Shown here: positions 1-64,000 of the stretch, one piece after another
Layout: the number at the start of each line of letters is the position of its first letter
Numbering within the stretch: the stretch's first letter is position 1
Origin: Verrucomicrobiota bacterium
GTDB taxonomy: Bacteria > Verrucomicrobiota > Verrucomicrobiia > Opitutales > Cerasicoccaceae
Length of the DNA: 64,000 bases
Reading direction: 5' to 3'
NCBI GenBank assembly: GCA_039818205.1
Contig: JBCBUK010000003.1
Location: forward strand, 96,001-160,000
The notes under the pieces: generated by a model
Seen by the model: the letters and a program-made list of their open reading frames with translations, nothing else
Told to the model about the DNA's origin: nothing
Database searches by the model: none
Position numbers and translations under genes: made by a program

Positions 1-1310
1 TCTTCTAAACTACGCACACGCTGGAGGTAGCCGTCGAGTGCATCAGCCCGCGCCCCAGGACGGCTCGCAGACACCGCATCGGCCACGCGCAGAAGCCCGG
101 CATAGACGCTTGATGGCGCGACCTCATCGTGGGATGCCGCAACGGCATTCACCACGCGCTCATCTTCACCGTAGCGCTTGAGGAGCATCGCAGCGCTGGC
201 GGCGTGGCTTCCTTCGTAGTCATGGTCGATTGCCTTGCCTAAGTCATGGAACAATCCACAGCGTTTGGCGAGGTCGGGGTCGAGCCCCAGCTCGGAGGCA
301 ATGAGCGAACAGAAAAACGCGACCTCGATGGAATGTTCGAGAGTGTTTTGATTGTTCGACAAGCGATAGTGAAGCTTACCAAGCAGCGTGACGATTTCGG
401 GATGAACGTTGTGCAACCGCAGCTTCAGCAAGGCGCGTTCTCCGAGTTCGATAACGTTGTCTTTAAATTCGTCGCGGACACTGGTGACCGTTTCTTCGAT
501 CGATACCGGGTGAATCCGGCCATCGCGAATCAATCGATCCAGAGCAATGCGGGCGATCTCGCGGCGCACGGGATCAAAGGATGAAACGAGAAGCGAGTTG
601 GGCGTTTCATCGATCATCAAGGTCACACCGGTGGCGGATTCGATGGCCCGGATGTTGCGACCTTCCCGTCCGATAATCCTCCCCTTCATATCCTCATTCG
701 GGATTTGCACCATGGTGGCGCTAATCTCGTTGGGCGGGGTTGCCGTGATGCGCTGCATCGTGTCAATCAGGATGCGTTGCGCTTCCTTGCGGTAGGCGCG
801 CTCGCTTTCGAGCAGCACGTCGCGTTTGATCTCTTGGATGGATTCGTCTTCATTGATGCGAACCTCGTCCTTCCAGCAATCAATGGCCTCCTCTTTGGTG
901 AGCCCCGTCATTTTGCGCAAGCGGCTGCGATAGGTGTCGCGGTATCGTTTTACGCGGCGCATCTCCTGGGCCAGTCGGGAAACCGATTTTGTCCGCCGCT
1001 CTTCGCGGTCAATCAGTTCGGCTTCGCGATCGGCGAGAACTGATTCTCGTTTACGGATATCCGTTTCGCGCTGATGGAGGATTTCGTTGCGACTGCTGAG
1101 ATCCTCTTCGGTCTTCTTGTATTTCTCCTGCTGCTCTTCAACGACGTCGACTCGGATTTGTCGCGCCGCCTGTTCTTGTTCTTCCAGCTCTTCTTGATGC
1201 CTTGCTTTCAAGCGGGATGCGGAGAACGTCCAAAACACCCAAATTAGCCCAGCACCAATGAGCGCACCTATTAGGAGCGCGGTGAGGATCTGAGAGTTAA
1301 TTTCAATCAT
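1..1310 (-). CDS. rny: Ribonuclease Y (3' end runs off the window; not in the ORF track)
   Basis: Hand translation from the ATG at 1310 gives an N-terminal TM helix (MIEINSQILTALLIGALIGAGLIWVFW), a coiled coil, the KH motif MKGRIIGREGRNIRAIESATGVTLMIDETP and the HD motif GLFHDLGKAIDHDYEGSHA. Confidence 0.95.
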   Translation of the reverse strand, partial: MIEINSQILTALLIGALIGAGLIWVFWTFSASRLKARHQEELEEQEQAARQIRVDVVEEQQEKYKKTEEDLSSRNEILHQRETDIRKRESVLADREAELIDREERRTKSVSRLAQEMRRVKRYRDTYRSRLRKMTGLTKEEAIDCWKDEVRINEDESIQEIKRDVLLESERAYRKEAQRILIDTMQRITATPPNEISATMVQIPNEDMKGRIIGREGRNIRAIESATGVTLMIDETPNSLLVSSFDPVRREIARIALDRLIRDGRIHPVSIEETVTSVRDEFKDNVIELGERALLKLRLHNVHPEIVTLLGKLHYRLSNNQNTLEHSIEVAFFCSLIASELGLDPDLAKRCGLFHDLGKAIDHDYEGSHAASAAMLLKRYGEDERVVNAVAASHDEVAPSSVYAGLLRVADAVSASRPGARADALDGYLQRVRSLE

Positions 1311-1366
1311 CGAGGCTTGCGAACAAACCTGCGAGGATGGGGAAATGCACGAGGGGGTAAACAACA

Positions 1367-1396
1367 AACATAGATATCAACCGCCCACAATGGCAA
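1367..1396 (-). promoter_or_regulatory. Possible sigma70-type promoter for rny
   Basis: Minus strand TTGCCA-N18-TATGTT, about 57 nt upstream of the ATG. Confidence 0.3.
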
Positions 1397-1406
1397 GCCA
1401 CTTATG

Positions 1407-3059
1407 TTACTCGCTCCCGCGCTCGATTCTTGCGGTTTGGATCTCCGGGACGACTTGCGCTATGACCGTTTGCAGGCGTTCAAGCGCCGGTTCAGTCCCA
1501 TCCAGGCTATCCGTTTGGGCAAAGAGGTAGGCCCAGCGGTGGCTCTGGAGGCGTGTAAGTCGGTCCCAGGCAAACCACGCCAGCCGTTCCGAGTTCGTAG
1601 CCGCAATGCGGTTCTGGCCCACAAACCAGTATGCAAATAGCCCGGGAATGCGTTGCTCCGTTCCATCGGGTAGTTGCTGAGTACGCTCAATCTCGAGGAC
1701 AGTGGCTTTGAGCCCACCGGTCATCCCGGGGATTGAAAACTCATGGAAAAACTTTCCCTCGATGGTCCACCCCTGGCCAACGAGGCAGATTTCCGGGCGA
1801 TGGATTGCAGCCCGGCCTCCGCCACTGAGCACGATCGAGAAGTATACGTAGTCCCCGGGTTTCTCGAGGCTTAGGTAGTGGCTGCGAGAATAGCCTGTGT
1901 CTGGGGGCAGAACCTTGCGCTCGATTTCAGAAACGGGCGCAGAACGGCCGACCCAGTCGATGCCCAACATCGCAGGGAGGGCCACGGGCTGGCTCTTGTC
2001 CCGAGCCAGGCGGACGCCGGCCTTGGCGCTATGGCCCAGGCTATCGATTTTAGAAGCAAGCGCGATCGACAGTCCGATTCCGAGAATGACCAGACTCGCG
2101 ATCGCAATGAGTCCTGACCGTTTGAGTGCCGGGATAGGCTTTTTTTCGCCCTGAGGTGTTACTTTCTCGGGCAGCCATTTTTCCAGGGCCGAAACCGTGG
2201 CGAGTGCAAAGCCCAAAACGATCACGAATACCAGGAAGCCAAACCATTCGTGGACGACCAGTCCGGCGTCTTGACCGAACCATTCTGCGGCGATGATGAT
2301 GGCAAAAATTCGAATTACGTTTCCGACGTAGGCGAACGGAAAGGCCAGGAAGAAAAGGAGGCCGCGGCGCCACCAGGACCGGAAACAACAGTAGCCGACC
2401 AAGAGTGACAACGCGGCGAGTGCAACCAGCGAACGGATCCCGGAGCAGGCAGGTTCCACGTCGTAGTTGAATGACCCATCCGGCGATACCAGATGGGTGC
2501 CGTTGCGGATCACCTCAATTCCGAGTAGGTGGGCGATTGCCGTCGCGCTCTGGATGACGGCTAGACGCAGGAAGAATCCAAATTCGTCAAAAAGAAACTC
2601 CAGGGGCAGGGCAAAGAGCATGAAGGCGAGGGGGAAGGCGGTTGCCCTTCCAGCCCGTGTCCCGCCAGCAAGCCAGGCGAGACCGTTGATGAAAACCAGC
2701 AGGCCGATAATTGATAAGCGCGCCTGCTCGACAATGAGTCCACCGGCGTGAAGGCCCAACCCGCTCATCAGGAGGATGCCAGCCGGGATGATTCGCGGCT
2801 GGACCGATACCTCGGGCGAGCGGCGCCAGTTCCAGATAGATAGACCGATGGCGGCAAGCAGCACCACGGGACCATACTCTGTTTGGCTTCGAGGATTGGT
2901 CCATTGGTGAGTCCACCAAACAAAAATTGAGCTGGTGTCGACGTAGGTTCGGACATTGTTGCCGAAGAACTGCCAAAGGACAAAACCGGCTAGACCCAGG
3001 AAAGCGGTCAAAATCCATGCTTGTTGGCGCGACGCCTCGACTGTCAGGGGTTTAGCCAT
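1407..3059 (-). CDS. Exosortase (EpsH-type) fused to a C-terminal EpsI-family periplasmic domain
   Basis: About 8 TM helices; catalytic triad contexts EPACSGIRSL (Cys), GNVIRIF (Arg) and HEWFG (His); the C-terminal domain has the EpsI-like HRPEICLVGQGW motif. Confidence 0.9.
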   Translation of the reverse strand: MAKPLTVEASRQQAWILTAFLGLAGFVLWQFFGNNVRTYVDTSSIFVWWTHQWTNPRSQTEYGPVVLLAAIGLSIWNWRRSPEVSVQPRIIPAGILLMSGLGLHAGGLIVEQARLSIIGLLVFINGLAWLAGGTRAGRATAFPLAFMLFALPLEFLFDEFGFFLRLAVIQSATAIAHLLGIEVIRNGTHLVSPDGSFNYDVEPACSGIRSLVALAALSLLVGYCCFRSWWRRGLLFFLAFPFAYVGNVIRIFAIIIAAEWFGQDAGLVVHEWFGFLVFVIVLGFALATVSALEKWLPEKVTPQGEKKPIPALKRSGLIAIASLVILGIGLSIALASKIDSLGHSAKAGVRLARDKSQPVALPAMLGIDWVGRSAPVSEIERKVLPPDTGYSRSHYLSLEKPGDYVYFSIVLSGGGRAAIHRPEICLVGQGWTIEGKFFHEFSIPGMTGGLKATVLEIERTQQLPDGTEQRIPGLFAYWFVGQNRIAATNSERLAWFAWDRLTRLQSHRWAYLFAQTDSLDGTEPALERLQTVIAQVVPEIQTARIERGSE

Positions 3060-4125
3060 TCTCGGATGAGTCTCTCTCGGTTATCGTGCAATCTGGCAAG
3101 TTCTTCTTTAGCCATGGGACCAAGCTCGCACGGATGCGATCTGGGCTTAGGCGTGTCATGCACTGCGGTTCCTCGAAGCGACAATAGTCCCGGCAGGGGA
3201 AGAAGGGACATTGGGGGTCGTGGACGATGGTGGCATCGGGGTGCAAGGGCCGGAACCAGCGAGGTTCGGTGGGCCCAAAAACCGCGAACACGGGCGTATC
3301 AACCGCGGCAGCCAGGTGTGCCGGCCCGGAATCATGACCGAGCATGGCGTCCGCCTGCGCCAAGGTTGCCGCGAGTGCTTGAACGGATAGGTTATCGAGG
3401 AAGGCGTCAGCGATCCCGTCGAGCGATTTCCCATGTCCTATTGGATCGGGGATGACAATCAGGCTAAAATTGAAATTCTGGCGGAGCGCTTCGACTACGG
3501 TCCGCCAGGAGGCTTCTGGCCAAAGGCGGGCTGGCTTGCCGGCACCAGTGTGCAGGACGATCCAGGGGCGAGGAAGTTCGGCTAGTTGGGTGGGTATGGC
3601 CTTGCAATACGCATCGCCAGGTAATGACGGCTGAGATTCGTTGGACGTAAGGCCAGCGTGCTCGATGAGCGCATTCCAGTCCTCCCAGCGATGCCTCGGA
3701 GTTTCTGACCAGTCGATAGCTTGGTTGAGAAACGCAGCGCTCCAGGAGTGGCGAAAACTATAGCGTTTTCTGACGCCAGCTAAGGAAAGCAATAGATGAT
3801 CGCGCGGATCGCGACGGGGTGAGAATCCGCATTCAAACTTTTGTTGGCGAAGCCCGCTAATGACTTTCAGTAGCGATTTCCAGTCCCATCGCCACAGGTG
3901 ATACTTGCCACGAAATGCCGTCCACGGTGCGGTCCACTCAATCCAGCTAACCTGGGGGAACGCGGGCGAAAGCAAGGCTATCGTCGCTGGTTTGGTGACC
4001 ACCGTAACCGATTTCCCGGAGTCGATGGCGGCCCTCAACGCAGAGCTCATGAGGATGGCATCGCCAAGGCCCCATAGCTCAAGAAAGAGCCACTTCTCGG
4101 GGATGCTCGCGTCTTGCCTTGTCAT
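3052..4125 (-). CDS. Glycosyltransferase family 9 (heptosyltransferase-like)
   Basis: LGDAIL, HTGAGKPARLWP and HDSGPAHLAAAVDTPVFAVFGPT motifs; Cys-rich tail (CPFFPCRDYC). Start placed at ATG 4125 to avoid overlap with the divergent gene. Confidence 0.88.
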   Translation of the reverse strand: MTRQDASIPEKWLFLELWGLGDAILMSSALRAAIDSGKSVTVVTKPATIALLSPAFPQVSWIEWTAPWTAFRGKYHLWRWDWKSLLKVISGLRQQKFECGFSPRRDPRDHLLLSLAGVRKRYSFRHSWSAAFLNQAIDWSETPRHRWEDWNALIEHAGLTSNESQPSLPGDAYCKAIPTQLAELPRPWIVLHTGAGKPARLWPEASWRTVVEALRQNFNFSLIVIPDPIGHGKSLDGIADAFLDNLSVQALAATLAQADAMLGHDSGPAHLAAAVDTPVFAVFGPTEPRWFRPLHPDATIVHDPQCPFFPCRDYCRFEEPQCMTRLSPDRIRASLVPWLKKNLPDCTITERDSSENG

Positions 4126-4161
4126 GATTGAATGCCGTGACGCTGTCGTAAGCGCGGGCAG

Positions 4162-5691
4162 ATGGCCAAGCAAAAATGGTTCGCCTGGTCGCTGGGTATC
4201 AACATGCTACGGGCCATGTATCTAGCTCCGGCAGTGGTGCGACCGATGGTGACGGTGGGCGGCATGCTCGCCGCAGTTGCTCTGGGTTTGCAGTTTGGCT
4301 GGGGTAGCATCATCGAGATGGTGGTAATCTGCGCAGCGCTTGCCTATGGGCTCCTCGCCGCGGTGTTCCGCTGCCGCTGGGAATCCCTCTTCATTGGTTT
4401 GCTGGTCTTTGGCTATTTGGTCGGAAATCGGGGATTCGCTCAGTTTATGCCAATTGGTCTGCCCTTACTTCCAGGGGAGGCCGGGGTGCTGATTGTCGCA
4501 GTCGCGTTGGTAGTCCGGGTACCGCTTGAGCGTGATTTCCCCTTTCGCTTAACCGCGTTGACGGTTCTGATTGGATTCTGGATCGCGACCTCGGCGGTCC
4601 ATATGTTGTTTGACCTGCCATCTTCGGGATTTTTGGCGATCCGCGATTTCGCCATGGTCTACTACGCGTTGTTTTATTTTGCCGGGGTTTCATTGGCGGA
4701 TCATCGAAACTCAATCTTGGTCATCGAGTGGGCGCTCGGCATCGGCTATTTCTTGATGAGCCTAGGCTGGATGTTGTCATCGTTGTGGCCGACCATTTTT
4801 GACTGGCTCACCTGGAAGGGGATTCCGCTGATCTTTTACAAAGGTGACTTGGTTGGCATGTTCGCCGCGACCGGTGTACTCTTCTACTATGGCTTGATTG
4901 AGCGAAGCCGCGACCGGATAGAGCGCATTGGTTTGACGATATTGATGGGTGTCTCGGCTGGGACATTGGCTTTATCGATGTCGCGCGCGGCGATGCTGGG
5001 TCTCGCCTTTGCGATTTTGGTTCTGCTCATCGCGGGACGCTGGCAGATTTTGGTTCGCTTAGCAGTTGTTGGTTTGGTCGGTTCCTGTCTGGTGATCGCG
5101 TCGGACATGCTGCAAGGCCGGGACCTAAATGAATCGCCGCTTTACGGGATGTTCGAGCACTCAGTTTCGTTGATCGATTTCTCCGGCACCTACCAATACC
5201 AGAACCCCGATTCCATTGATACGGGGGACAATAACCGCTTCCGCATCGTTTGGTGGGAATCGCTGTTTGATCACGTTATGGAGAAGGCTCCGATCCAGGG
5301 GTTAGGATTTGGATACGACCTCGCGAACCCGTTTATCCAGGAGTATTATCCATTGGGTAATGAGACATTCCAAACACGGAGCCCGCACAATTTTCTCCTC
5401 AGCGTTTTTGGCCGAACGGGATTTATTGGCGTAATTTTCTGGGCGCTTATTTTGATCGTTTGGATCTCACAAACTTGGTCCAAGACTCGCAATGCCTGGC
5501 TGGAGAAACATGCGGGACGCGCGCTGATTTACAACCTCATGGCGTGGGCAATATTTATTGGCGCGATCTTCCAAGTGGTGCTGGAAGGACCGATGGGAGC
5601 GGTGCTTTTCTGGTTGTTCTTGGGGCTTTCTCAAACCACACGGTTGGCCAACACCCAAACTCCGAAACCAGCCGAGGAATCGACAGCCTAG
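4162..5691 (+). CDS. O-antigen ligase / Wzy_C-family polytopic membrane protein
   Basis: About 12 TM helices, SMSRAA motif, a large periplasmic loop with R..W, GLGFG and RSPHNFLL (conserved His). Start uncertain (4162 or 4204). Confidence 0.8.
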   Translation: MAKQKWFAWSLGINMLRAMYLAPAVVRPMVTVGGMLAAVALGLQFGWGSIIEMVVICAALAYGLLAAVFRCRWESLFIGLLVFGYLVGNRGFAQFMPIGLPLLPGEAGVLIVAVALVVRVPLERDFPFRLTALTVLIGFWIATSAVHMLFDLPSSGFLAIRDFAMVYYALFYFAGVSLADHRNSILVIEWALGIGYFLMSLGWMLSSLWPTIFDWLTWKGIPLIFYKGDLVGMFAATGVLFYYGLIERSRDRIERIGLTILMGVSAGTLALSMSRAAMLGLAFAILVLLIAGRWQILVRLAVVGLVGSCLVIASDMLQGRDLNESPLYGMFEHSVSLIDFSGTYQYQNPDSIDTGDNNRFRIVWWESLFDHVMEKAPIQGLGFGYDLANPFIQEYYPLGNETFQTRSPHNFLLSVFGRTGFIGVIFWALILIVWISQTWSKTRNAWLEKHAGRALIYNLMAWAIFIGAIFQVVLEGPMGAVLFWLFLGLSQTTRLANTQTPKPAEESTA

Positions 5692-6332
5692 AAACCGTTG
5701 AGGCTGTTCGGCGCCTCTTCCATTTCTTTCTCGTGTTTGGTTCGGCTCAGATAGGCGTCAAAATCGACGTCAAACAGGACCAAATATGAACCATTTTGCT
5801 GGGCGAGCAGCTGATTGTCTGAGCGAAACAGGTTGTGCTTGAGAAGGGGTTTGTAGTCCTTGCTTGGGTAAGCGTCGGTGGGCAGGGTTCCACGATTCCA
5901 AGTGCCGTCGCCTCGATTTAGGAGAAGGAGCCCATTGCTCTCGGCCTCTGTTAGTCCAGAGCTGCGCTTATAGGCTTCAAAGACTGATTGTCCACGAGCA
6001 TAGACAACGAAAATCAACCACCCGTCGGGGTTGGCGACCGGGCGTTCGCGGTCGTCGAGGACGCGACTACTATAAGCTTTGCCGCCGTCTGCAGTCTTAT
6101 AGTAAAGCACCATTTCGTAGGTATCACTTTCTGGATCCAGGGTGTCTTTGAACGGTGATTTTTTGAAGTGCTGCTCAAAAACTTCGTCATCCAGTAGCTT
6201 TACTGCGCCGCCTTCGGTCAGCAAGCGACGTTCGAGCGTTGAACGGCTATCGCCGACGCGGGCGTTGGCTAGTTGAATACCCAAGCAACAGGCTAGGGCG
6301 ATGACGGATAGACGAGGCAACAAGGATTTCAT
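5688..6332 (-). CDS. Secreted hypothetical protein
   Basis: Signal-peptide-like MKSLLPRLSVIALACCLGIQLANA at ATG 6332, then a globular, well-formed sequence; no family recognised. Confidence 0.7.
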   Translation of the reverse strand: MKSLLPRLSVIALACCLGIQLANARVGDSRSTLERRLLTEGGAVKLLDDEVFEQHFKKSPFKDTLDPESDTYEMVLYYKTADGGKAYSSRVLDDRERPVANPDGWLIFVVYARGQSVFEAYKRSSGLTEAESNGLLLLNRGDGTWNRGTLPTDAYPSKDYKPLLKHNLFRSDNQLLAQQNGSYLVLFDVDFDAYLSRTKHEKEMEEAPNSLNGF

Positions 6333-6436
6333 CCTAAAATCGTAGGTTGAGGATTTGGTGGGAGCAAGCATGCATCCCACGATATTGGGAAGCGCATACC
6401 ATTGACTTAATATCACTTCGGGGCTATGTTTACTCC

Positions 6437-6718
6437 ATGCAACCAGCCAAGCATTCACTCGTTCGACTGTGCTTCGGTTATGTGTTGATTGCGCTTTCGA
6501 CGACCTTGTGGTTGATCGCTCCCTGGCCATGGTGGATCCCGGGTCTCGACATCCTGACGCGTGCCCTCGCGGGTTTGTCGCTGATCGCTTCGGCAGAACT
6601 GAGTTTTTACCTCGGCCTATGGGTTCTGGGACCGGGCGAAGCTGAGCATTTTTATCGCTGGGCGCGGTTTAAGCGCGGCTTCCGACGCCTGATGGATTAT
6701 TTGGCGCTCAAATGGTGA
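6437..6718 (+). CDS. Small two-TM membrane protein (resembles 'transporter suffix domain' proteins)
   Basis: Pattern G..LI.LS..LW...PW.../ AE..F.LG...LG followed by a basic tail; 93 aa from ATG 6437; overlaps the convergent gene by 22 nt. Confidence 0.6.
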   Translation: MQPAKHSLVRLCFGYVLIALSTTLWLIAPWPWWIPGLDILTRALAGLSLIASAELSFYLGLWVLGPGEAEHFYRWARFKRGFRRLMDYLALKW

Positions 6719-7317
6719 CGTTGGCGCTGCCAGGAATCCAGATCATCGACGTCTTCGAGCGTGCTCAGCGACATCCCGTGCCAACCCGCTTGGTTGGCTC
6801 GGGTAATTGTTTCATCAAAGACTTTCTCTGTGCTCCAAGGCATGTCCTCGAATAGACTCGGCAGCGTGGCTTTGAGCCCGAGCAAGGTGTAGCCGCCGTC
6901 ACGGGCCGGTCCGATGACGAAGTCTTTCGAATCGAGAAAACGGTCGGCTTCCTGCAGGTACGGCGTGACCAAGCCGGGGCAGTCCGCGCCCATGAGAAAT
7001 ACTTTATGGGCTCCTTGATCCAACGCTCTTTGGGCGGCAGCTATTAGTCGGGCGCCGAGGTCGCCAGCGGGCTGTGCCTGATAGCTATCGGCACCCGGAA
7101 GCCAGGCGCGAAATTCCGCTTCGGCATCGGCCGGTGCATAGTGGATGTTGCGAAGCCAGGATGGGGGCAACTGAGCCCACTGATGTTCGACTAACCGTCG
7201 GTAGATAGCAACGGCTTCATCATTACCGCCTTCTAAATCTGCCGCCAAGCGGGTTTTGACGAGTCCCGGTCGCGGCGCCTTGAGCATCAATGCAACGTGG
7301 GTGGCGGGCTCACTCAA
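6697..7317 (-). CDS. TIGR04282/DUF2064 family transferase (rSAM/arsenosugar-associated; CofC/MobA-like nucleotidyltransferase fold)
   Basis: KAPRPGLVKTRLA, QPAGDLGARL, GADCP, IGPARDGGYTLLGL, MPWST and DVDD motifs; the TTG start at 7317 overlaps the upstream stop. Confidence 0.9.
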   Translation of the reverse strand: MSEPATHVALMLKAPRPGLVKTRLAADLEGGNDEAVAIYRRLVEHQWAQLPPSWLRNIHYAPADAEAEFRAWLPGADSYQAQPAGDLGARLIAAAQRALDQGAHKVFLMGADCPGLVTPYLQEADRFLDSKDFVIGPARDGGYTLLGLKATLPSLFEDMPWSTEKVFDETITRANQAGWHGMSLSTLEDVDDLDSWQRQRHHLSAK

Positions 7318-8083
7318 AACGATAGACAAAGTTTGAGAACGGATAGCCACCTTCGGGTTCAGCTAAACCCAGCACCAGGTGGTCAAAGAATGATTTGCTC
7401 GCGGCAAGGTTGCCCTGCAGCTCTTCAATGGGAGTTGGGGTCGTTTGAACGCCATTGGCGTAGTCGACACCAAAACACACGAGCGAGTAGGGGAGCTCCA
7501 ATTCATTGGCGAGAACCGCTTCTGGTCCGCAGGTTTGCGAGATGAAGTCAACGCCGGCCGCTTGAAGCGCTTTGATTTCCGATTTCGTGTTAAACCGTGG
7601 GCCATTTACATGGCCGTATACGCCCTCGGAAGCTGCCTGCATGGATTGCCCTTCGGCCAGGGATTGGATCGCCGCATTGAGCGAATGGTTCACCAGGCTT
7701 TCAGCGAGAAGGTGGCCACGAGCGGGATCACCCGCTTGGTCGAAAATGGTGCAAATCTCGCCGCTCGACAATCGATTGTCGGGAAAATGGATGTCTTTAG
7801 CCACTAGTGGCTGCCCCAGGGGGAGGTTTGGGTCCAGAATCCCAACCACGGAAAGCGAAACGATGGCAGTGGCTCCGGCTTGCTTCAGGGCAACAAGGTT
7901 AGCCTGGTGGTTGATGTGGTTCGGAAGATTTGTATGCTGTGCGCCATGACGGGGAAGCAACAGGGCTTTCCGGTCACCGATCGTGCCCGCCAGGAATTGC
8001 GCCTCACCAAAAGGCGTTTCCACATACTGAACATCCAAACCGGCAAAATCGTAGAAGCCGGATCCCGTAATGAATGCGATCAT
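7310..8083 (-). CDS. MTAP-family purine nucleoside phosphorylase (divergent active-site motif)
   Basis: ITGSG, ETPFG, LPRHGAQH..P..INHQAN, GPRFNTKSE, PEAVLANELELPY and VDYAN motifs. Confidence 0.88.
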   Translation of the reverse strand: MIAFITGSGFYDFAGLDVQYVETPFGEAQFLAGTIGDRKALLLPRHGAQHTNLPNHINHQANLVALKQAGATAIVSLSVVGILDPNLPLGQPLVAKDIHFPDNRLSSGEICTIFDQAGDPARGHLLAESLVNHSLNAAIQSLAEGQSMQAASEGVYGHVNGPRFNTKSEIKALQAAGVDFISQTCGPEAVLANELELPYSLVCFGVDYANGVQTTPTPIEELQGNLAASKSFFDHLVLGLAEPEGGYPFSNFVYRFE

Positions 8084-8086
8084 GGC

Positions 8087-9244
8087 CTAGCAGCAAGATC
8101 CGCCACCACCTTCGCAGCAGCTGGATGCATCATTGGTCGCCTGGTAATCTCGGCCCTTGGTTTCCCGAGGATCGCGTCGCTGATCCGGCGCAGAATCAAA
8201 TGGTTTCGCTACCTGAGGATCAATGATCTGCCGTGGCTCAATAAATTCGAAATTACCGGCATAGGGAGATTGTTGGAGAAGCTGAAAGGTTTTGTCGCAG
8301 ACTGCTTGGCGGACGCCGCGCAGGTAGCAATGGTTGTCATCGTCGTAGACCTCACTAAAAGGCCCCTTGTAGATTACTGCTTGATTGCAGTCCCAGCACT
8401 CACCCTGTTTGCCCTTGAATGCACGCAGGGTCATGGAGCGGAATTCGATCCCCTGCACCGTGCGCCAGGGTTCTTGGTCGAGCTTGAGGATCTCGATCCC
8501 GTAAAAGCCAGCGTCTTCAAATGCCTGGATAAAATCTTCTTCAGTCATGGCTCCCGAAATGCAGCCACTCCACAGATCGGGGTCTTGCTGCATCTCTTCC
8601 GGGACGGGCTCATCGGCAACGATGTCAGAAATCACCGCCCGGCCACCAAGCTTTAGGACTCGGAAAATCTCTTCAAATAGCTGTCGCTTCTCGCGGCCTT
8701 CGACAAGGTTGAGTACGCAATTGGAAACCACGACATCGACCGAATCGTCTTCGATCAGCGGCTGCTTCGTGCGAATGCTTTCCGCTACCTCGTTGAGTGC
8801 CTCGTATTGGGACAAGCTGGTGATGGGGCGCTCCTTGAGCTCTTGATCAAGTGTCTTGAGGTCCAACTTAAGGTCCTGGATGCGGCCCTTGCGAAACTCA
8901 ACGTTTGCGTATCCGAGCTTCTCAGCGATGACTGGAGCATTACGGTTGGCAACCTCGAGCATGTCGTCGGTCATGTCGACGCCGATTACTCGGCCCTCTG
9001 GCCCGACTACTTGAGAGGCAATGAAACAGATCTTTCCGGCGCCGGATCCCAGATCGAGCACGGTTTCTCCAGGCTGCACGTAGCGGGACGGATCGCCGCA
9101 GCCGTAGTCCTTAGCGATCACTTCTTCGGGGATAATCTCCAAATACTTCGGATCATAGTTTACTGGGCAGCAGAGCGCTTGCTCGCGCTCTTTGGCGGCC
9201 TCAGCGTAGCGGTTCATTACAGATGTTTGAGTATTCATTGCCAT
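8087..9244 (-). CDS. arsM: Arsenite S-adenosylmethionine methyltransferase (long form)
   Basis: LCCP, YGCG, VLDLGSGAG (SAM motif I), VIGVDMT, SNCVLNL and WSGCISGA (ArsM-type Cys set); Cys-rich C-terminus SSCCEGGGGSCC. Start 9244 or 9238. Confidence 0.88.
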   Translation of the reverse strand: MAMNTQTSVMNRYAEAAKEREQALCCPVNYDPKYLEIIPEEVIAKDYGCGDPSRYVQPGETVLDLGSGAGKICFIASQVVGPEGRVIGVDMTDDMLEVANRNAPVIAEKLGYANVEFRKGRIQDLKLDLKTLDQELKERPITSLSQYEALNEVAESIRTKQPLIEDDSVDVVVSNCVLNLVEGREKRQLFEEIFRVLKLGGRAVISDIVADEPVPEEMQQDPDLWSGCISGAMTEEDFIQAFEDAGFYGIEILKLDQEPWRTVQGIEFRSMTLRAFKGKQGECWDCNQAVIYKGPFSEVYDDDNHCYLRGVRQAVCDKTFQLLQQSPYAGNFEFIEPRQIIDPQVAKPFDSAPDQRRDPRETKGRDYQATNDASSCCEGGGGSCC

Positions 9245-9251
9245 GTCTAAA

Positions 9252-10238
9252 CTAGTTGAGTGCTCCGCCACACGACGAACCGGCTCCAGCCGTGCAGCCG
9301 AAGCAGTGGGGGCCCGTTGCAATGGGACGCGAGAAGTCTTTTTCGGTGATGTCCCAAACGCGCGGCGGTGAGTCTCCAGCCCAGATCATGCCAAGCTGTT
9401 GATTAAAGTCACAATCGTAAACATATCCCTGCCAATCAATGCTTAATGTATCGCGGCACATGAGGTGGTTTACCGAGCCCGGGTTAAAATTATCCACCAG
9501 GAGCTTCATATAGTCCGCGAGTTGTCCCTGCCGCTTTAGCCAGGAGGCAAATCGGGCAATTGGCATATTGGTGATGGTGTAGAGCTGGTGAAACTCGATC
9601 CCGAAGTGTTTTTTCAATTCCGTTTTGTAGTCGGCTTCGAGTTCGGCCTGATCGGGTGGTAGGGACGCGCCCACGGGATTGTAGACCAGATTCAGGGGCA
9701 GAGCATCATCGATTCCGTAGCCCAAGGAGTTCAAGAGCTGAAGGGCTTTGATGCTGCCGTCGAAGACGCCATCGCCGCGCTGGGCGTTAACATTGTCCGG
9801 AGAATAACAGGGCATTGAAGCGGTGATCTCGACGCGGTTTTGCGCCATAAATTCCGCAAGTCCCTCATAGCCAGGCTCCAACAGGATCGTTAAATTGCAG
9901 CGATCGATAATGCGGCGTTGGGCATCCTGAGCCCTAAGCGTTTCGATCAGGTAGCGGAAATCCGGGATCATCTCGGGGGCACCTCCCGTGAGGTCGACGA
10001 TTGGTAGGGGAAACTTTTCCAGCCATCCCAATAGGCCGTCAACCGTTTCCCGAGTCATAATTTCTTTCCGACTGGGGCCCGCATTCACATGGCAATGGAT
10101 GCAGGTGAGATTGCACAATCGGCCAACGTTAACCTGTAAGGTAGTTGGCTGGGAGCGGACGAGCTCCTGACCCGCGGCTCTCAGCGCCGCAAGGAAATTT
10201 GGCGCCGGTCTTTCGGCTATCTTCGTGTCATTTAGCAT
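9252..10238 (-). CDS. arsS: Arsenosugar biosynthesis radical SAM protein ArsS (TIGR04167-type; Cys form)
   Basis: LQVNVGRLCNLTCIHCHVNAGP (CxxxCxxC), DLTGGAPE, LNLVYNP, LMCR, YDCDFNQ and C-terminal HCFGCTAGAGSSCGGAL. Confidence 0.95.
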   Translation of the reverse strand: MLNDTKIAERPAPNFLAALRAAGQELVRSQPTTLQVNVGRLCNLTCIHCHVNAGPSRKEIMTRETVDGLLGWLEKFPLPIVDLTGGAPEMIPDFRYLIETLRAQDAQRRIIDRCNLTILLEPGYEGLAEFMAQNRVEITASMPCYSPDNVNAQRGDGVFDGSIKALQLLNSLGYGIDDALPLNLVYNPVGASLPPDQAELEADYKTELKKHFGIEFHQLYTITNMPIARFASWLKRQGQLADYMKLLVDNFNPGSVNHLMCRDTLSIDWQGYVYDCDFNQQLGMIWAGDSPPRVWDITEKDFSRPIATGPHCFGCTAGAGSSCGGALN

Positions 10239-10255
10239 GAGTGGGCAATCTCTTT

Positions 10256-10283
10256 AGCATGTGTGCGTCGCGTTGAAGGTCAA
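10256..10283 (-). promoter_or_regulatory. Possible sigma70-type promoter for the arsS operon
   Basis: Minus strand TTGACC-N16-CATGCT, ending 18 nt before the arsS ATG. Confidence 0.3.
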
Positions 10284-10351
10284 TTCCTTGCAAAGTATCT
10301 CCGAACCTGATTTACCTGTAATGAAACCAACGGTGTCGCGACCAATTGGGA

Positions 10352-11083
10352 ATGAAACGCTTCTTAGCATTGCTATTCTTTGCCGCATGGACCTCGCTGA
10401 ACGCCGGGACCCATTCGGACTTGTATAACTCCTATGGTGAGTTGCTGTCCAAATACGTTAAACCATCAGGAGTAGATTATCAATCCTGGGTGGTCAATGA
10501 CGAGGATGTGGACGCGCTTTACGATTTGCTCATGGCGATGTCCATTGTCGACGTCGACTCACTGTCTGATGACGAGCAGCAGGCGTTTTACATCAATTTA
10601 TACAATGCGGCAATGATCCAAGCAGTCTTGGAGAATTATCCGCTTAAGACGGTCACGACGATATTGCCGGGTTTTGGGATTTTCGAAAAGAAATACATCC
10701 AGCTGGGCGACCGCGTATTGTCGCTGAACGAAGTTGAAAAATCGATTTTGTTGGAGCGGTGGGACGAGCCTCGGATTCATTTTGCGGTCAATTGCGCCAG
10801 TGCTAGTTGCCCGCCTTTGCGCAACGAGCCCTTTACCGGCGAAAAGCTGGAAACCCAGCTACAAGAGCAGACCGAACAGTTTGCTGAAACCAAGCATGCT
10901 CTTCGACTCGACCGCAAAAACCGCACTGCCTATGTCAGCTCATTGTTTGATTGGTATGCTGACGACTTTCCCGGTGATTCACCGCTACACTACCTGAACC
11001 GCTACCGTCAGAAATCGATTCCAACTCGCTACAAGGTGAAGTTCATCAACTATGACTGGTCGCTCAACGAAGCCAAAAACTAG
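10352..11083 (+). CDS. DUF547 family exported protein
   Basis: Signal peptide MKRFLALLFFAAWTSLNA; AFYINLYNA, RIHFAVNCASASCPPL, FDWYADDF and YDWSLN motifs. Confidence 0.92.
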   Translation: MKRFLALLFFAAWTSLNAGTHSDLYNSYGELLSKYVKPSGVDYQSWVVNDEDVDALYDLLMAMSIVDVDSLSDDEQQAFYINLYNAAMIQAVLENYPLKTVTTILPGFGIFEKKYIQLGDRVLSLNEVEKSILLERWDEPRIHFAVNCASASCPPLRNEPFTGEKLETQLQEQTEQFAETKHALRLDRKNRTAYVSSLFDWYADDFPGDSPLHYLNRYRQKSIPTRYKVKFINYDWSLNEAKN

Positions 11084-11114
11084 TCTCACGAACCCAAACT
11101 TTTTGTAAGGTCTT

Positions 11115-13418
11115 ATGGCTGCTATTTCTCGCTACTATCACTGGCTCCACGGCAAATGGCCGTCGGGTGCCACCGAAAAAATGCCCAAGATCGCTGAAGA
11201 TGGGCAAACCGACATTCCCGGCGTTCGCGTCGTGGGTGACTTGACCGGTGTTCCTTTGCTCAAGTTCTCCGCCGACACCGGGGCAAAGGCCATCGATGGC
11301 ATCCTCGCCGAAAACGATTTCAAGCCAGGAGACGATCCCGAAGTCTTGGACGTCGCGATCATTGGAGCAGGGGTGTCGGGTATCTCTGCCGCGATCCAAG
11401 CCAAGAAGGCAGGCCTGCGCTACGAGGTGTTTGAATCTCAGGAAAGCTTTTCGACGATCCGGAATTTTCCGCGTCGCAAGCCAATTTACACCTATCCGAC
11501 CAACATGGAGCCGGCGGGCGAAATGCGGTTTCGCGCTGATGTGAAGGAAGATTTGCTCGTTGAGCTCGAAGCGCAGCGCGTTGAGCACGGTATTGAAACA
11601 ACCGTTGGAGAGGTCGACCACGTCGAACACGGTGGAAGCGGCCTTAAGGTCGTTTTCAAGGAGAAGTCAGGCCGTGACCCACAGCGGGCGCAGCGCGTCA
11701 TTGTGGCAATTGGCCGGACGGGTAATTTCCGGAAGCTGAATGTCCCCGGCGAGAATTTGGACAAGGTGTCGAATCGCCTGATTGATGCCCGCGAGTTCAA
11801 GGGGCAAAAGGTGCTCGTCGTTGGCGGTGGAGACTCGGCTTTGGAAGCTGCCATCTCTTTGGCGGAAGAAGGTGCCGAGGTAACGCTCAGCTATCGCAGC
11901 GCCGAGTTCAAACGCCCGAAGCCAGACAATATCGATCGTATTCAGCAGATGGCGAAAGACGGGGAGTTGGCCCTGATGATGCGCTCGAACGTTCAGGATA
12001 TTGGTGAGGAATCAGTCACGATCTGCGATGAGAATGATCAGGACGTTACCAAATCCATTGACCAGGTCTTTATTTTGATTGGCCGTGAGCCACCCTTGGA
12101 TTTTTTCCGGAAGTCGAAAGTTTCCATTATCGGAGAGCTGACGACGAAGAGCATCATTGGGTTGGTCGCCTTCCTGGCGGTGATGACTTTTCTCTACCAC
12201 CTGAAGGCCTACAAGCCATTCCTGGGAATTCCGGGAACGAATCTCTGGCAGGTCTTTTCCGCCAACAAATGGTTCCCATTCAATCTGCCGATTGCAGGGG
12301 GTGATAGCAGTTTCCTGCATGTGATCACCAAGAATGCTGCCAGCGATCCAGGCTTCCTCTTCGCCTTCCTGTACACGATGGTGATCGTCATTTTTGGGGC
12401 AAAGCGGATCAAGCGGCGTAAAACACCGTACGTAACCCGACAGACGCTCACCCTGATGGCGTTTCAGGTGATTCCGTTGTTCATTCTTCCTTACGTGGTG
12501 TTGCCTTGGATGGGGGCGAACGGCTGGTTTACCAGCGGCGGAATTGGTGAGTGGTTTGGCATGACTTTCTTGTCGAACGGCCCCGGAACCACGCCGGACC
12601 AGTATTGGCGGGCCTTCGGGTTTATTCTGGCCTGGCCCTTGTTCATTTACAACGTGTTCACCCCGGGTCCGCTTTGGGGGTGGCTCGTGTTGAGCCTGAT
12701 CCAGACTTTCATCATTATCCCGCTGATTGTTCGTCGCTGGGGGAAGGGTGCCTATTGCGGATGGATTTGCTCCTGCGGCGCGATGGCTGAAACCTTGGGC
12801 GACCAGCATCGACACAAGATGCCCCATGGCCCCAAGGTCAATCGCCTGAACATGATCGGGCAGGCTATCTTGGCGATCGCTTTCCTGCTACTGGCGTTGA
12901 GAGTCGTCGGCTGGGTCGTCCCCAACAACGGATTCAACCAGTTTGTTTCGGGGTTAATCGGGGACAACAGTTTCTTCAGCTACAAGGTCATCATCGACCT
13001 GTGGCTCGCCGGTGCGATTGGCTATGGATTGTATTTTCATTATTCCGGTCGGGTCTGGTGCCGCTTTGCGTGTCCTCTGGCCGCATTGATGCACATTTAC
13101 GCCCGTTTCTCGAAATTCCGCATTTTCGCCGACAAGAAGAAGTGCATCTCGTGTAACGCCTGCACGTCGATTTGCCACCAGGGCATCGATATCATGAATT
13201 TCGCGAACAAGGGGCTTCCCCTGGAGGATCCCGAGTGCGTCCGCTGTTCAGCTTGTGTGCAGGTTTGCCCGACCGGCGTGCTGAATTTCGGACGCTTCGA
13301 CAAGAACGACAAAGCAGTCCTCGAACGCCTTTGGGCCTCGCCGGTGCAGATGCGTGAAGCGGAGATCAGTGCGACGCCGATTGACGATTATTTGTCCCAG
13401 GCAACGAAAAAAGTCTGA
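11115..13418 (+). CDS. FAD/NAD(P)H oxidoreductase (TrxR/YpdA-like) fused to a NapH/FixG-like membrane iron-sulfur domain
   Basis: IIGAGVSG (FAD), VVGGGDSALE (NAD(P)H), about 7 TM helices, CGWICSCG and CRFACP motifs, and two [4Fe-4S] motifs CISCNACTSICH and CVRCSACVQVCP. Confidence 0.88.
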   Translation: MAAISRYYHWLHGKWPSGATEKMPKIAEDGQTDIPGVRVVGDLTGVPLLKFSADTGAKAIDGILAENDFKPGDDPEVLDVAIIGAGVSGISAAIQAKKAGLRYEVFESQESFSTIRNFPRRKPIYTYPTNMEPAGEMRFRADVKEDLLVELEAQRVEHGIETTVGEVDHVEHGGSGLKVVFKEKSGRDPQRAQRVIVAIGRTGNFRKLNVPGENLDKVSNRLIDAREFKGQKVLVVGGGDSALEAAISLAEEGAEVTLSYRSAEFKRPKPDNIDRIQQMAKDGELALMMRSNVQDIGEESVTICDENDQDVTKSIDQVFILIGREPPLDFFRKSKVSIIGELTTKSIIGLVAFLAVMTFLYHLKAYKPFLGIPGTNLWQVFSANKWFPFNLPIAGGDSSFLHVITKNAASDPGFLFAFLYTMVIVIFGAKRIKRRKTPYVTRQTLTLMAFQVIPLFILPYVVLPWMGANGWFTSGGIGEWFGMTFLSNGPGTTPDQYWRAFGFILAWPLFIYNVFTPGPLWGWLVLSLIQTFIIIPLIVRRWGKGAYCGWICSCGAMAETLGDQHRHKMPHGPKVNRLNMIGQAILAIAFLLLALRVVGWVVPNNGFNQFVSGLIGDNSFFSYKVIIDLWLAGAIGYGLYFHYSGRVWCRFACPLAALMHIYARFSKFRIFADKKKCISCNACTSICHQGIDIMNFANKGLPLEDPECVRCSACVQVCPTGVLNFGRFDKNDKAVLERLWASPVQMREAEISATPIDDYLSQATKKV

Positions 13419-13494
13419 TTACTAACCCAGCATTGCCGGTGCTTTGATCTTGCTAGGATGGTCGGAAGCCATTCTCTGGACGAATCTTTTCTAA

Positions 13495-14976
13495 ATGGTG
13501 CTATTCTCTCACTTAATCTGGTGGACCTACGGACTGATGTGCTTTTTGCTTTTCGCATACGGCATCAACAGCTACGTCCTGATCGCATTGTTCGGGCGCC
13601 GCAAGCGGTTAGCCCTCGAAGATAATAAGCACCGCGCGGAGCAGTTTACTCAGAAGCTGGACAAAGGCGACGCTCAATGGCCACGGGTCTTGACGCAGTT
13701 GCCGGTCTACAACGAGCTGAATGTCGCTGAGCGTGTAATCCGAGCTGCGGTCGCCATGGAATACCCGGAAGGCTTGCATGAGGTCCAGGTCCTGGACGAC
13801 TCGACCGACGAAACTTGCGGAATGATCGATAAGGTCGTTGAGGAGTTGCAGGCCGAAGGCAAAAACGTGCGGGTGGTTCGTCGGGAGGATCGAGTCGGCT
13901 TTAAGGCAGGCGCATTAAATGAGGGGATGCACCAAAGCGATGCGCCACTGATTGCAATCTTTGACAGCGACTTCGTGCCTAATCCCGACTTTTTGTTGCG
14001 CAGCGTGCCGCAGATTGTTGAGCAGCCGGAAGTTGCTTTGGTGCAAGCGCGGTGGGGTCATCTAAACGATGACGAGTCCTGGTTGACCCGTTCGCTATCG
14101 ATTGGTATCGACGGTCACTTTGCCATCGAGCAACCCGCGCGGGCCTGGAACCAGCTCTACTTGAATTTTAATGGAACCGCCGGGGTGTGGCGCCGTGAAG
14201 CGATCGTTGATGCCGGTGGCTGGGAGGCTGATACGCTTACCGAAGACATGGACTTGTCCTACCGGGCTCAAATGAAAGGCTGGCGGATCCACTATTTGTT
14301 CGACGTCGCAGTACCGGCTGAGTTGCCGAATACCTTCGCCGCGTTCAAGAGCCAGCAGTTTCGTTGGGCCAAGGGATCTATCCAAACGGCGATCAAGCAC
14401 CTGCCTCGGGTGATCAAATCGAACGTGGGCACATTTAAGAAGGTGCAATCGATCTTCCACCTGACGCATTATTACATCCATATTTGCATGCTCTCGCTGG
14501 CTTTGCTGGCTTTGCCACTCCTATTTGCGCAGAACGCCGCACCGAGCCCCTGGGTCTGGATCGTGATCTCCTTACCGATTCTCCTGTCGACCGTTGGGCC
14601 GAGCCTGTTATATGTCGTCAGCCAGTTTGCCATCGATCCGCGGGTCGCCTGGCGGAAGCTTCGTTATTTGCCGGGTCTTATCCTGATTGGTTTTGGCATC
14701 TCGCTTTCAAATGCCCGGGCGGTTGTCGAGGCGCTTATTGGCCGCAAGACGGAGTTCGTGCGAACGCCCAAATGCGGTGTTTCCTCGCTGAAAAAATATA
14801 AGCTACCGAAGAACAGCCTACCTTGGTTTGAGATCCTTTTGGGTGCATACTGCCTTTTCACTTTGGTGTTGGCCTTGAAACTGGATCGTCCGGCATTGGG
14901 ACCGTTCATTCTGGTCTACATTATTGGATACTTGACGGTGGGCGGCTGTAGTTTGATGGAAACCCGGCGTCAGTAA
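13495..14976 (+). CDS. Cellulose-synthase-like GT2 membrane glycosyltransferase
   Basis: QLPVYNE, DDSTD, FKAGAL, FDSDF, LTEDMDLS and QQFRWAKG (D,D,D,QxxRW signature); N- and C-terminal TM helices. Confidence 0.92.
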   Translation: MVLFSHLIWWTYGLMCFLLFAYGINSYVLIALFGRRKRLALEDNKHRAEQFTQKLDKGDAQWPRVLTQLPVYNELNVAERVIRAAVAMEYPEGLHEVQVLDDSTDETCGMIDKVVEELQAEGKNVRVVRREDRVGFKAGALNEGMHQSDAPLIAIFDSDFVPNPDFLLRSVPQIVEQPEVALVQARWGHLNDDESWLTRSLSIGIDGHFAIEQPARAWNQLYLNFNGTAGVWRREAIVDAGGWEADTLTEDMDLSYRAQMKGWRIHYLFDVAVPAELPNTFAAFKSQQFRWAKGSIQTAIKHLPRVIKSNVGTFKKVQSIFHLTHYYIHICMLSLALLALPLLFAQNAAPSPWVWIVISLPILLSTVGPSLLYVVSQFAIDPRVAWRKLRYLPGLILIGFGISLSNARAVVEALIGRKTEFVRTPKCGVSSLKKYKLPKNSLPWFEILLGAYCLFTLVLALKLDRPALGPFILVYIIGYLTVGGCSLMETRRQ

Positions 14977-16979
14977 TGACGCCCGTTGACCAATTGCGTA
15001 ATTGGGTGTTTTGCCTCCTGGCGATTCTGCTCGTTGCGGTCGCATTGGTCTACGGGGAGATTGTGACAGCGTTCGATGCCGAGGGTGTTGCTCGGGTTTG
15101 GATTTATTTCTTGTTGGGGTTGAGCGGGTTTGCGCTGGTGTTCTGTTGGCCGCGACTGACGCCGAAGCGAGAGGTGGCTTTGCTACTCCTTTTGGGCGCT
15201 GTGGTGCGCTTGGCTCTTTTGCCAACAGCACCCTCAGACGACATCCATCGCTACCTATGGGAGGGTAAACTTGTTGCCGATGGCGTGAGCCCGTATGCGG
15301 CCACGGCCGATGACCCCATCTTCGCTGCCTATTTCGATGACCAGTGGGAGCGGATGAACCATCGGGACAAATGGACGGCCTATCCGCCTGGATCGGAACT
15401 CGTGTTCGCGCTGCTGGCAAAAATCAGTTACAGCACAACGGCGTTTAAGTTGGCGTTTATCGGGTTAGACCTGGTGGTTGTCGCCTTGGTGGCTGGCTTG
15501 CTGCACTTTCGATCGCTACCACTTCGCTGGGCTGGCTTCTATGCGTTTAACCCGATTGTGCTCATCTCATTTGCCGGGGAAGGACACTTCGATGTGCTGA
15601 TGATTGCACCCATGGTGGCCGCAGTTCTCGCCTCGGAACATAAGCGGTATTGGTTGGCTTTTGTCCTGTTGGGGATTGCGGTTCAGATGAAGATTTTCGC
15701 GCTCCTGGCGTTACCGTTTCTGATACGCGAGTGCGGATGGAAATACCTCGGTGCATTTATTCTCACGGTGGTGGTCATCTCGATTCCCTTCGCGGCGGAT
15801 ATTGGTAACATGGTCAATGGGCTTTTCCTTTTCGGCTCGGGGCGTAGTTTCAATGGCTTCGTGTATGATACCTGGCTGCGATGGTTTGATTCCCGGACCG
15901 TCGCGAACATCATTACGGCTGTTTTATTTTTGGGCCTCTGCGCATGGCGTTATTTTTCCAAAGCGCGATCCCATTGGGAAGGGGATTGGTATTTCGTTAT
16001 TGGAGCGCTGTTGATTCTTAGTCCGACGGTTCACTTTTGGTACCTGACATGGTTATTGCCCTTTGTCGCGCTACGCCCATCGATCGCGTGGCTTTGCTTT
16101 AGTTTAACCATGGGCGTCTATTTCCTGGTTTGGTCCAACGCCGAGTCGGGAGCGTGGGGCCTTACTCGCTTTGAATCAGGATTAATCTGGGTTCCGTTCT
16201 TGGCACTAGGGATTTATGAATGGACCCACTTTCATCGCAAGAAGGTGGAACGCCGTCGTGATTTTCCTGAAGGCTTGTCGGTTATCATACCGACCTTCAA
16301 TGCGGCCGATCATTTGCCTGACTGCTTGCAGTCGGTTGAAGCATCGAGCACGCCCGCTGAGGAGATCATTGTCGCGGACGGCGGCTCAACCGATAACACT
16401 TTGAACGTGGCTTCGCGAAACGAATGCCAGGTGGTGACGAGCCCGCTCGGGCGGGGAGAGCAGATTGCTGCTGGCTTGGAGCAGGCTAAGTATCGCTATG
16501 TGTTGATCTTGCACGCTGATTGCGTTCTGGGAACGCATGCCATCAAGCGCCTTCATCGACTCCTGAAAGATTCTCCGTTTGTGGTCGGCGGTTCCCTCGG
16601 ACAGCGCTTTAATCGGGCGAGCCCGATGTTGTTGTTTATTGAGGTGCTGAACGAGATTCGGGCAACGGTAGGCAGCGTGTCATTTGGAGATCAGGCGCAG
16701 TTTTTTGACCGTCGCTATCTTTCCAATGAGGCCTACCCGGCGCAGCCTTTGATGGAGGACGTAGAGCTGAGCCTGCGACTTCGTGAGCGGGGCCAGTGTG
16801 CTTATCTGGGTGAGGAGTTGGTCTCGGAAAGCGCGAAATGGCAACGCGTTGGCAGTTGGCAACGGATTGCCTTGGTATTTCGCTTTGTCGCCGTGTACCG
16901 TTGGACGCGGATCTGGTTTCCGGGGAAGGTCGGTGAGCTTAGCCGACGCCTTTACCGTGAGTATTATAGGCAGTCTTGA
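14976..16979 (+). CDS. Fusion of a GT-C (GT87/DUF2029-like) membrane glycosyltransferase and a TIGR04283-type GT2 domain
   Basis: N-terminal ~430 aa polytopic domain with SDDIHRYLWEG, YPP, NP, GHFD and VHFWY; from ~16272 a GT2 domain with SVIIPTFNA, DGGSTD, HAD, FGDQAQF and PLMEDVEL. Confidence 0.85.
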   Translation: MTPVDQLRNWVFCLLAILLVAVALVYGEIVTAFDAEGVARVWIYFLLGLSGFALVFCWPRLTPKREVALLLLLGAVVRLALLPTAPSDDIHRYLWEGKLVADGVSPYAATADDPIFAAYFDDQWERMNHRDKWTAYPPGSELVFALLAKISYSTTAFKLAFIGLDLVVVALVAGLLHFRSLPLRWAGFYAFNPIVLISFAGEGHFDVLMIAPMVAAVLASEHKRYWLAFVLLGIAVQMKIFALLALPFLIRECGWKYLGAFILTVVVISIPFAADIGNMVNGLFLFGSGRSFNGFVYDTWLRWFDSRTVANIITAVLFLGLCAWRYFSKARSHWEGDWYFVIGALLILSPTVHFWYLTWLLPFVALRPSIAWLCFSLTMGVYFLVWSNAESGAWGLTRFESGLIWVPFLALGIYEWTHFHRKKVERRRDFPEGLSVIIPTFNAADHLPDCLQSVEASSTPAEEIIVADGGSTDNTLNVASRNECQVVTSPLGRGEQIAAGLEQAKYRYVLILHADCVLGTHAIKRLHRLLKDSPFVVGGSLGQRFNRASPMLLFIEVLNEIRATVGSVSFGDQAQFFDRRYLSNEAYPAQPLMEDVELSLRLRERGQCAYLGEELVSESAKWQRVGSWQRIALVFRFVAVYRWTRIWFPGKVGELSRRLYREYYRQS

Positions 16980-17147
16980 GCTGATTCGGAATCTCGATTC
17001 GCGATCGATATGCCTAAATGATTCCAATTGAGGTATTTGTGATTGTCGGCCGGGGAGGGGAATGACTGGACTTTTTGCTTGTCAATAGGGGGTCCAAACG
17101 ACACTTTTAACGGTTTTCCCTGATTTTCATCCAAATTGGAACCGCAT

Positions 17148-17363
17148 ATGCGCGACGAATACTTAATCGAAGCCCAAAAAAAAATCGAAGATCCCAACAT
17201 CCTCATCAACCTGGTGAGCCGCCGCGTTAAGCAGCTGAAATATGGGATGAAGCCACTCGTCGAGTCATTAGAAAAACTCGAGCCAGAAGACATCGCCCTG
17301 CGCGAGGTGATCGAAGGCAAGATCGACTACGAGTTATATCATTCCTCAGACTCGGCCCTTTAA
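17148..17363 (+). CDS. rpoZ: RNA polymerase omega subunit
   Basis: LINLVSRRVKQL...P...DIALREVIEGKI motif; 71 aa. Confidence 0.9.
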   Translation: MRDEYLIEAQKKIEDPNILINLVSRRVKQLKYGMKPLVESLEKLEPEDIALREVIEGKIDYELYHSSDSAL

Positions 17364-17387
17364 TAAGAGCCGGCTAGAAAATTTCAG

Positions 17388-17418
17388 CGGATTGGCTCGA
17401 CGGGCCAGTCCGTTTTTT
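17388..17418 (+). terminator. Intrinsic terminator-like hairpin after rpoZ
   Basis: CGGATTGGCTC-gac-GGGCCAGTCCG (11-bp stem with two G-U pairs) followed by TTTTTT. Confidence 0.65.
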
Positions 17419-17431
17419 GTTTCCCACTATC

Positions 17432-17902
17432 ATGGCCAAGAAAAAGAAAGATCAAATTCGCGAGGTGCGCAATGCGAAGGCGTTCCACAACTACTTCGTG
17501 GGCGATCGTTTCGAGGCGGGCATCAAGCTCACCGGGCCAGAGGTTAAGTCGATCCGCGCTGGTAAGGGGCAGATCTCTGAGTCCTTCGTCCGGATTGATA
17601 GCGATGGAGTGCCGACGCTTTATCACGCCTATATTGATGAGTTTCGGTTCGATAATACGGGGAAGCACAATCCGACCCGCCCGCGGAAGCTCCTCCTGCA
17701 CAAGAAGGAGATCGACCGGCTGAAGAAGGAAATGGAAGCCGGTGGCCAGGCACTCGTCCCGATCCGCCTTTATTTTAAGCAAGCGCTCATCAAGGTCGAG
17801 ATCGCTCTTTGCAAAGGAAAGAAGCTCCAGGATAAGCGCGAGTCTCTGAAAAAGAAGCAGCAGATGCGTGAGGCCGATCGCGTGGTCGCCAACCGGCGAT
17901 AA
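17432..17902 (+). CDS. smpB: SsrA-binding protein SmpB
   Basis: NAKAFHNY, FEAGIKLTGPEVKSIR, RKLLLHKKEI and KGKK..DKRE motifs. Confidence 0.97.
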   Translation: MAKKKKDQIREVRNAKAFHNYFVGDRFEAGIKLTGPEVKSIRAGKGQISESFVRIDSDGVPTLYHAYIDEFRFDNTGKHNPTRPRKLLLHKKEIDRLKKEMEAGGQALVPIRLYFKQALIKVEIALCKGKKLQDKRESLKKKQQMREADRVVANRR

Positions 17903-17905
17903 ACA

Positions 17906-18379
17906 CTATTTCACGGAAAGGATTTGCCCGGGAGCTCCGTTGGGAAAAGTGAAGTCGCTGCCCGCAGCGTGTCCAACCAAGGTATGAGCTAGCGGCGAGT
18001 CAGGCGTGATTACGGTGACTTCAGTTTCGTCAACCGTGAGTGTTTCGCCGCCCCCAACTGGGGCGAAGAAAAACCACTCGCGGCTCCGACCAAGGCGGCA
18101 TTCGATGAGGGCTCCATTTTTAACACTTTCGCAAGGCACCGTGAGCTCGGGCCGCTGGCCCTTTAGTTGGTTGAGCGCCTCGATTAGCTCTTTGGCGTGC
18201 GAGGCTTGGCCCGCAGCGAGGTAGGAGGCTTCAAGACCCTGAGTATCCCATTTGCTTTCCGCGCGCGACTCTTCGTTAGTCGCATAATCCGCGGCATCGC
18301 GAGAGGCATGCTCAGCGGTTTGCAGTTCTTCTTCGAGGGCGTCAATGAGGGCAGAAATTACGTCAGATTTGTCCAACAT
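17906..18379 (-). CDS. GreA/GreB-family elongation-factor-like protein
   Basis: N-terminal coiled coil with AESKWDTQGLEASYLA, C-terminal VITPDSPLAHTLVG; start uncertain (18379 or 18415). Confidence 0.75.
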   Translation of the reverse strand: MLDKSDVISALIDALEEELQTAEHASRDAADYATNEESRAESKWDTQGLEASYLAAGQASHAKELIEALNQLKGQRPELTVPCESVKNGALIECRLGRSREWFFFAPVGGGETLTVDETEVTVITPDSPLAHTLVGHAAGSDFTFPNGAPGQILSVK

Positions 18380-18425
18380 GTTAGAGTCTATAGATGTGCC
18401 AATGGCCGTTGCCAAGCCTAAGCAA

Positions 18426-19601
18426 CTACCCCAAGTAGGTGAGGACTTTATCCACCGGCGCGGTGATTAGACAGACGGATTCAAGGGATTGCTCCTCCGT
18501 CGTTTGCTTGAGGGTATCGACGATTTTCTGGGCAGATTCTTGGGGAAGGATCATTTGAATCGCACCGAGTTCGCGGTTGAGTCGAAGACCGGAGCCCGTG
18601 ACGTCGCATTCGCTTTCGACGAACTTACCAAAGATCGTGGTGGCGCCCGGGGCACCGGCGGCCAGTGCGGCCTCCATCAGGGTGTCGACTTGGCGGCGTT
18701 TGGTGACGCAGCTAACTCGGACCAGATTGTGGAGGTATTGTCGATTGCGGACGGTACCAAAGCCGAGAAAACTGAGGGCGCCTCCTGATTTGGGTTCGTT
18801 ATCAATCAGGTTGCTCGTAGCTCGCCAGTCCGCCGACCCTTTCATGTCATCAATGGCATGGATGATCTGCGGGATGCTGGCAGCATGCCGAGTGGGCTCG
18901 GTTACTCCAGGAAGCTTAATGATGCCGCGGTGGACCTCCGTCGAATAGATGATGCCGCGGCCCGGTTCGTCGAGTCGACCCGCCGCTGCCATTGCCTCAA
19001 AAACGGCCTCGGCATCCATTTCATCCACGATGACCTGAATGGTTTCTTTGTCCGGGTTCTGGGTGAATCGGAAAATGCCTAGTCGGTCGCGGACTCCTCG
19101 CCCCTCGCAGTAATAGATCGTTGGGCCGTGGGCGCCCGCTTTGATCGCGGCCCGCGCGACCGCTTCGGAAATTGCGGACTGAACGGTGGCCGTAATCCCG
19201 ATCAAATTCCGCTTAAAGCGTATCGTGACATCGCGATGCGGGTAGGTGAGTGCGCCGTTCTGCCAGGTTGGAAAATCGTCAGTTTTGTAGAGGCTCTTGC
19301 AGGGGCTTGTGAAAACCGCGCCCGCACCAGTGAGCCGTAATTGCCCCAATGCCACGACCTTCTCCATGAGGATATCGACTTCATCGCTTGGTAGGAGGAA
19401 CTGGAGAATCTCCTGCTCGGGGCTGATAATCGGAATGAGCGCTTGATACCAGCGATCCTTGATGACAGTGCCTCGCGCGTTCAAAGCCAACAGGAAACGT
19501 GCCGGGCAATCCATCAGGAAGTCGGCGACCTCACTGCTGGTTCTTCGCGGCAAAATTACGGTGACCAGATTCTGATCTTCCTGGGCAATCCACCTAGTCA
19601 T
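18426..19601 (-). CDS. PII-like signalling protein with three tandem PII-like modules
   Basis: The central module AIKAGAHGPTIYYCEGRG...PDKETIQVIV...AGRLDEPGRGIIY is clearly PII-like; the flanking modules show the same pattern; adjacent to DUF1538. Confidence 0.75.
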   Translation of the reverse strand: MTRWIAQEDQNLVTVILPRRTSSEVADFLMDCPARFLLALNARGTVIKDRWYQALIPIISPEQEILQFLLPSDEVDILMEKVVALGQLRLTGAGAVFTSPCKSLYKTDDFPTWQNGALTYPHRDVTIRFKRNLIGITATVQSAISEAVARAAIKAGAHGPTIYYCEGRGVRDRLGIFRFTQNPDKETIQVIVDEMDAEAVFEAMAAAGRLDEPGRGIIYSTEVHRGIIKLPGVTEPTRHAASIPQIIHAIDDMKGSADWRATSNLIDNEPKSGGALSFLGFGTVRNRQYLHNLVRVSCVTKRRQVDTLMEAALAAGAPGATTIFGKFVESECDVTGSGLRLNRELGAIQMILPQESAQKIVDTLKQTTEEQSLESVCLITAPVDKVLTYLG

Positions 19602-21534
19602 CGATCAATCCTCCTTCCACAATTTCGCCGGCCTCAGAAGTTCGTCGAACAATAAGACCAACGGTTAGGACGGTTATAATTGGCCCGACCGAGGCGAGGG
19701 CCAAGACGCCAAAGCCATCGATGACGCCGGGAATGTTCGCTCCAATGCCGAGCCCCATCGAAAGCACGAGGGGGACGGTGATTGGCCCGGTTGTCACGCC
19801 CGCACTATCCCAACCGAAATTCACAAACTCTTCGGTGGAAATCTGGGTTAGGAAAACCAGCATGATGTACGGTGGAATCAGTAGCCATGCGAGTGGGAGG
19901 TTATAGGCGATTTTCAATACGCCCATGGCGATTCCCATGCCGACTCCGATCGCGACCGATTGCATAAGCAGATTCTTACGGAAGGCCCCGGCGGTGATCT
20001 TTTGCACGGTCTCACCTAAGGCATTCAAGGCGGGCTCGGCGAGTGTTGCCCCATAGCCGAGGAAGAATCCAAATCCGACCGCCAGGAGTTTGCCAATATC
20101 TTCGCGAGGAACCAAGGGGCCAAAGGTTGCTTCAATGCCCCAGGGCGAAATCTCGGCAAACGTCGAGGGGATGTTGCTACCCAGTTGCGTCCCCAATGGC
20201 GTGAGACCCATGTTGATTCCGAGGCCAAACAGAGCCATCCCGATCAAGGCAAAGACGACACCGACGAGCATTTCATCCCAATCGCGAATGGGTTCTTTCA
20301 CGAGGAGCTTTAAAATCAGGAAAAGGAAGAGCACCAAGGGCACGATTGCGCGCAAGGCGCCAAAAAGAGCATTGGTGAATTCGTTGGGAAAATCTGCTTT
20401 GGGATCCCACTCTTCAACGTCCTTAGCCCAAAGGGATTCGTCGACCTCACGTTCGTAGACGATTTGAGCCCCAGTTTGGACGAGCCTTCCATTTTCAAGC
20501 CGAGTCTGGCCGCCCTCGAACCGGATGGTTACATCGGGTGGCATACGACCGGTTAGTATAAACTGTTCGTATTCTTTATCGGTGATAGGAGCCCGCGCCT
20601 CAACCGGGGAATGTTGGACTTCCTGACGCAACGCCAAGGGAGTGTCGATTGCTTCGACATTCTCTTCGGGCAGGACTTCCATGGTCGCAGGCGCCTGGTA
20701 GTTGGGTGCGCCCACGTAGTCCTTCGCAATGTAGTGGATGATGCCAAGGCACAGCACTGCCAGGATCGGAAAGAGCGAGGCCAGGGTTACGATTCCGAAG
20801 CCAGCGTTGCTGGAATCCTCATCTCCAACAATTCGGCAGACACCGATTCCCAATGCCAGGACCAAGGGCACTGTAACCGGTCCGGTGGTGACCGCTCCAC
20901 AGTCCCACGCCAGACCAATGATCGGGGCTAAGATCGGATTCCCCTGGGCGACGATCGTTAAGGCACAAATGATGGCTAGCAGCGGGAATATGAAAAACTT
21001 GAGCGGCCAACCATGGAAAAAACGCAAGACACCGAGAAGGACCGCAATGCCAACTCCGACGGCCACGCTGAAAACCAGCTGGCCAGCAAAGTCATTGAGC
21101 AAACTATACAGCAGCGGAGCGTCGGTCGGTTTGACGCCAGCGCCGGCTGCGCGCAACACCGCGATCGCGGGTTCGGCAAAGGTCGCGAGCCCACCGAGCA
21201 CAAAGGCAAAACCAAGGATGGCCGGGAGTTTGGCGTTTCGCGGAAGGATTGCGCCAATGATTTCTCCCAAGGGCATCAAGCCGAGCCGAAGCCCTTCCAT
21301 AAAAAACATCAGGCCGAGGGCGACGATAAATACCCCCACGCCAATCATGGCCGCAAAAACCAGCGGCACGCCCAGAATCAAAATCTGGAAGGCCGCCAGG
21401 TAGAAGATGATGAACCAGATGCTTTTGACCTGCTCAAGAAACTTCGTCTTGAAATAGGGAAGCAACAATCGAGCTATCGCCGAAACGCCCAGTTTCGGTC
21501 GCTGCCAACCCGCGCTGTGGCTTTCCCCTGACAT
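19594..21534 (-). CDS. Tandem DUF1538 membrane transporter-like protein
   Basis: Two repeats, each with an AEPA motif and D(C/S)(G/A)(A/G)VTTGP(V/I)TVPLVL, joined by a soluble linker of ~110 aa. Confidence 0.88.
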   Translation of the reverse strand: MSGESHSAGWQRPKLGVSAIARLLLPYFKTKFLEQVKSIWFIIFYLAAFQILILGVPLVFAAMIGVGVFIVALGLMFFMEGLRLGLMPLGEIIGAILPRNAKLPAILGFAFVLGGLATFAEPAIAVLRAAGAGVKPTDAPLLYSLLNDFAGQLVFSVAVGVGIAVLLGVLRFFHGWPLKFFIFPLLAIICALTIVAQGNPILAPIIGLAWDCGAVTTGPVTVPLVLALGIGVCRIVGDEDSSNAGFGIVTLASLFPILAVLCLGIIHYIAKDYVGAPNYQAPATMEVLPEENVEAIDTPLALRQEVQHSPVEARAPITDKEYEQFILTGRMPPDVTIRFEGGQTRLENGRLVQTGAQIVYEREVDESLWAKDVEEWDPKADFPNEFTNALFGALRAIVPLVLFLFLILKLLVKEPIRDWDEMLVGVVFALIGMALFGLGINMGLTPLGTQLGSNIPSTFAEISPWGIEATFGPLVPREDIGKLLAVGFGFFLGYGATLAEPALNALGETVQKITAGAFRKNLLMQSVAIGVGMGIAMGVLKIAYNLPLAWLLIPPYIMLVFLTQISTEEFVNFGWDSAGVTTGPITVPLVLSMGLGIGANIPGVIDGFGVLALASVGPIITVLTVGLIVRRTSEAGEIVEGGLIDD

Positions 21535-21602
21535 CGTCAGGTAGACAACAGCTGGAAAACGGGACTAGGCCAAGCGCAAAAACGCTTGATTATGAAGACT
21601 TA

Positions 21603-23459
21603 CTATTTCGAAACCTTTTCAAGCAAGGCATTTAAGCGGTTGACCATGCTGCGCGGGTCTTCCAACAAGCCGGCACCGATCAAGGCGTTGTCCAGTAGTT
21701 GCTCGGTGACCAGCTTAGCGGTGTCTTCATTGGAGGTTCGGATCGCTGCCAGGTGCTTGATCAAGCCGTGGCGGGGGTTGATCTCCAAATTTACGGAAAT
21801 GATTTCTTCCGAGTCATCGTCGCTGCGGCCCATGGAGCGCATGATGCGGCGCATGGAAGCGCTCATCATGGCATCGGCATTCATCGCGACAATCGGGCTG
21901 TCAACGAGGCGCTTGCCAGGTGCCACTGCTTTTACGCGTTCTTCGCCGAGGGTCGACTTAATCCACTCGCACAGGGCGTCGACTTCTTCCTTGGGTAGCT
22001 CTTCTCCTTCGACCGCAGTGTCTTCCAGCTCGATATCGTTCGAGTCGGCGGCGGTGAGTTTCTTCTCTTTGAACTCGCGGAGGTTGGTCATTACGAATTC
22101 GTCGATCGGCTCATAGCAGAAGAGGACTTCCAACCCGCGCGCCTTAAAGGCTTCGAGGTAGGGGCCGTTTTCGATCGCATTGCGGTTGGGCCCGATCAGG
22201 AAGTAAATCTCCTTTTGATCGTCCTTAGCACGGTCCAGATACTCGTTGAGCGAAGTCAATTGTCCCTTCTCAAGCATCGAGGATTCGAAGCGCAAGAGAT
22301 TGGAGAGCTGCTCGCGATAGGCGAAGTCGCTCGTTGCACCTTCTTTGATGAAGATGCCAAAGCTATCCCAGAACGTACGGTATTTCTCGGCATTCTTCTT
22401 GGCGATACCATCAATGTGCTTCAGGAAGCGCTTGGTAATGACGTTGCCGATCTTGTTGAGCAAGGCACTGTCTTGCATCGATTCGCGGGAGATGTTCAAA
22501 GGAAGGTCCGCCGAGTCGACAACCCCCTTTGCGAAGCGCAGCCAATCGGGCAGCAGCTTCTTTGGCTCTGGATCGATCAGTACCTTGCGGCAGTGCAGGG
22601 CTACTCCAGGCTCAATACGGCCGAATCCGGGCATCTCGGGGTTGGTGCCTGGAATATAGATCAAGGCGTGGATGTCGAGTGGTGCATCTGCCTGGAAATG
22701 CATCCAGCTGAGTGGTTCATCAAATGCTTTGGCCTGATATTTATAAAATTCCTTGTAGTCCTCTTCGGTGATGCTGCTTTTGTCCTGCAGCCAGATTGCT
22801 TGCTGAGTGTTTACCTTCTCGCCGTTGAGATTGAGTGGAAACTCGATGTAGGCTGAATACCGTTCGAGGATACCCTTGATTTGGGAATCCTTCGCGAAGT
22901 CTTTTGATTCATCGTTAAGCGAAATGACGATCTTGGTTCCACGGCGGACGCCCTCGGCTTCCTCTATAGTGTAGCTTCCGGAGCCATCGCTCGACCAGCA
23001 CCAGCCAGTGCCTTCGCTTTGCCAACTACGGGTGTACACTTTTACCTCTTTCGCGGCCATGAAGACCGAATAGAAGCCCACACCGAATTGTCCGATCAAC
23101 GCCTCGTTGGCGCCGCCAGACTCTTTGACTGCTTGGAGAAATGCTTTCGTTCCGGAATGGGCGATTGTTCCCAGGTTCTCGACGAGGTCATCCCGCGTCA
23201 TCCCGATTCCAAAGTCCTGGATCGTAATCGTACCGGCTTCGTCGTCCGAAGTAATGTTGATCTCGAGGCCGAGGGTATCGTCGTGAACGGTTTTCTCCGT
23301 CAGCTGGAGGTGACGCAATTTCTCAAGGGCGTCGGATGCGTTGGAGACCAACTCGCGAATAAAAATTTCCTTATCGGTGTAGAGCGAGTGGATAACAATA
23401 TCCAGGACCTGCTTTACTTCAGCTTGGAATTCATGGCTCTCGGGCGCGGCTGTGCTCAT
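21603..23459 (-). CDS. htpG: Chaperone HtpG (Hsp90)
   Basis: FIRELVSNASDAL, NLGTIAHSGT, IGQFGVGFYS, GVVDSADLPLNISRE and LEINPRH motifs. Confidence 0.98.
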   Translation of the reverse strand: MSTAAPESHEFQAEVKQVLDIVIHSLYTDKEIFIRELVSNASDALEKLRHLQLTEKTVHDDTLGLEINITSDDEAGTITIQDFGIGMTRDDLVENLGTIAHSGTKAFLQAVKESGGANEALIGQFGVGFYSVFMAAKEVKVYTRSWQSEGTGWCWSSDGSGSYTIEEAEGVRRGTKIVISLNDESKDFAKDSQIKGILERYSAYIEFPLNLNGEKVNTQQAIWLQDKSSITEEDYKEFYKYQAKAFDEPLSWMHFQADAPLDIHALIYIPGTNPEMPGFGRIEPGVALHCRKVLIDPEPKKLLPDWLRFAKGVVDSADLPLNISRESMQDSALLNKIGNVITKRFLKHIDGIAKKNAEKYRTFWDSFGIFIKEGATSDFAYREQLSNLLRFESSMLEKGQLTSLNEYLDRAKDDQKEIYFLIGPNRNAIENGPYLEAFKARGLEVLFCYEPIDEFVMTNLREFKEKKLTAADSNDIELEDTAVEGEELPKEEVDALCEWIKSTLGEERVKAVAPGKRLVDSPIVAMNADAMMSASMRRIMRSMGRSDDDSEEIISVNLEINPRHGLIKHLAAIRTSNEDTAKLVTEQLLDNALIGAGLLEDPRSMVNRLNALLEKVSK

Positions 23460-23575
23460 AATGATTGGACTCGGTTTTGTGGGTTTTCGATCGGCTAAAC
23501 CCTGTTAGTGAGCAAATCCCCGCGCGAGATTCAAGCCGTTTGTGCGGGAAATGTTTCTGGGCTGAGACTGCGGTA

Positions 23576-25699
23576 TCAGTTGCCGCTACTATCGAGAGAC
23601 ACTTTCTCGGGCTGCATTTCCCGATGAAACTCCTTTTCGGCCGGAAGGTAGATGTCCTCAATATCCGGCAGAAACTTGGTGTCTCCGGTGACCAACGCGT
23701 AGGCCATGCGCACGTAGGTGTCCAACTGATCGGGTTCGTAGGTCATGGGCAGCGACTCCAGGAATTCGCGAGCAAATTCCGGTTCGCCTGACTGGGCGTA
23801 TGCGAGGGCGAGGACCGCGTAGAAGGAAAAATTCTCCGGGAAATCACTGATCAATTTTTCTCCGTAGTAACGACAGGCAGCCAAGTTGGTTCCAAGCAGG
23901 GACTGGAGGTAAATCGCGAGGCTCATGGCCTTGGGATCGTTCCGGAATTGATCGAGTTCAATGCGGTCAAGGCAGATGCGCAATTCAGTGTCGAGCGCCA
24001 GTCGATACAGGAGCATAATGTAGCGTCGCGTCACAAACGGATTGCTCTCGGTTTTGCCAAAAAGTTCGCGAAAAAATACGACCTGTTGTTCGGGACCCGT
24101 GTTGCTGCGGAGGATTTCATCGTAGCCATCCCAATCCTGAGGGTCGGCCTTGTGCAGGCCTTGGATCAAATCGACGGTAAATAGCTCGGGGAGATCGTTT
24201 CGATAGTGAATCAGGGCCTGCCAGAAGTGCTGGTCTGACTCCGTGAGCGCGCTGCGTTGTCGCTTGGCCGCGATCAGCTCCTCAGCTAATTCGAAGTTAC
24301 TTGGGTTTCCGAGGACGAGTGAGAATAGGAACTCGCGGCTGTGATCACGATTTGTCGGCAGATCATCGAAATCGATAAAGCTATCCGCAACGCCGCCAAG
24401 ACGGAAAAAATTGAGGGATTCCAAGGCTTCGTGCCGTTCTTCAAAATCGGTGAGGTCGTATTCAGATAGAATCGCATCGATAGCCTCTTCGCGGGAGATC
24501 TGGTTCGCTTCCATGGCGCGCCCGGCGGCGAGGACACGGTGGTCTCGGGTAGCATCAGGATGTTGGCTTAGATGATCGTAGATTGCCATGAAGTCGATGG
24601 CCGGATAAGACCCATCAACGTAGCTGGCGTCACCGAGCGCCAGTTCGGACATGTGGATCCCAATGTCATCATTGCGAAAGATGCCATCCAGGAGGTGTTG
24701 GTGGACGGATTCCCGAACAACTGGATCAGGGCTGCCTTTGTTGAGTCGGACAATGGTTTCGAAAATAAGGGGTGTCTCCAGACCCTTTCGCAATGACTCA
24801 TAGGATCGGTTGAGCGCTTGGTTGAAGCGACCACTGGACAATAGGATACGTATCTCCGAATCTGCGGCGGCTGCCGAGTCGGGGTCCATCGATTGCAGCA
24901 TGGAAAGGAAGCGAGAACTGTGGGCCAGGTGGTTATAGTTTACGCCATTCTCCACGATCTGAGCGATATCGTCTGGCTGAAAGCCGCGGACCTTTGCCAG
25001 TTGCTCGCTCCACCAGATTGCTTCCGGATTGTTGATTTGATTCGCATACTCGAGCGCGGCGCTCAAGGTCTCTTCATTCGGGTCCAGGAGCGCTGCGGTT
25101 CTCGCCGTAATGAAGGCATCTACTTTGCGTTCTGATTCGTTTAACTCCTTGGCCGTCGCGTAAATGTTTTCTGCGCGATAGGCGCGGATCTCACGAACCC
25201 ACCAAGGAGCGGTAACGCCAGCCACAATCAACATGACCGTGAGTATGCCGAGGATTCCTCGATAGATGAGTGGAAGCGCAATGAAACGCTGGACGCAGCT
25301 TTCAACAAAATCAATGAAACCGACAACCAGGATAACGTAATTGCGCCAAGTCACGGCGATGAAATCCTTGATCGAAAAAGATCCAATACGATCAATGAAA
25401 TCGAGCCAGTGTTCCTTAATCTGACCAGGGGACCGAAAAATCGACCACGCGAAACTGGCTAAGCTGTAAGGGACGATCGTTAGCTTTTCCCAAAGATCGA
25501 TCAATGCCTGCTTACGCTCTTCTGCCAGATTCTTTCGGATAGCTGGCAAGCTTTCGCGCCAGATTTCAAGATGCAGTGATAGGTCGGAAACACCTTGGAA
25601 CAGGGCCCTGAATCGATCACGAATTCCGAAGCGCACGAACGATGTGAAATCGGCCCAGCGCTCCGAAAAGAAGTGCATAATGGAATGATATAGGTTCAT
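23576..25699 (-). CDS. Membrane-anchored alpha-helical/TPR-like protein (paralog of 29036-31174)
   Basis: 707-aa ORF with an amphipathic N-terminus and one TM; shares RTAALLDP and IWWSE motifs with 29036-31174. Confidence 0.75.
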   Translation of the reverse strand: MNLYHSIMHFFSERWADFTSFVRFGIRDRFRALFQGVSDLSLHLEIWRESLPAIRKNLAEERKQALIDLWEKLTIVPYSLASFAWSIFRSPGQIKEHWLDFIDRIGSFSIKDFIAVTWRNYVILVVGFIDFVESCVQRFIALPLIYRGILGILTVMLIVAGVTAPWWVREIRAYRAENIYATAKELNESERKVDAFITARTAALLDPNEETLSAALEYANQINNPEAIWWSEQLAKVRGFQPDDIAQIVENGVNYNHLAHSSRFLSMLQSMDPDSAAAADSEIRILLSSGRFNQALNRSYESLRKGLETPLIFETIVRLNKGSPDPVVRESVHQHLLDGIFRNDDIGIHMSELALGDASYVDGSYPAIDFMAIYDHLSQHPDATRDHRVLAAGRAMEANQISREEAIDAILSEYDLTDFEERHEALESLNFFRLGGVADSFIDFDDLPTNRDHSREFLFSLVLGNPSNFELAEELIAAKRQRSALTESDQHFWQALIHYRNDLPELFTVDLIQGLHKADPQDWDGYDEILRSNTGPEQQVVFFRELFGKTESNPFVTRRYIMLLYRLALDTELRICLDRIELDQFRNDPKAMSLAIYLQSLLGTNLAACRYYGEKLISDFPENFSFYAVLALAYAQSGEPEFAREFLESLPMTYEPDQLDTYVRMAYALVTGDTKFLPDIEDIYLPAEKEFHREMQPEKVSLDSSGN

Positions 25700-25717
25700 G
25701 GCCTTCTTATGCTGAAG

Positions 25718-27277
25718 CTATAGGGTTTCACGGCTCAACGATTCAGTGATGAAATCTTCAACGGAGAAAGGTTGATTTTGACCTCCGGGTTGAGTGACAC
25801 CGATCAGTACCATTTGCCGGGTGATCAAACTGTCTTCATCGACGCGTTTCCAAAAATTCTCCCACACGAGCTTCCATTTGTCGCCCCACGAAGCTTGGGC
25901 TCGGGTATAGAACTGGTAGTAGTCCTGAGTGCTGGTTGGCAGTAGCATACTCCGAAAGACCGTAATCCGTTTGTAGCGGATTGGATCTTCGAACTCGTAT
26001 ACCTCCATCTCCAGCTCCCCGCCATTGGGATCCTCCATAATGAAGGTTTCACGCTGGCCGATTTGCCGTAGTCCGTTCACCTGCTTGATGCAGACTTCTG
26101 GGTTGTGCGCGTTGGCCCGCATCACTGGGTGGCCATCGGGCCATTCCACGACGTGGTAATTTACCGAATTACCGTTCCAAAGGTATTGTCCTGAGTAGAC
26201 GTCCTCGGTTTCGAGAATCTCCTTCGTTAGGTCGTCCACCTCGATCACACGATGAATGGGTAGGTCGCGGACATTTTCATGCTGGAGAGACCAACGATAG
26301 TCTTCAATCGCATCCGGTAGTCGGTACCAATAGGCGTGAAACGCCTCCAAGGCCGCGAGAAACCCAATTAGAAGTATGGTTATCGTGGTGCAAAGTCCCG
26401 GAAGGGGCCCTGCTGGTTCGACCGGGTTGTCGGGTTTCTCGTCGGGCTTCTTCTTTTCTAAGATGATGAAGCCAATCAGCACCACACTAAGGCCGAGGAC
26501 GAAGGTGATCCCGCCAGCGTTGTCGTGCCAGCGATCGTAGGCTTCCTGGCCTTCGATGCCCGTCACCCAGCCAAGAAAGAGTGCACGGATCGCGTTCTGA
26601 ACGAATGAGGCCACGAGCCCAATGATCACCAGGATGATGCGACGGGGGACACTCAGGCTGCCGAACTCGCCGAGGAAAATCGAGCTTACGACCAGAAACT
26701 GAAGTGATCGAATACCGCTACAGGCTTCAGCAACCTCGATGACGGCGGATCCAATTGAGATCTCGATGCCTTGCAACAGTGCTGGAATCCCCAGTAGCTG
26801 AAGCGATAAGGTCACAAAGTGGGCAATCTTATCCGTTAGCCAATCGCTCAATGCGCGTTCGATGCTGCCAGGCCACGGGATGGCGGTTAGCATCATCGCG
26901 AAGGGCAGGGCAAAGTGCTTGGCCCATTTGATACCGCCCCAGGCGATCAACCAGGAAAGCGCGAATGCGACCAGGAGAAATCCTTGAATCCAGCTGAGCA
27001 TCAACCAGGTGCTCATGGTATCCCACACCAGGCGGATAACGCTGTAGCCAAGTCCGAATGCCAGGGCGATAAACAGCCACGGTATCTGCGGAGCGCCTCG
27101 TTTGAGACCTTTCGCGCTAGCTTCCCAGATCAAATAGAGAGAAAGTACCGGGACTCCCCAGCCATAGAAATAGTGCGAGTCTGGATTCCAAAACCCATGC
27201 ATTTGCCACGCGAATGCCAATAGCATAAGGCATGGCAGAATAAGAATACGGAGACTGTCTGAACTTTCCTTCGACAT
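25718..27277 (-). CDS. Exosortase with a divergent EpsI-like C-terminal domain
   Basis: EACSGIRSL (Cys), QNAIRAL (Arg), WHDNAG (His); about 9 TM helices; HNPEVC motif in the C-terminal domain. Confidence 0.88.
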   Translation of the reverse strand: MSKESSDSLRILILPCLMLLAFAWQMHGFWNPDSHYFYGWGVPVLSLYLIWEASAKGLKRGAPQIPWLFIALAFGLGYSVIRLVWDTMSTWLMLSWIQGFLLVAFALSWLIAWGGIKWAKHFALPFAMMLTAIPWPGSIERALSDWLTDKIAHFVTLSLQLLGIPALLQGIEISIGSAVIEVAEACSGIRSLQFLVVSSIFLGEFGSLSVPRRIILVIIGLVASFVQNAIRALFLGWVTGIEGQEAYDRWHDNAGGITFVLGLSVVLIGFIILEKKKPDEKPDNPVEPAGPLPGLCTTITILLIGFLAALEAFHAYWYRLPDAIEDYRWSLQHENVRDLPIHRVIEVDDLTKEILETEDVYSGQYLWNGNSVNYHVVEWPDGHPVMRANAHNPEVCIKQVNGLRQIGQRETFIMEDPNGGELEMEVYEFEDPIRYKRITVFRSMLLPTSTQDYYQFYTRAQASWGDKWKLVWENFWKRVDEDSLITRQMVLIGVTQPGGQNQPFSVEDFITESLSRETL

Positions 27278-27304
27278 TATCGATTAAATGACCGCAAGGG
27301 TCGG

Positions 27305-29011
27305 CTATTGTTGCCCAATTTTTGTTTGGGCCTTTAACAGCAGGTTCTGTTCTTCTGGTAGCAGGGATTCCGGTTCGATGCGCTGGAATTGCTGCCGGGC
27401 GTCTTCGAGATTATTTTGTTCAACGGCTAGCAGACCCGAGAGCAGGATGGTCGAAGGTTGCTCGCGAAAATCGTTGGGAATGCGCGACAATGCCTTTTCG
27501 GCCAAATCAAGCTGTCCATTCTGCATCAATGCGAAGCTATAGGTTGGCCAGGCAAAGGATCCTGATTCCTTAGCGGTGATTCGCTGGAGGGTTGCGAGAT
27601 CGGGCGCATCGCCAAGCAAAACGTTCAGGTATTGGAGATTGTTCAACATGATATCATGCTGAGGGAAGATGGTGATATACTCCGCGATGAGATCTCGCGC
27701 TTCTGCCGTCTTGTTCGTTTGTAGGAGCACCGTAACTAATCGTTCCTGAAAGTGAGCTTTGGATTGCATCGACTGAGGCAGTTCGACCGCCGCGCGATAG
27801 GCCGTCTCGGCTGCAGACCAGTGTCCTGATTCTGCAGCGGCGGCTGCAAGGATTCCTAGAGATTCCAAATCATCGGTCTTGATCGAGGTGTCGATTGCCG
27901 GATCCAGTGCTGCCTTAGCGTCCGGTGAGTGCGTTGTTTCTAGATTCAAAAGCAGGGCTTCGGCATTTAGCGCCTGCAGACGACTTTCGGCTAACTGCAG
28001 GTTCTCCGCGTTTTGACTAATCATTTGGATGACCTTCGGCCAGTCGCGATCAATGCGAGCCATTGCGAGGGCAAAGCGACTCTTCTGTTCATCACTGAGG
28101 GTATCGGGTTCCTGAATGAGCCCCTTCAATTGGTCGTAGGCTTCGCTGGCAAGTAGCCACTCAGCAAGGAGTTGTGCATTCTGCTTCTTCGTTTTTGCAA
28201 CCACCCGCGCGAGGATCTCATCGCGTTTTTCAGGATAAAGGCGTAGTTCGAAATTGGCTGCCAAGAGTTGGCCCTCGGCGCCGCCCCGTGGATGCTCTTG
28301 GAGCCGGCTAACGAGCCAACGGCGGTCGCTATCAAACAAAACGATGTTAGGATTCTTGGCCAGGTTCTGCAGAGACTGCCAGGCGAATTCGCCGTTCTTC
28401 TTGCCGGATTCGCGAAAATTGACTTTGGCGCGCTGCAGGTTCGTCGGATCGCCCAAGCTTGAGAAAACCAAGCCTTTCAGCAGGAGGGCTTCGGTATGGA
28501 GCTCGTCGATCGAAAGCAGGCGATCCAGCTGCATCAAAGCGCTGGCGATATCTCCCGACGCCAGGTGATACTTTGCGGTCAGGAGTTGGTATCGTTGATT
28601 ACTACCCGCTTCCGAATGGATTTCGGCTAGCCCTTTTTCCGCTTCATCGAGCCGTCCCGATGCGATCGCGAGTTCACAATACAACAGAACGTTATCGATT
28701 CGATTCTCTTCGGAATCGGGCGCCGCCTTCAATTGGCTTACAAGAGTCCACGCCGCATCTTGGTCCACGGATCCCAATGCCTTAACGCGCATTCTTAAAA
28801 TGTCATCGCTCGGACTCGACACTCGCATTAGTGCATCTGTGAGATCGACAACCGCAGCGGCGTCTTTTCGGAGATGCGCTGCCTGGATCTCGCCTCCTTG
28901 GTATTTTGTCCAAATAAACCAAGTCCCATAGGAACCGGCGAGGAGCAGTAACACAATGAAAGCAAGCGGTAGGAATCGCCACTTACCCAGGTCTTCAGGA
29001 AATATTCGCAT
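27305..29011 (-). CDS. Membrane-anchored TPR protein (paralog of 32087-33766)
   Basis: N-terminal TM, TPR-like helices, DRRWL..R...HP, NNLQYL and C-terminal LLPEE. Confidence 0.8.
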   Translation of the reverse strand: MRIFPEDLGKWRFLPLAFIVLLLLAGSYGTWFIWTKYQGGEIQAAHLRKDAAAVVDLTDALMRVSSPSDDILRMRVKALGSVDQDAAWTLVSQLKAAPDSEENRIDNVLLYCELAIASGRLDEAEKGLAEIHSEAGSNQRYQLLTAKYHLASGDIASALMQLDRLLSIDELHTEALLLKGLVFSSLGDPTNLQRAKVNFRESGKKNGEFAWQSLQNLAKNPNIVLFDSDRRWLVSRLQEHPRGGAEGQLLAANFELRLYPEKRDEILARVVAKTKKQNAQLLAEWLLASEAYDQLKGLIQEPDTLSDEQKSRFALAMARIDRDWPKVIQMISQNAENLQLAESRLQALNAEALLLNLETTHSPDAKAALDPAIDTSIKTDDLESLGILAAAAAESGHWSAAETAYRAAVELPQSMQSKAHFQERLVTVLLQTNKTAEARDLIAEYITIFPQHDIMLNNLQYLNVLLGDAPDLATLQRITAKESGSFAWPTYSFALMQNGQLDLAEKALSRIPNDFREQPSTILLSGLLAVEQNNLEDARQQFQRIEPESLLPEEQNLLLKAQTKIGQQ

Positions 29012-29035
29012 GGTAGTTCAATGACCTGATTGTCC

Positions 29036-31174
29036 TTACATCTCCAAGGATGAGGACATGGTGGTCAAATTACGGGCCAATTGTTTTTCGACCTCCAGAT
29101 AGAGCCGGTCTTCTGAGGGAAGTTGACTTTGCGAGCCCAGGATGAGCGCATTCATCAGGTGGAGGTAGCCGGGCGAGCCGGGACCGAGCTCAGGCAGTTC
29201 GGCTAAGAGGGCCTGCGCGAGTTGGGTTTCCCCGGTACGATAGTAAATGAATGCGAGTGTTCGTCGCAGAGGCGCACTCAATGGATACTTACTTACGAGC
29301 TCTTCTGCCTGAAAGCGGGATAGTTCCAAATCGATATCGTAGAGGCTTTTTAGATACAACAGGAAGTTGGCGGACGCTGGTTGATCGTAGAAGCGTTCGG
29401 ATTGGAGCTGCTTGATCAATCCGGTCAATTCGTCTTCTTGGCCCAAGAAGTAGCAATTGGTCAGGTAATGGCTCGAAGCGATGCGAGGGGCATCACCGCG
29501 ACCGTAAATTTCTCGGTAGAAGGCCAGCCGTTGCTCGGGGTTGACGTGTTTCATCAACAGAACGTGCATATAGTCCCAGTCTTCAATCGTCGACTTCTCG
29601 AGTGATTGGAGTAAATAGACCTGAAAGCGTTCGCTTTCTTCCCGTTCGTTGGCGATGATCGCCCGCCAAAAGCGTCGGTGAGTCTCGGTTAACGCCAGCT
29701 GGTCATCCGTTTTGCCATCAATAATAGCCTCGGCGCGATCGAGATCTGGGCTTTCGGAAAATACGATCCCTTCAATATAGGCGCTGGCCAGTTTGGGGTT
29801 GATCTTACGATAGGCTTTGGGAATGAAGTCGTCTCGTCCCTCATAGATGCCACAGGTGCTCAGGGCGCTTAGGGCCTCTTCGTAGGATTTGTCATCGGAA
29901 AGATCGAATTCTGCTATGATAGCGGTCTGAGCATCCTCAGGCGTGATTGCTCCTTCAAGCAATGCCCGCGAAATCGAGCTTACCCGGTCCTCGCGGTCTG
30001 CGTGAGGATTTTCCGACACCAGCTGATAGATTTTTTGATAATCCAGTTGCGCGAGCTCCACGAGCTCGGGCTCAAGCAAGAGGGCAATTCGAGCCATAAG
30101 CATTGCCGTTTCATCGCCGCGCTGGAGGCATTTCTCCAGGTGGTTGACTGCTTGAGTCTGGATCGCTGGATCGCTCGAAGTAAGGGCAAGCTCAACGTAG
30201 GTTTGGTGGACTGCCGGGCTGTCAACCCCGTCGTCAATGGACTCCATCGCTTTGGCTAGCGCCTGTTCATGATAGCCTTTTTCCCGGAGCATTCGGAGCT
30301 CGGAATCAACAATTGATTCGGATTCGGGGAACTTGTTCTTGAGAACGGCGAGATACTGTGCGCCCTTGTTGAATTGCCGATAGTCGAGGGAGTAGTCGAT
30401 GACATCAGTAACGGATTCGATATCGAGGTTGTTCTTCTCGGCTACTTTTTCGCTCCACCAAATCGTCTCACCAGTTCGAACATCGTTGGCCAGCTTCAGA
30501 GTTTCTTCCAGGACACCCTTTTCATCGGGATCGAGCAGAGCGGCCGTTCGTGATTTCAGGTAGGCCTGCATTTTCCTCTCTTGATCGGCCAATTCCTTGG
30601 CCTCGGAAATAAGCTGTTGGGAACGCCACTCTTTAACCGAACCCCAAAGAAAGGCACTGCTGGCTAAAAGTGCGACTGCGGCAACCAGTGCGACGGCGGA
30701 TACGGTTCGCTCAAGTGGTTTTAATCGCTTCCAACTGCGGTAGATTCTCGAGGGAATTGATAAAACAAATGCGATCAGCTGAAGGTATAGCTTCCAGCAA
30801 ATCGCGATGTTTTCGCGCCAAGAAAGCTTTCTGAGATGTTTATACTCTTTGATCGAATTCCGAATCGACTTACGGATAGCGAAGCGCATTCGGGTGATAC
30901 TGCGCGATACGGCTGTTCGGAACTTCTTAGGACTCGATTTGATCTTCTTATTTAGACGCTTGGAAGCCTTCGCGCGCTCAGCCTCCCGCACTCGCTTCAT
31001 GGCGGGACGATCACGCTTCCAGCGCTTGATGTCTTTACGTTGGCGCGCCCACCAGGACTTCAGCTTCTTGCGCCTTGCTGGGATCTTGTGGAAAACAAAA
31101 ATTTTCCAGGCGGCTTTCCAGTCCTGGAGTTTCTTTTGAAGTGGTTTCCGTTTGTTCCTGCGCCGTTTAGCCAT
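29036..31174 (-). CDS. Membrane-anchored TPR-like protein with a highly basic N-terminal extension
   Basis: About 150 aa rich in K/R/W, then a TM, then a helical repeat region paralogous to 23576-25699. Confidence 0.75.
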   Translation of the reverse strand: MAKRRRNKRKPLQKKLQDWKAAWKIFVFHKIPARRKKLKSWWARQRKDIKRWKRDRPAMKRVREAERAKASKRLNKKIKSSPKKFRTAVSRSITRMRFAIRKSIRNSIKEYKHLRKLSWRENIAICWKLYLQLIAFVLSIPSRIYRSWKRLKPLERTVSAVALVAAVALLASSAFLWGSVKEWRSQQLISEAKELADQERKMQAYLKSRTAALLDPDEKGVLEETLKLANDVRTGETIWWSEKVAEKNNLDIESVTDVIDYSLDYRQFNKGAQYLAVLKNKFPESESIVDSELRMLREKGYHEQALAKAMESIDDGVDSPAVHQTYVELALTSSDPAIQTQAVNHLEKCLQRGDETAMLMARIALLLEPELVELAQLDYQKIYQLVSENPHADREDRVSSISRALLEGAITPEDAQTAIIAEFDLSDDKSYEEALSALSTCGIYEGRDDFIPKAYRKINPKLASAYIEGIVFSESPDLDRAEAIIDGKTDDQLALTETHRRFWRAIIANEREESERFQVYLLQSLEKSTIEDWDYMHVLLMKHVNPEQRLAFYREIYGRGDAPRIASSHYLTNCYFLGQEDELTGLIKQLQSERFYDQPASANFLLYLKSLYDIDLELSRFQAEELVSKYPLSAPLRRTLAFIYYRTGETQLAQALLAELPELGPGSPGYLHLMNALILGSQSQLPSEDRLYLEVEKQLARNLTTMSSSLEM

Positions 31175-31245
31175 GCGAGGTCAGTGTGGTAGGGAATTGA
31201 GGCAATACAAAAGGAGACTACTATGGACGAATTCTTTGACATAGT

Positions 31246-31277
31246 AAAGCCCGTGTCTGCGAGCAGACACGGGCTTT
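31246..31277 (-). terminator. Strong hairpin downstream of the PEP-CTERM gene
   Basis: Perfect inverted repeat AAAGCCCGTGTCTGC-ga-GCAGACACGGGCTTT, 26 nt after the stop codon. Confidence 0.8.
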
Positions 31278-31302
31278 GATCAAATAAATTCGGGACTAAT
31301 AA

Positions 31303-32007
31303 TTAGCCTTCTTGCTTTGCAGTCTTCTTGTTGAAGCGGCGGTAGCTGATATAGCCACCCAAGAGAACAGCGGAAGCAATCATCATGTAGGTTGATGGCT
31401 CTGGAACTGCAGTAACGGTTCCTTCGAGTTGAACATCATCGCCTGCGCCGTTAGAAAAACCAACGTTACCTGGAGCACCATTAGTGACAACCCAAAGAGT
31501 GAAGGTTTCTGGCGCTTTGATTGTTAGTCCGGTCAAATCGAAGCTGATGTCGAAAGGAGCGTTCAATGGTACGGCTTGACCGATCGAAATAGTGTTTCCA
31601 ACCAAGTGAAGTTCAGTGACGTTGGTTGAAGCTCCGGAAAAGCTTAGGCTTTCGGCTGCGATGCGCCATCCGAGGTCAGCGCTGAAGCCTACTTGAGTAA
31701 TGAAAGCGCCGGTTGCGAACGCAAGCGGCAGGCTGGTTGGCGTCGCGTTGGTGGTGCCAGAGTAAGAATCTGGTGCCATGCCTGGAGTCATACCGAATCC
31801 GAGAAGATTTGGAGCGATCGTCATCGGAGTCGAGACGTTGACATTTGGGTCAAGGACGGCACCGGGGGAGACCCAGCCAGCTTGTTCGTTGATATCCATG
31901 CCTCCGTTATTGAAGTCGATATCAACCAAGAGGGCGCCTTGCGCAGTGATTGCAAAGCCGAGAGCTGCGCTTGCAGCAGAAAGTGTGCGGTAGCAGTTAC
32001 GTATCAT
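31303..32007 (-). CDS. PEP-CTERM sorting domain surface protein
   Basis: Signal peptide (..ALGFAITAQG), T/S/G/N-rich mature domain, C-terminal VPEPSTYMMIASAVLLGGYISYRRFNKK. Confidence 0.95.
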   Translation of the reverse strand: MIRNCYRTLSAASAALGFAITAQGALLVDIDFNNGGMDINEQAGWVSPGAVLDPNVNVSTPMTIAPNLLGFGMTPGMAPDSYSGTTNATPTSLPLAFATGAFITQVGFSADLGWRIAAESLSFSGASTNVTELHLVGNTISIGQAVPLNAPFDISFDLTGLTIKAPETFTLWVVTNGAPGNVGFSNGAGDDVQLEGTVTAVPEPSTYMMIASAVLLGGYISYRRFNKKTAKQEG

Positions 32008-32086
32008 GCGTTCGAATATGAAGTAAAAATTCGGTAAGTAAAGAATGAAATCGGCGATTTTATAGGTTTAAATATGTAGATCGTCT

Positions 32087-33766
32087 TCACTGTTTCTCGG
32101 TAATTGTCTCCCACAGGGCAAGTTCCTCAGGTAGGAGTTCCTGGATTTCTGCGGCAGTGAATGTCGCAACAGCTGGCGCTTCGTTCTGTTTCTTAAATTC
32201 AATTAAGGCTGAAAGGAGCTTAATGGACGGGTCGGACCTCAGTTGTTTCGGAATCTCCCGGTATTTTCTTTCCGCTTCTTTCACGTCGCCGGACATGGCA
32301 GCAAGGAACGACAATGTGGTTGCGTAGCGACTATCATCAGCGCGGCGATCAAGGCTCTTGAGTGATTCAAGTAGTTCATTATCAATAACTCCGAGTAGTC
32401 CCTTGAGGTAGGCTAAGTTGTTGATTGCGTTGCCATTGGTTGGGTCTATTTCGAGAATTCTTTGTGTGTGTTCGACGGCTTGGGCGGTGTTGCGCTGGTA
32501 AAAAGAAACGACAGCTGCCTCCCGGCTTAGCTGCAGAAGACCAACGGGGTTTGACTCGAATTCGATGGCAGAAAGGTAGCCTTGTTGAGCTTTGTCCCAC
32601 TCCCGTTGCGACGCGGCATGACGGGATAGCGCAGTTAATGCGTGGACGTTCTTTTTCTCACCGGCCAGTTTGAATGCTTCGAGCCAATTGTCGACATCGT
32701 CCTCGGGCGATGTGTCTGGGAGGATTGCCTTAAGTGTTTTTCGGTAGAGCAGGGGGATGTCGGGGTGATTTTCGACATAAATTGCTGCTTCTTGGAGGTT
32801 GCCCAGCCGGATTTCTGCTTCGACAAAGGTGATGTCGATCAGTTGCTGTTTGTCGGCCGGCAGTTTCACCGCAAAATCCTTTGCTTGCTGCGGTTCGCCG
32901 ATTCCCATTAGCCAGGCAATCAGCAGTTCCGGGTGTTCCTTTCCGTTCCGGGCAATTTCTTCCTCGATGACTTCGGATTTTTCGCGATCCCCGAGGAGAA
33001 TGCTCTGAGTTGCAGCCAGGATATCGGAATAGGACGTACGCTCGGGGTGAATTTGCATGCGGTTGCGAAGCCATCGGCGATCCGTGGGAAATAATCGAAT
33101 TCCCGGGTGCGTCGCGAGTTCGAGCAAGGCTGCAAGACCGATTGAGGTGTTTTTTTGGCCTGCGTTGCGCATGACCGCCTTGGCCTGGACAGAATCAGTT
33201 ACTCGCCCGCGGACGAGAAGGAGTTGGCCTTTGACCAATAGTGCCTCTGCGTGCTCGGGCGCCACGTCGATCGCGGAATTGATGGCATCCAATGCTGCTT
33301 TGTAATCTCCAAGGGCGGCATGGGCGCGCGTGCGGAAGATGCCTGCTTTTGCACTGCTTCGGTCATTGAGTGGCAGTTTTTCCAGAATTGGGAGGACTTT
33401 TTCTGGCTGATCATTTTCGAGCGCGATTCGACTATAAAGATAGACGTTTTTTGTCAGATCCTTGGAGCCATCTTGTCCGATGAGAGTTTCTAAGATTTTG
33501 AGAGCTTCTTGGGGATCCTGACTGCGCAAGGTGAGCGCTCTTAATCGGAGCAGTGCCGGGTCTTCCCGCCAGACAAAGAGCAGTCGGTCGATTTGCTTGC
33601 CTGCCTCCTGGTGCTTCTTTTCCGCAATCAGGCTTTGTATCGACTCTTCTTGTTGAAGGCGCAAATAGCTTAGGCTGTAGTAAGCGATCGAGATCACCAC
33701 GAATGCGAGGATCAAGGCGCCAATAAGGCGAGGGGACTTTTGGGGGCGTTTACGCTTTTTGGCCAT
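32087..33766 (-). CDS. Membrane-anchored TPR protein
   Basis: Basic N-terminus plus TM, TPR-like repeats (EALLVKGQLL, NAINNLAYL) and C-terminal LLPEE. Confidence 0.82.
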   Translation of the reverse strand: MAKKRKRPQKSPRLIGALILAFVVISIAYYSLSYLRLQQEESIQSLIAEKKHQEAGKQIDRLLFVWREDPALLRLRALTLRSQDPQEALKILETLIGQDGSKDLTKNVYLYSRIALENDQPEKVLPILEKLPLNDRSSAKAGIFRTRAHAALGDYKAALDAINSAIDVAPEHAEALLVKGQLLLVRGRVTDSVQAKAVMRNAGQKNTSIGLAALLELATHPGIRLFPTDRRWLRNRMQIHPERTSYSDILAATQSILLGDREKSEVIEEEIARNGKEHPELLIAWLMGIGEPQQAKDFAVKLPADKQQLIDITFVEAEIRLGNLQEAAIYVENHPDIPLLYRKTLKAILPDTSPEDDVDNWLEAFKLAGEKKNVHALTALSRHAASQREWDKAQQGYLSAIEFESNPVGLLQLSREAAVVSFYQRNTAQAVEHTQRILEIDPTNGNAINNLAYLKGLLGVIDNELLESLKSLDRRADDSRYATTLSFLAAMSGDVKEAERKYREIPKQLRSDPSIKLLSALIEFKKQNEAPAVATFTAAEIQELLPEELALWETITEKQ

Positions 33767-33793
33767 GTCTGGTGCAGGAGTCGTTCAAAGTCT

Positions 33794-35260
33794 CTAGTAG
33801 CGGTAGGCGTCAGCCAACTCGTCGTCATCTGCCTGGCTGGACTTTGTGCCTAGGCTCAATCGGGCGGAAGCCGAGGCAATAATGAAAAACGTTATAACGC
33901 CTGCTGGAACGCCGAATGGAAAGTCAAAAGAAGCCAAGGTTAGAAAAAGTCCGCATGACAGGGCCAACCAAAAGGTTTCGGGGTGCGCGCGCGGTTGCCG
34001 AAAGGTGAGCACAATGATGCCAATCGGAACCGCTAGAAACAGAATCATACCGAAGGTGCCGAGTTCGACCCAAAACTGCATCCAGTCATTGTGGGCGTAT
34101 TCGTTGCGCTTGATGATCATTCCGAGCGGGTGTCGATACTCCGGGCCGGCATGGTTTTCGAACGCATAGGCATAGGAGCCAATGCCCCAGCCCCAGATCG
34201 GGCGTGCTTTCACCATCTCCAGACAGTCTCTTGGAGAGGCGTAGAATCGTTGGTCGATGTCTCCGTCCTTAATCTGATTAATTGTCTGTGCGAATCGGTC
34301 GGAAGCTGGTTCCCAGACTAAGGCTGTTCCCAGTATGGTAAATCCGCCAAGGATCACCACGAGGCTGAGGCCAATGGTTCTGCGAAGCTTTGACGGTAGG
34401 TGGGCGAAGATCGAGCTTCGGTTTCGATAAGCGAAAAACAGATAGATGGAAGCCAGCGCAACGAATAACCCACTTAGCAACATGCCGGAACGTGAACCGC
34501 AAAGGGGAAGGGCGATCAATATCAATGCTGCGCATACTAGCCAGACCAGATCCCAGCGCTGGCGCCCGCGGACGTTCCACCCGGTTTGATTGTAGTGCTG
34601 CACCATGTTATCGGCAATGGTCATCGCAGCTCCGAGGGCCAGGATTCCAAAGCCAACCCAATGGTTGTAGTATCGGAAACTCGCGTAGAACTTCGGATTC
34701 ACTGGGTCGATGAAACCAAGAATCATCTCGCTTCCGTTTAGTTTGAACCAGGCACCGATTACGGAGAGGGCCACTCCGTTTACGGCGATGATTGCGAGGA
34801 GAATGGTGATGAGTTTGTAACTGCGAACTACGGTAAAGAGCGAGATTGCCGCGACGAGAGAGCCCGTGAAGACCCACACAAATGGCCAGCTGTGGGATTG
34901 TAGGTAGGTGACGGGGAGGCCGGGAATTGGATCAAGGACCGCCCAACGCGGGAAGCGGTCCGTTAGATCTGCGACTTCTCTCAATGGGTTTAGGAGGCTG
35001 AAGCCAGTCAGGGCTATGAGAAGCAGCCAAGGTGATAACAGAAGAGCCCATCGCTTGAACCCCTGGAAATCGCGCCGATTCCAGTGAATGAATAAGGGTA
35101 AAATATTCAGCCAACCCAGTAAGCCAATAATCAATGGACTATTGGCTGCTCGCCCGCCCAGCGCCCAGCTTGAAAAGACGACATTTAAGGCAGTCAATGC
35201 AATGACAAGGTAAGGGGCGATCGGCTTCTTTTTGGGCCGGTCGTGGCGTCTGTTATGCAT
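33794..35260 (-). CDS. O-antigen ligase / O-oligosaccharyltransferase-like membrane protein
   Basis: ASF.YYNH, GSRSG, RPIWGWGIGSY and YAHNDWMQFWVELG motifs; about 12 TM helices. Confidence 0.88.
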   Translation of the reverse strand: MHNRRHDRPKKKPIAPYLVIALTALNVVFSSWALGGRAANSPLIIGLLGWLNILPLFIHWNRRDFQGFKRWALLLSPWLLLIALTGFSLLNPLREVADLTDRFPRWAVLDPIPGLPVTYLQSHSWPFVWVFTGSLVAAISLFTVVRSYKLITILLAIIAVNGVALSVIGAWFKLNGSEMILGFIDPVNPKFYASFRYYNHWVGFGILALGAAMTIADNMVQHYNQTGWNVRGRQRWDLVWLVCAALILIALPLCGSRSGMLLSGLFVALASIYLFFAYRNRSSIFAHLPSKLRRTIGLSLVVILGGFTILGTALVWEPASDRFAQTINQIKDGDIDQRFYASPRDCLEMVKARPIWGWGIGSYAYAFENHAGPEYRHPLGMIIKRNEYAHNDWMQFWVELGTFGMILFLAVPIGIIVLTFRQPRAHPETFWLALSCGLFLTLASFDFPFGVPAGVITFFIIASASARLSLGTKSSQADDDELADAYRY

Positions 35261-35264
35261 ACAC

Positions 35265-35299
35265 AAAAAAAGCTGGAGCCCCGTGAGGGACTCCAGCTT
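35265..35299 (-). terminator. Intrinsic terminator after the FecR-domain gene
   Basis: Minus strand AAGCTGGAGTCCC-tcac-GGGGCTCCAGC followed by TTTTTTT. Confidence 0.8.
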
Positions 35300-35314
35300 A
35301 AAAAGTTTCCGAAC

Positions 35315-36193
35315 TTAACTCGGCGTGTTGGTCACGTTAAGAGTAGGACCAAGGTTGTCGAAGTTGGTTGGGTCGTCCTGAACACGAAGTGGTGTCACGG
35401 TGTCGGGACCGGCTTCTCCGCCAGGTGAAAGGAGGAATGCATCAGCAGCGGCATCTGCAATCGCCTGGTTGTTGTCCGCGAGCAACTGTTGTTGTTCCGG
35501 AGTCAGTGAACCAACGTTTGCGCTGCCAACCGACTCAATTTCAAGGATGCCTACGCCACCGTCGCGGAATGTAACCGGGATTTGGACGCTTTCACCTTCA
35601 TTGACAACGGTTTCGACACCGTTGACCGTGATGATAACTTGACCTTCACCAACCGCCAAAACTGCGATCGAGCTCGAAAGCTGGTCCGATGACGCAGCAG
35701 CGGCATCATCCTTGGAGAGCGTTGCGAAAACAAAGGTCGTTCCGCGAATGCCTGCGCTGCCGGTTGGGGAGTTGATCACGTAGCTCGACTCGGAGTTAAG
35801 CTTACGGACGTTTCCAACGACTTTACCGTAGTGCAGGTCGAGCGAGGTGTTTGATGCTGAAGGATCTTCGCTGAGCTGCGCGTAGTTGCGGACGCTCATT
35901 TCGAAGGGCTCTTGGCTGAACTCCGAGATATCCAGGTAGGATTCAGGAGTCACGTTGATTGAGCTGCCGTTCGAGAAGAGAAGCAAAGCCGATGAATTCG
36001 CTCCAGTTTCAACAGCGTAACCCTCGCTAATGAGGTCTCCGCGCTGAAGTGGACGGGTCTGGTTGTTGCTGGTGTCAATGAGAGTGACGTCTCCCTTTAC
36101 GAGATAGACTTGCACGATTGGCTCGTTGACCTGGCCGGCAAACATCAAGTTCGCGAAAAGCAAACCGAGAGTTGTTAGCAGTAAAGTTTTCAT
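35315..36193 (-). CDS. Exported FecR-domain protein
   Basis: Signal peptide; VETGANSSALLLFSNGS and INSPTGSAGIRGTTF (FecR-type motifs); low-complexity acidic tail. Confidence 0.85.
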   Translation of the reverse strand: MKTLLLTTLGLLFANLMFAGQVNEPIVQVYLVKGDVTLIDTSNNQTRPLQRGDLISEGYAVETGANSSALLLFSNGSSINVTPESYLDISEFSQEPFEMSVRNYAQLSEDPSASNTSLDLHYGKVVGNVRKLNSESSYVINSPTGSAGIRGTTFVFATLSKDDAAAASSDQLSSSIAVLAVGEGQVIITVNGVETVVNEGESVQIPVTFRDGGVGILEIESVGSANVGSLTPEQQQLLADNNQAIADAAADAFLLSPGGEAGPDTVTPLRVQDDPTNFDNLGPTLNVTNTPS

Positions 36194-36260
36194 GTTATTA
36201 AGTGTCTTTGTTATACTGGTAGCAGTTTAGACTTTATCGGTAATATGGCCAGCGCAAACC

Positions 36261-37463
36261 TTAGAATTGGACGCCGAGACTACCAAATATCTGCCAGCGG
36301 TCGTAGCGGAAGAATCCATTGTCCGAACCGTTGAACTGGTAGCGTGCATCAATCGCGGCGAATGCCCACTTGTTGATGTCATATTTGACGTTAGCGGTGG
36401 CGGCGTAATTGTCGTCTGTGCGGTCAAGTCCGTTGCCATCGAGGAACGAATGGGTGTAGTTGAACCCAGCGGTCGCGCTCAATTGGCGGATGAATTGGTG
36501 GCGGGCAGAGACGCCAGCGCCGATTTGGCGGAGGCCTTGGCTGCCAGGAGATTGGCTACCGTCTGCATCAGCAGTCAGGCTGAACACGGTCTTTTCGTCG
36601 AAAGCGTAATCAAGACCCATATTGATGAATGGGTAAACATAGTCACTCAAGCCCGGGGACTTGGTGTAATCACGATAGGTAACACCGAACTGTGCGTTAC
36701 CAGTGATCTTTGGAGCGAGAACGCCAAAAGCACCAACAAAAAGCGTATGGTCGAATGATTCTAGAGCCGAACGCGGAGGTACTGACACGCTATCAGTATG
36801 TTGGTAGCGAAAACGGTAACCCGCATCGAAAGAGAGTTTTTCGGAGTAGTAGTATTGCCCGTCCACAGATGCGCCAGTGGAGAGGACGTCACCAAATGAA
36901 TCCCCGCGGTACTGCTGGTATTGAAAGAACGGTGTTACGCCGACACCATACTTGTCGTTCAAGCGGTGAATGATGTCGAGGGTACCATTGTAGTTCCAAG
37001 ACGTCGTCCGTTGGCCAACGAGGTCATTCGCCTCGGAAGTCCGTTGGATGCCAACCAGTGCGCTGTAGGAGGTCTTTGAGTCGATGCCGTTTGGTCCGCT
37101 GAGCTTCAAGTAGAAGCTTGGGTCGATCGAATCGTTACCACCCTGATTCACAATAGTAGGTCCGCCAGGTGTTAGAACGAGGACATTACGATCACTTCCA
37201 GTGTCATTGAAGAACTGAAAGCTTACGCTTGCTCCAGCCTCTAAAGAGATGATGCCGCGCTCACGTATAAACGTGACTGCGGGAGTAACCGTCAGGATGT
37301 CGTCGCCCTCCTGACCGTTATTCGCATTAATATTTGAGTCGTAACCGTATCGAGCGGTCAACGACACACCAACCTCTCCGCCCATAACGGAGAATAGACC
37401 GAAAGCCTGGTTGGAAAGAGCAGCAATGGCAGTAGCCGCAATAAGAGTAGTGCTTTTTCGCAT
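36261..37463 (-). CDS. Outer-membrane beta-barrel protein (BBP2/polysaccharide-locus type)
   Basis: Signal peptide, GYDSNI start motif, alternating aromatic/polar strands and C-terminal ...GSLGVQF. Confidence 0.85.
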   Translation of the reverse strand: MRKSTTLIAATAIAALSNQAFGLFSVMGGEVGVSLTARYGYDSNINANNGQEGDDILTVTPAVTFIRERGIISLEAGASVSFQFFNDTGSDRNVLVLTPGGPTIVNQGGNDSIDPSFYLKLSGPNGIDSKTSYSALVGIQRTSEANDLVGQRTTSWNYNGTLDIIHRLNDKYGVGVTPFFQYQQYRGDSFGDVLSTGASVDGQYYYSEKLSFDAGYRFRYQHTDSVSVPPRSALESFDHTLFVGAFGVLAPKITGNAQFGVTYRDYTKSPGLSDYVYPFINMGLDYAFDEKTVFSLTADADGSQSPGSQGLRQIGAGVSARHQFIRQLSATAGFNYTHSFLDGNGLDRTDDNYAATANVKYDINKWAFAAIDARYQFNGSDNGFFRYDRWQIFGSLGVQF

Positions 37464-37571
37464 AGCCTGTATCTTGCAGAATTAGTCGCAGTTTATGTGC
37501 TTTTAATAGTGGGTTGACGGGCTGGCGCAAGATTATTTTACATTTGTCTTAATGTGGGATCCATTATTAAG

Positions 37572-38465
37572 TCACCGTTCTCGAATGCCTAGCATCACCG
37601 GAATAGGCCTTGATAGCCAACGTTTTGGCTCGATTGCGCATTCATAGGATGAACCGTCTTTGATCACAAAGGTCGTGCTGGATCCGCCATCAAGGTTTGC
37701 GGCATTGTGTGCGCCGATTTTTATAAGTAAGTTCGCGAGATTGGGAAGAGACGCTCCAAGGTTTCGGGGGTTGGAGTTGTTTTGGGGAACAACGACAATA
37801 TATAGCCACTTTTTGTCCTTGGAGATTCCGACTGCCGTCCGAGCGGCTTTGCGCAGATCAGCTTCTGTTTTTCGGTCAATTTTTCCGTCACTAACTAACC
37901 AGCTGAATCCATTGAGCATCCATTGTGCTCGTTGCGGAATTTTATCAGTGAGCCAATATTCTCCATTTATGTCCTGCCAGAGGATGGGGAAGTTGGGAGC
38001 CACTTGCTCCCCATATATTGGACCGCCGCGTGGCATCGTGAGCCCACGAAGCTGCACCGGTGATCCTGGGATGTAGCTACGCCAGGTCTCGGACTTTAGC
38101 GGAGTCTTCCCCGGGAGAGCGAATGGAGTGGCATTAACCGATAGGTTAAAATCGGCGACCCGTGCCGTGCTCGTTGCCGGCTCGAGTCGACCATCGCCCA
38201 GTGTTGATGAGTTGGTGTATGCCGGATTGACCCACAGGTCGATCTCGTAAGTCGGGTCGTGGAGGTCGAGGCGTATAATCTCAGCCCTATAGCCGTGTTT
38301 AGGGTCGACTTTTGTCCACCAGCTTAGCGGTTTATGGTCTTCGGTCGGCGCGAGCTTAGACCGCAGTTCGCGGATGGAATTTTGGCGCGAGGAATCGTCC
38401 CAAGAACTCAGAGCTAGACCAAGGCCGAAATAGGCAATCAGTAAAGTTGATAGGCTCAGTCTCAA
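37572..38465 (-). CDS. Phosphodiester glycosidase (NAGPA/EpsL-like) family protein
   Basis: ARTAVGIS, GASLPNLA and NLDGGSST motifs; hydrophobic N-terminus; the TTG start overlaps the upstream stop. Confidence 0.85.
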   Translation of the reverse strand: MRLSLSTLLIAYFGLGLALSSWDDSSRQNSIRELRSKLAPTEDHKPLSWWTKVDPKHGYRAEIIRLDLHDPTYEIDLWVNPAYTNSSTLGDGRLEPATSTARVADFNLSVNATPFALPGKTPLKSETWRSYIPGSPVQLRGLTMPRGGPIYGEQVAPNFPILWQDINGEYWLTDKIPQRAQWMLNGFSWLVSDGKIDRKTEADLRKAARTAVGISKDKKWLYIVVVPQNNSNPRNLGASLPNLANLLIKIGAHNAANLDGGSSTTFVIKDGSSYECAIEPKRWLSRPIPVMLGIRER

Positions 38466-39781
38466 TCAACTACATCGACTGTCGCAGGGCGATCTCCCTG
38501 GCCACAGAGCCAGCGGTATAGATCAGACATGTCACGAGCGATACCCGGCCAGGTGAAATGGTCGAGAACCCATTCGCGCCCGCGTTTACCCATGGTTTTC
38601 CGCTCTGCATCACTGATATTTGTGGCTTGATGGAGAGCTTTTGCTAGCGGATCGACGCCAAGATCACACCACCAGCCGCACTGTTTGTCTTCCAGGCCGC
38701 TCCAGGGAGTGCCTTTCGTTGTGATCACTGGGGTCTCGCAGCTTAAGGCCTCGGCCACAGAAAGACCAAAATTCTCGGTGTAGCTTGGTAGGACAAAGAG
38801 TTCTGCCTGATGGAGGCTTTGCCACTTTTTTCCGTCATACTGCGGAGGTGAAAAGCAGATGTCATGGTGGACACCGAGTTTCTCCGCAAGTTTCTGGATC
38901 TCGGCAACGTGGTTGTTCTCCTCAGGTCCCATGATCTCAATGCGCCAGCCAGGCTGGCGAACCTTCGCCCATGCCTGGACAAGATTTAGTAGGCCTTTCA
39001 CTTTGTGAATGCGGCCCAAAAACATGATCGTCCGAATCTCGGGATTGGATTTTTGCTTTCCGGCAAATGCGGCAAGATCTTGATCGGAGACCACGTCAAT
39101 TCCATTGGGAATAACTGCGATGGGCGTAGTTAATCCAAGGCGCCGTAGGTCATCTTTCTCTGCGTGGCCAGTGGCATGGAGGCAACTCGCATGCTGTAGG
39201 GCATTCTTCTGGTAAAGGCGCCAGGCGACCTGTTTTTTTAGAAATTTATGACGCATTGCCCAAGCTGCAGCCATTCCTCTGGGCGAGATAAGGTAGGGGA
39301 GGTTGCTCTTGCGAGCGTAGGTCCCAGCGGCATTGAGGAATGGTAGCCAGAGTCCATTGATGTGGATGACTGAACGATTTCTGAACTGGCAATTGATCGA
39401 GGTGCTTAGGAAGTCGTCCGCGTGGCTAGCATCCGATTCTAGGAGGCAGCACTCGGGCCCATCAAGTACGAGAGGGGAGTCACTATTGCGGGAAACGATC
39501 GAAACATTCATTCCCTGGCTCGACAGTTCACGGCAAACTTGAGGGACGGATCGGGAGAGCCCACCAGAGCTCACATCCAGATCTTTGACGAAGTGAAATA
39601 CTTTGAGTAAATTGGAAACTTCGGGTGCGCCAGGTACCTGCTCTCGATCGATATTCCAAGTGGGAAGGTCAACGATCGCCCGTCTTCCGTTGGTTTCAGG
39701 TGCAGTAGATGGGTGGCGCGGCTCTGACTTTTTGAACCGTTTGGAAAAAATTTCGGCAGAACTTTTCAGTAGTGTAGTCAT
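38462..39781 (-). CDS. Glycosyltransferase family 4
   Basis: ISPRGM, IPNGID, FLGRIHKVKG and ENFGLSVAEAL motifs; start uncertain. Confidence 0.9.
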   Translation of the reverse strand: MTTLLKSSAEIFSKRFKKSEPRHPSTAPETNGRRAIVDLPTWNIDREQVPGAPEVSNLLKVFHFVKDLDVSSGGLSRSVPQVCRELSSQGMNVSIVSRNSDSPLVLDGPECCLLESDASHADDFLSTSINCQFRNRSVIHINGLWLPFLNAAGTYARKSNLPYLISPRGMAAAWAMRHKFLKKQVAWRLYQKNALQHASCLHATGHAEKDDLRRLGLTTPIAVIPNGIDVVSDQDLAAFAGKQKSNPEIRTIMFLGRIHKVKGLLNLVQAWAKVRQPGWRIEIMGPEENNHVAEIQKLAEKLGVHHDICFSPPQYDGKKWQSLHQAELFVLPSYTENFGLSVAEALSCETPVITTKGTPWSGLEDKQCGWWCDLGVDPLAKALHQATNISDAERKTMGKRGREWVLDHFTWPGIARDMSDLYRWLCGQGDRPATVDVVD

Positions 39782-40328
39782 AGGAACCCCTTGATATTTG
39801 CGAAGAAAGAGTAAACTTTGACGCAAATTTATTGTGTAGCGTAGTAGTGGTGGTCTTTATGACGAAGACTGCCCGGCTCAGGAAGCCGTATGCAATGTGT
39901 TCTCTGCAGCTAGATTTTTCTCCGAAAGGAAACGTCGTTTTAGCCGACTGAAACAAGGATTCGTCATAGCACTGAGAATCAATGCCAGCCCAAATTATTC
40001 CCCGTTTTTGACGGTGTAGTTTTAGCAGCCCCTTCATAAAAACAGACGTCAACTTAGGACTTTTTTTACAAAAGGCGAGCCCAGAATATTGCATATAGGA
40101 AACTTACCCTATTCTAGTAGATCAGGAATTGGCCTAGATTCTCGCGAATCAGTCTCACCGTATACTCTCTGAATGCATCGAAAACGATGATCTTTGGGGA
40201 TTTAGCTGATGATTGAAGGCTGTGTTTCGTGTTCCTAAATCTTTCGATACTAATTGCTTAGGTTCTATTTTTCCCAGTTATAGAGGAGCAGGATTCGTTT
40301 TTGCGGGAACTTTTTCCCTGTAGGGTAG

Positions 40329-41771
40329 CTATTCCGATCCAAAGATCAGTCCAGCAATTAGTAATGTTAATACTAAGATTTGAATCATATTCTGGGTGTC
40401 GCTGCTTAATCCCAGTCTTGAATTTTGGTCATTGGTTCCGCCTTTGGAAAGAACATCCCCTCCTGCTATCTGGTTGATTGCAAAAAAGACGCCGAACGCG
40501 ACAATACTGCCTTTCGTGAGCTGGTTGAGCACAACGAGGAGCTCGGTTTCGGCCTTAATCGCTTGGTAGAAAATGAGTGGAACCCAAAATACGAAACTTG
40601 GACTAACCGTTACTTTCTTTCGTATCAGGCAATAAATCCCGCTATACACGGCGCCCCAGGCGAACATAAAAATGCTTCCGCCAAATCCTCCGAAATTCGC
40701 ATATCCCTCACCAATGATACTGATCCCCATAGACGTACCCTTCTCCAGGTTTAATCCGGTGAATCGGACGAAGGTTTCTTGCCCTCCGGCCATCGCTTTG
40801 TTTTTCAGTACAGCCCGAGGGAAGACTGCGCCAATAAAGGCGTTTTTGATCGTTTCGCCTTCAGCGTAGGGTTCAACTCGTGGAACGTTCAGCATGACTG
40901 CCGAAATAATCCATCCCTGGTTAATGCGCTGCCCCGCAGCTTGGAGGGCGTCTTTATCAGCAAATGCTTGGTCGTTGACGATCTTGTCGTAGACAGTTTG
41001 GACCAGAGAGGCGCTTTCGCGTCCGGACCATACCTCTTCTCGATAGTCGGTTTTAGCAAGTTGGATGATGAACACGCCGAGCAGACCGGTCAAAAACAGG
41101 AGTATCTTCTGACCGGAGCGAATTCGGGTTGTCTGATACCAGAAACACCCGAGCAAGGCCATCCAGATGATGAGGTCGTGGAACATCGCCGACTCAGCAC
41201 TACGCACGAAGAGCGTGCCGACACAAATAGCGAACATGATCCACCGGTAGTGATGACCGGAAAATAAAAAGTAGAGGGCTGCAACATAACGCAGCTGAGC
41301 TAAGAGAAAGAATAGAAACGCTAGTGATCCCCCAACGCGGTATTGCAGGAACTGTGCAACGAGGCTGATCACAAAAAGCATGATGCCGATCTGGAAAAAC
41401 ATCGGCTCTCGAATCGAGCTGAGAAATGCTCGGTCGTTCCATCTAAGGTTAAAGGTGCTGAGACCTGCTAGGAAAAGACAAGTGGCCGGCAGTGCGAATG
41501 CAAAGTATTCGTTGGCAGGTACATACATCTCGTAGCGTTCGGCGATAGTACCGTAGTTGTAGCCAATTACCGGTCCGACAAGCCATTGGAGGGAGGCGAT
41601 AACTCCCGTTATTTCGACAATGGGAATATATTCTTCGATCGCATGATAGAACTGGTAGAAAGCGAGCAGGAAAACGGCGATGGCCAAGGCGTCGTTGGAC
41701 AGCAACTGAAAACTGCCGAGCATGGCCATGAAAATCATGATCCCGATAAAAACTGGCCTTGGTATCATCAT
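40329..41771 (-). CDS. Wzy-like polytopic membrane protein (putative polysaccharide polymerase)
   Basis: About 11-12 TM helices, periplasmic loop RINQG...FPR...K and GEGYANFG motif; lies inside the GT cluster. Confidence 0.6.
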   Translation of the reverse strand: MMIPRPVFIGIMIFMAMLGSFQLLSNDALAIAVFLLAFYQFYHAIEEYIPIVEITGVIASLQWLVGPVIGYNYGTIAERYEMYVPANEYFAFALPATCLFLAGLSTFNLRWNDRAFLSSIREPMFFQIGIMLFVISLVAQFLQYRVGGSLAFLFFLLAQLRYVAALYFLFSGHHYRWIMFAICVGTLFVRSAESAMFHDLIIWMALLGCFWYQTTRIRSGQKILLFLTGLLGVFIIQLAKTDYREEVWSGRESASLVQTVYDKIVNDQAFADKDALQAAGQRINQGWIISAVMLNVPRVEPYAEGETIKNAFIGAVFPRAVLKNKAMAGGQETFVRFTGLNLEKGTSMGISIIGEGYANFGGFGGSIFMFAWGAVYSGIYCLIRKKVTVSPSFVFWVPLIFYQAIKAETELLVVLNQLTKGSIVAFGVFFAINQIAGGDVLSKGGTNDQNSRLGLSSDTQNMIQILVLTLLIAGLIFGSE

Positions 41772-42883
41772 GACAGTCGAGCGATGAGAGGTTCCAATGC
41801 GGCTTCGGCAGTAAAGCGCGCGATGGTATCCGGGGAAGTCGGAATATTATTCGTTAGAGACGGAGACACGCCTTTGAGCTGTTGGAAGTCGATTTTTTTC
41901 AAAGCAGGGCAGCTTTGTTGGTCAGATAATTCGGAGATTTGTTTCATAACACTCGGATACCAGACCTCAAGGCCGCAGGCCCAATACTCAAACAATTTGT
42001 TGGGTGCGTTATAGACAAAGTTTGGCGTATTGCCACGGTAAAGAATCAATCCGACATCAAATTGCCCAAGTATTCTAGGGAGTTCGTCGTATTTCCAACC
42101 TGCTTTCTTTAGCTCTACGTTGGGAAAGTTTTTCGTTTCTAGCCATTCCCAGACATCCGGGCGAACATTGTAGCCGCCAATCGTTAGCGAAACCTGTTTC
42201 TCATGCTCTGCGGCCCACTCGGTTATTTCACGGATGAAGGTGTCTTCAAAGGAGGCGGAGCCAACATAAACCAGGCGGATTTTGTCTCCTGGCAATTTCG
42301 GTTTGGCGTGACTTAGCCAATTGGCTGGTGGGTAGTTTGGCCAGATGTCAAATTTCTCTTCGGGAAGCTCCGGGGTTTCTTCTCGAAGCAAGCGTAGCCG
42401 GTTGTCATTGGTCTGGGAAATCCATTCGGCTCGTTTAAAGAGGAGGCGAGATTCGAGGGCGTGTCCATATTTGAGCAGAGCCATCCCTGGCTTATCATAC
42501 TCCGCCTGCGAGTTGTATTCGTGGTGGTGAATGAACAGGCGAGCGTTTCCTCCAAGTAGGTAGTAGTAGATCCAAACGGCATAGGCAGAATGTGGCTCGA
42601 CGGAGATAATCGCATCGGGTGCAAAGCGCCTCAGGGCTAGGGCACATTGCCAATGCCAACTAAGGTAGAGCTTTGCCCGTTTAAATCGCCGTTCGCTTGT
42701 CGGGTATTTCGGGCGGTGGATTGCTGCTCCAAGGCAATCGAATTCCTGAAGGTCATTGGTGTTTGCGCTGGACCAAACGGATAGCTCGAAATCCGGGTGC
42801 TCTCCGAGCAGGCGGATGGTATTAGTGGCCGGCGGAAAGATCTCGATTGGCAGCGCGTGGACGTAGGCGATCTTCTTGCTCAT
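41768..42883 (-). CDS. GT-B glycosyltransferase (GT4-like)
   Basis: WPNYP, LVYVGS and PNKLFEYWACG motifs. Confidence 0.78.
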   Translation of the reverse strand: MSKKIAYVHALPIEIFPPATNTIRLLGEHPDFELSVWSSANTNDLQEFDCLGAAIHRPKYPTSERRFKRAKLYLSWHWQCALALRRFAPDAIISVEPHSAYAVWIYYYLLGGNARLFIHHHEYNSQAEYDKPGMALLKYGHALESRLLFKRAEWISQTNDNRLRLLREETPELPEEKFDIWPNYPPANWLSHAKPKLPGDKIRLVYVGSASFEDTFIREITEWAAEHEKQVSLTIGGYNVRPDVWEWLETKNFPNVELKKAGWKYDELPRILGQFDVGLILYRGNTPNFVYNAPNKLFEYWACGLEVWYPSVMKQISELSDQQSCPALKKIDFQQLKGVSPSLTNNIPTSPDTIARFTAEAALEPLIARLS

Positions 42884-43923
42884 GACGTGAAGATACCGGT
42901 TTGAATCAGCAGCTTCTTAAGCACGGTTTCGTAGTCGCGCCCATCACGCTGAACCCGCTGGGTTCCCGCTGCTGTCATCGCTTCCAGTTTGGCGGGATTC
43001 TGGAGGAGGAAATTCATTTTCTCGGGTAGCGCTGCGTAGTCGTCTACGAACAGTGCTTCATCGTCACTGAAATAGTTGGCGGTCTCAGCATTGCGTTCGG
43101 TGGCGAGAACGGTGCCGCAGGCTGGAATCTCGAAGGTCCGGGTTGTATGTAGCTCCGGGAAGCGACGGGAGAGCAGTCCGAGGCCGAAGCGGGCGTTGGA
43201 GATCTCAGCCGAGTAGTCCTCACCAAAAACCTTGTTTCCGATGAATTCAAAATTCTCATGAGCTTGATGCGCCGCGCAAAATCGATCCCAGCCCATCCCG
43301 CCGATTCGAATGTTCAAGCCAGCTTTGACAAGAATGCTAGCGCATGTTTCGCGATCGGGCTCACATAAACCAATAAAAATGACGTCGGCTTTCTTCTCGG
43401 CAAAACCCGCTCGTGGGGAATGTAAGTTGCTGTCGTAGGCCTGTGTTGTCGCGATCAATCGCTCCTTGGGAATGAATGCTCCGTACGCATCGTGTTCAAA
43501 GCTTTTGGTTGTGATTGCCCAGTCGTAATAATGGAGCGATTCGTTGAAGCCCTTGAACCGGTTGGTGTGAAAGGCCGTGTCGGGCGTGTAGTGAATCAAC
43601 GTTTCCGCAGCGGTTCGCATCTGCTGGGTCGTGGCTGGAGTCAGGTAGGATGCCTTGTCGACCCAAATAAAGTTCTGTTTGACTGATGGCAGACTGCTGC
43701 AGACCAGGCGGTTGGTTTCGCTAAGGACTGGACCTTTTTTGAAGCGCATGGCAAGGGTCCGCTTCCACTTTGCAGCGTCATTGTAAGGCGGATGGGTGTT
43801 GATCCAAGTCCAGATCCAATCGGGCGTTAACTGTCGGAGGACCTCTGCACGCATACGCGAGGTCGTTCCCTCCGTGAGAATGCCCACGTAGGTTGCCCGT
43901 TGAGGTAATCCTTTGGTCGACAT
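42880..43923 (-). CDS. CgeB/YkvP-like glycosyltransferase (Glyco_trans_1_2)
   Basis: HYTPD, DVIFIG..EPDR and HTTRTFEIPACG motifs. Confidence 0.82.
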   Translation of the reverse strand: MSTKGLPQRATYVGILTEGTTSRMRAEVLRQLTPDWIWTWINTHPPYNDAAKWKRTLAMRFKKGPVLSETNRLVCSSLPSVKQNFIWVDKASYLTPATTQQMRTAAETLIHYTPDTAFHTNRFKGFNESLHYYDWAITTKSFEHDAYGAFIPKERLIATTQAYDSNLHSPRAGFAEKKADVIFIGLCEPDRETCASILVKAGLNIRIGGMGWDRFCAAHQAHENFEFIGNKVFGEDYSAEISNARFGLGLLSRRFPELHTTRTFEIPACGTVLATERNAETANYFSDDEALFVDDYAALPEKMNFLLQNPAKLEAMTAAGTQRVQRDGRDYETVLKKLLIQTGIFTS

Positions 43924-43935
43924 GCTTAGTTTATA

Positions 43936-45099
43936 TCAGTTGGCCGCACTGACCACCTGCCCGGACCCAAACCAACGTTTCGAACATGTTTGCCCCTTGA
44001 TTGCCTGATCGAGCACCGTATTGAACGCGTTCAAGTAGGAATCCATACTCAGGCTTTCAAGCATCTTCGATGACTGTTCACGGAATGTCTGCTGCACTGC
44101 GTCGTAGTTGGCGACCGCTTGCTCGATGGCATTGGCCAAAGCCGATGGATCTTTGCCTTTGAAAGAAACGCCAACTTGGTAGCGCTGGCAAATTTCCCCA
44201 AGTCCGCCAGTGTCGGAAACGATTGCGGGTAGACCTGCTTCAGCGGCATCGAAGAGCACTCGCCCGAGGGGTTCTGCAGGGGAAGGAATCGTCAACAGAT
44301 GCAGCGGAGCAAGTTCGGTTGCCAAGTCTTGGCAATAGCCTCGGAGGTCGAAATAGTTCTTCAGGCCGTTGGATTCGATTGCCGCTTCAAATTCTTCTCG
44401 CTCTGCCGTGGTGGCCGCGTCCCCAATGATAACGAATTGCCAGTTGCGTTCGCCGGAGGACTCAATGATTTGCTTGGCCGCATTGACCAATAAAAAGTGT
44501 CCCTTGGATTCCGCGATTCTTCCGAGAAGACCGACGCGGATTGGTTCACCCTGCGGAGGCAATGTCCTTACTTTGCTTCGCAAAGCGATGTCGAGCCTGG
44601 CCTGTTCTAATCCTTGATAGAAAACGCACTTTTTTTCCGCCTCGATGTCGGTTTCGTTCGCGATGAATTCTGAATTGCAAATGAAGGCTTTAACGTGGCG
44701 ACCTGCTTCGGGAATCTTGCTGAGAAAACGGGCGTCTTCCAGTGTTTGGACCTGGCAGACGATTGGCACTTGGCAGTGATCAGCGACTTTGTTGGCGGCG
44801 CGGAGCATACCGGCTTGGTTCAGGTAGATGAGATCCGGTTTCTGCCGTAAAATGGTCCAGCCGGTTTTTCCGTATGCTTTGAGTTTCGCCAGTTTGCTTT
44901 GGGCACCAAGGTTACGCGGCAAGGTGTAGTGGCAGGGAAAGCCATCTCGCTCGAGAATTTCGTCGAAGCCGCCGCCCTGAGGCAGGATAATCTCCCAATT
45001 GTAGGTTTGTTTGAAACCCCGCAATAGATCGAGCAGGCAATACTCCGAACCATAGAGTTGCCCAGAAGGCTCGATGGCAATGATCTTGGCGAGTGACAC
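43936..45099 (-). CDS. Glycosyltransferase family 4
   Basis: LYGSE, LGRIAESKGH and EPLGRVLFDA motifs; GTG start. Confidence 0.85.
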   Translation of the reverse strand: MSLAKIIAIEPSGQLYGSEYCLLDLLRGFKQTYNWEIILPQGGGFDEILERDGFPCHYTLPRNLGAQSKLAKLKAYGKTGWTILRQKPDLIYLNQAGMLRAANKVADHCQVPIVCQVQTLEDARFLSKIPEAGRHVKAFICNSEFIANETDIEAEKKCVFYQGLEQARLDIALRSKVRTLPPQGEPIRVGLLGRIAESKGHFLLVNAAKQIIESSGERNWQFVIIGDAATTAEREEFEAAIESNGLKNYFDLRGYCQDLATELAPLHLLTIPSPAEPLGRVLFDAAEAGLPAIVSDTGGLGEICQRYQVGVSFKGKDPSALANAIEQAVANYDAVQQTFREQSSKMLESLSMDSYLNAFNTVLDQAIKGQTCSKRWFGSGQVVSAAN

Positions 45100-45110
45100 C
45101 TTAAGGATGA

Positions 45111-45968
45111 CTACTGGGCGGGCTTCTGGCAGAGCCAGTGTTCTTCGTGGTCGATTCCGATCACCTCAATGGCGAAGCCGGCGGTCTCCAAGCGATTGCG
45201 AATTTGCTCAGTTGAGCTGCCGAACTTTGGCAGGTAAGGTGGGTGCACACTGAGGAGCAAGGTAACGTTGTCGCGGGCTAGTGCTTCGCTGGCGCCTGAT
45301 AGGACCAGGTCCTCGGCACCCTCGACGTCGCACTTGATGATGCACGGCGACTCAGCTGGAACCGGCCATTCTTGAAAAATTGTGTTGAGCGAAATGCGGG
45401 GCAACTTCTCGAAGTCGATCTTGGTGTCGAGGTTGACGTAGTTCATCCGCTTCGGGTCACCCTTTACGTTTGGCGAAGCCAAGGTGTCCGCGGTTTGTTT
45501 GCGGGTTGATTCGAGGTCTCGGTTGTTGGGATCTTCCGGTGAAATCAATCCTAGGAGAAGCTCCAGTTTTTCGGAATTAGGGGTAAGCGAGCAAATCTTT
45601 CGCGCTATCGCCAAGCTTTCGGCATCGGCATCAATCGCGAGCACGGGCATCGTGGGTGCCTTGAAGCGGGCAGCACAAGTTAGATAACCGAAGGAGCATC
45701 CGATATCGATCACGACACCTTGCGGGTTGTGCTCAATCCAGGTGTTGAGCGCGGCGACACATTCCGGCTCATAGGATTCTATCTCCTTGGAGCAGAATTC
45801 GGCGGGCAAACGAACCTCCATGACTCCGCCGACCAAAACGCTCAACCCAGAGCTGCTGCTGTTCATAAAACTGTGGTATTGCTTGCGGAGTGCGTTCCGC
45901 AGCCAAGGCATCTTTGGGATCAGGGGATTGCGACGAAGCAATCGATCCATTTTTGTGTAAATATCCAT
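45111..45968 (-). CDS. FkbM-family methyltransferase
   Basis: IDIGCSFGY, IKCDVEGAE and SVHP motifs. Confidence 0.85.
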   Translation of the reverse strand: MDIYTKMDRLLRRNPLIPKMPWLRNALRKQYHSFMNSSSSGLSVLVGGVMEVRLPAEFCSKEIESYEPECVAALNTWIEHNPQGVVIDIGCSFGYLTCAARFKAPTMPVLAIDADAESLAIARKICSLTPNSEKLELLLGLISPEDPNNRDLESTRKQTADTLASPNVKGDPKRMNYVNLDTKIDFEKLPRISLNTIFQEWPVPAESPCIIKCDVEGAEDLVLSGASEALARDNVTLLLSVHPPYLPKFGSSTEQIRNRLETAGFAIEVIGIDHEEHWLCQKPAQ

Positions 45969-46011
45969 TGCGATGGGATCTGGATGTTGATGGTTGAGCG
46001 AACTCCCGGGA

Positions 46012-46896
46012 CTAGCTGTAGCCTTTTAGGCCGGTAAGTAAATCTCCGAAGGACAAATTTGATTTTTTTAAAGCCGTTAGGGCGAGCTTTGGTTTTCGTC
46101 GGCGAAGGGCCGTTGCTAGGATGCGTCGGGCGTGGTGTTGCCGTACTTTCTCAATCGCCTTCGCGCGGTCTTGTTCGGATAGTGGGCATTCCGGCGCACT
46201 GAGAGCATCACGCTGAATGACGTAACCGTTGCAAAGATACTCCATTTCGGCCGGGCCACTCTTGAATTCTTGGCCGTCGTGGCGGCGCCACCAGATGAGT
46301 GCTGGCGGGAGCAGAACGACTGACCAGCGAGCGGCAATGCGCAGCCAAAAGTCGTGGTCGGTGGCGACGCCGAAGGCACGGAAGCCATCGATCTCTTCGT
46401 AGGCGCCCTTCCGAATGATCGCGCCGGACGGGCCACAGGAGAGGCATCCGCGCCCAAGGAAATGCTTTTCGTAGGCCTCGCGGTTCGTTAGACACCAGGG
46501 GTAAGGCGAATTGTCCTCTGGTAATGAATGAGCAATACCGAGGGCGGCCTCTGGATTGGATTCCATAGCCTTTACCATGAGTTCGAGCGAGTGGGGATAG
46601 ATTACATCGTCAGCATCGACGTATTTGATGTATTTTCCTTTAGCGAGTGACGCGGCTTTACGCCGGTTGGGATAGTCTCCGAGATTCTTATCGTTCTGGT
46701 AGCTTTTAAAGCGTGGATCCTTGGCCGCGAATTCATCCATGATGGCGACCGAGCCATCCTTGGAGCCGTCGTCGACCATGATGACCTCGAAGTCTTCCCA
46801 ACTGGATGCCTGAGTGCTTTCGAGGCATTCGCGCAGAAACTTCTCACGGTTGTATACGGTAGTGAGTACTGAAACGGTTGGGTTCGGATTGGGCAC
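46012..46896 (-). CDS. Glycosyltransferase family 2
   Basis: VSVLTTVYNRE, VDDGSKD and YVDADD motifs. Confidence 0.92.
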   Translation of the reverse strand: MPNPNPTVSVLTTVYNREKFLRECLESTQASSWEDFEVIMVDDGSKDGSVAIMDEFAAKDPRFKSYQNDKNLGDYPNRRKAASLAKGKYIKYVDADDVIYPHSLELMVKAMESNPEAALGIAHSLPEDNSPYPWCLTNREAYEKHFLGRGCLSCGPSGAIIRKGAYEEIDGFRAFGVATDHDFWLRIAARWSVVLLPPALIWWRRHDGQEFKSGPAEMEYLCNGYVIQRDALSAPECPLSEQDRAKAIEKVRQHHARRILATALRRRKPKLALTALKKSNLSFGDLLTGLKGYS

Positions 46897-46907
46897 GGCT
46901 TCGTTGT

Positions 46908-47924
46908 TTAATGAGTCGGTGTTTGCTTGGCGATTGCCTGAATACGTCGCTTCTGCTTTTTGGCTAAAATTTTGGCCCAGCCACTTTTATACGCAAAGGT
47001 CTGAAGCTTCCGAACGCCTTTCCATCCTATTACAGGCAGTAGCGTTTGCAGAAGTCGGCCACCTTCCATCGGACGGCTGCTTCCTCCGAGCTCGGCGATA
47101 CGCCCTTCAGCCTGGCGAGAAAGATCCGGGAACTCTGGGTAGAATTGGTAGAGCCACATTTGGAAGCGATCTGCACAGACTTTTCGAGTGCGGTTGGAAT
47201 CTTCTCGATCAAGGATGGCTTTGGTCCCGAGGTCTGTGGTCAACCAAGCTGATTCCATTGCCTTGCGACCACTGGACCCGCTAAGCGAGGAGTTCTCTGT
47301 CTTACGATAGCCATAAAGCGCTTCTGGGGCAAAGCATGTACCTCGCGATGCCAGCAAGACTCGGATACTGAAATCGAAATCGTTGTTTAGCGAAAGGGCA
47401 GGGTTCCACTGGCCAGCGCGATGGAGGACTTCCCTGGGGATGAGCCATTTCCAGCCACCCATCATACCCTCGTTGTTAATGAGTGAGTCCATCAACCATT
47501 CGATGGGATCGTCAAAGCTTTGATTCGTAGACTCCTTACGGGCGGTTAGGCCGTCTGGCCGATCCACAAAATATGCCCAGCTGCAATCAGCTATTCTATC
47601 GGTGTGGCCATCCAAGGCGTTTAGCTGCTGCTCCAAATGTTCAGGGGCCAGCCAATCGTCCGCATCAAGAAACTTGATGTACGATCCACGGGCTTCTTGG
47701 ACTCCGCGGTTATTGGCTGCGGATTGCCCTTGGTTTTCTTGGCTAATGAGTCGAACTCGCCCGTCGGTATACTGTCCGACGGCTTCGGTCGAACCATCGC
47801 GCGAGCCATCGTCGATCACAATAATTTCAAGGTCATCTAAGGTCTGCGCCAAGGCCGAATCCAGCGCGACCTTGATCCAGGGTTCCGCGTTATATGCTGG
47901 GATGATGATCGATACTAGCGGCAC
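46908..47924 (-). CDS. Glycosyltransferase family 2
   Basis: VSIIIPAYNA, IDDGSRD and FLDADD motifs; GTG start at 47924. Confidence 0.92.
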   Translation of the reverse strand: MPLVSIIIPAYNAEPWIKVALDSALAQTLDDLEIIVIDDGSRDGSTEAVGQYTDGRVRLISQENQGQSAANNRGVQEARGSYIKFLDADDWLAPEHLEQQLNALDGHTDRIADCSWAYFVDRPDGLTARKESTNQSFDDPIEWLMDSLINNEGMMGGWKWLIPREVLHRAGQWNPALSLNNDFDFSIRVLLASRGTCFAPEALYGYRKTENSSLSGSSGRKAMESAWLTTDLGTKAILDREDSNRTRKVCADRFQMWLYQFYPEFPDLSRQAEGRIAELGGSSRPMEGGRLLQTLLPVIGWKGVRKLQTFAYKSGWAKILAKKQKRRIQAIAKQTPTH

Positions 47925-48907
47925 GGCTTGATTGCGGTCAGCTTTCCGATGATTAGGTCCGACATCTCGCGACGCCATCCCCGGGCAAACTCGGGATAGT
48001 TGTTAAGTAGATTGTCGGCGTTTTGGTGAAAATCAAAGAGCTTCTGAAAACGGGGGCGAATGGGTTCGCAGCTCGGCTGCTCGAGCAGCCGAAGGTGTAG
48101 GTAGTGAACGTTCAATGGCCAGTAGTCCCAGTGCGCTAGGTCATCGAATGATTTAAATAGGTAACTGGTGCCGCCAATATGCCAAGTGTCTTTGTCTTCG
48201 CCCGGAATGTGCCGATAGCTATAACCGAGGTGTTTGGCGGCAACCCAATATTGTTGCAGTGTGTCGTAGTAGTCCTTGTTCCGCTCCAGTACTTGGCCAT
48301 CAGGAATGCCCGCTTCACGCAGAATCTTACGGGCCTTTGCGTTGGGGAGCTTACTGTTTTCGGCCGTGATACCGTGCTCCCTCTTCAGCTTTTGCATCAG
48401 CCCGCCATTGAGTAACAGTAAGAAGGTTTCTGGAAAGGTGGGTCGCTCATCGCGCGTTTTGCGAAGAAATGGTCCAACTGCAAATTCTTTGTCCAGGTCG
48501 AGAGATAGCTCGTTCCAGTAGTCGGCGCGTCCGATAAAGCAATCGGCATCCTGAATGCAAAAGACTCCTTGGTGACCGCGTGCGAGGTGATTGATTACGA
48601 CACCGTGTTGAATCAAGGTTTCACTATTGCTGCTAAATGAATTCAGCAAATCAAGGAAAGGTGTATGAGGGCAACGCTTGCTTAACCATTCGCGGTCGGC
48701 GGCGGTGAGCCCATTGTCAACGAGCACCGGTTGAACGTGATCGGCAGCGTTTTGTACCGCTAGTGGCGTCAGGTGGACAAGGTGGGGGGTAACCACAATG
48801 TAGGACTGCATTTTTGCCGGATCAAAGCGACGAATCTGCGCCATCGCTTTTTGGTCATTGATCAATGCCAATAGCTTTAAACGAAACTGAGCGATTAGGG
48901 AACTCAT
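47915..48907 (-). CDS. Hypothetical protein, possible divergent GT-A glycosyltransferase
   Basis: VDNG, HG..IN, QDADCF (DxD), YDT and HIGGTS, in GT-A-like order. Confidence 0.55.
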   Translation of the reverse strand: MSSLIAQFRLKLLALINDQKAMAQIRRFDPAKMQSYIVVTPHLVHLTPLAVQNAADHVQPVLVDNGLTAADREWLSKRCPHTPFLDLLNSFSSNSETLIQHGVVINHLARGHQGVFCIQDADCFIGRADYWNELSLDLDKEFAVGPFLRKTRDERPTFPETFLLLLNGGLMQKLKREHGITAENSKLPNAKARKILREAGIPDGQVLERNKDYYDTLQQYWVAAKHLGYSYRHIPGEDKDTWHIGGTSYLFKSFDDLAHWDYWPLNVHYLHLRLLEQPSCEPIRPRFQKLFDFHQNADNLLNNYPEFARGWRREMSDLIIGKLTAIKPCR

Positions 48908-48931
48908 TGAGATTTGATTCGGTAGAGAGCG

Positions 48932-50002
48932 TTATCCGGTCGGTTGAAGCGCGTGCAGTCGTTGGCGATGTTTTGGTGCAATCGGAGCTTTTTCAAACAG
49001 CGAAGGAGGAGGGAAAAAGGTCTTGGGAAGGATGAGTTTCGCTAGACGCTGGGCGACACGCATTGGCAAGCGAGTTTGTTGCCAGGTCTTGTGCCCAAGC
49101 CGGCAATAACAGCTCATGAATGCGCTCCACAGAATAGGTGGATTCATATTGCTTTTCCAACCACTTAGAGCCTGTTCGATTGCGGTCCAATTCGCTGTGT
49201 TCTTGAAGATAAGATACTCCAGTTCGATGAAATACTGGGCGTTCCAAGCAGTCGTGAACCGATCCGTTTGCTTATACTCGCGAATCGCTTGCCAGCCCTG
49301 CTCGAGACGAACTAGGCGGGAAGCGAGAATTGGATTGGTTCGTTTATTGGTGACACGATCATCATCGGCTCGACGAACGAAATGGTCCGGTGTTGCGTCG
49401 GCCTCTTTGCGGTAAGGAATACCTTCCAACAAGGCTCGCATGTGCAAGTCGGAATCGTCTCCATAGAAGACTCGTTCATTGAAGCCGTGGATGCTGGTAA
49501 AAGCACTGCGTCGCCAAAGAGGTGATGACGTATGCCAAGGAGAATCCGACGACAGAAAACGGGTGAGGTCGTCGCGGCTGGAATCCAGTTCGTTCCAAAG
49601 GACATCTTGGTCTCCAGGGACATTTTGAAACAGAGCGACGGGAAATACGATGAAACCAGCATCCGGATTCGATTCCATTGCCGCGCGACGCTGCTCAAGG
49701 CACCATGGCGCCATCCAATCGTCCGAGTCGACAAACATGATCCACTCGCCACGGGCTTGTTTAACACCGAGGTTGCGACAGCGTGACGGGCCTTTGTCAC
49801 CGTCGGTTCTTTGGAATACCCGGATACGGCTCCGATCAGAGAGGTCGTGCAAGGCTTTGAGCGTCTGTTGGTTCGAACCGTCGTCTACAATGATCAGTTC
49901 CCAGTTCGGATCCGTTTGCGACTTGATCGAATCGATGGTGATCTTGATAAGATCGACTCGCTCGAAATGGGGAATGACGATGGAGATCAGCTCGTTGCTC
50001 AT
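48932..50002 (-). CDS. Glycosyltransferase family 2
   Basis: ISIVIPHFER, VDDGS, RNLG and FVDSDD motifs. Confidence 0.9.
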   Translation of the reverse strand: MSNELISIVIPHFERVDLIKITIDSIKSQTDPNWELIIVDDGSNQQTLKALHDLSDRSRIRVFQRTDGDKGPSRCRNLGVKQARGEWIMFVDSDDWMAPWCLEQRRAAMESNPDAGFIVFPVALFQNVPGDQDVLWNELDSSRDDLTRFLSSDSPWHTSSPLWRRSAFTSIHGFNERVFYGDDSDLHMRALLEGIPYRKEADATPDHFVRRADDDRVTNKRTNPILASRLVRLEQGWQAIREYKQTDRFTTAWNAQYFIELEYLIFKNTANWTAIEQALSGWKSNMNPPILWSAFMSCYCRLGHKTWQQTRLPMRVAQRLAKLILPKTFFPPPSLFEKAPIAPKHRQRLHALQPTG

Positions 50003-50790
50003 GACTCCGTATTGTCGGTGGATTTACCGGAACGCTGGCAGCCGCGGCGGATGAAATTGATGGCTCGTCCAGGTAGGGACCGGTTGAGTTTATCTTGATC
50101 GAGTTGCCATCCGACTTTTGCGGCAGGGTTGGCTCGGTTGTGGTTGAGCGTTTTGCCCAGTGGCCAAAGATTGTGTGGCCAGAGGTAGCGATAGGGCTCG
50201 GGAACAAATCCACTGTCATTGGCGACGGAGTAGTCACGAGCAACGCCGTCATGGAGGTGGTGGCACTTGATAGATAGGCCAGGATTGAACACAGTGAGCC
50301 CGCATGCCTGCATCTCGAACAGTAGACGGTTATCGCATCGCGGAACACCGAGAGGGAAATTTGTTTCAAGGTTTTCAGGAATGGACGCAAATGCCCAAGC
50401 GTCTTGGCTATCGTTGCGATAGAACAGTTTGGTATCGCCATTTGCACAATCATCCCAACGTGCCAGCGCCCACGCCTGGTTTTCGCTTAGCTCTTGTGAA
50501 GCGAGCGCAATCGATTCCTCAAAATAGATGTCGGCGTTGGCGATCAACGTGATGTCGCCTTCGCGGTGGATCTCGCGTGCCCAGCTTACGTAGTCATCCA
50601 ACAGTGGTCGTTGATCGATAGGTCGGGTTTTTAGCTTTGGGTCGGTATCGGGGAGTGCTGGGTTTCCTTCGACCAGCAGGCAAACCTCGTCGATGGCGCT
50701 AAGTGCCAAGTTCCGCTCAAGGCACAAGCGCATCTCTGCGGTTCGCTTGTTATTTGAGGTGATGTAAGCTGTGCTAAAGAGGCGAATCAT
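49999..50790 (-). CDS. Hypothetical protein, possible GT-A-fold enzyme
   Basis: NADIYF, ALARWD, SQDAW, GVPRCDN and HHLH motifs; translationally coupled on both sides. Confidence 0.6.
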   Translation of the reverse strand: MIRLFSTAYITSNNKRTAEMRLCLERNLALSAIDEVCLLVEGNPALPDTDPKLKTRPIDQRPLLDDYVSWAREIHREGDITLIANADIYFEESIALASQELSENQAWALARWDDCANGDTKLFYRNDSQDAWAFASIPENLETNFPLGVPRCDNRLLFEMQACGLTVFNPGLSIKCHHLHDGVARDYSVANDSGFVPEPYRYLWPHNLWPLGKTLNHNRANPAAKVGWQLDQDKLNRSLPGRAINFIRRGCQRSGKSTDNTES

Positions 50791-52004
50791 GAATTAACTT
50801 TGCGTAACAAAGCTTCTTGGTAGGTGTCCAGGTATCGTCGTGCTGTCTGGATATCGGAATAAACCTCGTGGGCTGCTTGGCTGATCAGCTTGCGTTCAAA
50901 GGAGTGATCGATAGCGCGTTTGATTGCGCTTCCAAACGAAGTGGAGTCCACTTGTTCGGCAAGCATGCCATTTACGCCCGATTGAATCATTTCGGGAACG
51001 CCGCCAACTGCGTTGCTAACCACCGGAGTGCCGCAGCAGAGCGATTCGGCAATGACGTTTGGCAGATTGTCCTCGCGAGTTGGGAGCACAAAGAGGTCCG
51101 CGGCAGAGTAGAGTAGGGCCATCAAGCGCTCATCGGCTACGGTCCCAACGTATTCAATCGGGAGCTTAGTTGAATCAAATTTGCCCGCGCCAGCTGCCAC
51201 GAGCATCCACTCATCCGGAAGGTCGAGTTGCTTTAAAGTTTCTAAAAGCAGGTCGGCACCTTTACGGGGATCATCCAGGCGCTCAGCGACAAAGAAAATT
51301 ATTTTCCGATCGCTTGGTAAATTGAAAACGCTTCGGGCAAAGGGCTGTGGATAGGGTTTGAACGTCTTCGAATCTAGCCCATTGGCAATTGACAGGTTAG
51401 GGTGGTTCTTATGGACGAATGAATCTCCTGCCAGCTTGCTGAGCCACTGGGACGGACAAACGATTGAAAGGTTCTGGGCTGAGCCGATCAAAGAAGCTTG
51501 CTGCTTTATGACGGTTTCGTTGTGGGACTGCAACGCTTGCGGAGCTCGGTTTTGGTCAGTCGAATAGTGGAAACCTCCGAGGAAACTGTGCATGTCATGC
51601 AGCGTCCATACAATGGGCTTTGAAATCGACGGGAAAAACCTATTCCAATTGATCAAACCTGATGTCCAATGAAGGTGAACGATGTCCGCCTTGCGTACCG
51701 ATTCGTTTTGCTCGACCAAATGATCCGTCTCCAAACTGGAGTAGAAAACATTGGCCTGCATCTGTTCACAGAAAAGCTGATGCTTCTGTTGAGCGGTAAC
51801 GGGGCGGTTGACCTTCATCAAGACGCGTTCATAGAAGCGCAGGTAGCGTTTCGGTATCCCGATATAGCCCAGTTCTGAATCGTCGGATACGTCGAGTGCT
51901 AGATAGTGAGAATCAACGCCAAGTTCTCGCATCGCCCGATGAATTCGAAAAGCGGCTGATCCAGCGCCTCCTTGGCGATATGCCGTTAGGTGGACGACTT
52001 TCAT
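50787..52004 (-). CDS. Glycosyltransferase family 4 (WcaC-like)
   Basis: GGAGSAAFRIH, WTLHDM, PSQWL and DNLPNVIAES motifs; true start ATG 52004 (ATGA overlap), not 52460. Confidence 0.9.
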   Translation of the reverse strand: MKVVHLTAYRQGGAGSAAFRIHRAMRELGVDSHYLALDVSDDSELGYIGIPKRYLRFYERVLMKVNRPVTAQQKHQLFCEQMQANVFYSSLETDHLVEQNESVRKADIVHLHWTSGLINWNRFFPSISKPIVWTLHDMHSFLGGFHYSTDQNRAPQALQSHNETVIKQQASLIGSAQNLSIVCPSQWLSKLAGDSFVHKNHPNLSIANGLDSKTFKPYPQPFARSVFNLPSDRKIIFFVAERLDDPRKGADLLLETLKQLDLPDEWMLVAAGAGKFDSTKLPIEYVGTVADERLMALLYSAADLFVLPTREDNLPNVIAESLCCGTPVVSNAVGGVPEMIQSGVNGMLAEQVDSTSFGSAIKRAIDHSFERKLISQAAHEVYSDIQTARRYLDTYQEALLRKVNS

Positions 52005-52945
52005 GCGAAGCGTTTGCTCAGTCGATGTTTCAATCGACCAAGCTCTCCCTTTAGGTGATTTATCGGCGTAGCTTCTGGTCCCCAGCGAAGAAAAGCTTGA
52101 AGCGCGAAACGGCCCAGCGAGGAGACCTTGGCATTCTGTTTGTTGACAGAAACTTGATCCGCAAGCTCGACGCGATACCGTTTCTCTTCGTTGTGCACGA
52201 AGTTTTCTCCGCTGCCATCGACGCCAATGTTTCGGACCAGCGATTGACTCGGAGTCAGGCATAGACCGCCACCGAGAAAGATGGAAGTGGCCCAGAATAT
52301 CGCCCAAGTCTTTATCTCGCCCCGTTGGTTTCGTTCGAGTTGGTCGGAGTATCCGTTGCATCCGCCCAAATTGAATTCGGTATGAGTCTCGGGCGTTGCG
52401 TTGACCTCCTCGAGCAGCTTCTTCACGTCCCATTCCGCATGTTTCCAGCGATCCTTCCAAGTTGCCCAGCCCCAGCAGCTCATGTGGCGAAGGAAAAACG
52501 TTTCTGGAAGCAGGGATGCATAGGGAGACTGATTGAAGAATCCTGATATATGCCAGACGGTTTTTACGTCTTGGTAGGTCTCCAAGGCAGAATTCATATA
52601 CTCCAAGAAACCTGGCGAGGTGACCAAATCATCTTCGACAACGATCACCCGTCCGTGAGACTCCAAGAGCTCACTCGCTCCGCCGCGAATCGAAGCGGCA
52701 AGGCCTCGGTTCTCGGCCGATTCATGGATGACAACGGTGCCGCACCAGTCTTGTTCGCGGATAAGCGTGCGGACCTCGTGGATCCGTTGCTGCGTTTCAG
52801 CACTGGCGTCTGGCTTGGGACCGTCGGAGTATATGTGCAACTCCGACTGATCAGCCATGCGGTTGCGAGACAATGCTTCTAGCGTCTGCCGGAGGTGGTC
52901 CGGCCGCGCGTAGGCGAACAACGCGATGGGAGCAAGGTTGGGCAC
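52001..52945 (-). CDS. GT-A nucleotide-diphospho-sugar transferase
   Basis: FAYARP, NRGLA, VEDDL, WGWATWKDRW and NIGVDGSG motifs. Confidence 0.85.
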   Translation of the reverse strand: MPNLAPIALFAYARPDHLRQTLEALSRNRMADQSELHIYSDGPKPDASAETQQRIHEVRTLIREQDWCGTVVIHESAENRGLAASIRGGASELLESHGRVIVVEDDLVTSPGFLEYMNSALETYQDVKTVWHISGFFNQSPYASLLPETFFLRHMSCWGWATWKDRWKHAEWDVKKLLEEVNATPETHTEFNLGGCNGYSDQLERNQRGEIKTWAIFWATSIFLGGGLCLTPSQSLVRNIGVDGSGENFVHNEEKRYRVELADQVSVNKQNAKVSSLGRFALQAFLRWGPEATPINHLKGELGRLKHRLSKRFA

Positions 52946-52957
52946 TCGGTCGGGAGC

Positions 52958-53947
52958 TTAACTAGGAATTGGCTGTCCGTAGAATGCCAGGGCCTGGCGA
53001 ATACCCTCTCGGAAGGAGGTTTTGTATTCGAATCCCAATTCTTTCTGTTTGGTGGTGTCGCCACCGCGGGCAAAAACTCCTGCGGGTTTGTCGGAGAGGC
53101 CAACGACTTCAGGCTCGTAGCCACATTCTTCGGCGGCGATTCGAGCAAACTGTTTGAAGCTGGTGTAGATGCCGGTCGAAAGGTTAAGCGCATCACCATT
53201 GTCGATCTTGTCGATCGATGAAAGAACCCCATCGACGCAGTCTTCGATGTGAATGAAGTCCCGCATTTGGTCACCGGTTCCCCAAACCGTGAGGGTATCT
53301 TCGCCAATGTGAGCCATAGCGCGCTTGCAAATGCTCGGGAATGGATAGCTGTCGTCCTGGTCCTCGCCATAGCCAGAGAACGGGCGGTAGCAAGCGGACT
53401 TCAATCCATGCTTCTCGTAGGCGAGCCGAGCAAGGTATTCGCAGGTGAGTTTGGCCCAGCCATAAGACATGTCGGGCATCCCGATGTCGTCATCAAACAC
53501 GATCATGTCTTCGCGCAGGAGCTCATAACCTTCGGCGCGTTGGCGCGCAATCGGGTAGGCGGCGCTTGAGCTAAAGCATGCAGTTTTAGCCGGTTTCGCT
53601 TTCTCAGCCCATTGCCAATATTCGGCGTCGATGGAGAGGTCGTCAGCAACTGCCAAGGGACGATTTTCAATCATGGCGCGGCCACCAACCATTGCGGCTA
53701 GGTGGAAGACATAGTCGAAGTCATCGTCTTCATGCTTCACGAACCAGTCGCGGCAGTCTTCTTTGTGAAAAATGAAATTGGAGTAGTCATTGGGGTTAAA
53801 CATCGGCCAACCCTCAGTTGGGTCGATGCCGCCAGTGAATTCGGCAACAGGGTCCACGCAGTGGACTTCATCGCCAGCGTCGAGAAAACGTTTACAGAAA
53901 CGGCGACCGACGAATCCGGCGCCTCCAGTGATCAGTACTTTTTTCAT
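52958..53947 (-). CDS. NAD-dependent nucleotide-sugar epimerase/dehydratase (extended SDR)
   Basis: TGGAGFVG, HLAAMVGG, SSSAAYP, YGWAK and VWGTGDQMRDFIHI motifs. Confidence 0.92.
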   Translation of the reverse strand: MKKVLITGGAGFVGRRFCKRFLDAGDEVHCVDPVAEFTGGIDPTEGWPMFNPNDYSNFIFHKEDCRDWFVKHEDDDFDYVFHLAAMVGGRAMIENRPLAVADDLSIDAEYWQWAEKAKPAKTACFSSSAAYPIARQRAEGYELLREDMIVFDDDIGMPDMSYGWAKLTCEYLARLAYEKHGLKSACYRPFSGYGEDQDDSYPFPSICKRAMAHIGEDTLTVWGTGDQMRDFIHIEDCVDGVLSSIDKIDNGDALNLSTGIYTSFKQFARIAAEECGYEPEVVGLSDKPAGVFARGGDTTKQKELGFEYKTSFREGIRQALAFYGQPIPS

Positions 53948-53968
53948 AGTAGATAGAAGGGTTAATTT

Positions 53969-55075
53969 TTAAGCGGTTGTCGCAGCCTTGATCGTCGACT
54001 CATAGAGATCGATATACATTTGGGCGCATTGTTTCGGGGACCATTCATCAAGGGCCAGTCTTTGGTTCTTTTGTCCGAGATCGGCGTCCGTGAGTTTGAA
54101 AGCTTCATCCAACGCCGCTGCCGCTGTATCAGGCTTGTCTGGATCAAAGGTCGGGTTTCCAGTACTTTTGAGGAGTGAGCCGACATCCAGGGAATCTGGA
54201 CCAACGATGACTTTACCAAATGTCATCCCGAGGGTGATGTTGCCTGAGTTCAGGACTTTCAGGCGCGGGATAAACAAGACGTCAGCAGCATGGAGATAGT
54301 ATTGAGCATCCTCTTCTTGCACAAAGCCATAGTTGAAACGGTGTTTGCCACTATTGCGATAGTACCAGCGTTTGGCATCGCGAATCCAATACTTAAGGCG
54401 GATCCATGATACATCGGCAAGGCGCTCCCGCCAACGAGATGCGAGGAGGAACTTGTTTGAAGTTGTGGCACCGTTAAAGGCATTGAGGATCAAATCGGTT
54501 TCTTCGTCGTTGCGAATCGCACCAAAAATAAGAACTACTTTTCGATCCATCGGAATCCCAAGCTTCCTGCGCGATTCTTCGCGGTTCGTTTCATTGGGCA
54601 AGGAGCAATAGTTGTGGTGGGGAATCAAGCTATGAACCGGCTTGCCCTGAGAGAATGTTGTATTTGCATACCGCTCCTCAAACTCGTCGACACTTGGGGA
54701 GTCAAAATGGGCAACGCCATTGGCATAGCTATAATAGAGCTCGTAGATGCGCTCCCATTCTTTCGACTGTGTTTTACTATGTGGCGTTAAGACGTGACGG
54801 GTGATTACGATTCGGCTTTTTGACGACCAATACTTCAAGCGTTTTTCAATCTCACCGATCATCTCTTCGCTAATCGCGCCCTCACGATAGGCATCTTGTA
54901 TCTCCATCGTTAGATACTCCGGAAAATGCAGATGGACGACATCGTAGTCGCCCTCGCAATTCCAATAGTCTTCATGCGAGTGGATCAATTCGATGCCGAG
55001 TTCGATCAGGGCTCCGTTTAAATCCACCAAAAAGCGGTTGGTTGGGAGCGGGATATTGGCGACTAGTACTTTCAT
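53969..55075 (-). CDS. GT-B glycosyltransferase (GT4-like)
   Basis: VHLHFPE, IPHHNY, FGAIR and LNSGNITLGMTFG motifs. Confidence 0.72.
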   Translation of the reverse strand: MKVLVANIPLPTNRFLVDLNGALIELGIELIHSHEDYWNCEGDYDVVHLHFPEYLTMEIQDAYREGAISEEMIGEIEKRLKYWSSKSRIVITRHVLTPHSKTQSKEWERIYELYYSYANGVAHFDSPSVDEFEERYANTTFSQGKPVHSLIPHHNYCSLPNETNREESRRKLGIPMDRKVVLIFGAIRNDEETDLILNAFNGATTSNKFLLASRWRERLADVSWIRLKYWIRDAKRWYYRNSGKHRFNYGFVQEEDAQYYLHAADVLFIPRLKVLNSGNITLGMTFGKVIVGPDSLDVGSLLKSTGNPTFDPDKPDTAAAALDEAFKLTDADLGQKNQRLALDEWSPKQCAQMYIDLYESTIKAATTA

Positions 55076-55092
55076 CGTCGTAGCTTAAGAAA

Positions 55093-55758
55093 TTAGGACT
55101 TTGGTTCGTTTGGGTATTGGCCCAGTGTAAAATCGTGCCGATAAATCTTCCGGACTATTTCATTCATTTCCGGTGTCCACACCGTTTTGGCATTCAGGTG
55201 CTTGGTGCTGTTTGCGTAGGAGTCGACTCTTATCCCGGGGATCTCAGCGAATCGCTCACGGTCTTCGATCCGTATGATTTCACATCCCGGCAAAGCCAGG
55301 AGGCGTTTATTGCCAAGCGTCAGGCGGTTCGACCAATGTTGCGGCTGGAAGTGGCCGTCAAATGAATGAAGCTTGGGTAGGAGTTTGACGAAATCTTCGA
55401 ACGAGAAATTGAGAAATGCTTCGGCAATTTTTTGGTCGCTGTCGGACTCCGTGATTCCGATGTACGGATAAATTAGCCGATGGCATGCTTGCCAATAAAA
55501 ACCGTCTACCGCGATGCGTTGGGGTTGTTTGCGATACTTGTCCTTAAAACACGACTCGATCCGTGCGTAGGGCTCGCGAACTACGAAGTATGCCCGGCGT
55601 GGGTTGGATGCTTTCGTTAGGGCCCGTAGGAAAATCCGCGGAGTCAAATTGATGTTTAGCTCCTTCCATTCATCAGATTGATTAAACTGGCTGTAGGTTG
55701 CCTTATAGCTAACAAACGCTAAGGTGCCGTCGCCGGAGCTGGATCTAAATACGGGCAT
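55093..55758 (-). CDS. Sulfotransferase family 2 protein
   Basis: Degenerate 5'-PSB motif YKATYS, 3'-PB motif VREPYARIES, HFQPQ and IYRHDF. Confidence 0.75.
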   Translation of the reverse strand: MPVFRSSSGDGTLAFVSYKATYSQFNQSDEWKELNINLTPRIFLRALTKASNPRRAYFVVREPYARIESCFKDKYRKQPQRIAVDGFYWQACHRLIYPYIGITESDSDQKIAEAFLNFSFEDFVKLLPKLHSFDGHFQPQHWSNRLTLGNKRLLALPGCEIIRIEDRERFAEIPGIRVDSYANSTKHLNAKTVWTPEMNEIVRKIYRHDFTLGQYPNEPKS

Positions 55759-55760
55759 GC

Positions 55761-56792
55761 TTAATGGCTAGAAGCCTGGTTCTTCGAAAAAATCTGAAAG
55801 ACTTTGTTCTTGGCGCCGAGCGCCCGTGTGGCGATCGGATGATTCTTCGTCAGGGAGCGTATATGAATATCGAATGCCTTCTCTTCCTCGGTGAAGTCAC
55901 GGGGATTTTGACGAAGCCATTTTGCCAACGCTTTTAGCGCTTTGGTCGTTTGGTGGCGACGGGAACAGTACCCCGTTAGGGCACGATAAAACTGGGTCAT
56001 TCGGTAGCGGTCGGCTTTGAGCTTGATCATGCATTTCTCTAGATCAGACCACCATAGCTCATCGTATTTCCGATGCTCTTCCTGGTCGGTCATTCGGTTG
56101 CGTTCATGGACACCGCGGATAGCAATCGCTTCATCAATCGATCCAGATTCCAAGCGACCTATCGCTGCCATCCGACGCCAAAGGTGGATGTCTTGACGGA
56201 GGCGAAGTGCTGGATTGAACCGACCGACACGCTCCAATAAGGAACGGCGAACGGTAATGGCATCGGTATGAAATTCACCTTTGATTGTCAGGTGCTGTCC
56301 AAAAAGCACGCCGAATAGCTCATTCGGCTCAACCGGTGCGGTTAAAGTCGTAAACTCCTGGTAGCCGTAACCGGCATCGTGAAACTTCTTTCTGGCTTCG
56401 TCGCTTTCGTAGTGGATGCCAGTCGCGCCGTAGACTCCATCAATCCCAGGGTCTTGCGTCAACAATTCGATGTCCTTCTTGAAGCGATTGGGTAGATAGT
56501 AATCGTCGGCATCCAAGAATGCGACGAAGGGAAAATTTGCGTGGTCCAATCCGAGATTTCGACTGGCGCCTGCACCATGATTGCCGTGGTCGAGATGGCG
56601 GACCAGCTTAACCTTCTCAAATTCGGATTCAAGGTCTTGTGCGACGGCAAATGCATTGTCGGGCCCGGCATCGTCGACCAAGATGATTTCTCCGACCTCT
56701 TCCAAGTTAACCGCTGACTCAACGGCACGCCGCAAGGTCGATTCCGCATTGTATACGGGAGTAACGACACTAACTTGAAATGAATCCGGCAT
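55761..56792 (-). CDS. Glycosyltransferase family 2
   Basis: VSVVTPVYNA, GASRNLG and FLDADDYYLP motifs. Confidence 0.92.
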   Translation of the reverse strand: MPDSFQVSVVTPVYNAESTLRRAVESAVNLEEVGEIILVDDAGPDNAFAVAQDLESEFEKVKLVRHLDHGNHGAGASRNLGLDHANFPFVAFLDADDYYLPNRFKKDIELLTQDPGIDGVYGATGIHYESDEARKKFHDAGYGYQEFTTLTAPVEPNELFGVLFGQHLTIKGEFHTDAITVRRSLLERVGRFNPALRLRQDIHLWRRMAAIGRLESGSIDEAIAIRGVHERNRMTDQEEHRKYDELWWSDLEKCMIKLKADRYRMTQFYRALTGYCSRRHQTTKALKALAKWLRQNPRDFTEEEKAFDIHIRSLTKNHPIATRALGAKNKVFQIFSKNQASSH

Positions 56793-56824
56793 GGTTTGGT
56801 TGGCTAAACGAAATCAATCGATGA

Positions 56825-57982
56825 TCAGTTTTTACCTTTCGGCTTACTGCGATAAAGGTTGTCGAGTTTTGCGGAGACGACCCGCCAATCATACTGCTTA
56901 AGAATGTGTTCCCGTGCATTGGTTGAGCTTGGATTCGCCATCTCGCGTTCGGTGACTTCTGCCAGATCGTCGACATCTCCCAAGTCGTAGATTTTCCCGT
57001 ATTCACCTTGGTTGATAGCTTCGAGGCAACCGCGTTCATTGGGAACTATGATCGGCTTGTTTCTTGTCATGGCCTCAAGTACCAGCGTTGGAAGTCCCTC
57101 TCGGTGGCTGGTTACGACTAAAAGGGAACACGCAGCAATCGCATGTTGCACGGCCTCCTGACTGAAGGAACCGAGCATTGTCACATTGGGCAGCGGAGTT
57201 ATTCTCCACTTTTGAAAAGCTTCCGGACCCAAACCTTGGCCAATGACTACGAAGTCTAGATGGGGCAATCGTTCAGCTAATTGGATGAATTCACGAGGGT
57301 TTTTAATCGGGGTATCTCGACCAACATACAAGACGAATGGCTTCGTGATCCCAGTATCTCGGCGAAACTGCTCAGCGTCGCCGCGATCACACATTTGAGT
57401 ATCAACACCATTGGGAAGATATTCACAAATGATTCCATGATCAGATTTGAGATCGGCTTGTTGCCAGCGAGAAACCGATAGTCTGATATCGGCGTGGCAA
57501 GCCTCATTGATTAGGGCATCATTGATCTCGATCTGCCAATCCTCGAGCCCACTCTTGCCATGTTCGGGAACATAGGGAAGGTGATAGGTATGTATCCAGT
57601 ATGATCCGCGTTTTTGTAGCTCGTGCGCCCAACGGATAATCCAAGGAACGACGTGGGTGTGGACGACTGGCTGACCGTTGGGGATAAAACCCAGTAAGTC
57701 TTCTTGCATCGCTGGAAGAAAGTCTCGAGTGCTCTTGATTATTGATTCGTTGGGCACGACTTCCAATGAAAGCTCTGAGTGTCTCTGGATCGCAAGAATG
57801 TGATTGCGAACTCCACCATGCGTATGAGACGAGCCAATAAAAACATCCGGATTACTCTGTATTACAGAGTTTTTCCACCGTTGGTAGTTGTTCCATTTTT
57901 CTTGGCGGCTGCGTATGATCCGATACGTCTTCCATTCCTGGTTGATGCGGGCGACATATCCTTTGAGGCGGGCCGTGAGCAT
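56825..57982 (-). CDS. Glycosyltransferase family 4
   Basis: LPNGVD, YVGR..PIKN and EGLPTLVLEAM motifs. Confidence 0.9.
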   Translation of the reverse strand: MLTARLKGYVARINQEWKTYRIIRSRQEKWNNYQRWKNSVIQSNPDVFIGSSHTHGGVRNHILAIQRHSELSLEVVPNESIIKSTRDFLPAMQEDLLGFIPNGQPVVHTHVVPWIIRWAHELQKRGSYWIHTYHLPYVPEHGKSGLEDWQIEINDALINEACHADIRLSVSRWQQADLKSDHGIICEYLPNGVDTQMCDRGDAEQFRRDTGITKPFVLYVGRDTPIKNPREFIQLAERLPHLDFVVIGQGLGPEAFQKWRITPLPNVTMLGSFSQEAVQHAIAACSLLVVTSHREGLPTLVLEAMTRNKPIIVPNERGCLEAINQGEYGKIYDLGDVDDLAEVTEREMANPSSTNAREHILKQYDWRVVSAKLDNLYRSKPKGKN

Positions 57983-58018
57983 GGGACGATCGAAAGTCGG
58001 TGACGGTTAGGAGTGGGA

Positions 58019-59185
58019 CTAGTTGCGAGGTGCGCTCTCGTTCTCACGGATGGTTTGGAGCGTTTCATTTGTAAGCTTAGCGATACTGTATTCGCTCGTC
58101 ACGCGCTCGCGGTTTCGTTTGCCGTGGGCCTCTCGCTCCTGCGGATGATCTAGGAAATGCAGGCATCTCTGGGCTAGCGCATCCGCATCGTCTGCGGGGG
58201 CCAGACACTCCTTGGCGGACGGTTCGCCGAGGGCTTGACGCATACCAGAAATGTCAGTGCCCAGAACACACTTGCGGTTGGCCATACCTTCGAGCGCAGC
58301 GTTTGGGCAGCCTTCAAATTTTGAGCTATGTACAACGATATCTGCAGCCGAGATTAGCTCACTGACGTTGTCTACGCGTCCGGGGAGAAGGACATCAGCG
58401 CTCGATAGTCCAAGGTCATAGAGCAAGACTTTAAGGTCGGTTGTGGTATCAGCATGGCGACCAGCGCACACCAAGACCTGCCGCTTGTCTGGACGGGCTT
58501 TTTTGATTTTTGCAAATGCTTTGATCAATGTTGAGTGGTCTTTATACTTGGTCAGATTAGCGGTCATTAGGAGAAGTGAGTCATTGGGCCCGAGGGATAG
58601 GTCCTTGCGCCACTTTGCTCCATCACTCAACTCCGGAAGTATAATGCCATTATTGATTACGCGGATTTGTTGCGCCTCCAAACCGAAAGTCCGCATCAGA
58701 AAATCTTGTCCCTCGTAGGAGTTTGAAACGATGGCAGGCATTCGCCGAATTAGATAATTTTCGAGGCGACTCCCAAATATATCCCGTCCTTCATCCCGTT
58801 GGTTCCACCAAGTAAATGAGGCACCGCTAAACTTCCAAATCAGGCCGGCAACCTTACAGTTAATACCAATGTAGGGAAGGAAGTAGTCTGGTTTGATCGT
58901 TTCCCGGCAATAGGCGGCCATCTGCTTCAATCCGAGGATGCGATTGAGCGGGCTGCCTTTCCAATTGAGCGGGACTTTATGGCAGCTCGCACCAAGTGCT
59001 TCAAATCGCTCGGACACCGTTCCCATTTTTCCCCAGGTGAGAACCGAGACTTTGGCTCCAATTTGATTGATGAGTGACTCAGCGAGAATCAATGCCTGGC
59101 GTTCAGCGCCGCCAAACGAACGCAATTGGCCAAACACAAACACGAAGTGCTTGCTCTCAAAGTAGGCGTGATCGATCGAAGCCAT
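58019..59185 (-). CDS. Glycosyltransferase family 4
   Basis: GGAERQ, INNGI, KDHSTL and EGCPNAALEGM motifs. Confidence 0.9.
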   Translation of the reverse strand: MASIDHAYFESKHFVFVFGQLRSFGGAERQALILAESLINQIGAKVSVLTWGKMGTVSERFEALGASCHKVPLNWKGSPLNRILGLKQMAAYCRETIKPDYFLPYIGINCKVAGLIWKFSGASFTWWNQRDEGRDIFGSRLENYLIRRMPAIVSNSYEGQDFLMRTFGLEAQQIRVINNGIILPELSDGAKWRKDLSLGPNDSLLLMTANLTKYKDHSTLIKAFAKIKKARPDKRQVLVCAGRHADTTTDLKVLLYDLGLSSADVLLPGRVDNVSELISAADIVVHSSKFEGCPNAALEGMANRKCVLGTDISGMRQALGEPSAKECLAPADDADALAQRCLHFLDHPQEREAHGKRNRERVTSEYSIAKLTNETLQTIRENESAPRN

Positions 59186-59188
59186 ACG

Positions 59189-61069
59189 TTAGGCGGCGGG
59201 AGCCGACATGGGTGAATGCTCGGTCTGGAGCCAATACTCGAGGACTAGCAGCAGCCACTTGTTGACGGACGATGCATTCGTTGTCACTGAACGGATTGCC
59301 TGTGGATCAAAATAGTTTGCGACTTTTGCCGAAGACGCATTCAACACTTCGCCAATAATTGACGATTTCTCTGAGTCGTGTTTGAGCCAAGTATCCAAAG
59401 GCAGGGTGAAGCCTTGCTTTTGTCGGTAGGCAAACTCACGACCCATCTTTCGGGCAAGTAGATCCTTTAGCGGTTTTTTTCCGACATAGTCGCGGCCAAT
59501 CTTGCCATTGTGGAGCATGGACTCAGGAATCCGTGCGATCAGATTGAACACTCGCTTGTCGAGAATTGGCGGCCGCGACTCCAATCCGAAACGCATGCTG
59601 GCGATGTCAACTTTCGTTAGGATGTCATCCTGCATGAAGGTTTGTATGTCGCAGTTTTGAGCGCGGTTCAGGGAACCTTCACCTTGTGAATTTAGGAACG
59701 CGTCGGCGAAGGCCTCGTCTGGAAGGTCGGCTACGAAGCGGTGTGGCTCTTGCCAGAGAATCTCACGATTCGGGTGGTCAAAACGAAGCAATGGTTCATT
59801 CCAGGCGCGGTGGTCGCGACCTGGGTCGGCTACTACCGGATAATGATTTGGACGAAACTTGCGGATGATCGGTGCGAGAGATTTCTTCAGGCCTGATTGG
59901 CGAATGCGGGGCTGGTTGCGCTCCACGTATTTAAGCCAGCGACCGTAAGAGCTGTAGCCAGCGAGTAGTTCGTCACCCCCATCGCCGGATATGACCATTG
60001 GGACGTGTTTCTGCGCCAGCTTACAAACCCGCCAGGTGGGAATTGCAGACTGGTCTCCGAATGGCTCGCCGAAGTGTTGAACCAGCTCAGGCAATACCTC
60101 CAATGCGTCGAAGTGGACGAGCTCTTCGTAATGTTGAGTCTTGTACTTCTCGGCTACGGTTCGGGCGAATTGCAATTCATTGGCTTCATCTTCTTCAAAA
60201 CCAATCGAAAATGTGCGAACTGGTTCATCAAGGATGTCTGCCATGTAGGCGACCATGAGGCTGGAATCAACGCCTCCCGATAGAAAGGCGCCGAAGGGCA
60301 CATCACTCACCAAATGCCGCTTGACCGAGTCTCTCAGGCAAGCATCGAGCTCGTCAACTAGGTCCGCTTGAGATCGCTTCTTCTTTTGGGCAAAGTCCGG
60401 TTTCCAGTAGGTTTCGATCTTGCGGAAAGGATCCCGCATGCGAACCGTCATCATACTGCCGGCGGGAAGTTTGAACGTTTTGCGGTAGATTGTTTTGGGG
60501 GCCGTGATGTATTGGAACCTGAGATAGGTGTCCATTGCACCGAGATCAATTTCACCCTTCCATTCGGGAATGTGTTTGATCGCCTGAAATTCTGAGGCGA
60601 ATGCAAACCGATTACCGTCCCAATAATAGAGCAGCGGTTTTATGCCAAAGGGATCACGTGCGAGAAAAATCTCTTGTTTGGAATAGTCAGCGACCGCGAA
60701 TGCAAACATTCCCTCGAGTTTCTCCACACAATTTTTGCCCCATTTCTGATACGCCCGCAGTAACACTTCGGTATCTGATTGAGTTCGGAAACGATAGCCG
60801 TCGGATTCTAGAGTCTTGCGCAGCTCTTGGTAGTTGTAGATCTCTCCGTTGTAGGTGAGGTAAATGTTTCCACTCTCGTCGGCCATCGGTTGGGCACCGC
60901 CTTCCAGGTCGATGATCGACAAACGCCGGTGACCAATTGCTAGATTTCCTTGATGAAAAGTGCCTGAACCATTGGGGCCGCGATGAGCGATCGCTGCGGT
61001 CATGTCGTCTACGACTTTTGCCGCGTCGACGCTCAGCGTGTAATCAAGATATCCGCAGATGCCGCACAT
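59189..61069 (-). CDS. asnB: Asparagine synthase (glutamine-hydrolysing), polysaccharide amidotransferase type
   Basis: MCGICG, HRRLSIID, NGEIYN, LSGGVDSS, SGDGGDE and KQGF motifs. Confidence 0.95.
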   Translation of the reverse strand: MCGICGYLDYTLSVDAAKVVDDMTAAIAHRGPNGSGTFHQGNLAIGHRRLSIIDLEGGAQPMADESGNIYLTYNGEIYNYQELRKTLESDGYRFRTQSDTEVLLRAYQKWGKNCVEKLEGMFAFAVADYSKQEIFLARDPFGIKPLLYYWDGNRFAFASEFQAIKHIPEWKGEIDLGAMDTYLRFQYITAPKTIYRKTFKLPAGSMMTVRMRDPFRKIETYWKPDFAQKKKRSQADLVDELDACLRDSVKRHLVSDVPFGAFLSGGVDSSLMVAYMADILDEPVRTFSIGFEEDEANELQFARTVAEKYKTQHYEELVHFDALEVLPELVQHFGEPFGDQSAIPTWRVCKLAQKHVPMVISGDGGDELLAGYSSYGRWLKYVERNQPRIRQSGLKKSLAPIIRKFRPNHYPVVADPGRDHRAWNEPLLRFDHPNREILWQEPHRFVADLPDEAFADAFLNSQGEGSLNRAQNCDIQTFMQDDILTKVDIASMRFGLESRPPILDKRVFNLIARIPESMLHNGKIGRDYVGKKPLKDLLARKMGREFAYRQKQGFTLPLDTWLKHDSEKSSIIGEVLNASSAKVANYFDPQAIRSVTTNASSVNKWLLLVLEYWLQTEHSPMSAPAA

Positions 61070-61075
61070 AGGAAC

Positions 61076-62326
61076 CTATCGAACTGATTGCGATTGCCAA
61101 TCGGCTAGTAGCTGGACTCCAGCTCCCGATGGAGATTCGCCCGCAACGCTTCCGCAAAAAGCGCGATCATACTGGCAGTAGGTGCGCTCCAAGTTCGGGT
61201 GGACGAAAATAAGAGATAATTGGTAGCGACCAGGGTTTAGCGAAAGGGAATCAACGGTTAGCTTGAGCGTGGTTTCACCTTGCTTGGCATCGAAGTAATA
61301 ACCGGCATTCTCTTTTCGATCAACGACGTCCAATACGGGGATCAAGTCTTGGTTCCAAAACAGCACCTGGGCTCGCGCACCCGGCAGGTCATGCTTAATG
61401 CGGATTCGGGTTTCGACTTCAAATTTGCCGTGCTGGGGGATGGAAAAATTTCCTTCCAGCTGGCAGGTGTCCGTAGCGGTTGTCACCTTCGCTTCGATGA
61501 CTTCAATTTCGCCCGAGCCAGCAACGCTGGACTCACCGGAACCAAACAGATTGAAATAGGTTTCGACTCCTTTGCCGACATCAGCGCCATTGAATTGGGC
61601 TTCGCCCTTCTTCATGACCAACATGTGGTTGCACACGCGGAGAATCTGAGGCATCGAGTGCGAGACGAAGACAACCGCAGAATTCTTGAGCATATTGCTC
61701 ATGGCACTCAGGCATTTGTGCCGAAACCCAACGTCGCCGACCGCCAGAACTTCATCCAGTAGCAAGACATCGGGTTTTAGTTGAGCCGCGACGGCAAAGC
61801 CAAGCCGAACCTTCATTCCCGAGCTGTAATTCTGAACCGGCGTGTCGATTGCGGGTGCTATCTCAGCGAAGTCCACGATCTCATCAAAGCACTTGGTGAT
61901 CTCTCGTTTGCTGATTCCTAAGAGCGCGCCCTGGTTATAAATGTTCTCACGACCAGTTAAAATTGGGCTAAAGCCAGCGCTCAACTCGATCAGAGCACAA
62001 ACCCGGCCACGCATCGTAATCCGTCCCGTGTCTGGTTTGATCAGTTGGTTCAGGATTTTTAGCAGCGTACTTTTTCCAGCCCCGTTATGACCTACGAGGC
62101 CGAGACAATCGCCTCGTTTGAGCGAAAAATTAATATCCGATACCGCCCAGAACTCTTGATCACGTAGCGGAGGCTTGGCTTCGCCGGTTTCCCATTTCGA
62201 TCCATCATTGCTGAATGGATTTACCGCGTGGCCAATGTCTTTTACCCCGTAAAAAAGCGATTTTTTCAGCGAGCGGCAGAATTTTTTTCCGACGTTTTCG
62301 GCGACAATGAGCGGTTCTTCAGGCAC
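61076..62326 (-). CDS. wzt: Polysaccharide ABC exporter ATP-binding protein with a Wzt C-terminal domain
   Basis: GHNGAGKST, YSSGMKVRLGF, DEVLAVGD and VSHS motifs; C-terminal Ig-like region (LNPGRYQLS). Confidence 0.93.
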   Translation of the reverse strand: MPEEPLIVAENVGKKFCRSLKKSLFYGVKDIGHAVNPFSNDGSKWETGEAKPPLRDQEFWAVSDINFSLKRGDCLGLVGHNGAGKSTLLKILNQLIKPDTGRITMRGRVCALIELSAGFSPILTGRENIYNQGALLGISKREITKCFDEIVDFAEIAPAIDTPVQNYSSGMKVRLGFAVAAQLKPDVLLLDEVLAVGDVGFRHKCLSAMSNMLKNSAVVFVSHSMPQILRVCNHMLVMKKGEAQFNGADVGKGVETYFNLFGSGESSVAGSGEIEVIEAKVTTATDTCQLEGNFSIPQHGKFEVETRIRIKHDLPGARAQVLFWNQDLIPVLDVVDRKENAGYYFDAKQGETTLKLTVDSLSLNPGRYQLSLIFVHPNLERTYCQYDRAFCGSVAGESPSGAGVQLLADWQSQSVR

Positions 62327-62343
62327 TTTTTTGGAGAAATCGG

Positions 62344-63186
62344 TTAGGCTGAGAGTCTTTCAACAAGATAGGGTACCGTAATTTTAAAGATGAACACTCC
62401 CAAGATTAGGGCTACGATACTCACAAGGAAAATAGCAATGAATGGGCCGGTGAGAATTGGGCCGTCACCAATGACCCAAGAGCGCGCTGTCGCCAATAAA
62501 GGTGTCACCGGATTGATGTCGCTGACAAACTTTGCCAACCCACCTTTGGGGAGCGGGTAAATGACTGGAGTCAAAAAGAATGCAAGCCGGAGAAGCAGCT
62601 GGATGGCTCGGCTGACGTCCGTATATAGCGTGGCGATCGGGAGCAGAAAAACGGCGAATGCCGCCCCCAATACCAGTAGCGCGAGCAAGCCAATCGGAAA
62701 AAGCAGTAGGCCGGATTGCAGGGGGACTTTGTAGTAGAGCAGCGTCGGAAATAGCAGCAAGAACGGTGCAACCGCATTTAGCGACGCTTTGCCAAACGCT
62801 GAAATCAAGAGCGCCTCATGCGGGATGTTTATTTTTGCAATCAGTGTCCGGGCTTCAATGAGAGCCGTTAGGACGCCTAGGACCATCGAATTGAAGGCGA
62901 GCCAAAGGAGATTTCCGGTTAGAACGAAAAGTGGGTAGGGGACGTTGCCGGTGTCGACTGAGATCACCTTTTGCTGGTTTAGGTAGATCCAAATCATCGT
63001 GTTCGCGATGGGTGGCAGGAAGATCCAAGCATATCCAAGGAGACTTTGCCGGTACATCGTACGGACATCCCGTATAAACATCCGAGTTGCGAGCTCTCGT
63101 GTCGTGCCCGCATTGGCAATCATCGAGCGGGCGGTGTGGCGAAAGGCATCAAGGCCCGAGTCGGGTGAGATTATAGTTTCTTTCAC
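62344..63186 (-). CDS. wzm: Polysaccharide ABC exporter permease
   Basis: RDVRTMYRQSLLGYAW, PYPLF, FLTPVIYP and NPVT motifs; 6 TM helices. Confidence 0.93.
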   Translation of the reverse strand: MKETIISPDSGLDAFRHTARSMIANAGTTRELATRMFIRDVRTMYRQSLLGYAWIFLPPIANTMIWIYLNQQKVISVDTGNVPYPLFVLTGNLLWLAFNSMVLGVLTALIEARTLIAKINIPHEALLISAFGKASLNAVAPFLLLFPTLLYYKVPLQSGLLLFPIGLLALLVLGAAFAVFLLPIATLYTDVSRAIQLLLRLAFFLTPVIYPLPKGGLAKFVSDINPVTPLLATARSWVIGDGPILTGPFIAIFLVSIVALILGVFIFKITVPYLVERLSA

Positions 63187-63230
63187 GCTGCTAGTTCTCG
63201 AAAAAGGGCTCTAAATAGTCTTGGATTCTC

Positions 63231-63242
63231 CACGCTGCCGCC
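63231..63242 (-). promoter_or_regulatory. ops-like pause/antitermination element in the wzm leader
   Basis: Minus strand GGCGGCAGCGTG, an 11/12 match to canonical ops GGCGGTAGCGTG, 45 nt upstream of the wzm start. Confidence 0.45.
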
Positions 63243-63399
63243 TCAGGTCAGATTCAGCATATCGCCAAAAAACCCGTCTGAATCAGAGCAATAGTGGAGC
63301 ATCGGCACGAATACCTTAAAGTGTTCAATACAAAATGAACAAAACGATCGCTGTCAAACCCGTTATCGGCGCAACCTGTTTTGGTGCCATCGCGATTGG

Positions 63400-64000
63400 C
63401 TATATTGCCGCTTGCTGATTCTGTTTCAGCATCTCGAGGAACCGGTACTCAGGATCTAAGCGCTCACGCAATGTCTCGATTGCCTGGTCAGGAAAGGGGC
63501 GGTCGCTGGTTTTTTTGCGATGTTGGGTGGGTAGGGTCAGCCCAAGATATTTGCCAAGATCGTCGAGATTTTCTTGGAGATTTTCGGTAAAGAGTATCCG
63601 GTCGATTTTTTGGCAAGAGTTCAAAGCTTCCTGGATATCAAGAGCTTCCGAAAACATGAAGAGCTGGTTCAGCAGCCGATCCCCGGGAATGTTGTGAGCG
63701 AAATCCTCAAGTGAACTCCCCATCCAAGCCCCTTCGGTTTTCATACAGGGGTGATCGATTTTCGATTCCTCATAATGCTTGAGCATCTTGTAATGGGAGA
63801 GAACGCGTTTTATCGGATCACGGAAACAAGTGATGGTGAAGGTCTTTGGAGGCAGATTGAGGCCCCAAAACGGGTTATGGGAGAACGCAAAGAAGTAATT
63901 CCCGGCTTGGATTTTTTCGAACTCCCAGCCCTGGTAGACAAATCCATTGCATTCGACCAGGTGATCTGGCGCTGCAATAATATCATCGTAGATTTTTTGG
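63400..64000 (-). CDS. Sulfotransferase-family protein (5' end outside the window)
   Basis: The frame is open from the window edge (QKIYDDII...AFSHNPF...TITCFRDPIKRVLSHYKML...). It has the RDP..R..S 3'-PB motif and a C-terminal LDPEYRFLE; the 128-aa track ORF is only its C-terminal part. Confidence 0.75.
   Translation of the reverse strand, partial: QKIYDDIIAAPDHLVECNGFVYQGWEFEKIQAGNYFFAFSHNPFWGLNLPPKTFTITCFRDPIKRVLSHYKMLKHYEESKIDHPCMKTEGAWMGSSLEDFAHNIPGDRLLNQLFMFSEALDIQEALNSCQKIDRILFTENLQENLDDLGKYLGLTLPTQHRKKTSDRPFPDQAIETLRERLDPEYRFLEMLKQNQQAAI

Follow-up and report, generated by a model that had tools for sequence, protein, structure and literature searches.

Organization of the Locus

Within the window (the whole stretch of DNA that was analysed, 64,000 nucleotides), the two divergent, compact arms described in an earlier note were found where it had placed them, with all eight open reading frames (ORFs) intact. 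The left arm, on the minus strand, encodes ArsS, ArsM, a nucleoside phosphorylase and a TIGR04282 protein; the right arm, on the plus strand, encodes a DUF547 protein, a flavin/Fe-S protein, a CesA-like GT2 and a GT87::TIGR04283 fusion. Intergenic distances within the arms are -41 to 76 bp, and a region of 113 bp separates the arms (10239..10351, no strand). No ECF-type or sigma-70 promoter match was found in this region; over the window, the ECF-type pattern gave 19 matches against 17.4 expected, and matches from the sigma-70 scan were below chance. The host is a marine heterotrophic Verrucomicrobiota bacterium.

The block (6719..17104, no strand) lies between a conserved small ORF (6347-6718) and rpoZ (17148-17363)-smpB. 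It is missing from G003, a genome of the same genus, where the flanking genes sit side by side, with about 130 bp between them compared with 10.4 kb here. Because of this adjacency, the block is more than a chance grouping; both arms were gained or lost together at this site, which bears out the proposal that they form one unit. An ArsS scoring over its cut-off was found in none of five same-genus genomes and in 7 of 61 relatives, the source genome included. No boundary repeats of note were among the repeats listed, and GC and GC3 showed no clear difference between the block and its flanks.

The Starter Enzymes ArsM and ArsS

The radical SAM arsenic adenosylase ArsS (9252..10238, minus strand) scored 435.1 bits against TIGR04167 (cut-off 300) and also matched PF12345. 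A CxxxCxxC motif lies at residues 42-49, followed in the C-terminal (DUF3641) part by Cys 261, 276, 312, 315 and 323; a search for a solved homologous structure found none. In other members of the family, ArsS adenosylates DMAs(III) to DDMAA (excerpt of PMC13598754), and the same reaction is predicted here from family membership. The adjacent gene (8087..9244, minus strand) encodes an ArsM-type arsenite methyltransferase, for which an ATG start at 9244 or 9238 is likelier than the TTG at 9322. Its scores fell below the NCBIfam cut-offs of PRK11873 (218 against 263 bits), NF040538 (339 against 500) and NF038099 (133 against 400). Enzymes of the ArsM/AS3MT type have four catalytic cysteines (excerpt of PMC8552651). 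Aligned with the algal enzyme of known structure (4kw7), the protein has Cys opposite Cys72, Cys174 and Cys224, and a CC pair corresponds, by position only, to the first catalytic Cys; all four were counted as present. Formation of DDMAA by these two enzymes is very probable.

A Distinct MTAP-like Phosphorylase

Downstream of arsM, positions 7310..8083 (minus strand) encode an MTAP-like nucleoside phosphorylase, marked by the signature SQTCGPE...DYANG (the SQT subfamily) and predicted to cleave DDMAA. It matched PF01048 with 77.5 bits (cut-off 25.1) and MTAP structures at E 1e-21, and fell below every MTAP/PNP equivalog cut-off (TIGR01694 or PRK, 148.9 against 274.85; the rest lower). The substrate site of MTAP comprises Met196, Asp220 and Asp222 (excerpt of PMC6131760). 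In the alignment, Asp220 (D207) and the phosphate-site residues are kept, and Gln183 and Ala209 stand in place of Met196 and Asp222, so that the three-residue site is not retained as a whole, and the base and substrate of the enzyme are only predicted. The Gln replacement recurs in 116 of 120 homologues, 581 homologues being found at E<=1e-20; such motif counts were taken from the homologue set, and counts from metagenome loci were left out because their scan was seeded on the same motifs. In an unfinished tree made by a quick method, the SQT clade was separate from the MtnP rows. Compared with MTAP/MtnP (PDB 1cb0, 5eub, 2a8y, 3ozb), the enzyme shares the fold, as judged by sequence, along with Asp220 and the phosphate-site residues, and differs in its identity of ~30%, its sub-cut-off scores, the two substitutions and its separate clade. 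It belongs to a distinct MTAP-like subfamily.

Gene context agrees with the earlier suggestion that the phosphorylase is a dedicated cassette enzyme. It was found in 5 of 400 genomes of the phylum, four of which encode ArsS and one an ArsS-like enzyme (see below), and a core cassette gene was present in 36 of 85 phosphorylase loci. Outside pentose-phosphate operons, the core gene was present in 25 of 29 loci of at least 8 kb (22 of 26 distinct proteins). The other context, with the phosphorylase within a pentose-phosphate operon, was observed in sediment lineages; of 31 loci of this kind, just three had a core gene within the DNA covered. In Burkholderia, Acinetobacter, L258 and G135, it is canonical MtnP that occupies this cassette, and the use of MtnP in some cassettes and of the SQT subfamily in others indicates separate recruitments. 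Among 80 arsS loci, none had an SQT-type phosphorylase. In six genomes with arsS and the right arm, the best PF01048 match was a PNP in which Asn replaces Asp220, which we take to be of the 6-oxopurine type, and in G026 and G039 no PF01048 match was found at E<=1e-6; phosphorolysis of DDMAA is therefore not universal. For the enzyme at this locus, we consider the phosphorolytic step likely.

The TIGR04282 Nucleotidyltransferase

The left arm ends with a TIGR04282/DUF2064 protein (6697..7350, minus strand; its start may lie further downstream), which scored 172.1 bits against a cut-off of 134 and is a predicted nucleotidyltransferase of a CofC/FbiD-related GT-A fold. It matched the DUF2064 structure 3cgx at E 7.9e-27 and FbiD (6bwg) at E 0.016, with KTRL and GADCP aligned, and shares KTRL, DxP and DVD motifs with CofC/FbiD and 3cgx. 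It differs from the CofC/FbiD guanylyltransferases in scoring 21 bits against the TIGR03552 cut-off of 105, indicative of distant homology, and in having no F420 context, and its substrate is predicted. The substrates activated by CofC relatives are three-carbon phospho-acids, and these enzymes are not known to act on sugar phosphates. On balance, we lean toward NDP activation as the step performed by this protein.

The DUF547, Flavin/Fe-S and CesA-like Proteins

The first gene of the right arm (10352..11083, plus strand) encodes a DUF547 protein (97 bits, cut-off 27) that, on inspection by eye, seems to begin with a signal peptide and in which a C-x4-C motif is invariant; it is possibly a periplasmic thiol/As(III) partner. 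Its structure model (pLDDT 94.8) gave no usable fold match among 48,161 chains (best Z 5.0), no solved homologue was found, and an Atlas search returned DUF547 clusters only. The next ORF (11115..13418, plus strand) encodes an NAD(P)H flavin disulfide-reductase (residues 79-340) fused to a NapH/MauN-like membrane ferredoxin (residues 506-725), with matches below cut-offs; the predicted role of this fusion protein is supply of reductant.

The CesA/CslA-like membrane GT2 (13495..14976, plus strand; 493 residues) carries DDS, FDSD, TED and QQFRW, the D,D,D,QxxRW motif of processive GT2 enzymes, its processivity being only predicted. Its score against the cellulose synthase (BcsA/CelA) model TIGR03030 was 131 against a cut-off of 699, and it corresponds to the catalytic part only. 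In the earlier note, this enzyme possibly made the acceptor glycolipid or glycan, a proposal left doubtful here; it may instead supply the donor of GT87. Among 38 rows of GT87 loci, a CesA-like GT2 was found in 18 and a DPM-synthase-like GT2 in 10, never together. As a strict rule, this exclusivity was rejected, failing outside the Verrucomicrobiota loci: one Pseudoalteromonas record has CesA-like, DPM-like and TIGR04283-like GT2 genes together. This trio, and the occurrence of CesA-like homologues elsewhere in DPM-type genomes, weaken the donor reading.

The GT87::TIGR04283 Fusion

The last ORF (14976-16979, plus strand) joins a GT87-like membrane domain (14976..16238), with a marginal PF09594 score (27.2 against 25) and SDDxxRY at residue 87, to a TIGR04283-like GT2 domain (16275..16979), a predicted arseno-ribosyltransferase of GT-A fold. 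The GT2 domain scored 163.8 bits against a cut-off of 182, with TIGR04283 its best family by far, and three other fusions also lie below this cut-off, at 137-158 bits. Its HAD, GDQ and MEDVE motifs and the arsS/TIGR04282 neighbourhood place it with the family. Among the family assignments made earlier, TIGR04167, TIGR04282, PF01048, DUF547 and GT87 passed their cut-offs, and TIGR04283 and ArsM fell below theirs. The claim of a genuine GT-C domain was upheld by the structure model (pLDDT 89.7), which VIA-align matched to ALG3 (Z 28.4), GPI-MT-I (Z 23.1) and PimE (Z 21.0); Foldseek returned GT2 rows only for the fusion among the ranks listed. As modelled, the domain has an ALG3/PimE-type GT-C fold. 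With ALG3, GPI-MT-I, ALG6 and PimE (GT87) it shares the fold (Z 21-28, 335-346 residues aligned, rmsd 3.1-4.0) and an acidic pair after the first helices (D88 and D89, invariant in 16 of 16), and it differs in its 13-18% identity and in being fused to a cytoplasmic GT2. By their entry titles, the enzymes with these closest folds transfer a hexose from polyprenyl phosphate to a glycolipid, and the modelled fold suggests a polyprenyl-phosphate sugar donor for GT87 here.

The order of events at the fusion separates our preferred reading from its main rival, which the earlier note had adopted. In that rival, the TIGR04283 domain loads arseno-ribose onto polyprenyl-phosphate, GT87 transfers it outside the membrane to an acceptor (a glycolipid or glycan that the CesA-like GT2 perhaps makes), and the result is an arsenic-decorated envelope, with the arsenic sugar likely an alpha-riboside. 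Several observations are consistent with such a carrier: 16 of 400 genomes encode the two domains as one fusion; in L060, L075, L207, L208 and L218, GT87 likewise forms a fusion with a DPM-synthase-like GT2; cassettes of Methylobacterium and Miltoncostaea combine a radical SAM enzyme, DUF2064, a DPM-like GT2 and GT87, with TIGR04283 annotation absent; and four arsS genomes with GT87 (G063, G556, G558, G455) gave no TIGR04283 match. VTT/DedA neighbours match the undecaprenyl-phosphate transporter UptA with weak scores. The QxxRW motif of processive enzymes is kept in the CesA-like GT2, and a pentofuranosyl carrier is used by the GT87 member AftC. Against the carrier, TIGR04283 occurs mostly without GT87 nearby (33 loci without compared with 13 with GT87 of 80 arsS loci, and 20 compared with 0 of 85 phosphorylase loci), GT87 was found in none of a further 20 arsS loci, and the GT-C folds most similar to this domain belong to hexosyltransferases. 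Inversion twice, first onto the carrier and then by the GT-C domain, would moreover give an alpha-riboside, unlike known arsenosugars, whereas a single inversion by the GT2, starting from an alpha NDP-sugar, would yield a beta-riboside, as in the arsenosugar phospholipids already known. The arsenosugars and arsenolipids described so far are beta-D-ribofuranosides (PMC10456119), and Synechocystis makes AsSugPL982/984 (PMC11009773). Carrier loading by TIGR04283 is thus doubtful, and the rival as a whole we judge unlikely. Direct arseno-ribosyl transfer by the TIGR04283 domain is modestly favored.

Conservation of the Right Arm

As the earlier note had expected, the right arm co-occurs with arsS: a GT87-like gene was present in 12 of the 17 arsS genomes of the 400-genome phylum sample, and 14 of the 16 fusion genomes encode ArsS or a distant, second family of ArsS-like radical SAM enzymes, itself encoded by 16 of the 400 genomes. 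The right arm forms a conserved module, and the ArsS-like enzyme appears to take the place of ArsS in the same cassette. Mutual exclusion of ArsS and the ArsS-like enzyme was rejected as evidence (0 shared genomes against 0.68 expected).

These counts also bear on the possibility that the right arm and TIGR04282 form an arsenite-independent glycolipid or salvage module, whose substrate would be an arsenoriboside from the environment or a 5-substituted ribose free of arsenic, and which would merely travel with arsS. Consistent with this, the fusion and TIGR04282 persist in G024 (100% complete) and G220 (99%), where arsS, the ArsS-like gene and arsM gave no matches; in G220, TIGR04282 lies directly beside the fusion, at the place that arsM holds in relatives. 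A Pseudoalteromonas replicon carries the module with no arsS on that record, the right arm lies far from arsS in several genomes, 5 of 23 GT87-like genomes have neither radical SAM enzyme, and other radical SAM families occupy similar cassettes, one adjoining selD-selA-selB. Arguing against it, ArsS or the ArsS-like enzyme was found in 18 of the 23 GT87-like genomes compared with 33 of 400 overall (kin not being independent), both arms were gained or lost together here, and the CesA-like gene, the ArsS-like gene and arsM form a single run in G125 and G299. We consider an arsenite-independent module improbable. Loci retrieved via G451, intended to sample Bacteroidota, looked verrucomicrobial.

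Arsenic Resistance Genes

The reported lack of ArsR, ArsC or an efflux pump held for the 17 window proteins scanned with HMMs (1407-21534), and the locus is not an ars resistance operon of ArsR, ArsC and efflux genes. It did not extend to the genome, where an arsR-arsC-like-MIP channel (aquaporin) operon lies on contig C2 (L271), away from the block. Genome-wide searches found no Acr3, ArsB or ArsP, the ArsB negative being weak in that its control missed the E. coli protein; SBF-family matches were rejected as Acr3, being of the PanS/BASS type.

A role mainly in detoxification or sequestration would have ArsM and ArsS trap arsenite, the phosphorylase recover adenine only, and the product be a soluble arsenoribose or be exported. 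In its favour, the source genome lacks Acr3, which was present in each of the four same-genus genomes tested (none of them with arsS), and keeps the arsR-arsC-like-MIP operon; the phosphorylase of sediment lineages lies in a pentose-phosphate operon. Conversely, Acr3 accompanies arsS in 9 of the 13 arsS genomes tested, ArsR is absent at the locus, TIGR04282 comes immediately after the phosphorylase gene at this locus and at many others, and four membrane or lipid-linked enzymes would be superfluous to detoxification. This role is accordingly rated very improbable, and the independence from efflux seen in those nine genomes sustains the earlier view of biosynthesis rather than detoxification.

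Proposed Pathway and Relation to Known Systems

In the proposed route, ArsM and ArsS would convert arsenite to the arsenic nucleoside DDMAA, the phosphorylase would exchange its adenine for phosphate, and the TIGR04282 protein would activate the resulting arseno-ribose-1-phosphate with a nucleotide to an alpha NDP-sugar. The TIGR04283 domain would then transfer arseno-ribose to a membrane lipid, probably phosphatidylglycerol, giving a beta-arsenoribosyl lipid. Other cassettes have neighbours that handle lipids, namely VTT/DedA in 16 of 80 arsS and 15 of 85 phosphorylase loci and an LPG-synthase TM (flippase-like) protein in 10 of the 85, which agrees with a lipid product. GT87 would be an optional add-on that places a further sugar on the arsenic lipid at the membrane's outer face, the CesA-like GT2 may make a polyprenyl-phosphate hexose to feed it, and the flavin/Fe-S and DUF547 proteins probably keep arsenic or enzyme thiols reduced. 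Observed here are the genes, families, folds, empty site and repeated co-location; the ArsM and ArsS steps are documented in other organisms, and we infer all steps after DDMAA. That the block makes an arsenic-containing membrane lipid by this route has, in our estimate, about an even chance; whether GT87 acts on the arsenic lipid in any role is equally balanced.

The earlier reading as a whole was partly supported. Its complete route did not hold as a general design, given the SQT phosphorylase in 0 and GT87 in 13 of 80 arsS loci, the two genomes with a right arm and no arsS or arsM, and the arsR-arsC-aquaporin operon elsewhere in the genome. Doubtful too is the conjunction in which the block takes arsenite all the way to a novel envelope glycolipid or glycan that bears arsenic, the fusion makes or exports an arseno-ribosyl lipid at the membrane's outer face, the SQT enzyme is the missing DDMAA phosphorylase and the ArsS-like radical SAM enzyme substitutes for ArsS.

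Marine arsenolipid pools consist predominantly of arsenosugar phospholipids, some of which look bacterial (excerpt of bioRxiv 10.1101/2021.03.22.436501). In the literature searched, with most subscription journals outside the search, no enzyme was assigned after ArsS, and no paper was found that links arsenosugars with a phosphorylase, GT87, DUF547 or DUF2064. The block offers candidates for every step after ArsS in one clonable 10-kb piece from a heterotroph, and an ordered, falsifiable prediction of phosphorolysis, NDP activation and one inverting transfer. Should the GT87 module act on the arsenic lipid, the envelope would hold arsenic glycolipids that bacteria produce deliberately and that go beyond the known series; replacement of ArsS by the ArsS-like enzyme, if true, would mean that more genomes can form C-As bonds.

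The ArsM-ArsS arsenosugar pathway of Synechocystis PCC 6803 was reportedly described by Xue et al. in 2019 and Cheng et al. in 2021. There, ArsS makes DDMAA from DMAs(III) (excerpts of PMC8552651 and PMC13598754). The likeness lies in adjacent arsM and arsS genes and an ArsS passing TIGR04167; here, the host is a heterotrophic member of the Verrucomicrobiota, six further genes are in the block, and ArsM is of another clade than the NF038099 AsSugarArsM (133 against 400). The cassette core is already known, since NCBI names TIGR04167, TIGR04282 and TIGR04283 "arsenosugar biosynthesis"; added here are the phosphorylase subfamily, the right arm as a module and the ArsS-like radical SAM substitute. 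On plasmids of Burkholderia, Acinetobacter and Thiodictyon, the NCBIfam cassette is annotated with these three families together with DUF547, TVP38/DedA and an FAD oxidoreductase. The core genes, DUF547 and a flavin oxidoreductase are common to both, as is a nucleoside phosphorylase in two of the three plasmids. At this locus, in contrast, TIGR04283 is fused to GT87, a CesA-like GT2 is added, DedA is absent, a flavin::membrane-ferredoxin fusion replaces the MerA-like reductase, and the phosphorylase belongs to the SQT subfamily, not to canonical MtnP.

Organization of the Putative Arsenosugar Locus

Positions 6697 to 16979 of the window hold eight intact open reading frames in two divergent arms 113 bp apart, with intra-arm gaps of -41 to 76 bp; the compact layout described in an earlier note was thus borne out. 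The block is a real, compact island, and a variant of a catalogued cassette whose core is already known. In HMM scans, ArsS (TIGR04167, 435 bits; cut-off, 300) and the TIGR04282 protein (172 bits; cut-off, 134) were assigned above threshold, while the methyltransferase was arsenite methyltransferase-like and the phosphorylase of the PNP_UDP_1 family, under every ArsM and every MTAP/PNP cut-off, respectively. On the right arm, a DUF547 gene is followed by a flavin reductase that carries a NapH-like membrane ferredoxin in the same protein, a GT2 resembling CelA but far under its cut-off, and a fusion of a GT87 domain (27.2; cut-off, 25) with a TIGR04283-like GT2 (163.8; cut-off, 182). NCBIfam gives TIGR04282 and TIGR04283 the name arsenosugar biosynthesis glycosyltransferase, so that their tie to ArsS was known before. 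In the methyltransferase, cysteines align to Cys72, Cys174, and Cys224 of the algal enzyme of known structure, and a CC pair occupies the place of that enzyme's first Cys; most ArsM enzymes are reported to need four cysteines (PMC8552651). Verrucomicrobiota, including several Opitutales, make up nearly all of the closest named relatives of ArsS. The only sequencing run in which this DNA was found is a marine metagenome, perhaps its source. Two records titled Crocinitomicaceae and Yoonia (L073, from G451, and L020) hold verrucomicrobial-looking arsS loci, and their titles are perhaps misassigned.

In the model of the fusion (pLDDT 89.7), residues 57-430 matched ALG3 (Z 28.4, rmsd 3.3, 335 aligned), GPI mannosyltransferase I (Z 23.1), ALG6 (22.3), and PimE (21.0), and residues 431-650 matched GT-A enzymes; D88 and D89 are invariant in 16/16 fusions. 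The TIGR04282 protein matched 3cgx and, weakly, FbiD, and the CesA-like protein, which retains QQFRW, matched BcsA and the mannosyltransferase PcManGT. A fold search with the DUF547 protein gave no usable match.

Distribution of the Right Arm

The order DUF547-reductase-CesA-like GT2-GT87::TIGR04283 is repeated in Opitutales, adjoining arsS in five loci (L053-L055, L211, L212) and lying far from it in two genomes (G346, G008). Among 80 arsS loci, GT87 was found in 13, the CesA-like gene in 7, the reductase in 10, DUF547 in 17, and TIGR04283 in 33; in 25 of them (L004-L083), a gene for a lipid hydroxylase of the sterol-desaturase/OlsE-like kind is found close to arsS. Twenty further arsS loci of another order had neither GT87 nor the CesA-like gene, with a MerA-like reductase and DedA in their place.

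A sample of 400 phylum genomes had arsS in 17, a GT87-like match in 23, and both in 12; in six of the remaining 11 GT87-like genomes, a different radical SAM is encoded within the cassette or elsewhere in the genome. Its representative at L201:4468-5400 (in G126) is 23% identical to ArsS, aligns with it in hhalign at 98.1% across 248 columns, retaining the C-terminal Cys pattern, and exceeds the cut-off of no NCBIfam family. This ArsS-like protein occurs in 16 of the 400 genomes (G126, G125, G299, G342, G387, G388, G417, and nine more), beside arsM-like, DUF547, TIGR04282/TIGR04283, and fusion or CesA-like genes. ArsS or this substitute is present in 14 of 16 fusion genomes, an association whose small p-values overstate its significance because related genomes are not independent. 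Other radical SAM types precede DUF2064, a DPM-like GT2, and GT87 in Methylobacterium (L277:8959-12809) and Miltoncostaea (L280:7892-11909), one of these cassettes adjoining selD-selA-selB.

The expected co-occurrence of the right arm with arsS is supported by the 12 of 17 arsS genomes that have a GT87-like match. The two fusion genomes without either enzyme are G024 (100% complete; L199) and G220 (99%; L198), where TIGR04282 is present and arsS, the substitute, and arsM were without a match; a Pseudoalteromonas replicon record (NZ_CP013139.1; L275:11950-19712) bears the module with no arsS. Candidate roles for module copies lacking arsS and arsM are arsenoriboside salvage or an arsenic-free function.

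The Phosphorylase

A search at E<=1e-20 yields 581 homologues of the phosphorylase, with identities of 49-63% for the top 120. Aligned with solved MTAPs, it keeps Ser8, Arg45, His46, Ser78, and Thr184, which we take to be the phosphate site, together with His124 and Asp207 (His137 and Asp220 of MTAP), and replaces Met196 by Gln and Asp222 by Ala. The corresponding SQT motif is found in 116/120 homologues. In human MTAP, Met196, Asp220, and Asp222 are reported to bind MTA (PMC6131760). Another divergent type (SMT..PE, lacking Asp220) lies beside a methylthioribose-kinase-like gene in Opitutales without arsS (L085, L086).

The SQT phosphorylase was found in 0/80 arsS loci (the top 80 of at least 581, including 39 under 15 kb). 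Approached from the phosphorylase, 85 loci (the best 80 of 140 metagenome matches, plus five genomes) held arsS in 19, TIGR04282 in 23, TIGR04283 in 20, and any core gene in 36; C-GCAxxG-C-C and LPG-synthase TM genes occur in 10. By a post hoc split, 31 loci lie within a pentose-phosphate operon (tal-pgi, rpe, rpiB), with a core gene on the retrieved DNA in 3, and the others have one in 33/54, or 25/29 of those of at least 8 kb (22/26 distinct proteins). In a quick tree, the pentose-phosphate phosphorylases were nested among the cassette-linked ones. In marine sediment contigs (L122-L176), the SQT phosphorylase heads an operon of rpiB, rpe, a ROK kinase, and tal-pgi; in L161 and L165, arsS comes right after the sugar genes and is co-oriented with them, an arrangement that might be a hint that the ribose moiety is catabolized.

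In the 400-genome sample, the SQT subfamily occurs in only five genomes, all with ArsS or its substitute, and a canonical MtnP stands in the cassette of Burkholderia thailandensis, Acinetobacter portensis, L258, and G135. That different phosphorylases were recruited repeatedly favors phosphorolysis as the predicted next step after ArsS. Counting against it, PF01048 searches of 24 genomes gave, for six arsS genomes that carry the right arm, a best match to a PNP in which Asn takes the position of Asp220; two genomes were without a match at E<=1e-6, and another two had weak partial matches only.

Proposed Pathway

In Synechocystis, arsenosugar synthesis is reported to begin with ArsM and ArsS (PMC8552651); ArsS is reported to convert DMAs(III) to DDMAA (PMC13598754). 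Phosphorolysis would then give arseno-ribose alpha-1-phosphate, which TIGR04282 would convert to an alpha NDP-sugar; from this, an inverting GT2 would form a beta-riboside. The alpha intermediates and the inverting GT2 follow the stereochemistry of the respective families. Arsenosugars and arsenolipids known so far are listed as beta-D-ribofuranosides (PMC10456119, Table 3), and Synechocystis is reported to produce arsenosugar phospholipids (PMC11009773). For the algal phytyl arsenosugar, a review proposes a nucleosidase route (PMC10456119), a chemistry different from the phosphorolysis proposed here.

TIGR04283 is common without GT87, and DedA or flippase-like genes are present in other cassettes; we therefore regard TIGR04283 as the terminal enzyme, transferring arseno-ribose to lipid, with GT87 providing an optional outer-face step. 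The earlier note had TIGR04283 load a lipid carrier from which GT87 would serve an outside acceptor, a route favored by four arsS genomes with GT87 and no TIGR04283 match; of the two, the terminal role appears appreciably the more probable. Among 38 GT87 rows (one duplicate), a CesA-like GT2 occurs in 18 and a DPM-synthase-like GT2 in 10, never together, and hence the CesA-like enzyme would be a donor synthase; the presence of both types in the Pseudoalteromonas record, and of CesA-like homologues elsewhere in DPM-type genomes, counts against this.

In the literature searched, with most subscription journals outside coverage, nothing was found linking arsenosugars to a phosphorylase, GT87, DUF547, or DUF2064, and no title or opening of an abstract pointed to a publication on the late steps; nor was there any description of the SQT subfamily, of the GT87 fusion as a conserved module, or of the ArsS-like substitute. 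The block makes the pathway question, with its predicted steps after ArsS, testable in one construct.

Arsenic Resistance Genes

The earlier note had recognized no ArsR, ArsC, or efflux pump in the window. Genome-wide searches found none of Acr3, ArsB, and ArsP, the ArsB negative being weak because its control missed E. coli; an ArsR/SmtB regulator, an ArsC-like protein (under cut-off), and a MIP channel do stand side by side on contig C2 (about 563900-565720; L271:566-2381). Of 26 relatives tested, 18 have Acr3, among them 4/4 of the genus, although this genome lacks it. Since Acr3 also occurs in 9 of 13 arsS-bearing relatives, the cassette is separate from efflux; the genome is nonetheless not free of resistance genes.

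Gain or Loss of the Block and Its Flanks

ArsS was above cut-off in 7 of 61 genomes searched (this one included) and in 0/5 of the same genus. In the congener G003, the exosortase, GT9, O-antigen ligase, hypothetical, small ORF, rpoZ, and smpB genes are contiguous, with approximately 130 bp where the window has 10.4 kb; both arms were thus gained or lost together. In three other same-genus regions retrieved, the left flank does not adjoin rpoZ. Among the repeats listed, none of note marks the boundaries, and the block shows no clear shift in GC or GC3 relative to its flanks.

To the left (1407-5691), genes for an exosortase with a fused EpsI-like domain, a GT9, and an O-antigen ligase are kept in G003 and hence lie outside the block. 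A small membrane-like ORF (6347-6718, +) without an HMM match, 53% identical in G003, borders the empty site, its stop overlapping that of the TIGR04282 gene. Immediately to the right are rpoZ (17148-17363, +) and smpB (17417-17902, +), and at 18426-21534 (-) a DUF1538 protein resembling fused UmpA and UmpB (646 aa) precedes a P-II-like repeat protein of 391 aa.

Follow-up and report, generated by a model that had tools for sequence, protein, structure and literature searches.

A candidate DDMAA phosphorylase of the MTAP fold in an arsenosugar gene cluster of Verrucomicrobiota

Arsenosugars count among the major organoarsenicals in marine food webs. They are 5-dimethylarsinoyl-beta-D-ribofuranosides devoid of adenine (PMC10456119), and the initial steps of their synthesis are catalysed by ArsM and ArsS, giving DDMAA (PMC8552651), with ArsS performing a redox-neutral adenosylation of DMA(III) (PMC13598754) and SAH arising as by-product of ArsM (bioRxiv 10.1101/2024.02.01.577332). 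An 'adenosyl nucleosidase' proposed for an algal arsenolipid is cited in the review PMC10456119. In the literature examined, with most subscription papers and supplements lying outside the search, only the ArsM and ArsS steps have assigned enzymes and no assignment of a phosphorylase to the pathway was found; the accessible part of PMC12608789 contains nothing on it. The closest described systems, namely the ArsM/ArsS route in Synechocystis PCC 6803 and the arsenosugar set of NCBIfam (TIGR04167, TIGR04282, TIGR04283), share with the locus described here arsS, an arsM-like gene, TIGR04282 and a TIGR04283-like domain, all present in the window, and have no enzyme assigned to adenine removal in that literature.

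A comparable logic is known from hopanoid synthesis, in which the radical SAM enzyme HpnH (TIGR03470) adds an adenosyl group to the acceptor and the phosphorylase-family enzyme HpnG (TIGR03468) removes adenine. The acceptor and the subfamily are however different, and the HpnG model scores only 19.1 bits (cut-off 187.1) on the protein studied here, so that the relation is one of analogy and not of membership. A further related system is the DHAP shunt for 5'-deoxyadenosine (phosphorylase or nucleosidase plus kinase, isomerase, aldolase), which likewise begins with an MtnP-type cleavage; in PMC8102628, MtnP is also reported to detoxify 5'-deoxyadenosine without the isomerase, through excretion.

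The arsenosugar block in the window

The window, i.e., the whole stretch of 64,000 nucleotides that was analysed, contains a block of arsenosugar genes (Table 1) in which arsS and TIGR04282 score above their cut-offs. The arsM-like product is a clear homologue that scores beneath all three ArsM cut-offs (339/500, 218/263 and 133/400), and its true start is likely the ATG at 9244, 7 nt past the arsS stop. As proposed in the preliminary description, the phosphorylase gene follows the arsM-like gene directly, only 3 nt (8084-8086) separating the two, and its 3' end is overlapped by the TIGR04282 ORF, by 41, 20 or 8 nt depending on whether the latter starts at GTG 7350, TTG 7329 or TTG 7317. Both the SQTCGPE and the VDYAN segment, after the first of which we call this the SQT gene, are present as described and align to the corresponding segments of human MTAP. 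The TIGR04282 product matched PDB entries 3cgx (E 6.6e-27) and, more weakly, the guanylyltransferase 6bwg (E 0.017), and is predicted to be a sugar-1-phosphate nucleotidylyltransferase. The TIGR04283-like domain of the last gene, at 163.8 against a cut-off of 182, is again a clear homologue. A promoter and terminator scan returned 2 and 1 sites, respectively, not above shuffled sequence, and no tRNA or tmRNA was found at the block edges.

Table 1. Features of the arsenosugar block, in window coordinates.
Feature	Coordinates	Strand	Basis
TIGR04282/DUF2064 CofC-like protein	6697..7350	-	TIGR04282 172.1, cut-off 134; weak CofC TIGR03552
SQT-type MTAP-fold nucleoside phosphorylase	7310..8083	-	257 aa, ATG start; PF01048, model fold
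VDYAN base-recognition segment, residues 206-210	7454..7468	-	aligns to human MTAP T219-D220-Y221-D222
SQTCGPE motif, residues 182-188	7520..7540	-	aligns to human MTAP N195-M196-T197
arsM-like arsenite methyltransferase	8087..9322	-	NF040538 338.8/500, NF008823 218.1/263
arsS, arsenosugar radical SAM enzyme	9252..10238	-	TIGR04167 435.1 bits, cut-off 300
DUF547 protein, divergently transcribed	10346..11083	+	PF04784
FAD oxidoreductase fused to membrane 4Fe-4S domain	11115..13418	+	profile matches
GT2 membrane glycosyltransferase	13495..14976	+	PF13641, PF13632
GT87-like membrane domain fused to TIGR04283-like GT2 domain	14976..16979	+	PF09594, PF00535

None of five congeners, one of them only 72% complete, carries the SQT gene, arsS or TIGR04282; their PF01048 matches reach 54 bits at most, with one full-length weak match in G402. 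Congener G404 lacks the block, whose last member is the GT87-like/TIGR04283-like gene, and has the flanking genes together in an interval of 3.7 kb, indicating that a stretch of about 10 kb, from 6697 to roughly 17150, was gained or lost as a unit. The SQT gene is therefore accessory and not housekeeping, being absent together with arsS and TIGR04282 from all five congeners. Next to the block, a small membrane-type ORF without Pfam or NCBIfam match (6347-6718, plus strand) overlaps a minus-strand gene (5688-6530); its 3' part is kept beside the 280-aa gene in 4/4 congeners, which places this ORF outside the arsenic block. Ordinary envelope genes (exosortase, GT9 glycosyltransferase, O-antigen-ligase-like) occupy positions 1407-5691.

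Fold, active site and phylogenetic position

The SQT protein belongs to the NP-I superfamily (PF01048, 77.5 bits, cut-off 25.1) and passes no NCBIfam equivalog. Its top NCBIfam match is the MtnP/MTAP model TIGR01694, at 148.9 against a cut-off of 274.85, while the MTIP model NF006599 gave 123.5 (cut-off 223); the closest single-sequence PDB match is a 5'-methylthioinosine phosphorylase (3ozb). The predicted structure (pLDDT 95.4) has the NP-I fold (Foldseek TM about 0.8) and MTAPs as nearest neighbours (Z 31.3, rmsd 2.1 over 246 residues), with Z scores of 27-31 against MTAP/MTIP structures and about 22-23 against trimeric PNPs.

Compared with MTAP (PDB 1cb0, 2a8y), the phosphate residues are shared, human Thr/Ser18, Arg60, His61, Thr93 and Thr197 corresponding to S8, R45, H46, S78 and T184, as are equivalents of His65, His137, Phe177 and Asp220. 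On the contrary, identity is only about 24-28%, and the protein has Gln in place of Met196, Ser of Asn/Gly195, Val (Val79) of Ala94, Ala of Asp222, Thr of Val231 and Asn of Ser178, the replacements of Ala94, Val231 and Asp222 being specific to the SQT branch. With MTIP the protein has the x-Y/P-A-A/N-G loop shape in common, but it carries Asn165/Asp207 where MTIP-like rows have the Glu/Asn pair for 6-oxopurines.

Conservation was counted in the best 120 of 584 homologues, the query itself included. In this set SQTCGPE was found in 116/120 and Gln at the motif position in 119/120, while Asp207, Asn210, Arg45, His46, His50, His124 and T184 were invariant (120/120) and Thr217, which stands for human Val231, occurred in 119/120; with motif, Gln and Asp207 conserved to this degree, chance is excluded as the origin of the SQT segment. 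Met occupies the Gln183 position in all 17 canonical MTAP and 52 MTIP-like background rows, a count that shows only that such rows are plentiful, the groups having been defined by residues 183, 207 and 209. The base-site residues covary, with Asn165/Asp207 in 35/36 Asp-type SQT rows, Ser or Gly/Asp in 17/17 canonical MTAP rows and Glu/Asn in 52/52 MTIP-like rows, position 165 being the only independent count because 207 was used for group definition.

The intact phosphate-binding residues class the protein, as judged from its sequence, as a phosphorylase and not a hydrolase. Of the hydrogen-bond partners of MTAP listed in a secondary, docking-based source (PMC6131760), namely Met196, Asp220 and Asp222, only Asp220 is retained, as Asp207, with Gln183 and Ala209 replacing the other two. 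As an Asn-to-Asp change at the base site shifts trimeric PNPs toward adenosine (PMC5074518), Asp207 makes an adenine nucleoside the likely substrate. SAH is disfavoured, since AhcY, which handles the SAH produced by ArsM, was found in 5/5 SQT genomes tested. In the same docking source (PMC6131760) the methylthio site of MTAP is formed by Thr18, Pro69 and Val231, and the polar replacements Met196 to Gln183 and Val231 to Thr217 may suit an As=O group, as a refinement and not a requirement. The Cys to which the preliminary description also drew attention is indeed present in the motif, but it occurs in only 21/36 Asp-type SQT rows, a weaker mark than was implied, and Cys185 is thus ruled out as a central arsenic ligand.

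A quick maximum-likelihood tree was computed from 111 of 145 rows, after removal of 8 fragmentary rows and roughly one half of the generic GMT set. It grouped 48 SQT rows and one SMA row (SH-aLRT 89), in agreement with the expectation that SQT sequences form a single branch; this group and a 14-row sister family were split from all canonical MTAP, MTIP-like and PNP rows with support 100. Gln is nevertheless not exclusive to the branch, since the GQT row P0171 falls outside it and the SMA row inside. By its base-site residues the SQT branch is divided into an adenine-type (Asp) and a hypoxanthine-type (Asn) sub-branch. The Glu/Asn pair occurs, within the SQT branch, only in a sub-branch which we take, from its gene content, to be Rubrobacter-like.

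Distribution and enzymes occupying the same slot

By SQT profile search the gene was found in 6/401 genomes of the phylum and arsS in 18/401, five of the six SQT genomes having arsS; as these six come from four families, three of them from one, Fisher values for the co-occurrence overstate it. TIGR04282 lies within about 2 kb of the SQT gene in 6/6 and is translationally coupled to it in 5/6, and arsS is in the cluster itself in 3/6. In G035 and G242 arsS is located elsewhere in the genome and the SQT gene is still in an operon with TIGR04282, while in the sixth genome, G370, the operon contains arsM-like, arsC-like, TIGR04282 and a divergent radical SAM gene. A single-protein scan of genome contigs retrieved one locus only, L005 (SQTLGPE), where ars genes are absent from the 9.7 kb upstream and the 530 bp downstream of the SQT gene; arsS and TIGR04282 are present elsewhere in that genome.

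A wider set comprised 77 SQT loci (L005, L012-L096), 57 after removal of near copies, of which 19 have at least 4 kb on either side; the metagenome scan was keyed on SQTCGPEA, so that the remaining SQT variants are under-represented, and some of the proteins used as neighbourhood queries derive from the same loci, their identities having been checked. In the 15 long Asp-type loci (4 of them from the phylum genomes) TIGR04282 or TIGR04283 was found in 14, arsS in 9 and arsM in 5, while the four long Asn-type loci have TIGR04282 (4/4), no arsS (0/4) and mtnA in two. The presumed arsS linkage of the branch thus holds in part for the Asp-type loci, TIGR04282/TIGR04283 being more constant companions than arsS or arsM, and fails for the Asn-type sub-branch. 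The DUF547 gene recurs in 7/15 long Asp-type loci, the FAD oxidoreductase/4Fe-4S fusion adjoins the SQT gene in L014 and L093, and the GT2 membrane glycosyltransferase gene is also near arsS in G141 and G309. In L075 an ArsS-ArsM fusion protein of 653 aa (5250-7211) is encoded in an operon with TIGR04283, TIGR04282, a MerA-like oxidoreductase, VTT, the SQT phosphorylase and DUF547.

That the SQT protein is a housekeeping enzyme of methionine or purine salvage, standing in the operon by chance, is very improbable. The search for a separate housekeeping mtnP, suggested in the preliminary description, found none: the window's genome has no other MTAP/PNP-type gene, two further PF01048 ORFs being weak partial matches, and the SQT gene is the sole gene of this type in G000 and G249, which speaks for a housekeeping function. 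However, an ordinary PNP is encoded in addition in G035, G242 and G377, the SQT gene is absent from 5/5 congeners and from 395/401 phylum genomes, and MtnA (PF01008) gave no match in the window's genome (99.97% complete) nor in the other five SQT genomes, compared with 79/94 genomes with canonical MTAP. The absence of MtnA is only modest evidence against a salvage role, since its base rate is 122/401 and it is generally rare in the families of the SQT genomes.

Canonical MTAPs were found in the same position in other arsenosugar clusters. Among 53 plasmid records with arsS (48 from Burkholderia), five were inspected and four have a canonical MTAP inside the cluster: in B. thailandensis and B. 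glumae MTAP, TIGR04283 and TIGR04282 are consecutive (motifs GMTNLPE and VTDYD), in Cupriavidus the MTAP immediately follows TIGR04282, and in Acinetobacter it lies on the opposite strand, 2.2 kb off; in Thiodictyon no phosphorylase is annotated within 10 kb of the arsS cluster. Two of the Burkholderia plasmid clusters (L192:11932-17250 and L194:11950-17263) have a second radical SAM gene and no annotated arsM, together with an ECF sigma/anti-sigma pair and thioredoxin and CcdA genes; similar sigma/redox genes occur in L198. Within the phylum, G080, of the same genus as the SQT-bearing G242, has a canonical-type MTAP above the cut-off (NMTVAPE, VTDFD) heading DUF547, VTT, a MerA-like oxidoreductase and a TIGR04282-GT fusion, in a genome without MtnA. 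The cluster-borne canonical MTAPs fall in a different part of the tree than the SQT branch. Their recurrent recruitment argues that an MTAP-type reaction has a role in the pathway; at the same time, as GMT and NMT enzymes fill the slot, the SQT motif is dispensable there, and the idea that the Met-to-Gln change marks DDMAA specificity is unsupported as a necessity. The cluster being already named by NCBIfam and the protein annotated as MTAP-family, what is new is the separate SQT branch with its remodelled pocket, the split into adenine and hypoxanthine types and the replacement by a canonical MTAP in a congener (G080 versus G242). The latter two, with one genus and the same slot, offer a natural pair for the question of an arsenic-adapted pocket.

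Of the 18 arsS genomes, five have the SQT gene, five a canonical MTAP, one a PNP whose base site carries Asp and seven no Asp-type enzyme (search at E 1e-12; 30/37 places read, including all in the seven negative genomes). Among the 13 without SQT gene only one has a phosphorylase in its cluster, G080 being the only one of the five canonical-MTAP genomes where the enzyme was located there. The step is thus not always performed by an MTAP/PNP of this kind. All seven negative genomes have an adenosine-deaminase-family gene and 5/7 an IU-family hydrolase, through which a bypass is conceivable from gene content. In arsS genome G222, the PNP-type enzyme that carries Asp in its base site (ITDECD; L156:1426-2247) is encoded away from the ars genes and is a possible stand-in for the SQT enzyme.

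Proposed role and related loci

In the pathway that we propose, ArsM methylates arsenic and ArsS adenosylates DMA(III) to DDMAA, as described in the literature, after which the SQT phosphorylase would convert DDMAA and phosphate to adenine and 5-dimethylarsinoyl-5-deoxy-alpha-ribose 1-phosphate. The CofC-like TIGR04282 protein of the overlapping gene would then turn the sugar phosphate into an NDP-sugar, and the TIGR04283-like GT2 would transfer the sugar to a glycerol or lipid acceptor. Phosphorylases and GT2 enzymes act with inversion. The series would run from beta nucleoside to alpha 1-phosphate, alpha NDP-sugar and finally beta riboside, i.e., the configuration of the natural arsenosugar beta-ribofuranosides. 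We assign a probability of roughly 60% to this reading, phosphorolysis of DDMAA feeding TIGR04282 and then TIGR04283, which would fill the adenine-removal step. A dedicated DDMAA phosphorylase had been suggested from the start; of that suggestion the pathway role on DDMAA stands as the best-supported account, on the basis of co-occurrence, operon position, Asp207, the lack of MtnA and the absence from congeners, while the SQT motif proved not to be required for the slot. Weighing against this account are the arsS genomes that have no SQT gene (13/18) or no Asp-type enzyme (7/18), the loss of Asp222, the occurrence of the Asn-type sub-branch with a non-ArsS radical SAM gene, and the detoxifying activity described for MtnP. 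Since the operon points to a substrate, a product and the two enzymes that follow, each of them either soluble or open to assay, the late pathway should be reconstitutable.

Alternatively, the SQT enzyme might serve local detoxification, clearing 5'-deoxyadenosine from uncoupled ArsS turnover (or MTA), with adenine recovered, the deoxyribose phosphate dephosphorylated and excreted, and DDMAA losing its adenine by other means. MTAP-family enzymes do cleave 5'-deoxyadenosine, and the isomerase of the DHAP shunt, missing in 6/6 SQT genomes, would be unnecessary along the excretion route given in PMC8102628. Moreover, the window's genome gives 18 radical SAM matches but contains no MTAP/PNP-type gene besides the SQT gene, canonical MTAPs occupy the same slot, and in seven of the 18 arsS genomes TIGR04282 is present without any Asp-type enzyme. 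Productive ArsS turnover, however, being redox-neutral according to PMC13598754, does not yield 5'-deoxyadenosine as a stoichiometric product; the congeners live without the gene; and in the split clusters of G035 and G242 it accompanies TIGR04282 and not arsS, as fits the supply of a sugar 1-phosphate. We consider this explanation unlikely, DDMAA phosphorolysis remaining the preferred one.

SQT genes are also found with radical SAM genes other than arsS. The Asn-type loci L037 (2914-8568), L054, L057, L063 and L089, all soil metagenome contigs, combine the phosphorylase with a methyltransferase, a non-ArsS radical SAM, a GT2 and TIGR04282; mtnA is directly upstream in L037, and senA, senB, selD and phosphonate-type ABC genes are nearby in Asn-type loci. 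Their radical SAM protein has only about 23% identity to ArsS over 145 residues and is close neither to ArsS nor to the one from Methylobacterium. In the Asp-type operon of L023, where no arsS was found, a BioB-like radical SAM gene (2124-3179) lies between TIGR04282 and TIGR04283. In L096 a divergent radical SAM gene (8684-9601; TIGR04167 only 59.9 bits) takes the arsS position of an arsM/arsC/TIGR04282/SQT operon in a genome without arsS match, and its product is a possible ArsS analogue.

Such loci, in which three or more radical SAM types other than ArsS occur (L037, L023, L096), would be accommodated if phosphorylase, TIGR04282 and GT2 formed a general module converting any radical-SAM 5'-adenosyl adduct to a glycoside, the adduct here being not, or not only, arsenic; plasmid TIGR04282 clusters with other radical SAM genes and the selenium genes near several loci (senA, senB, selD, YedE) point the same way. 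Against this, the operon of the window has ArsS well above the cut-off and an arsM-like gene directly upstream of the SQT gene, and that of G370 also has an arsC-like gene, so that for the present locus we regard the general module as quite improbable. More tentatively, and rather doubtful in its full extent, the SQT branch could be a dedicated family for radical-SAM-made 5'-substituted nucleosides. Its Asp-type members would be DDMAA phosphorylases in which Gln183 and Thr217 bind As=O and DDMAA is preferred over MTA, forming with TIGR04282 and TIGR04283 a three-enzyme route to beta-arsenoribosides, and the Asn-type members and the sister family would act in parallel 5'-substituted riboside pathways.

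A catabolic role, off the path to the final arsenosugar, in which the enzyme would recycle arsenoribosides or dispose of DDMAA as an inhibitory analogue of adenosine, shares the substrate logic of DDMAA phosphorolysis and would agree with the surroundings of the sister family, whose operons are of the import type and encode a TonB receptor, an ABC transporter and a kinase. Translational coupling to the predicted nucleotidylyltransferase in 5/6 genomes fits instead a forward pathway, and we hold catabolism to be even less probable than the general module. The sister family itself (L211:3689-10358 and L212:9386-18702) is marked by the motifs SMTLAPE, GPRTKT and GHKYS and by Lys at both base-site positions in 10/10 rows. 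Its operons, where the kinase partner is an APH/methylthioribose-kinase-like gene, look like import and salvage of some 5-substituted riboside; an additional weak TIGR04282-like gene is present at the L212 locus.
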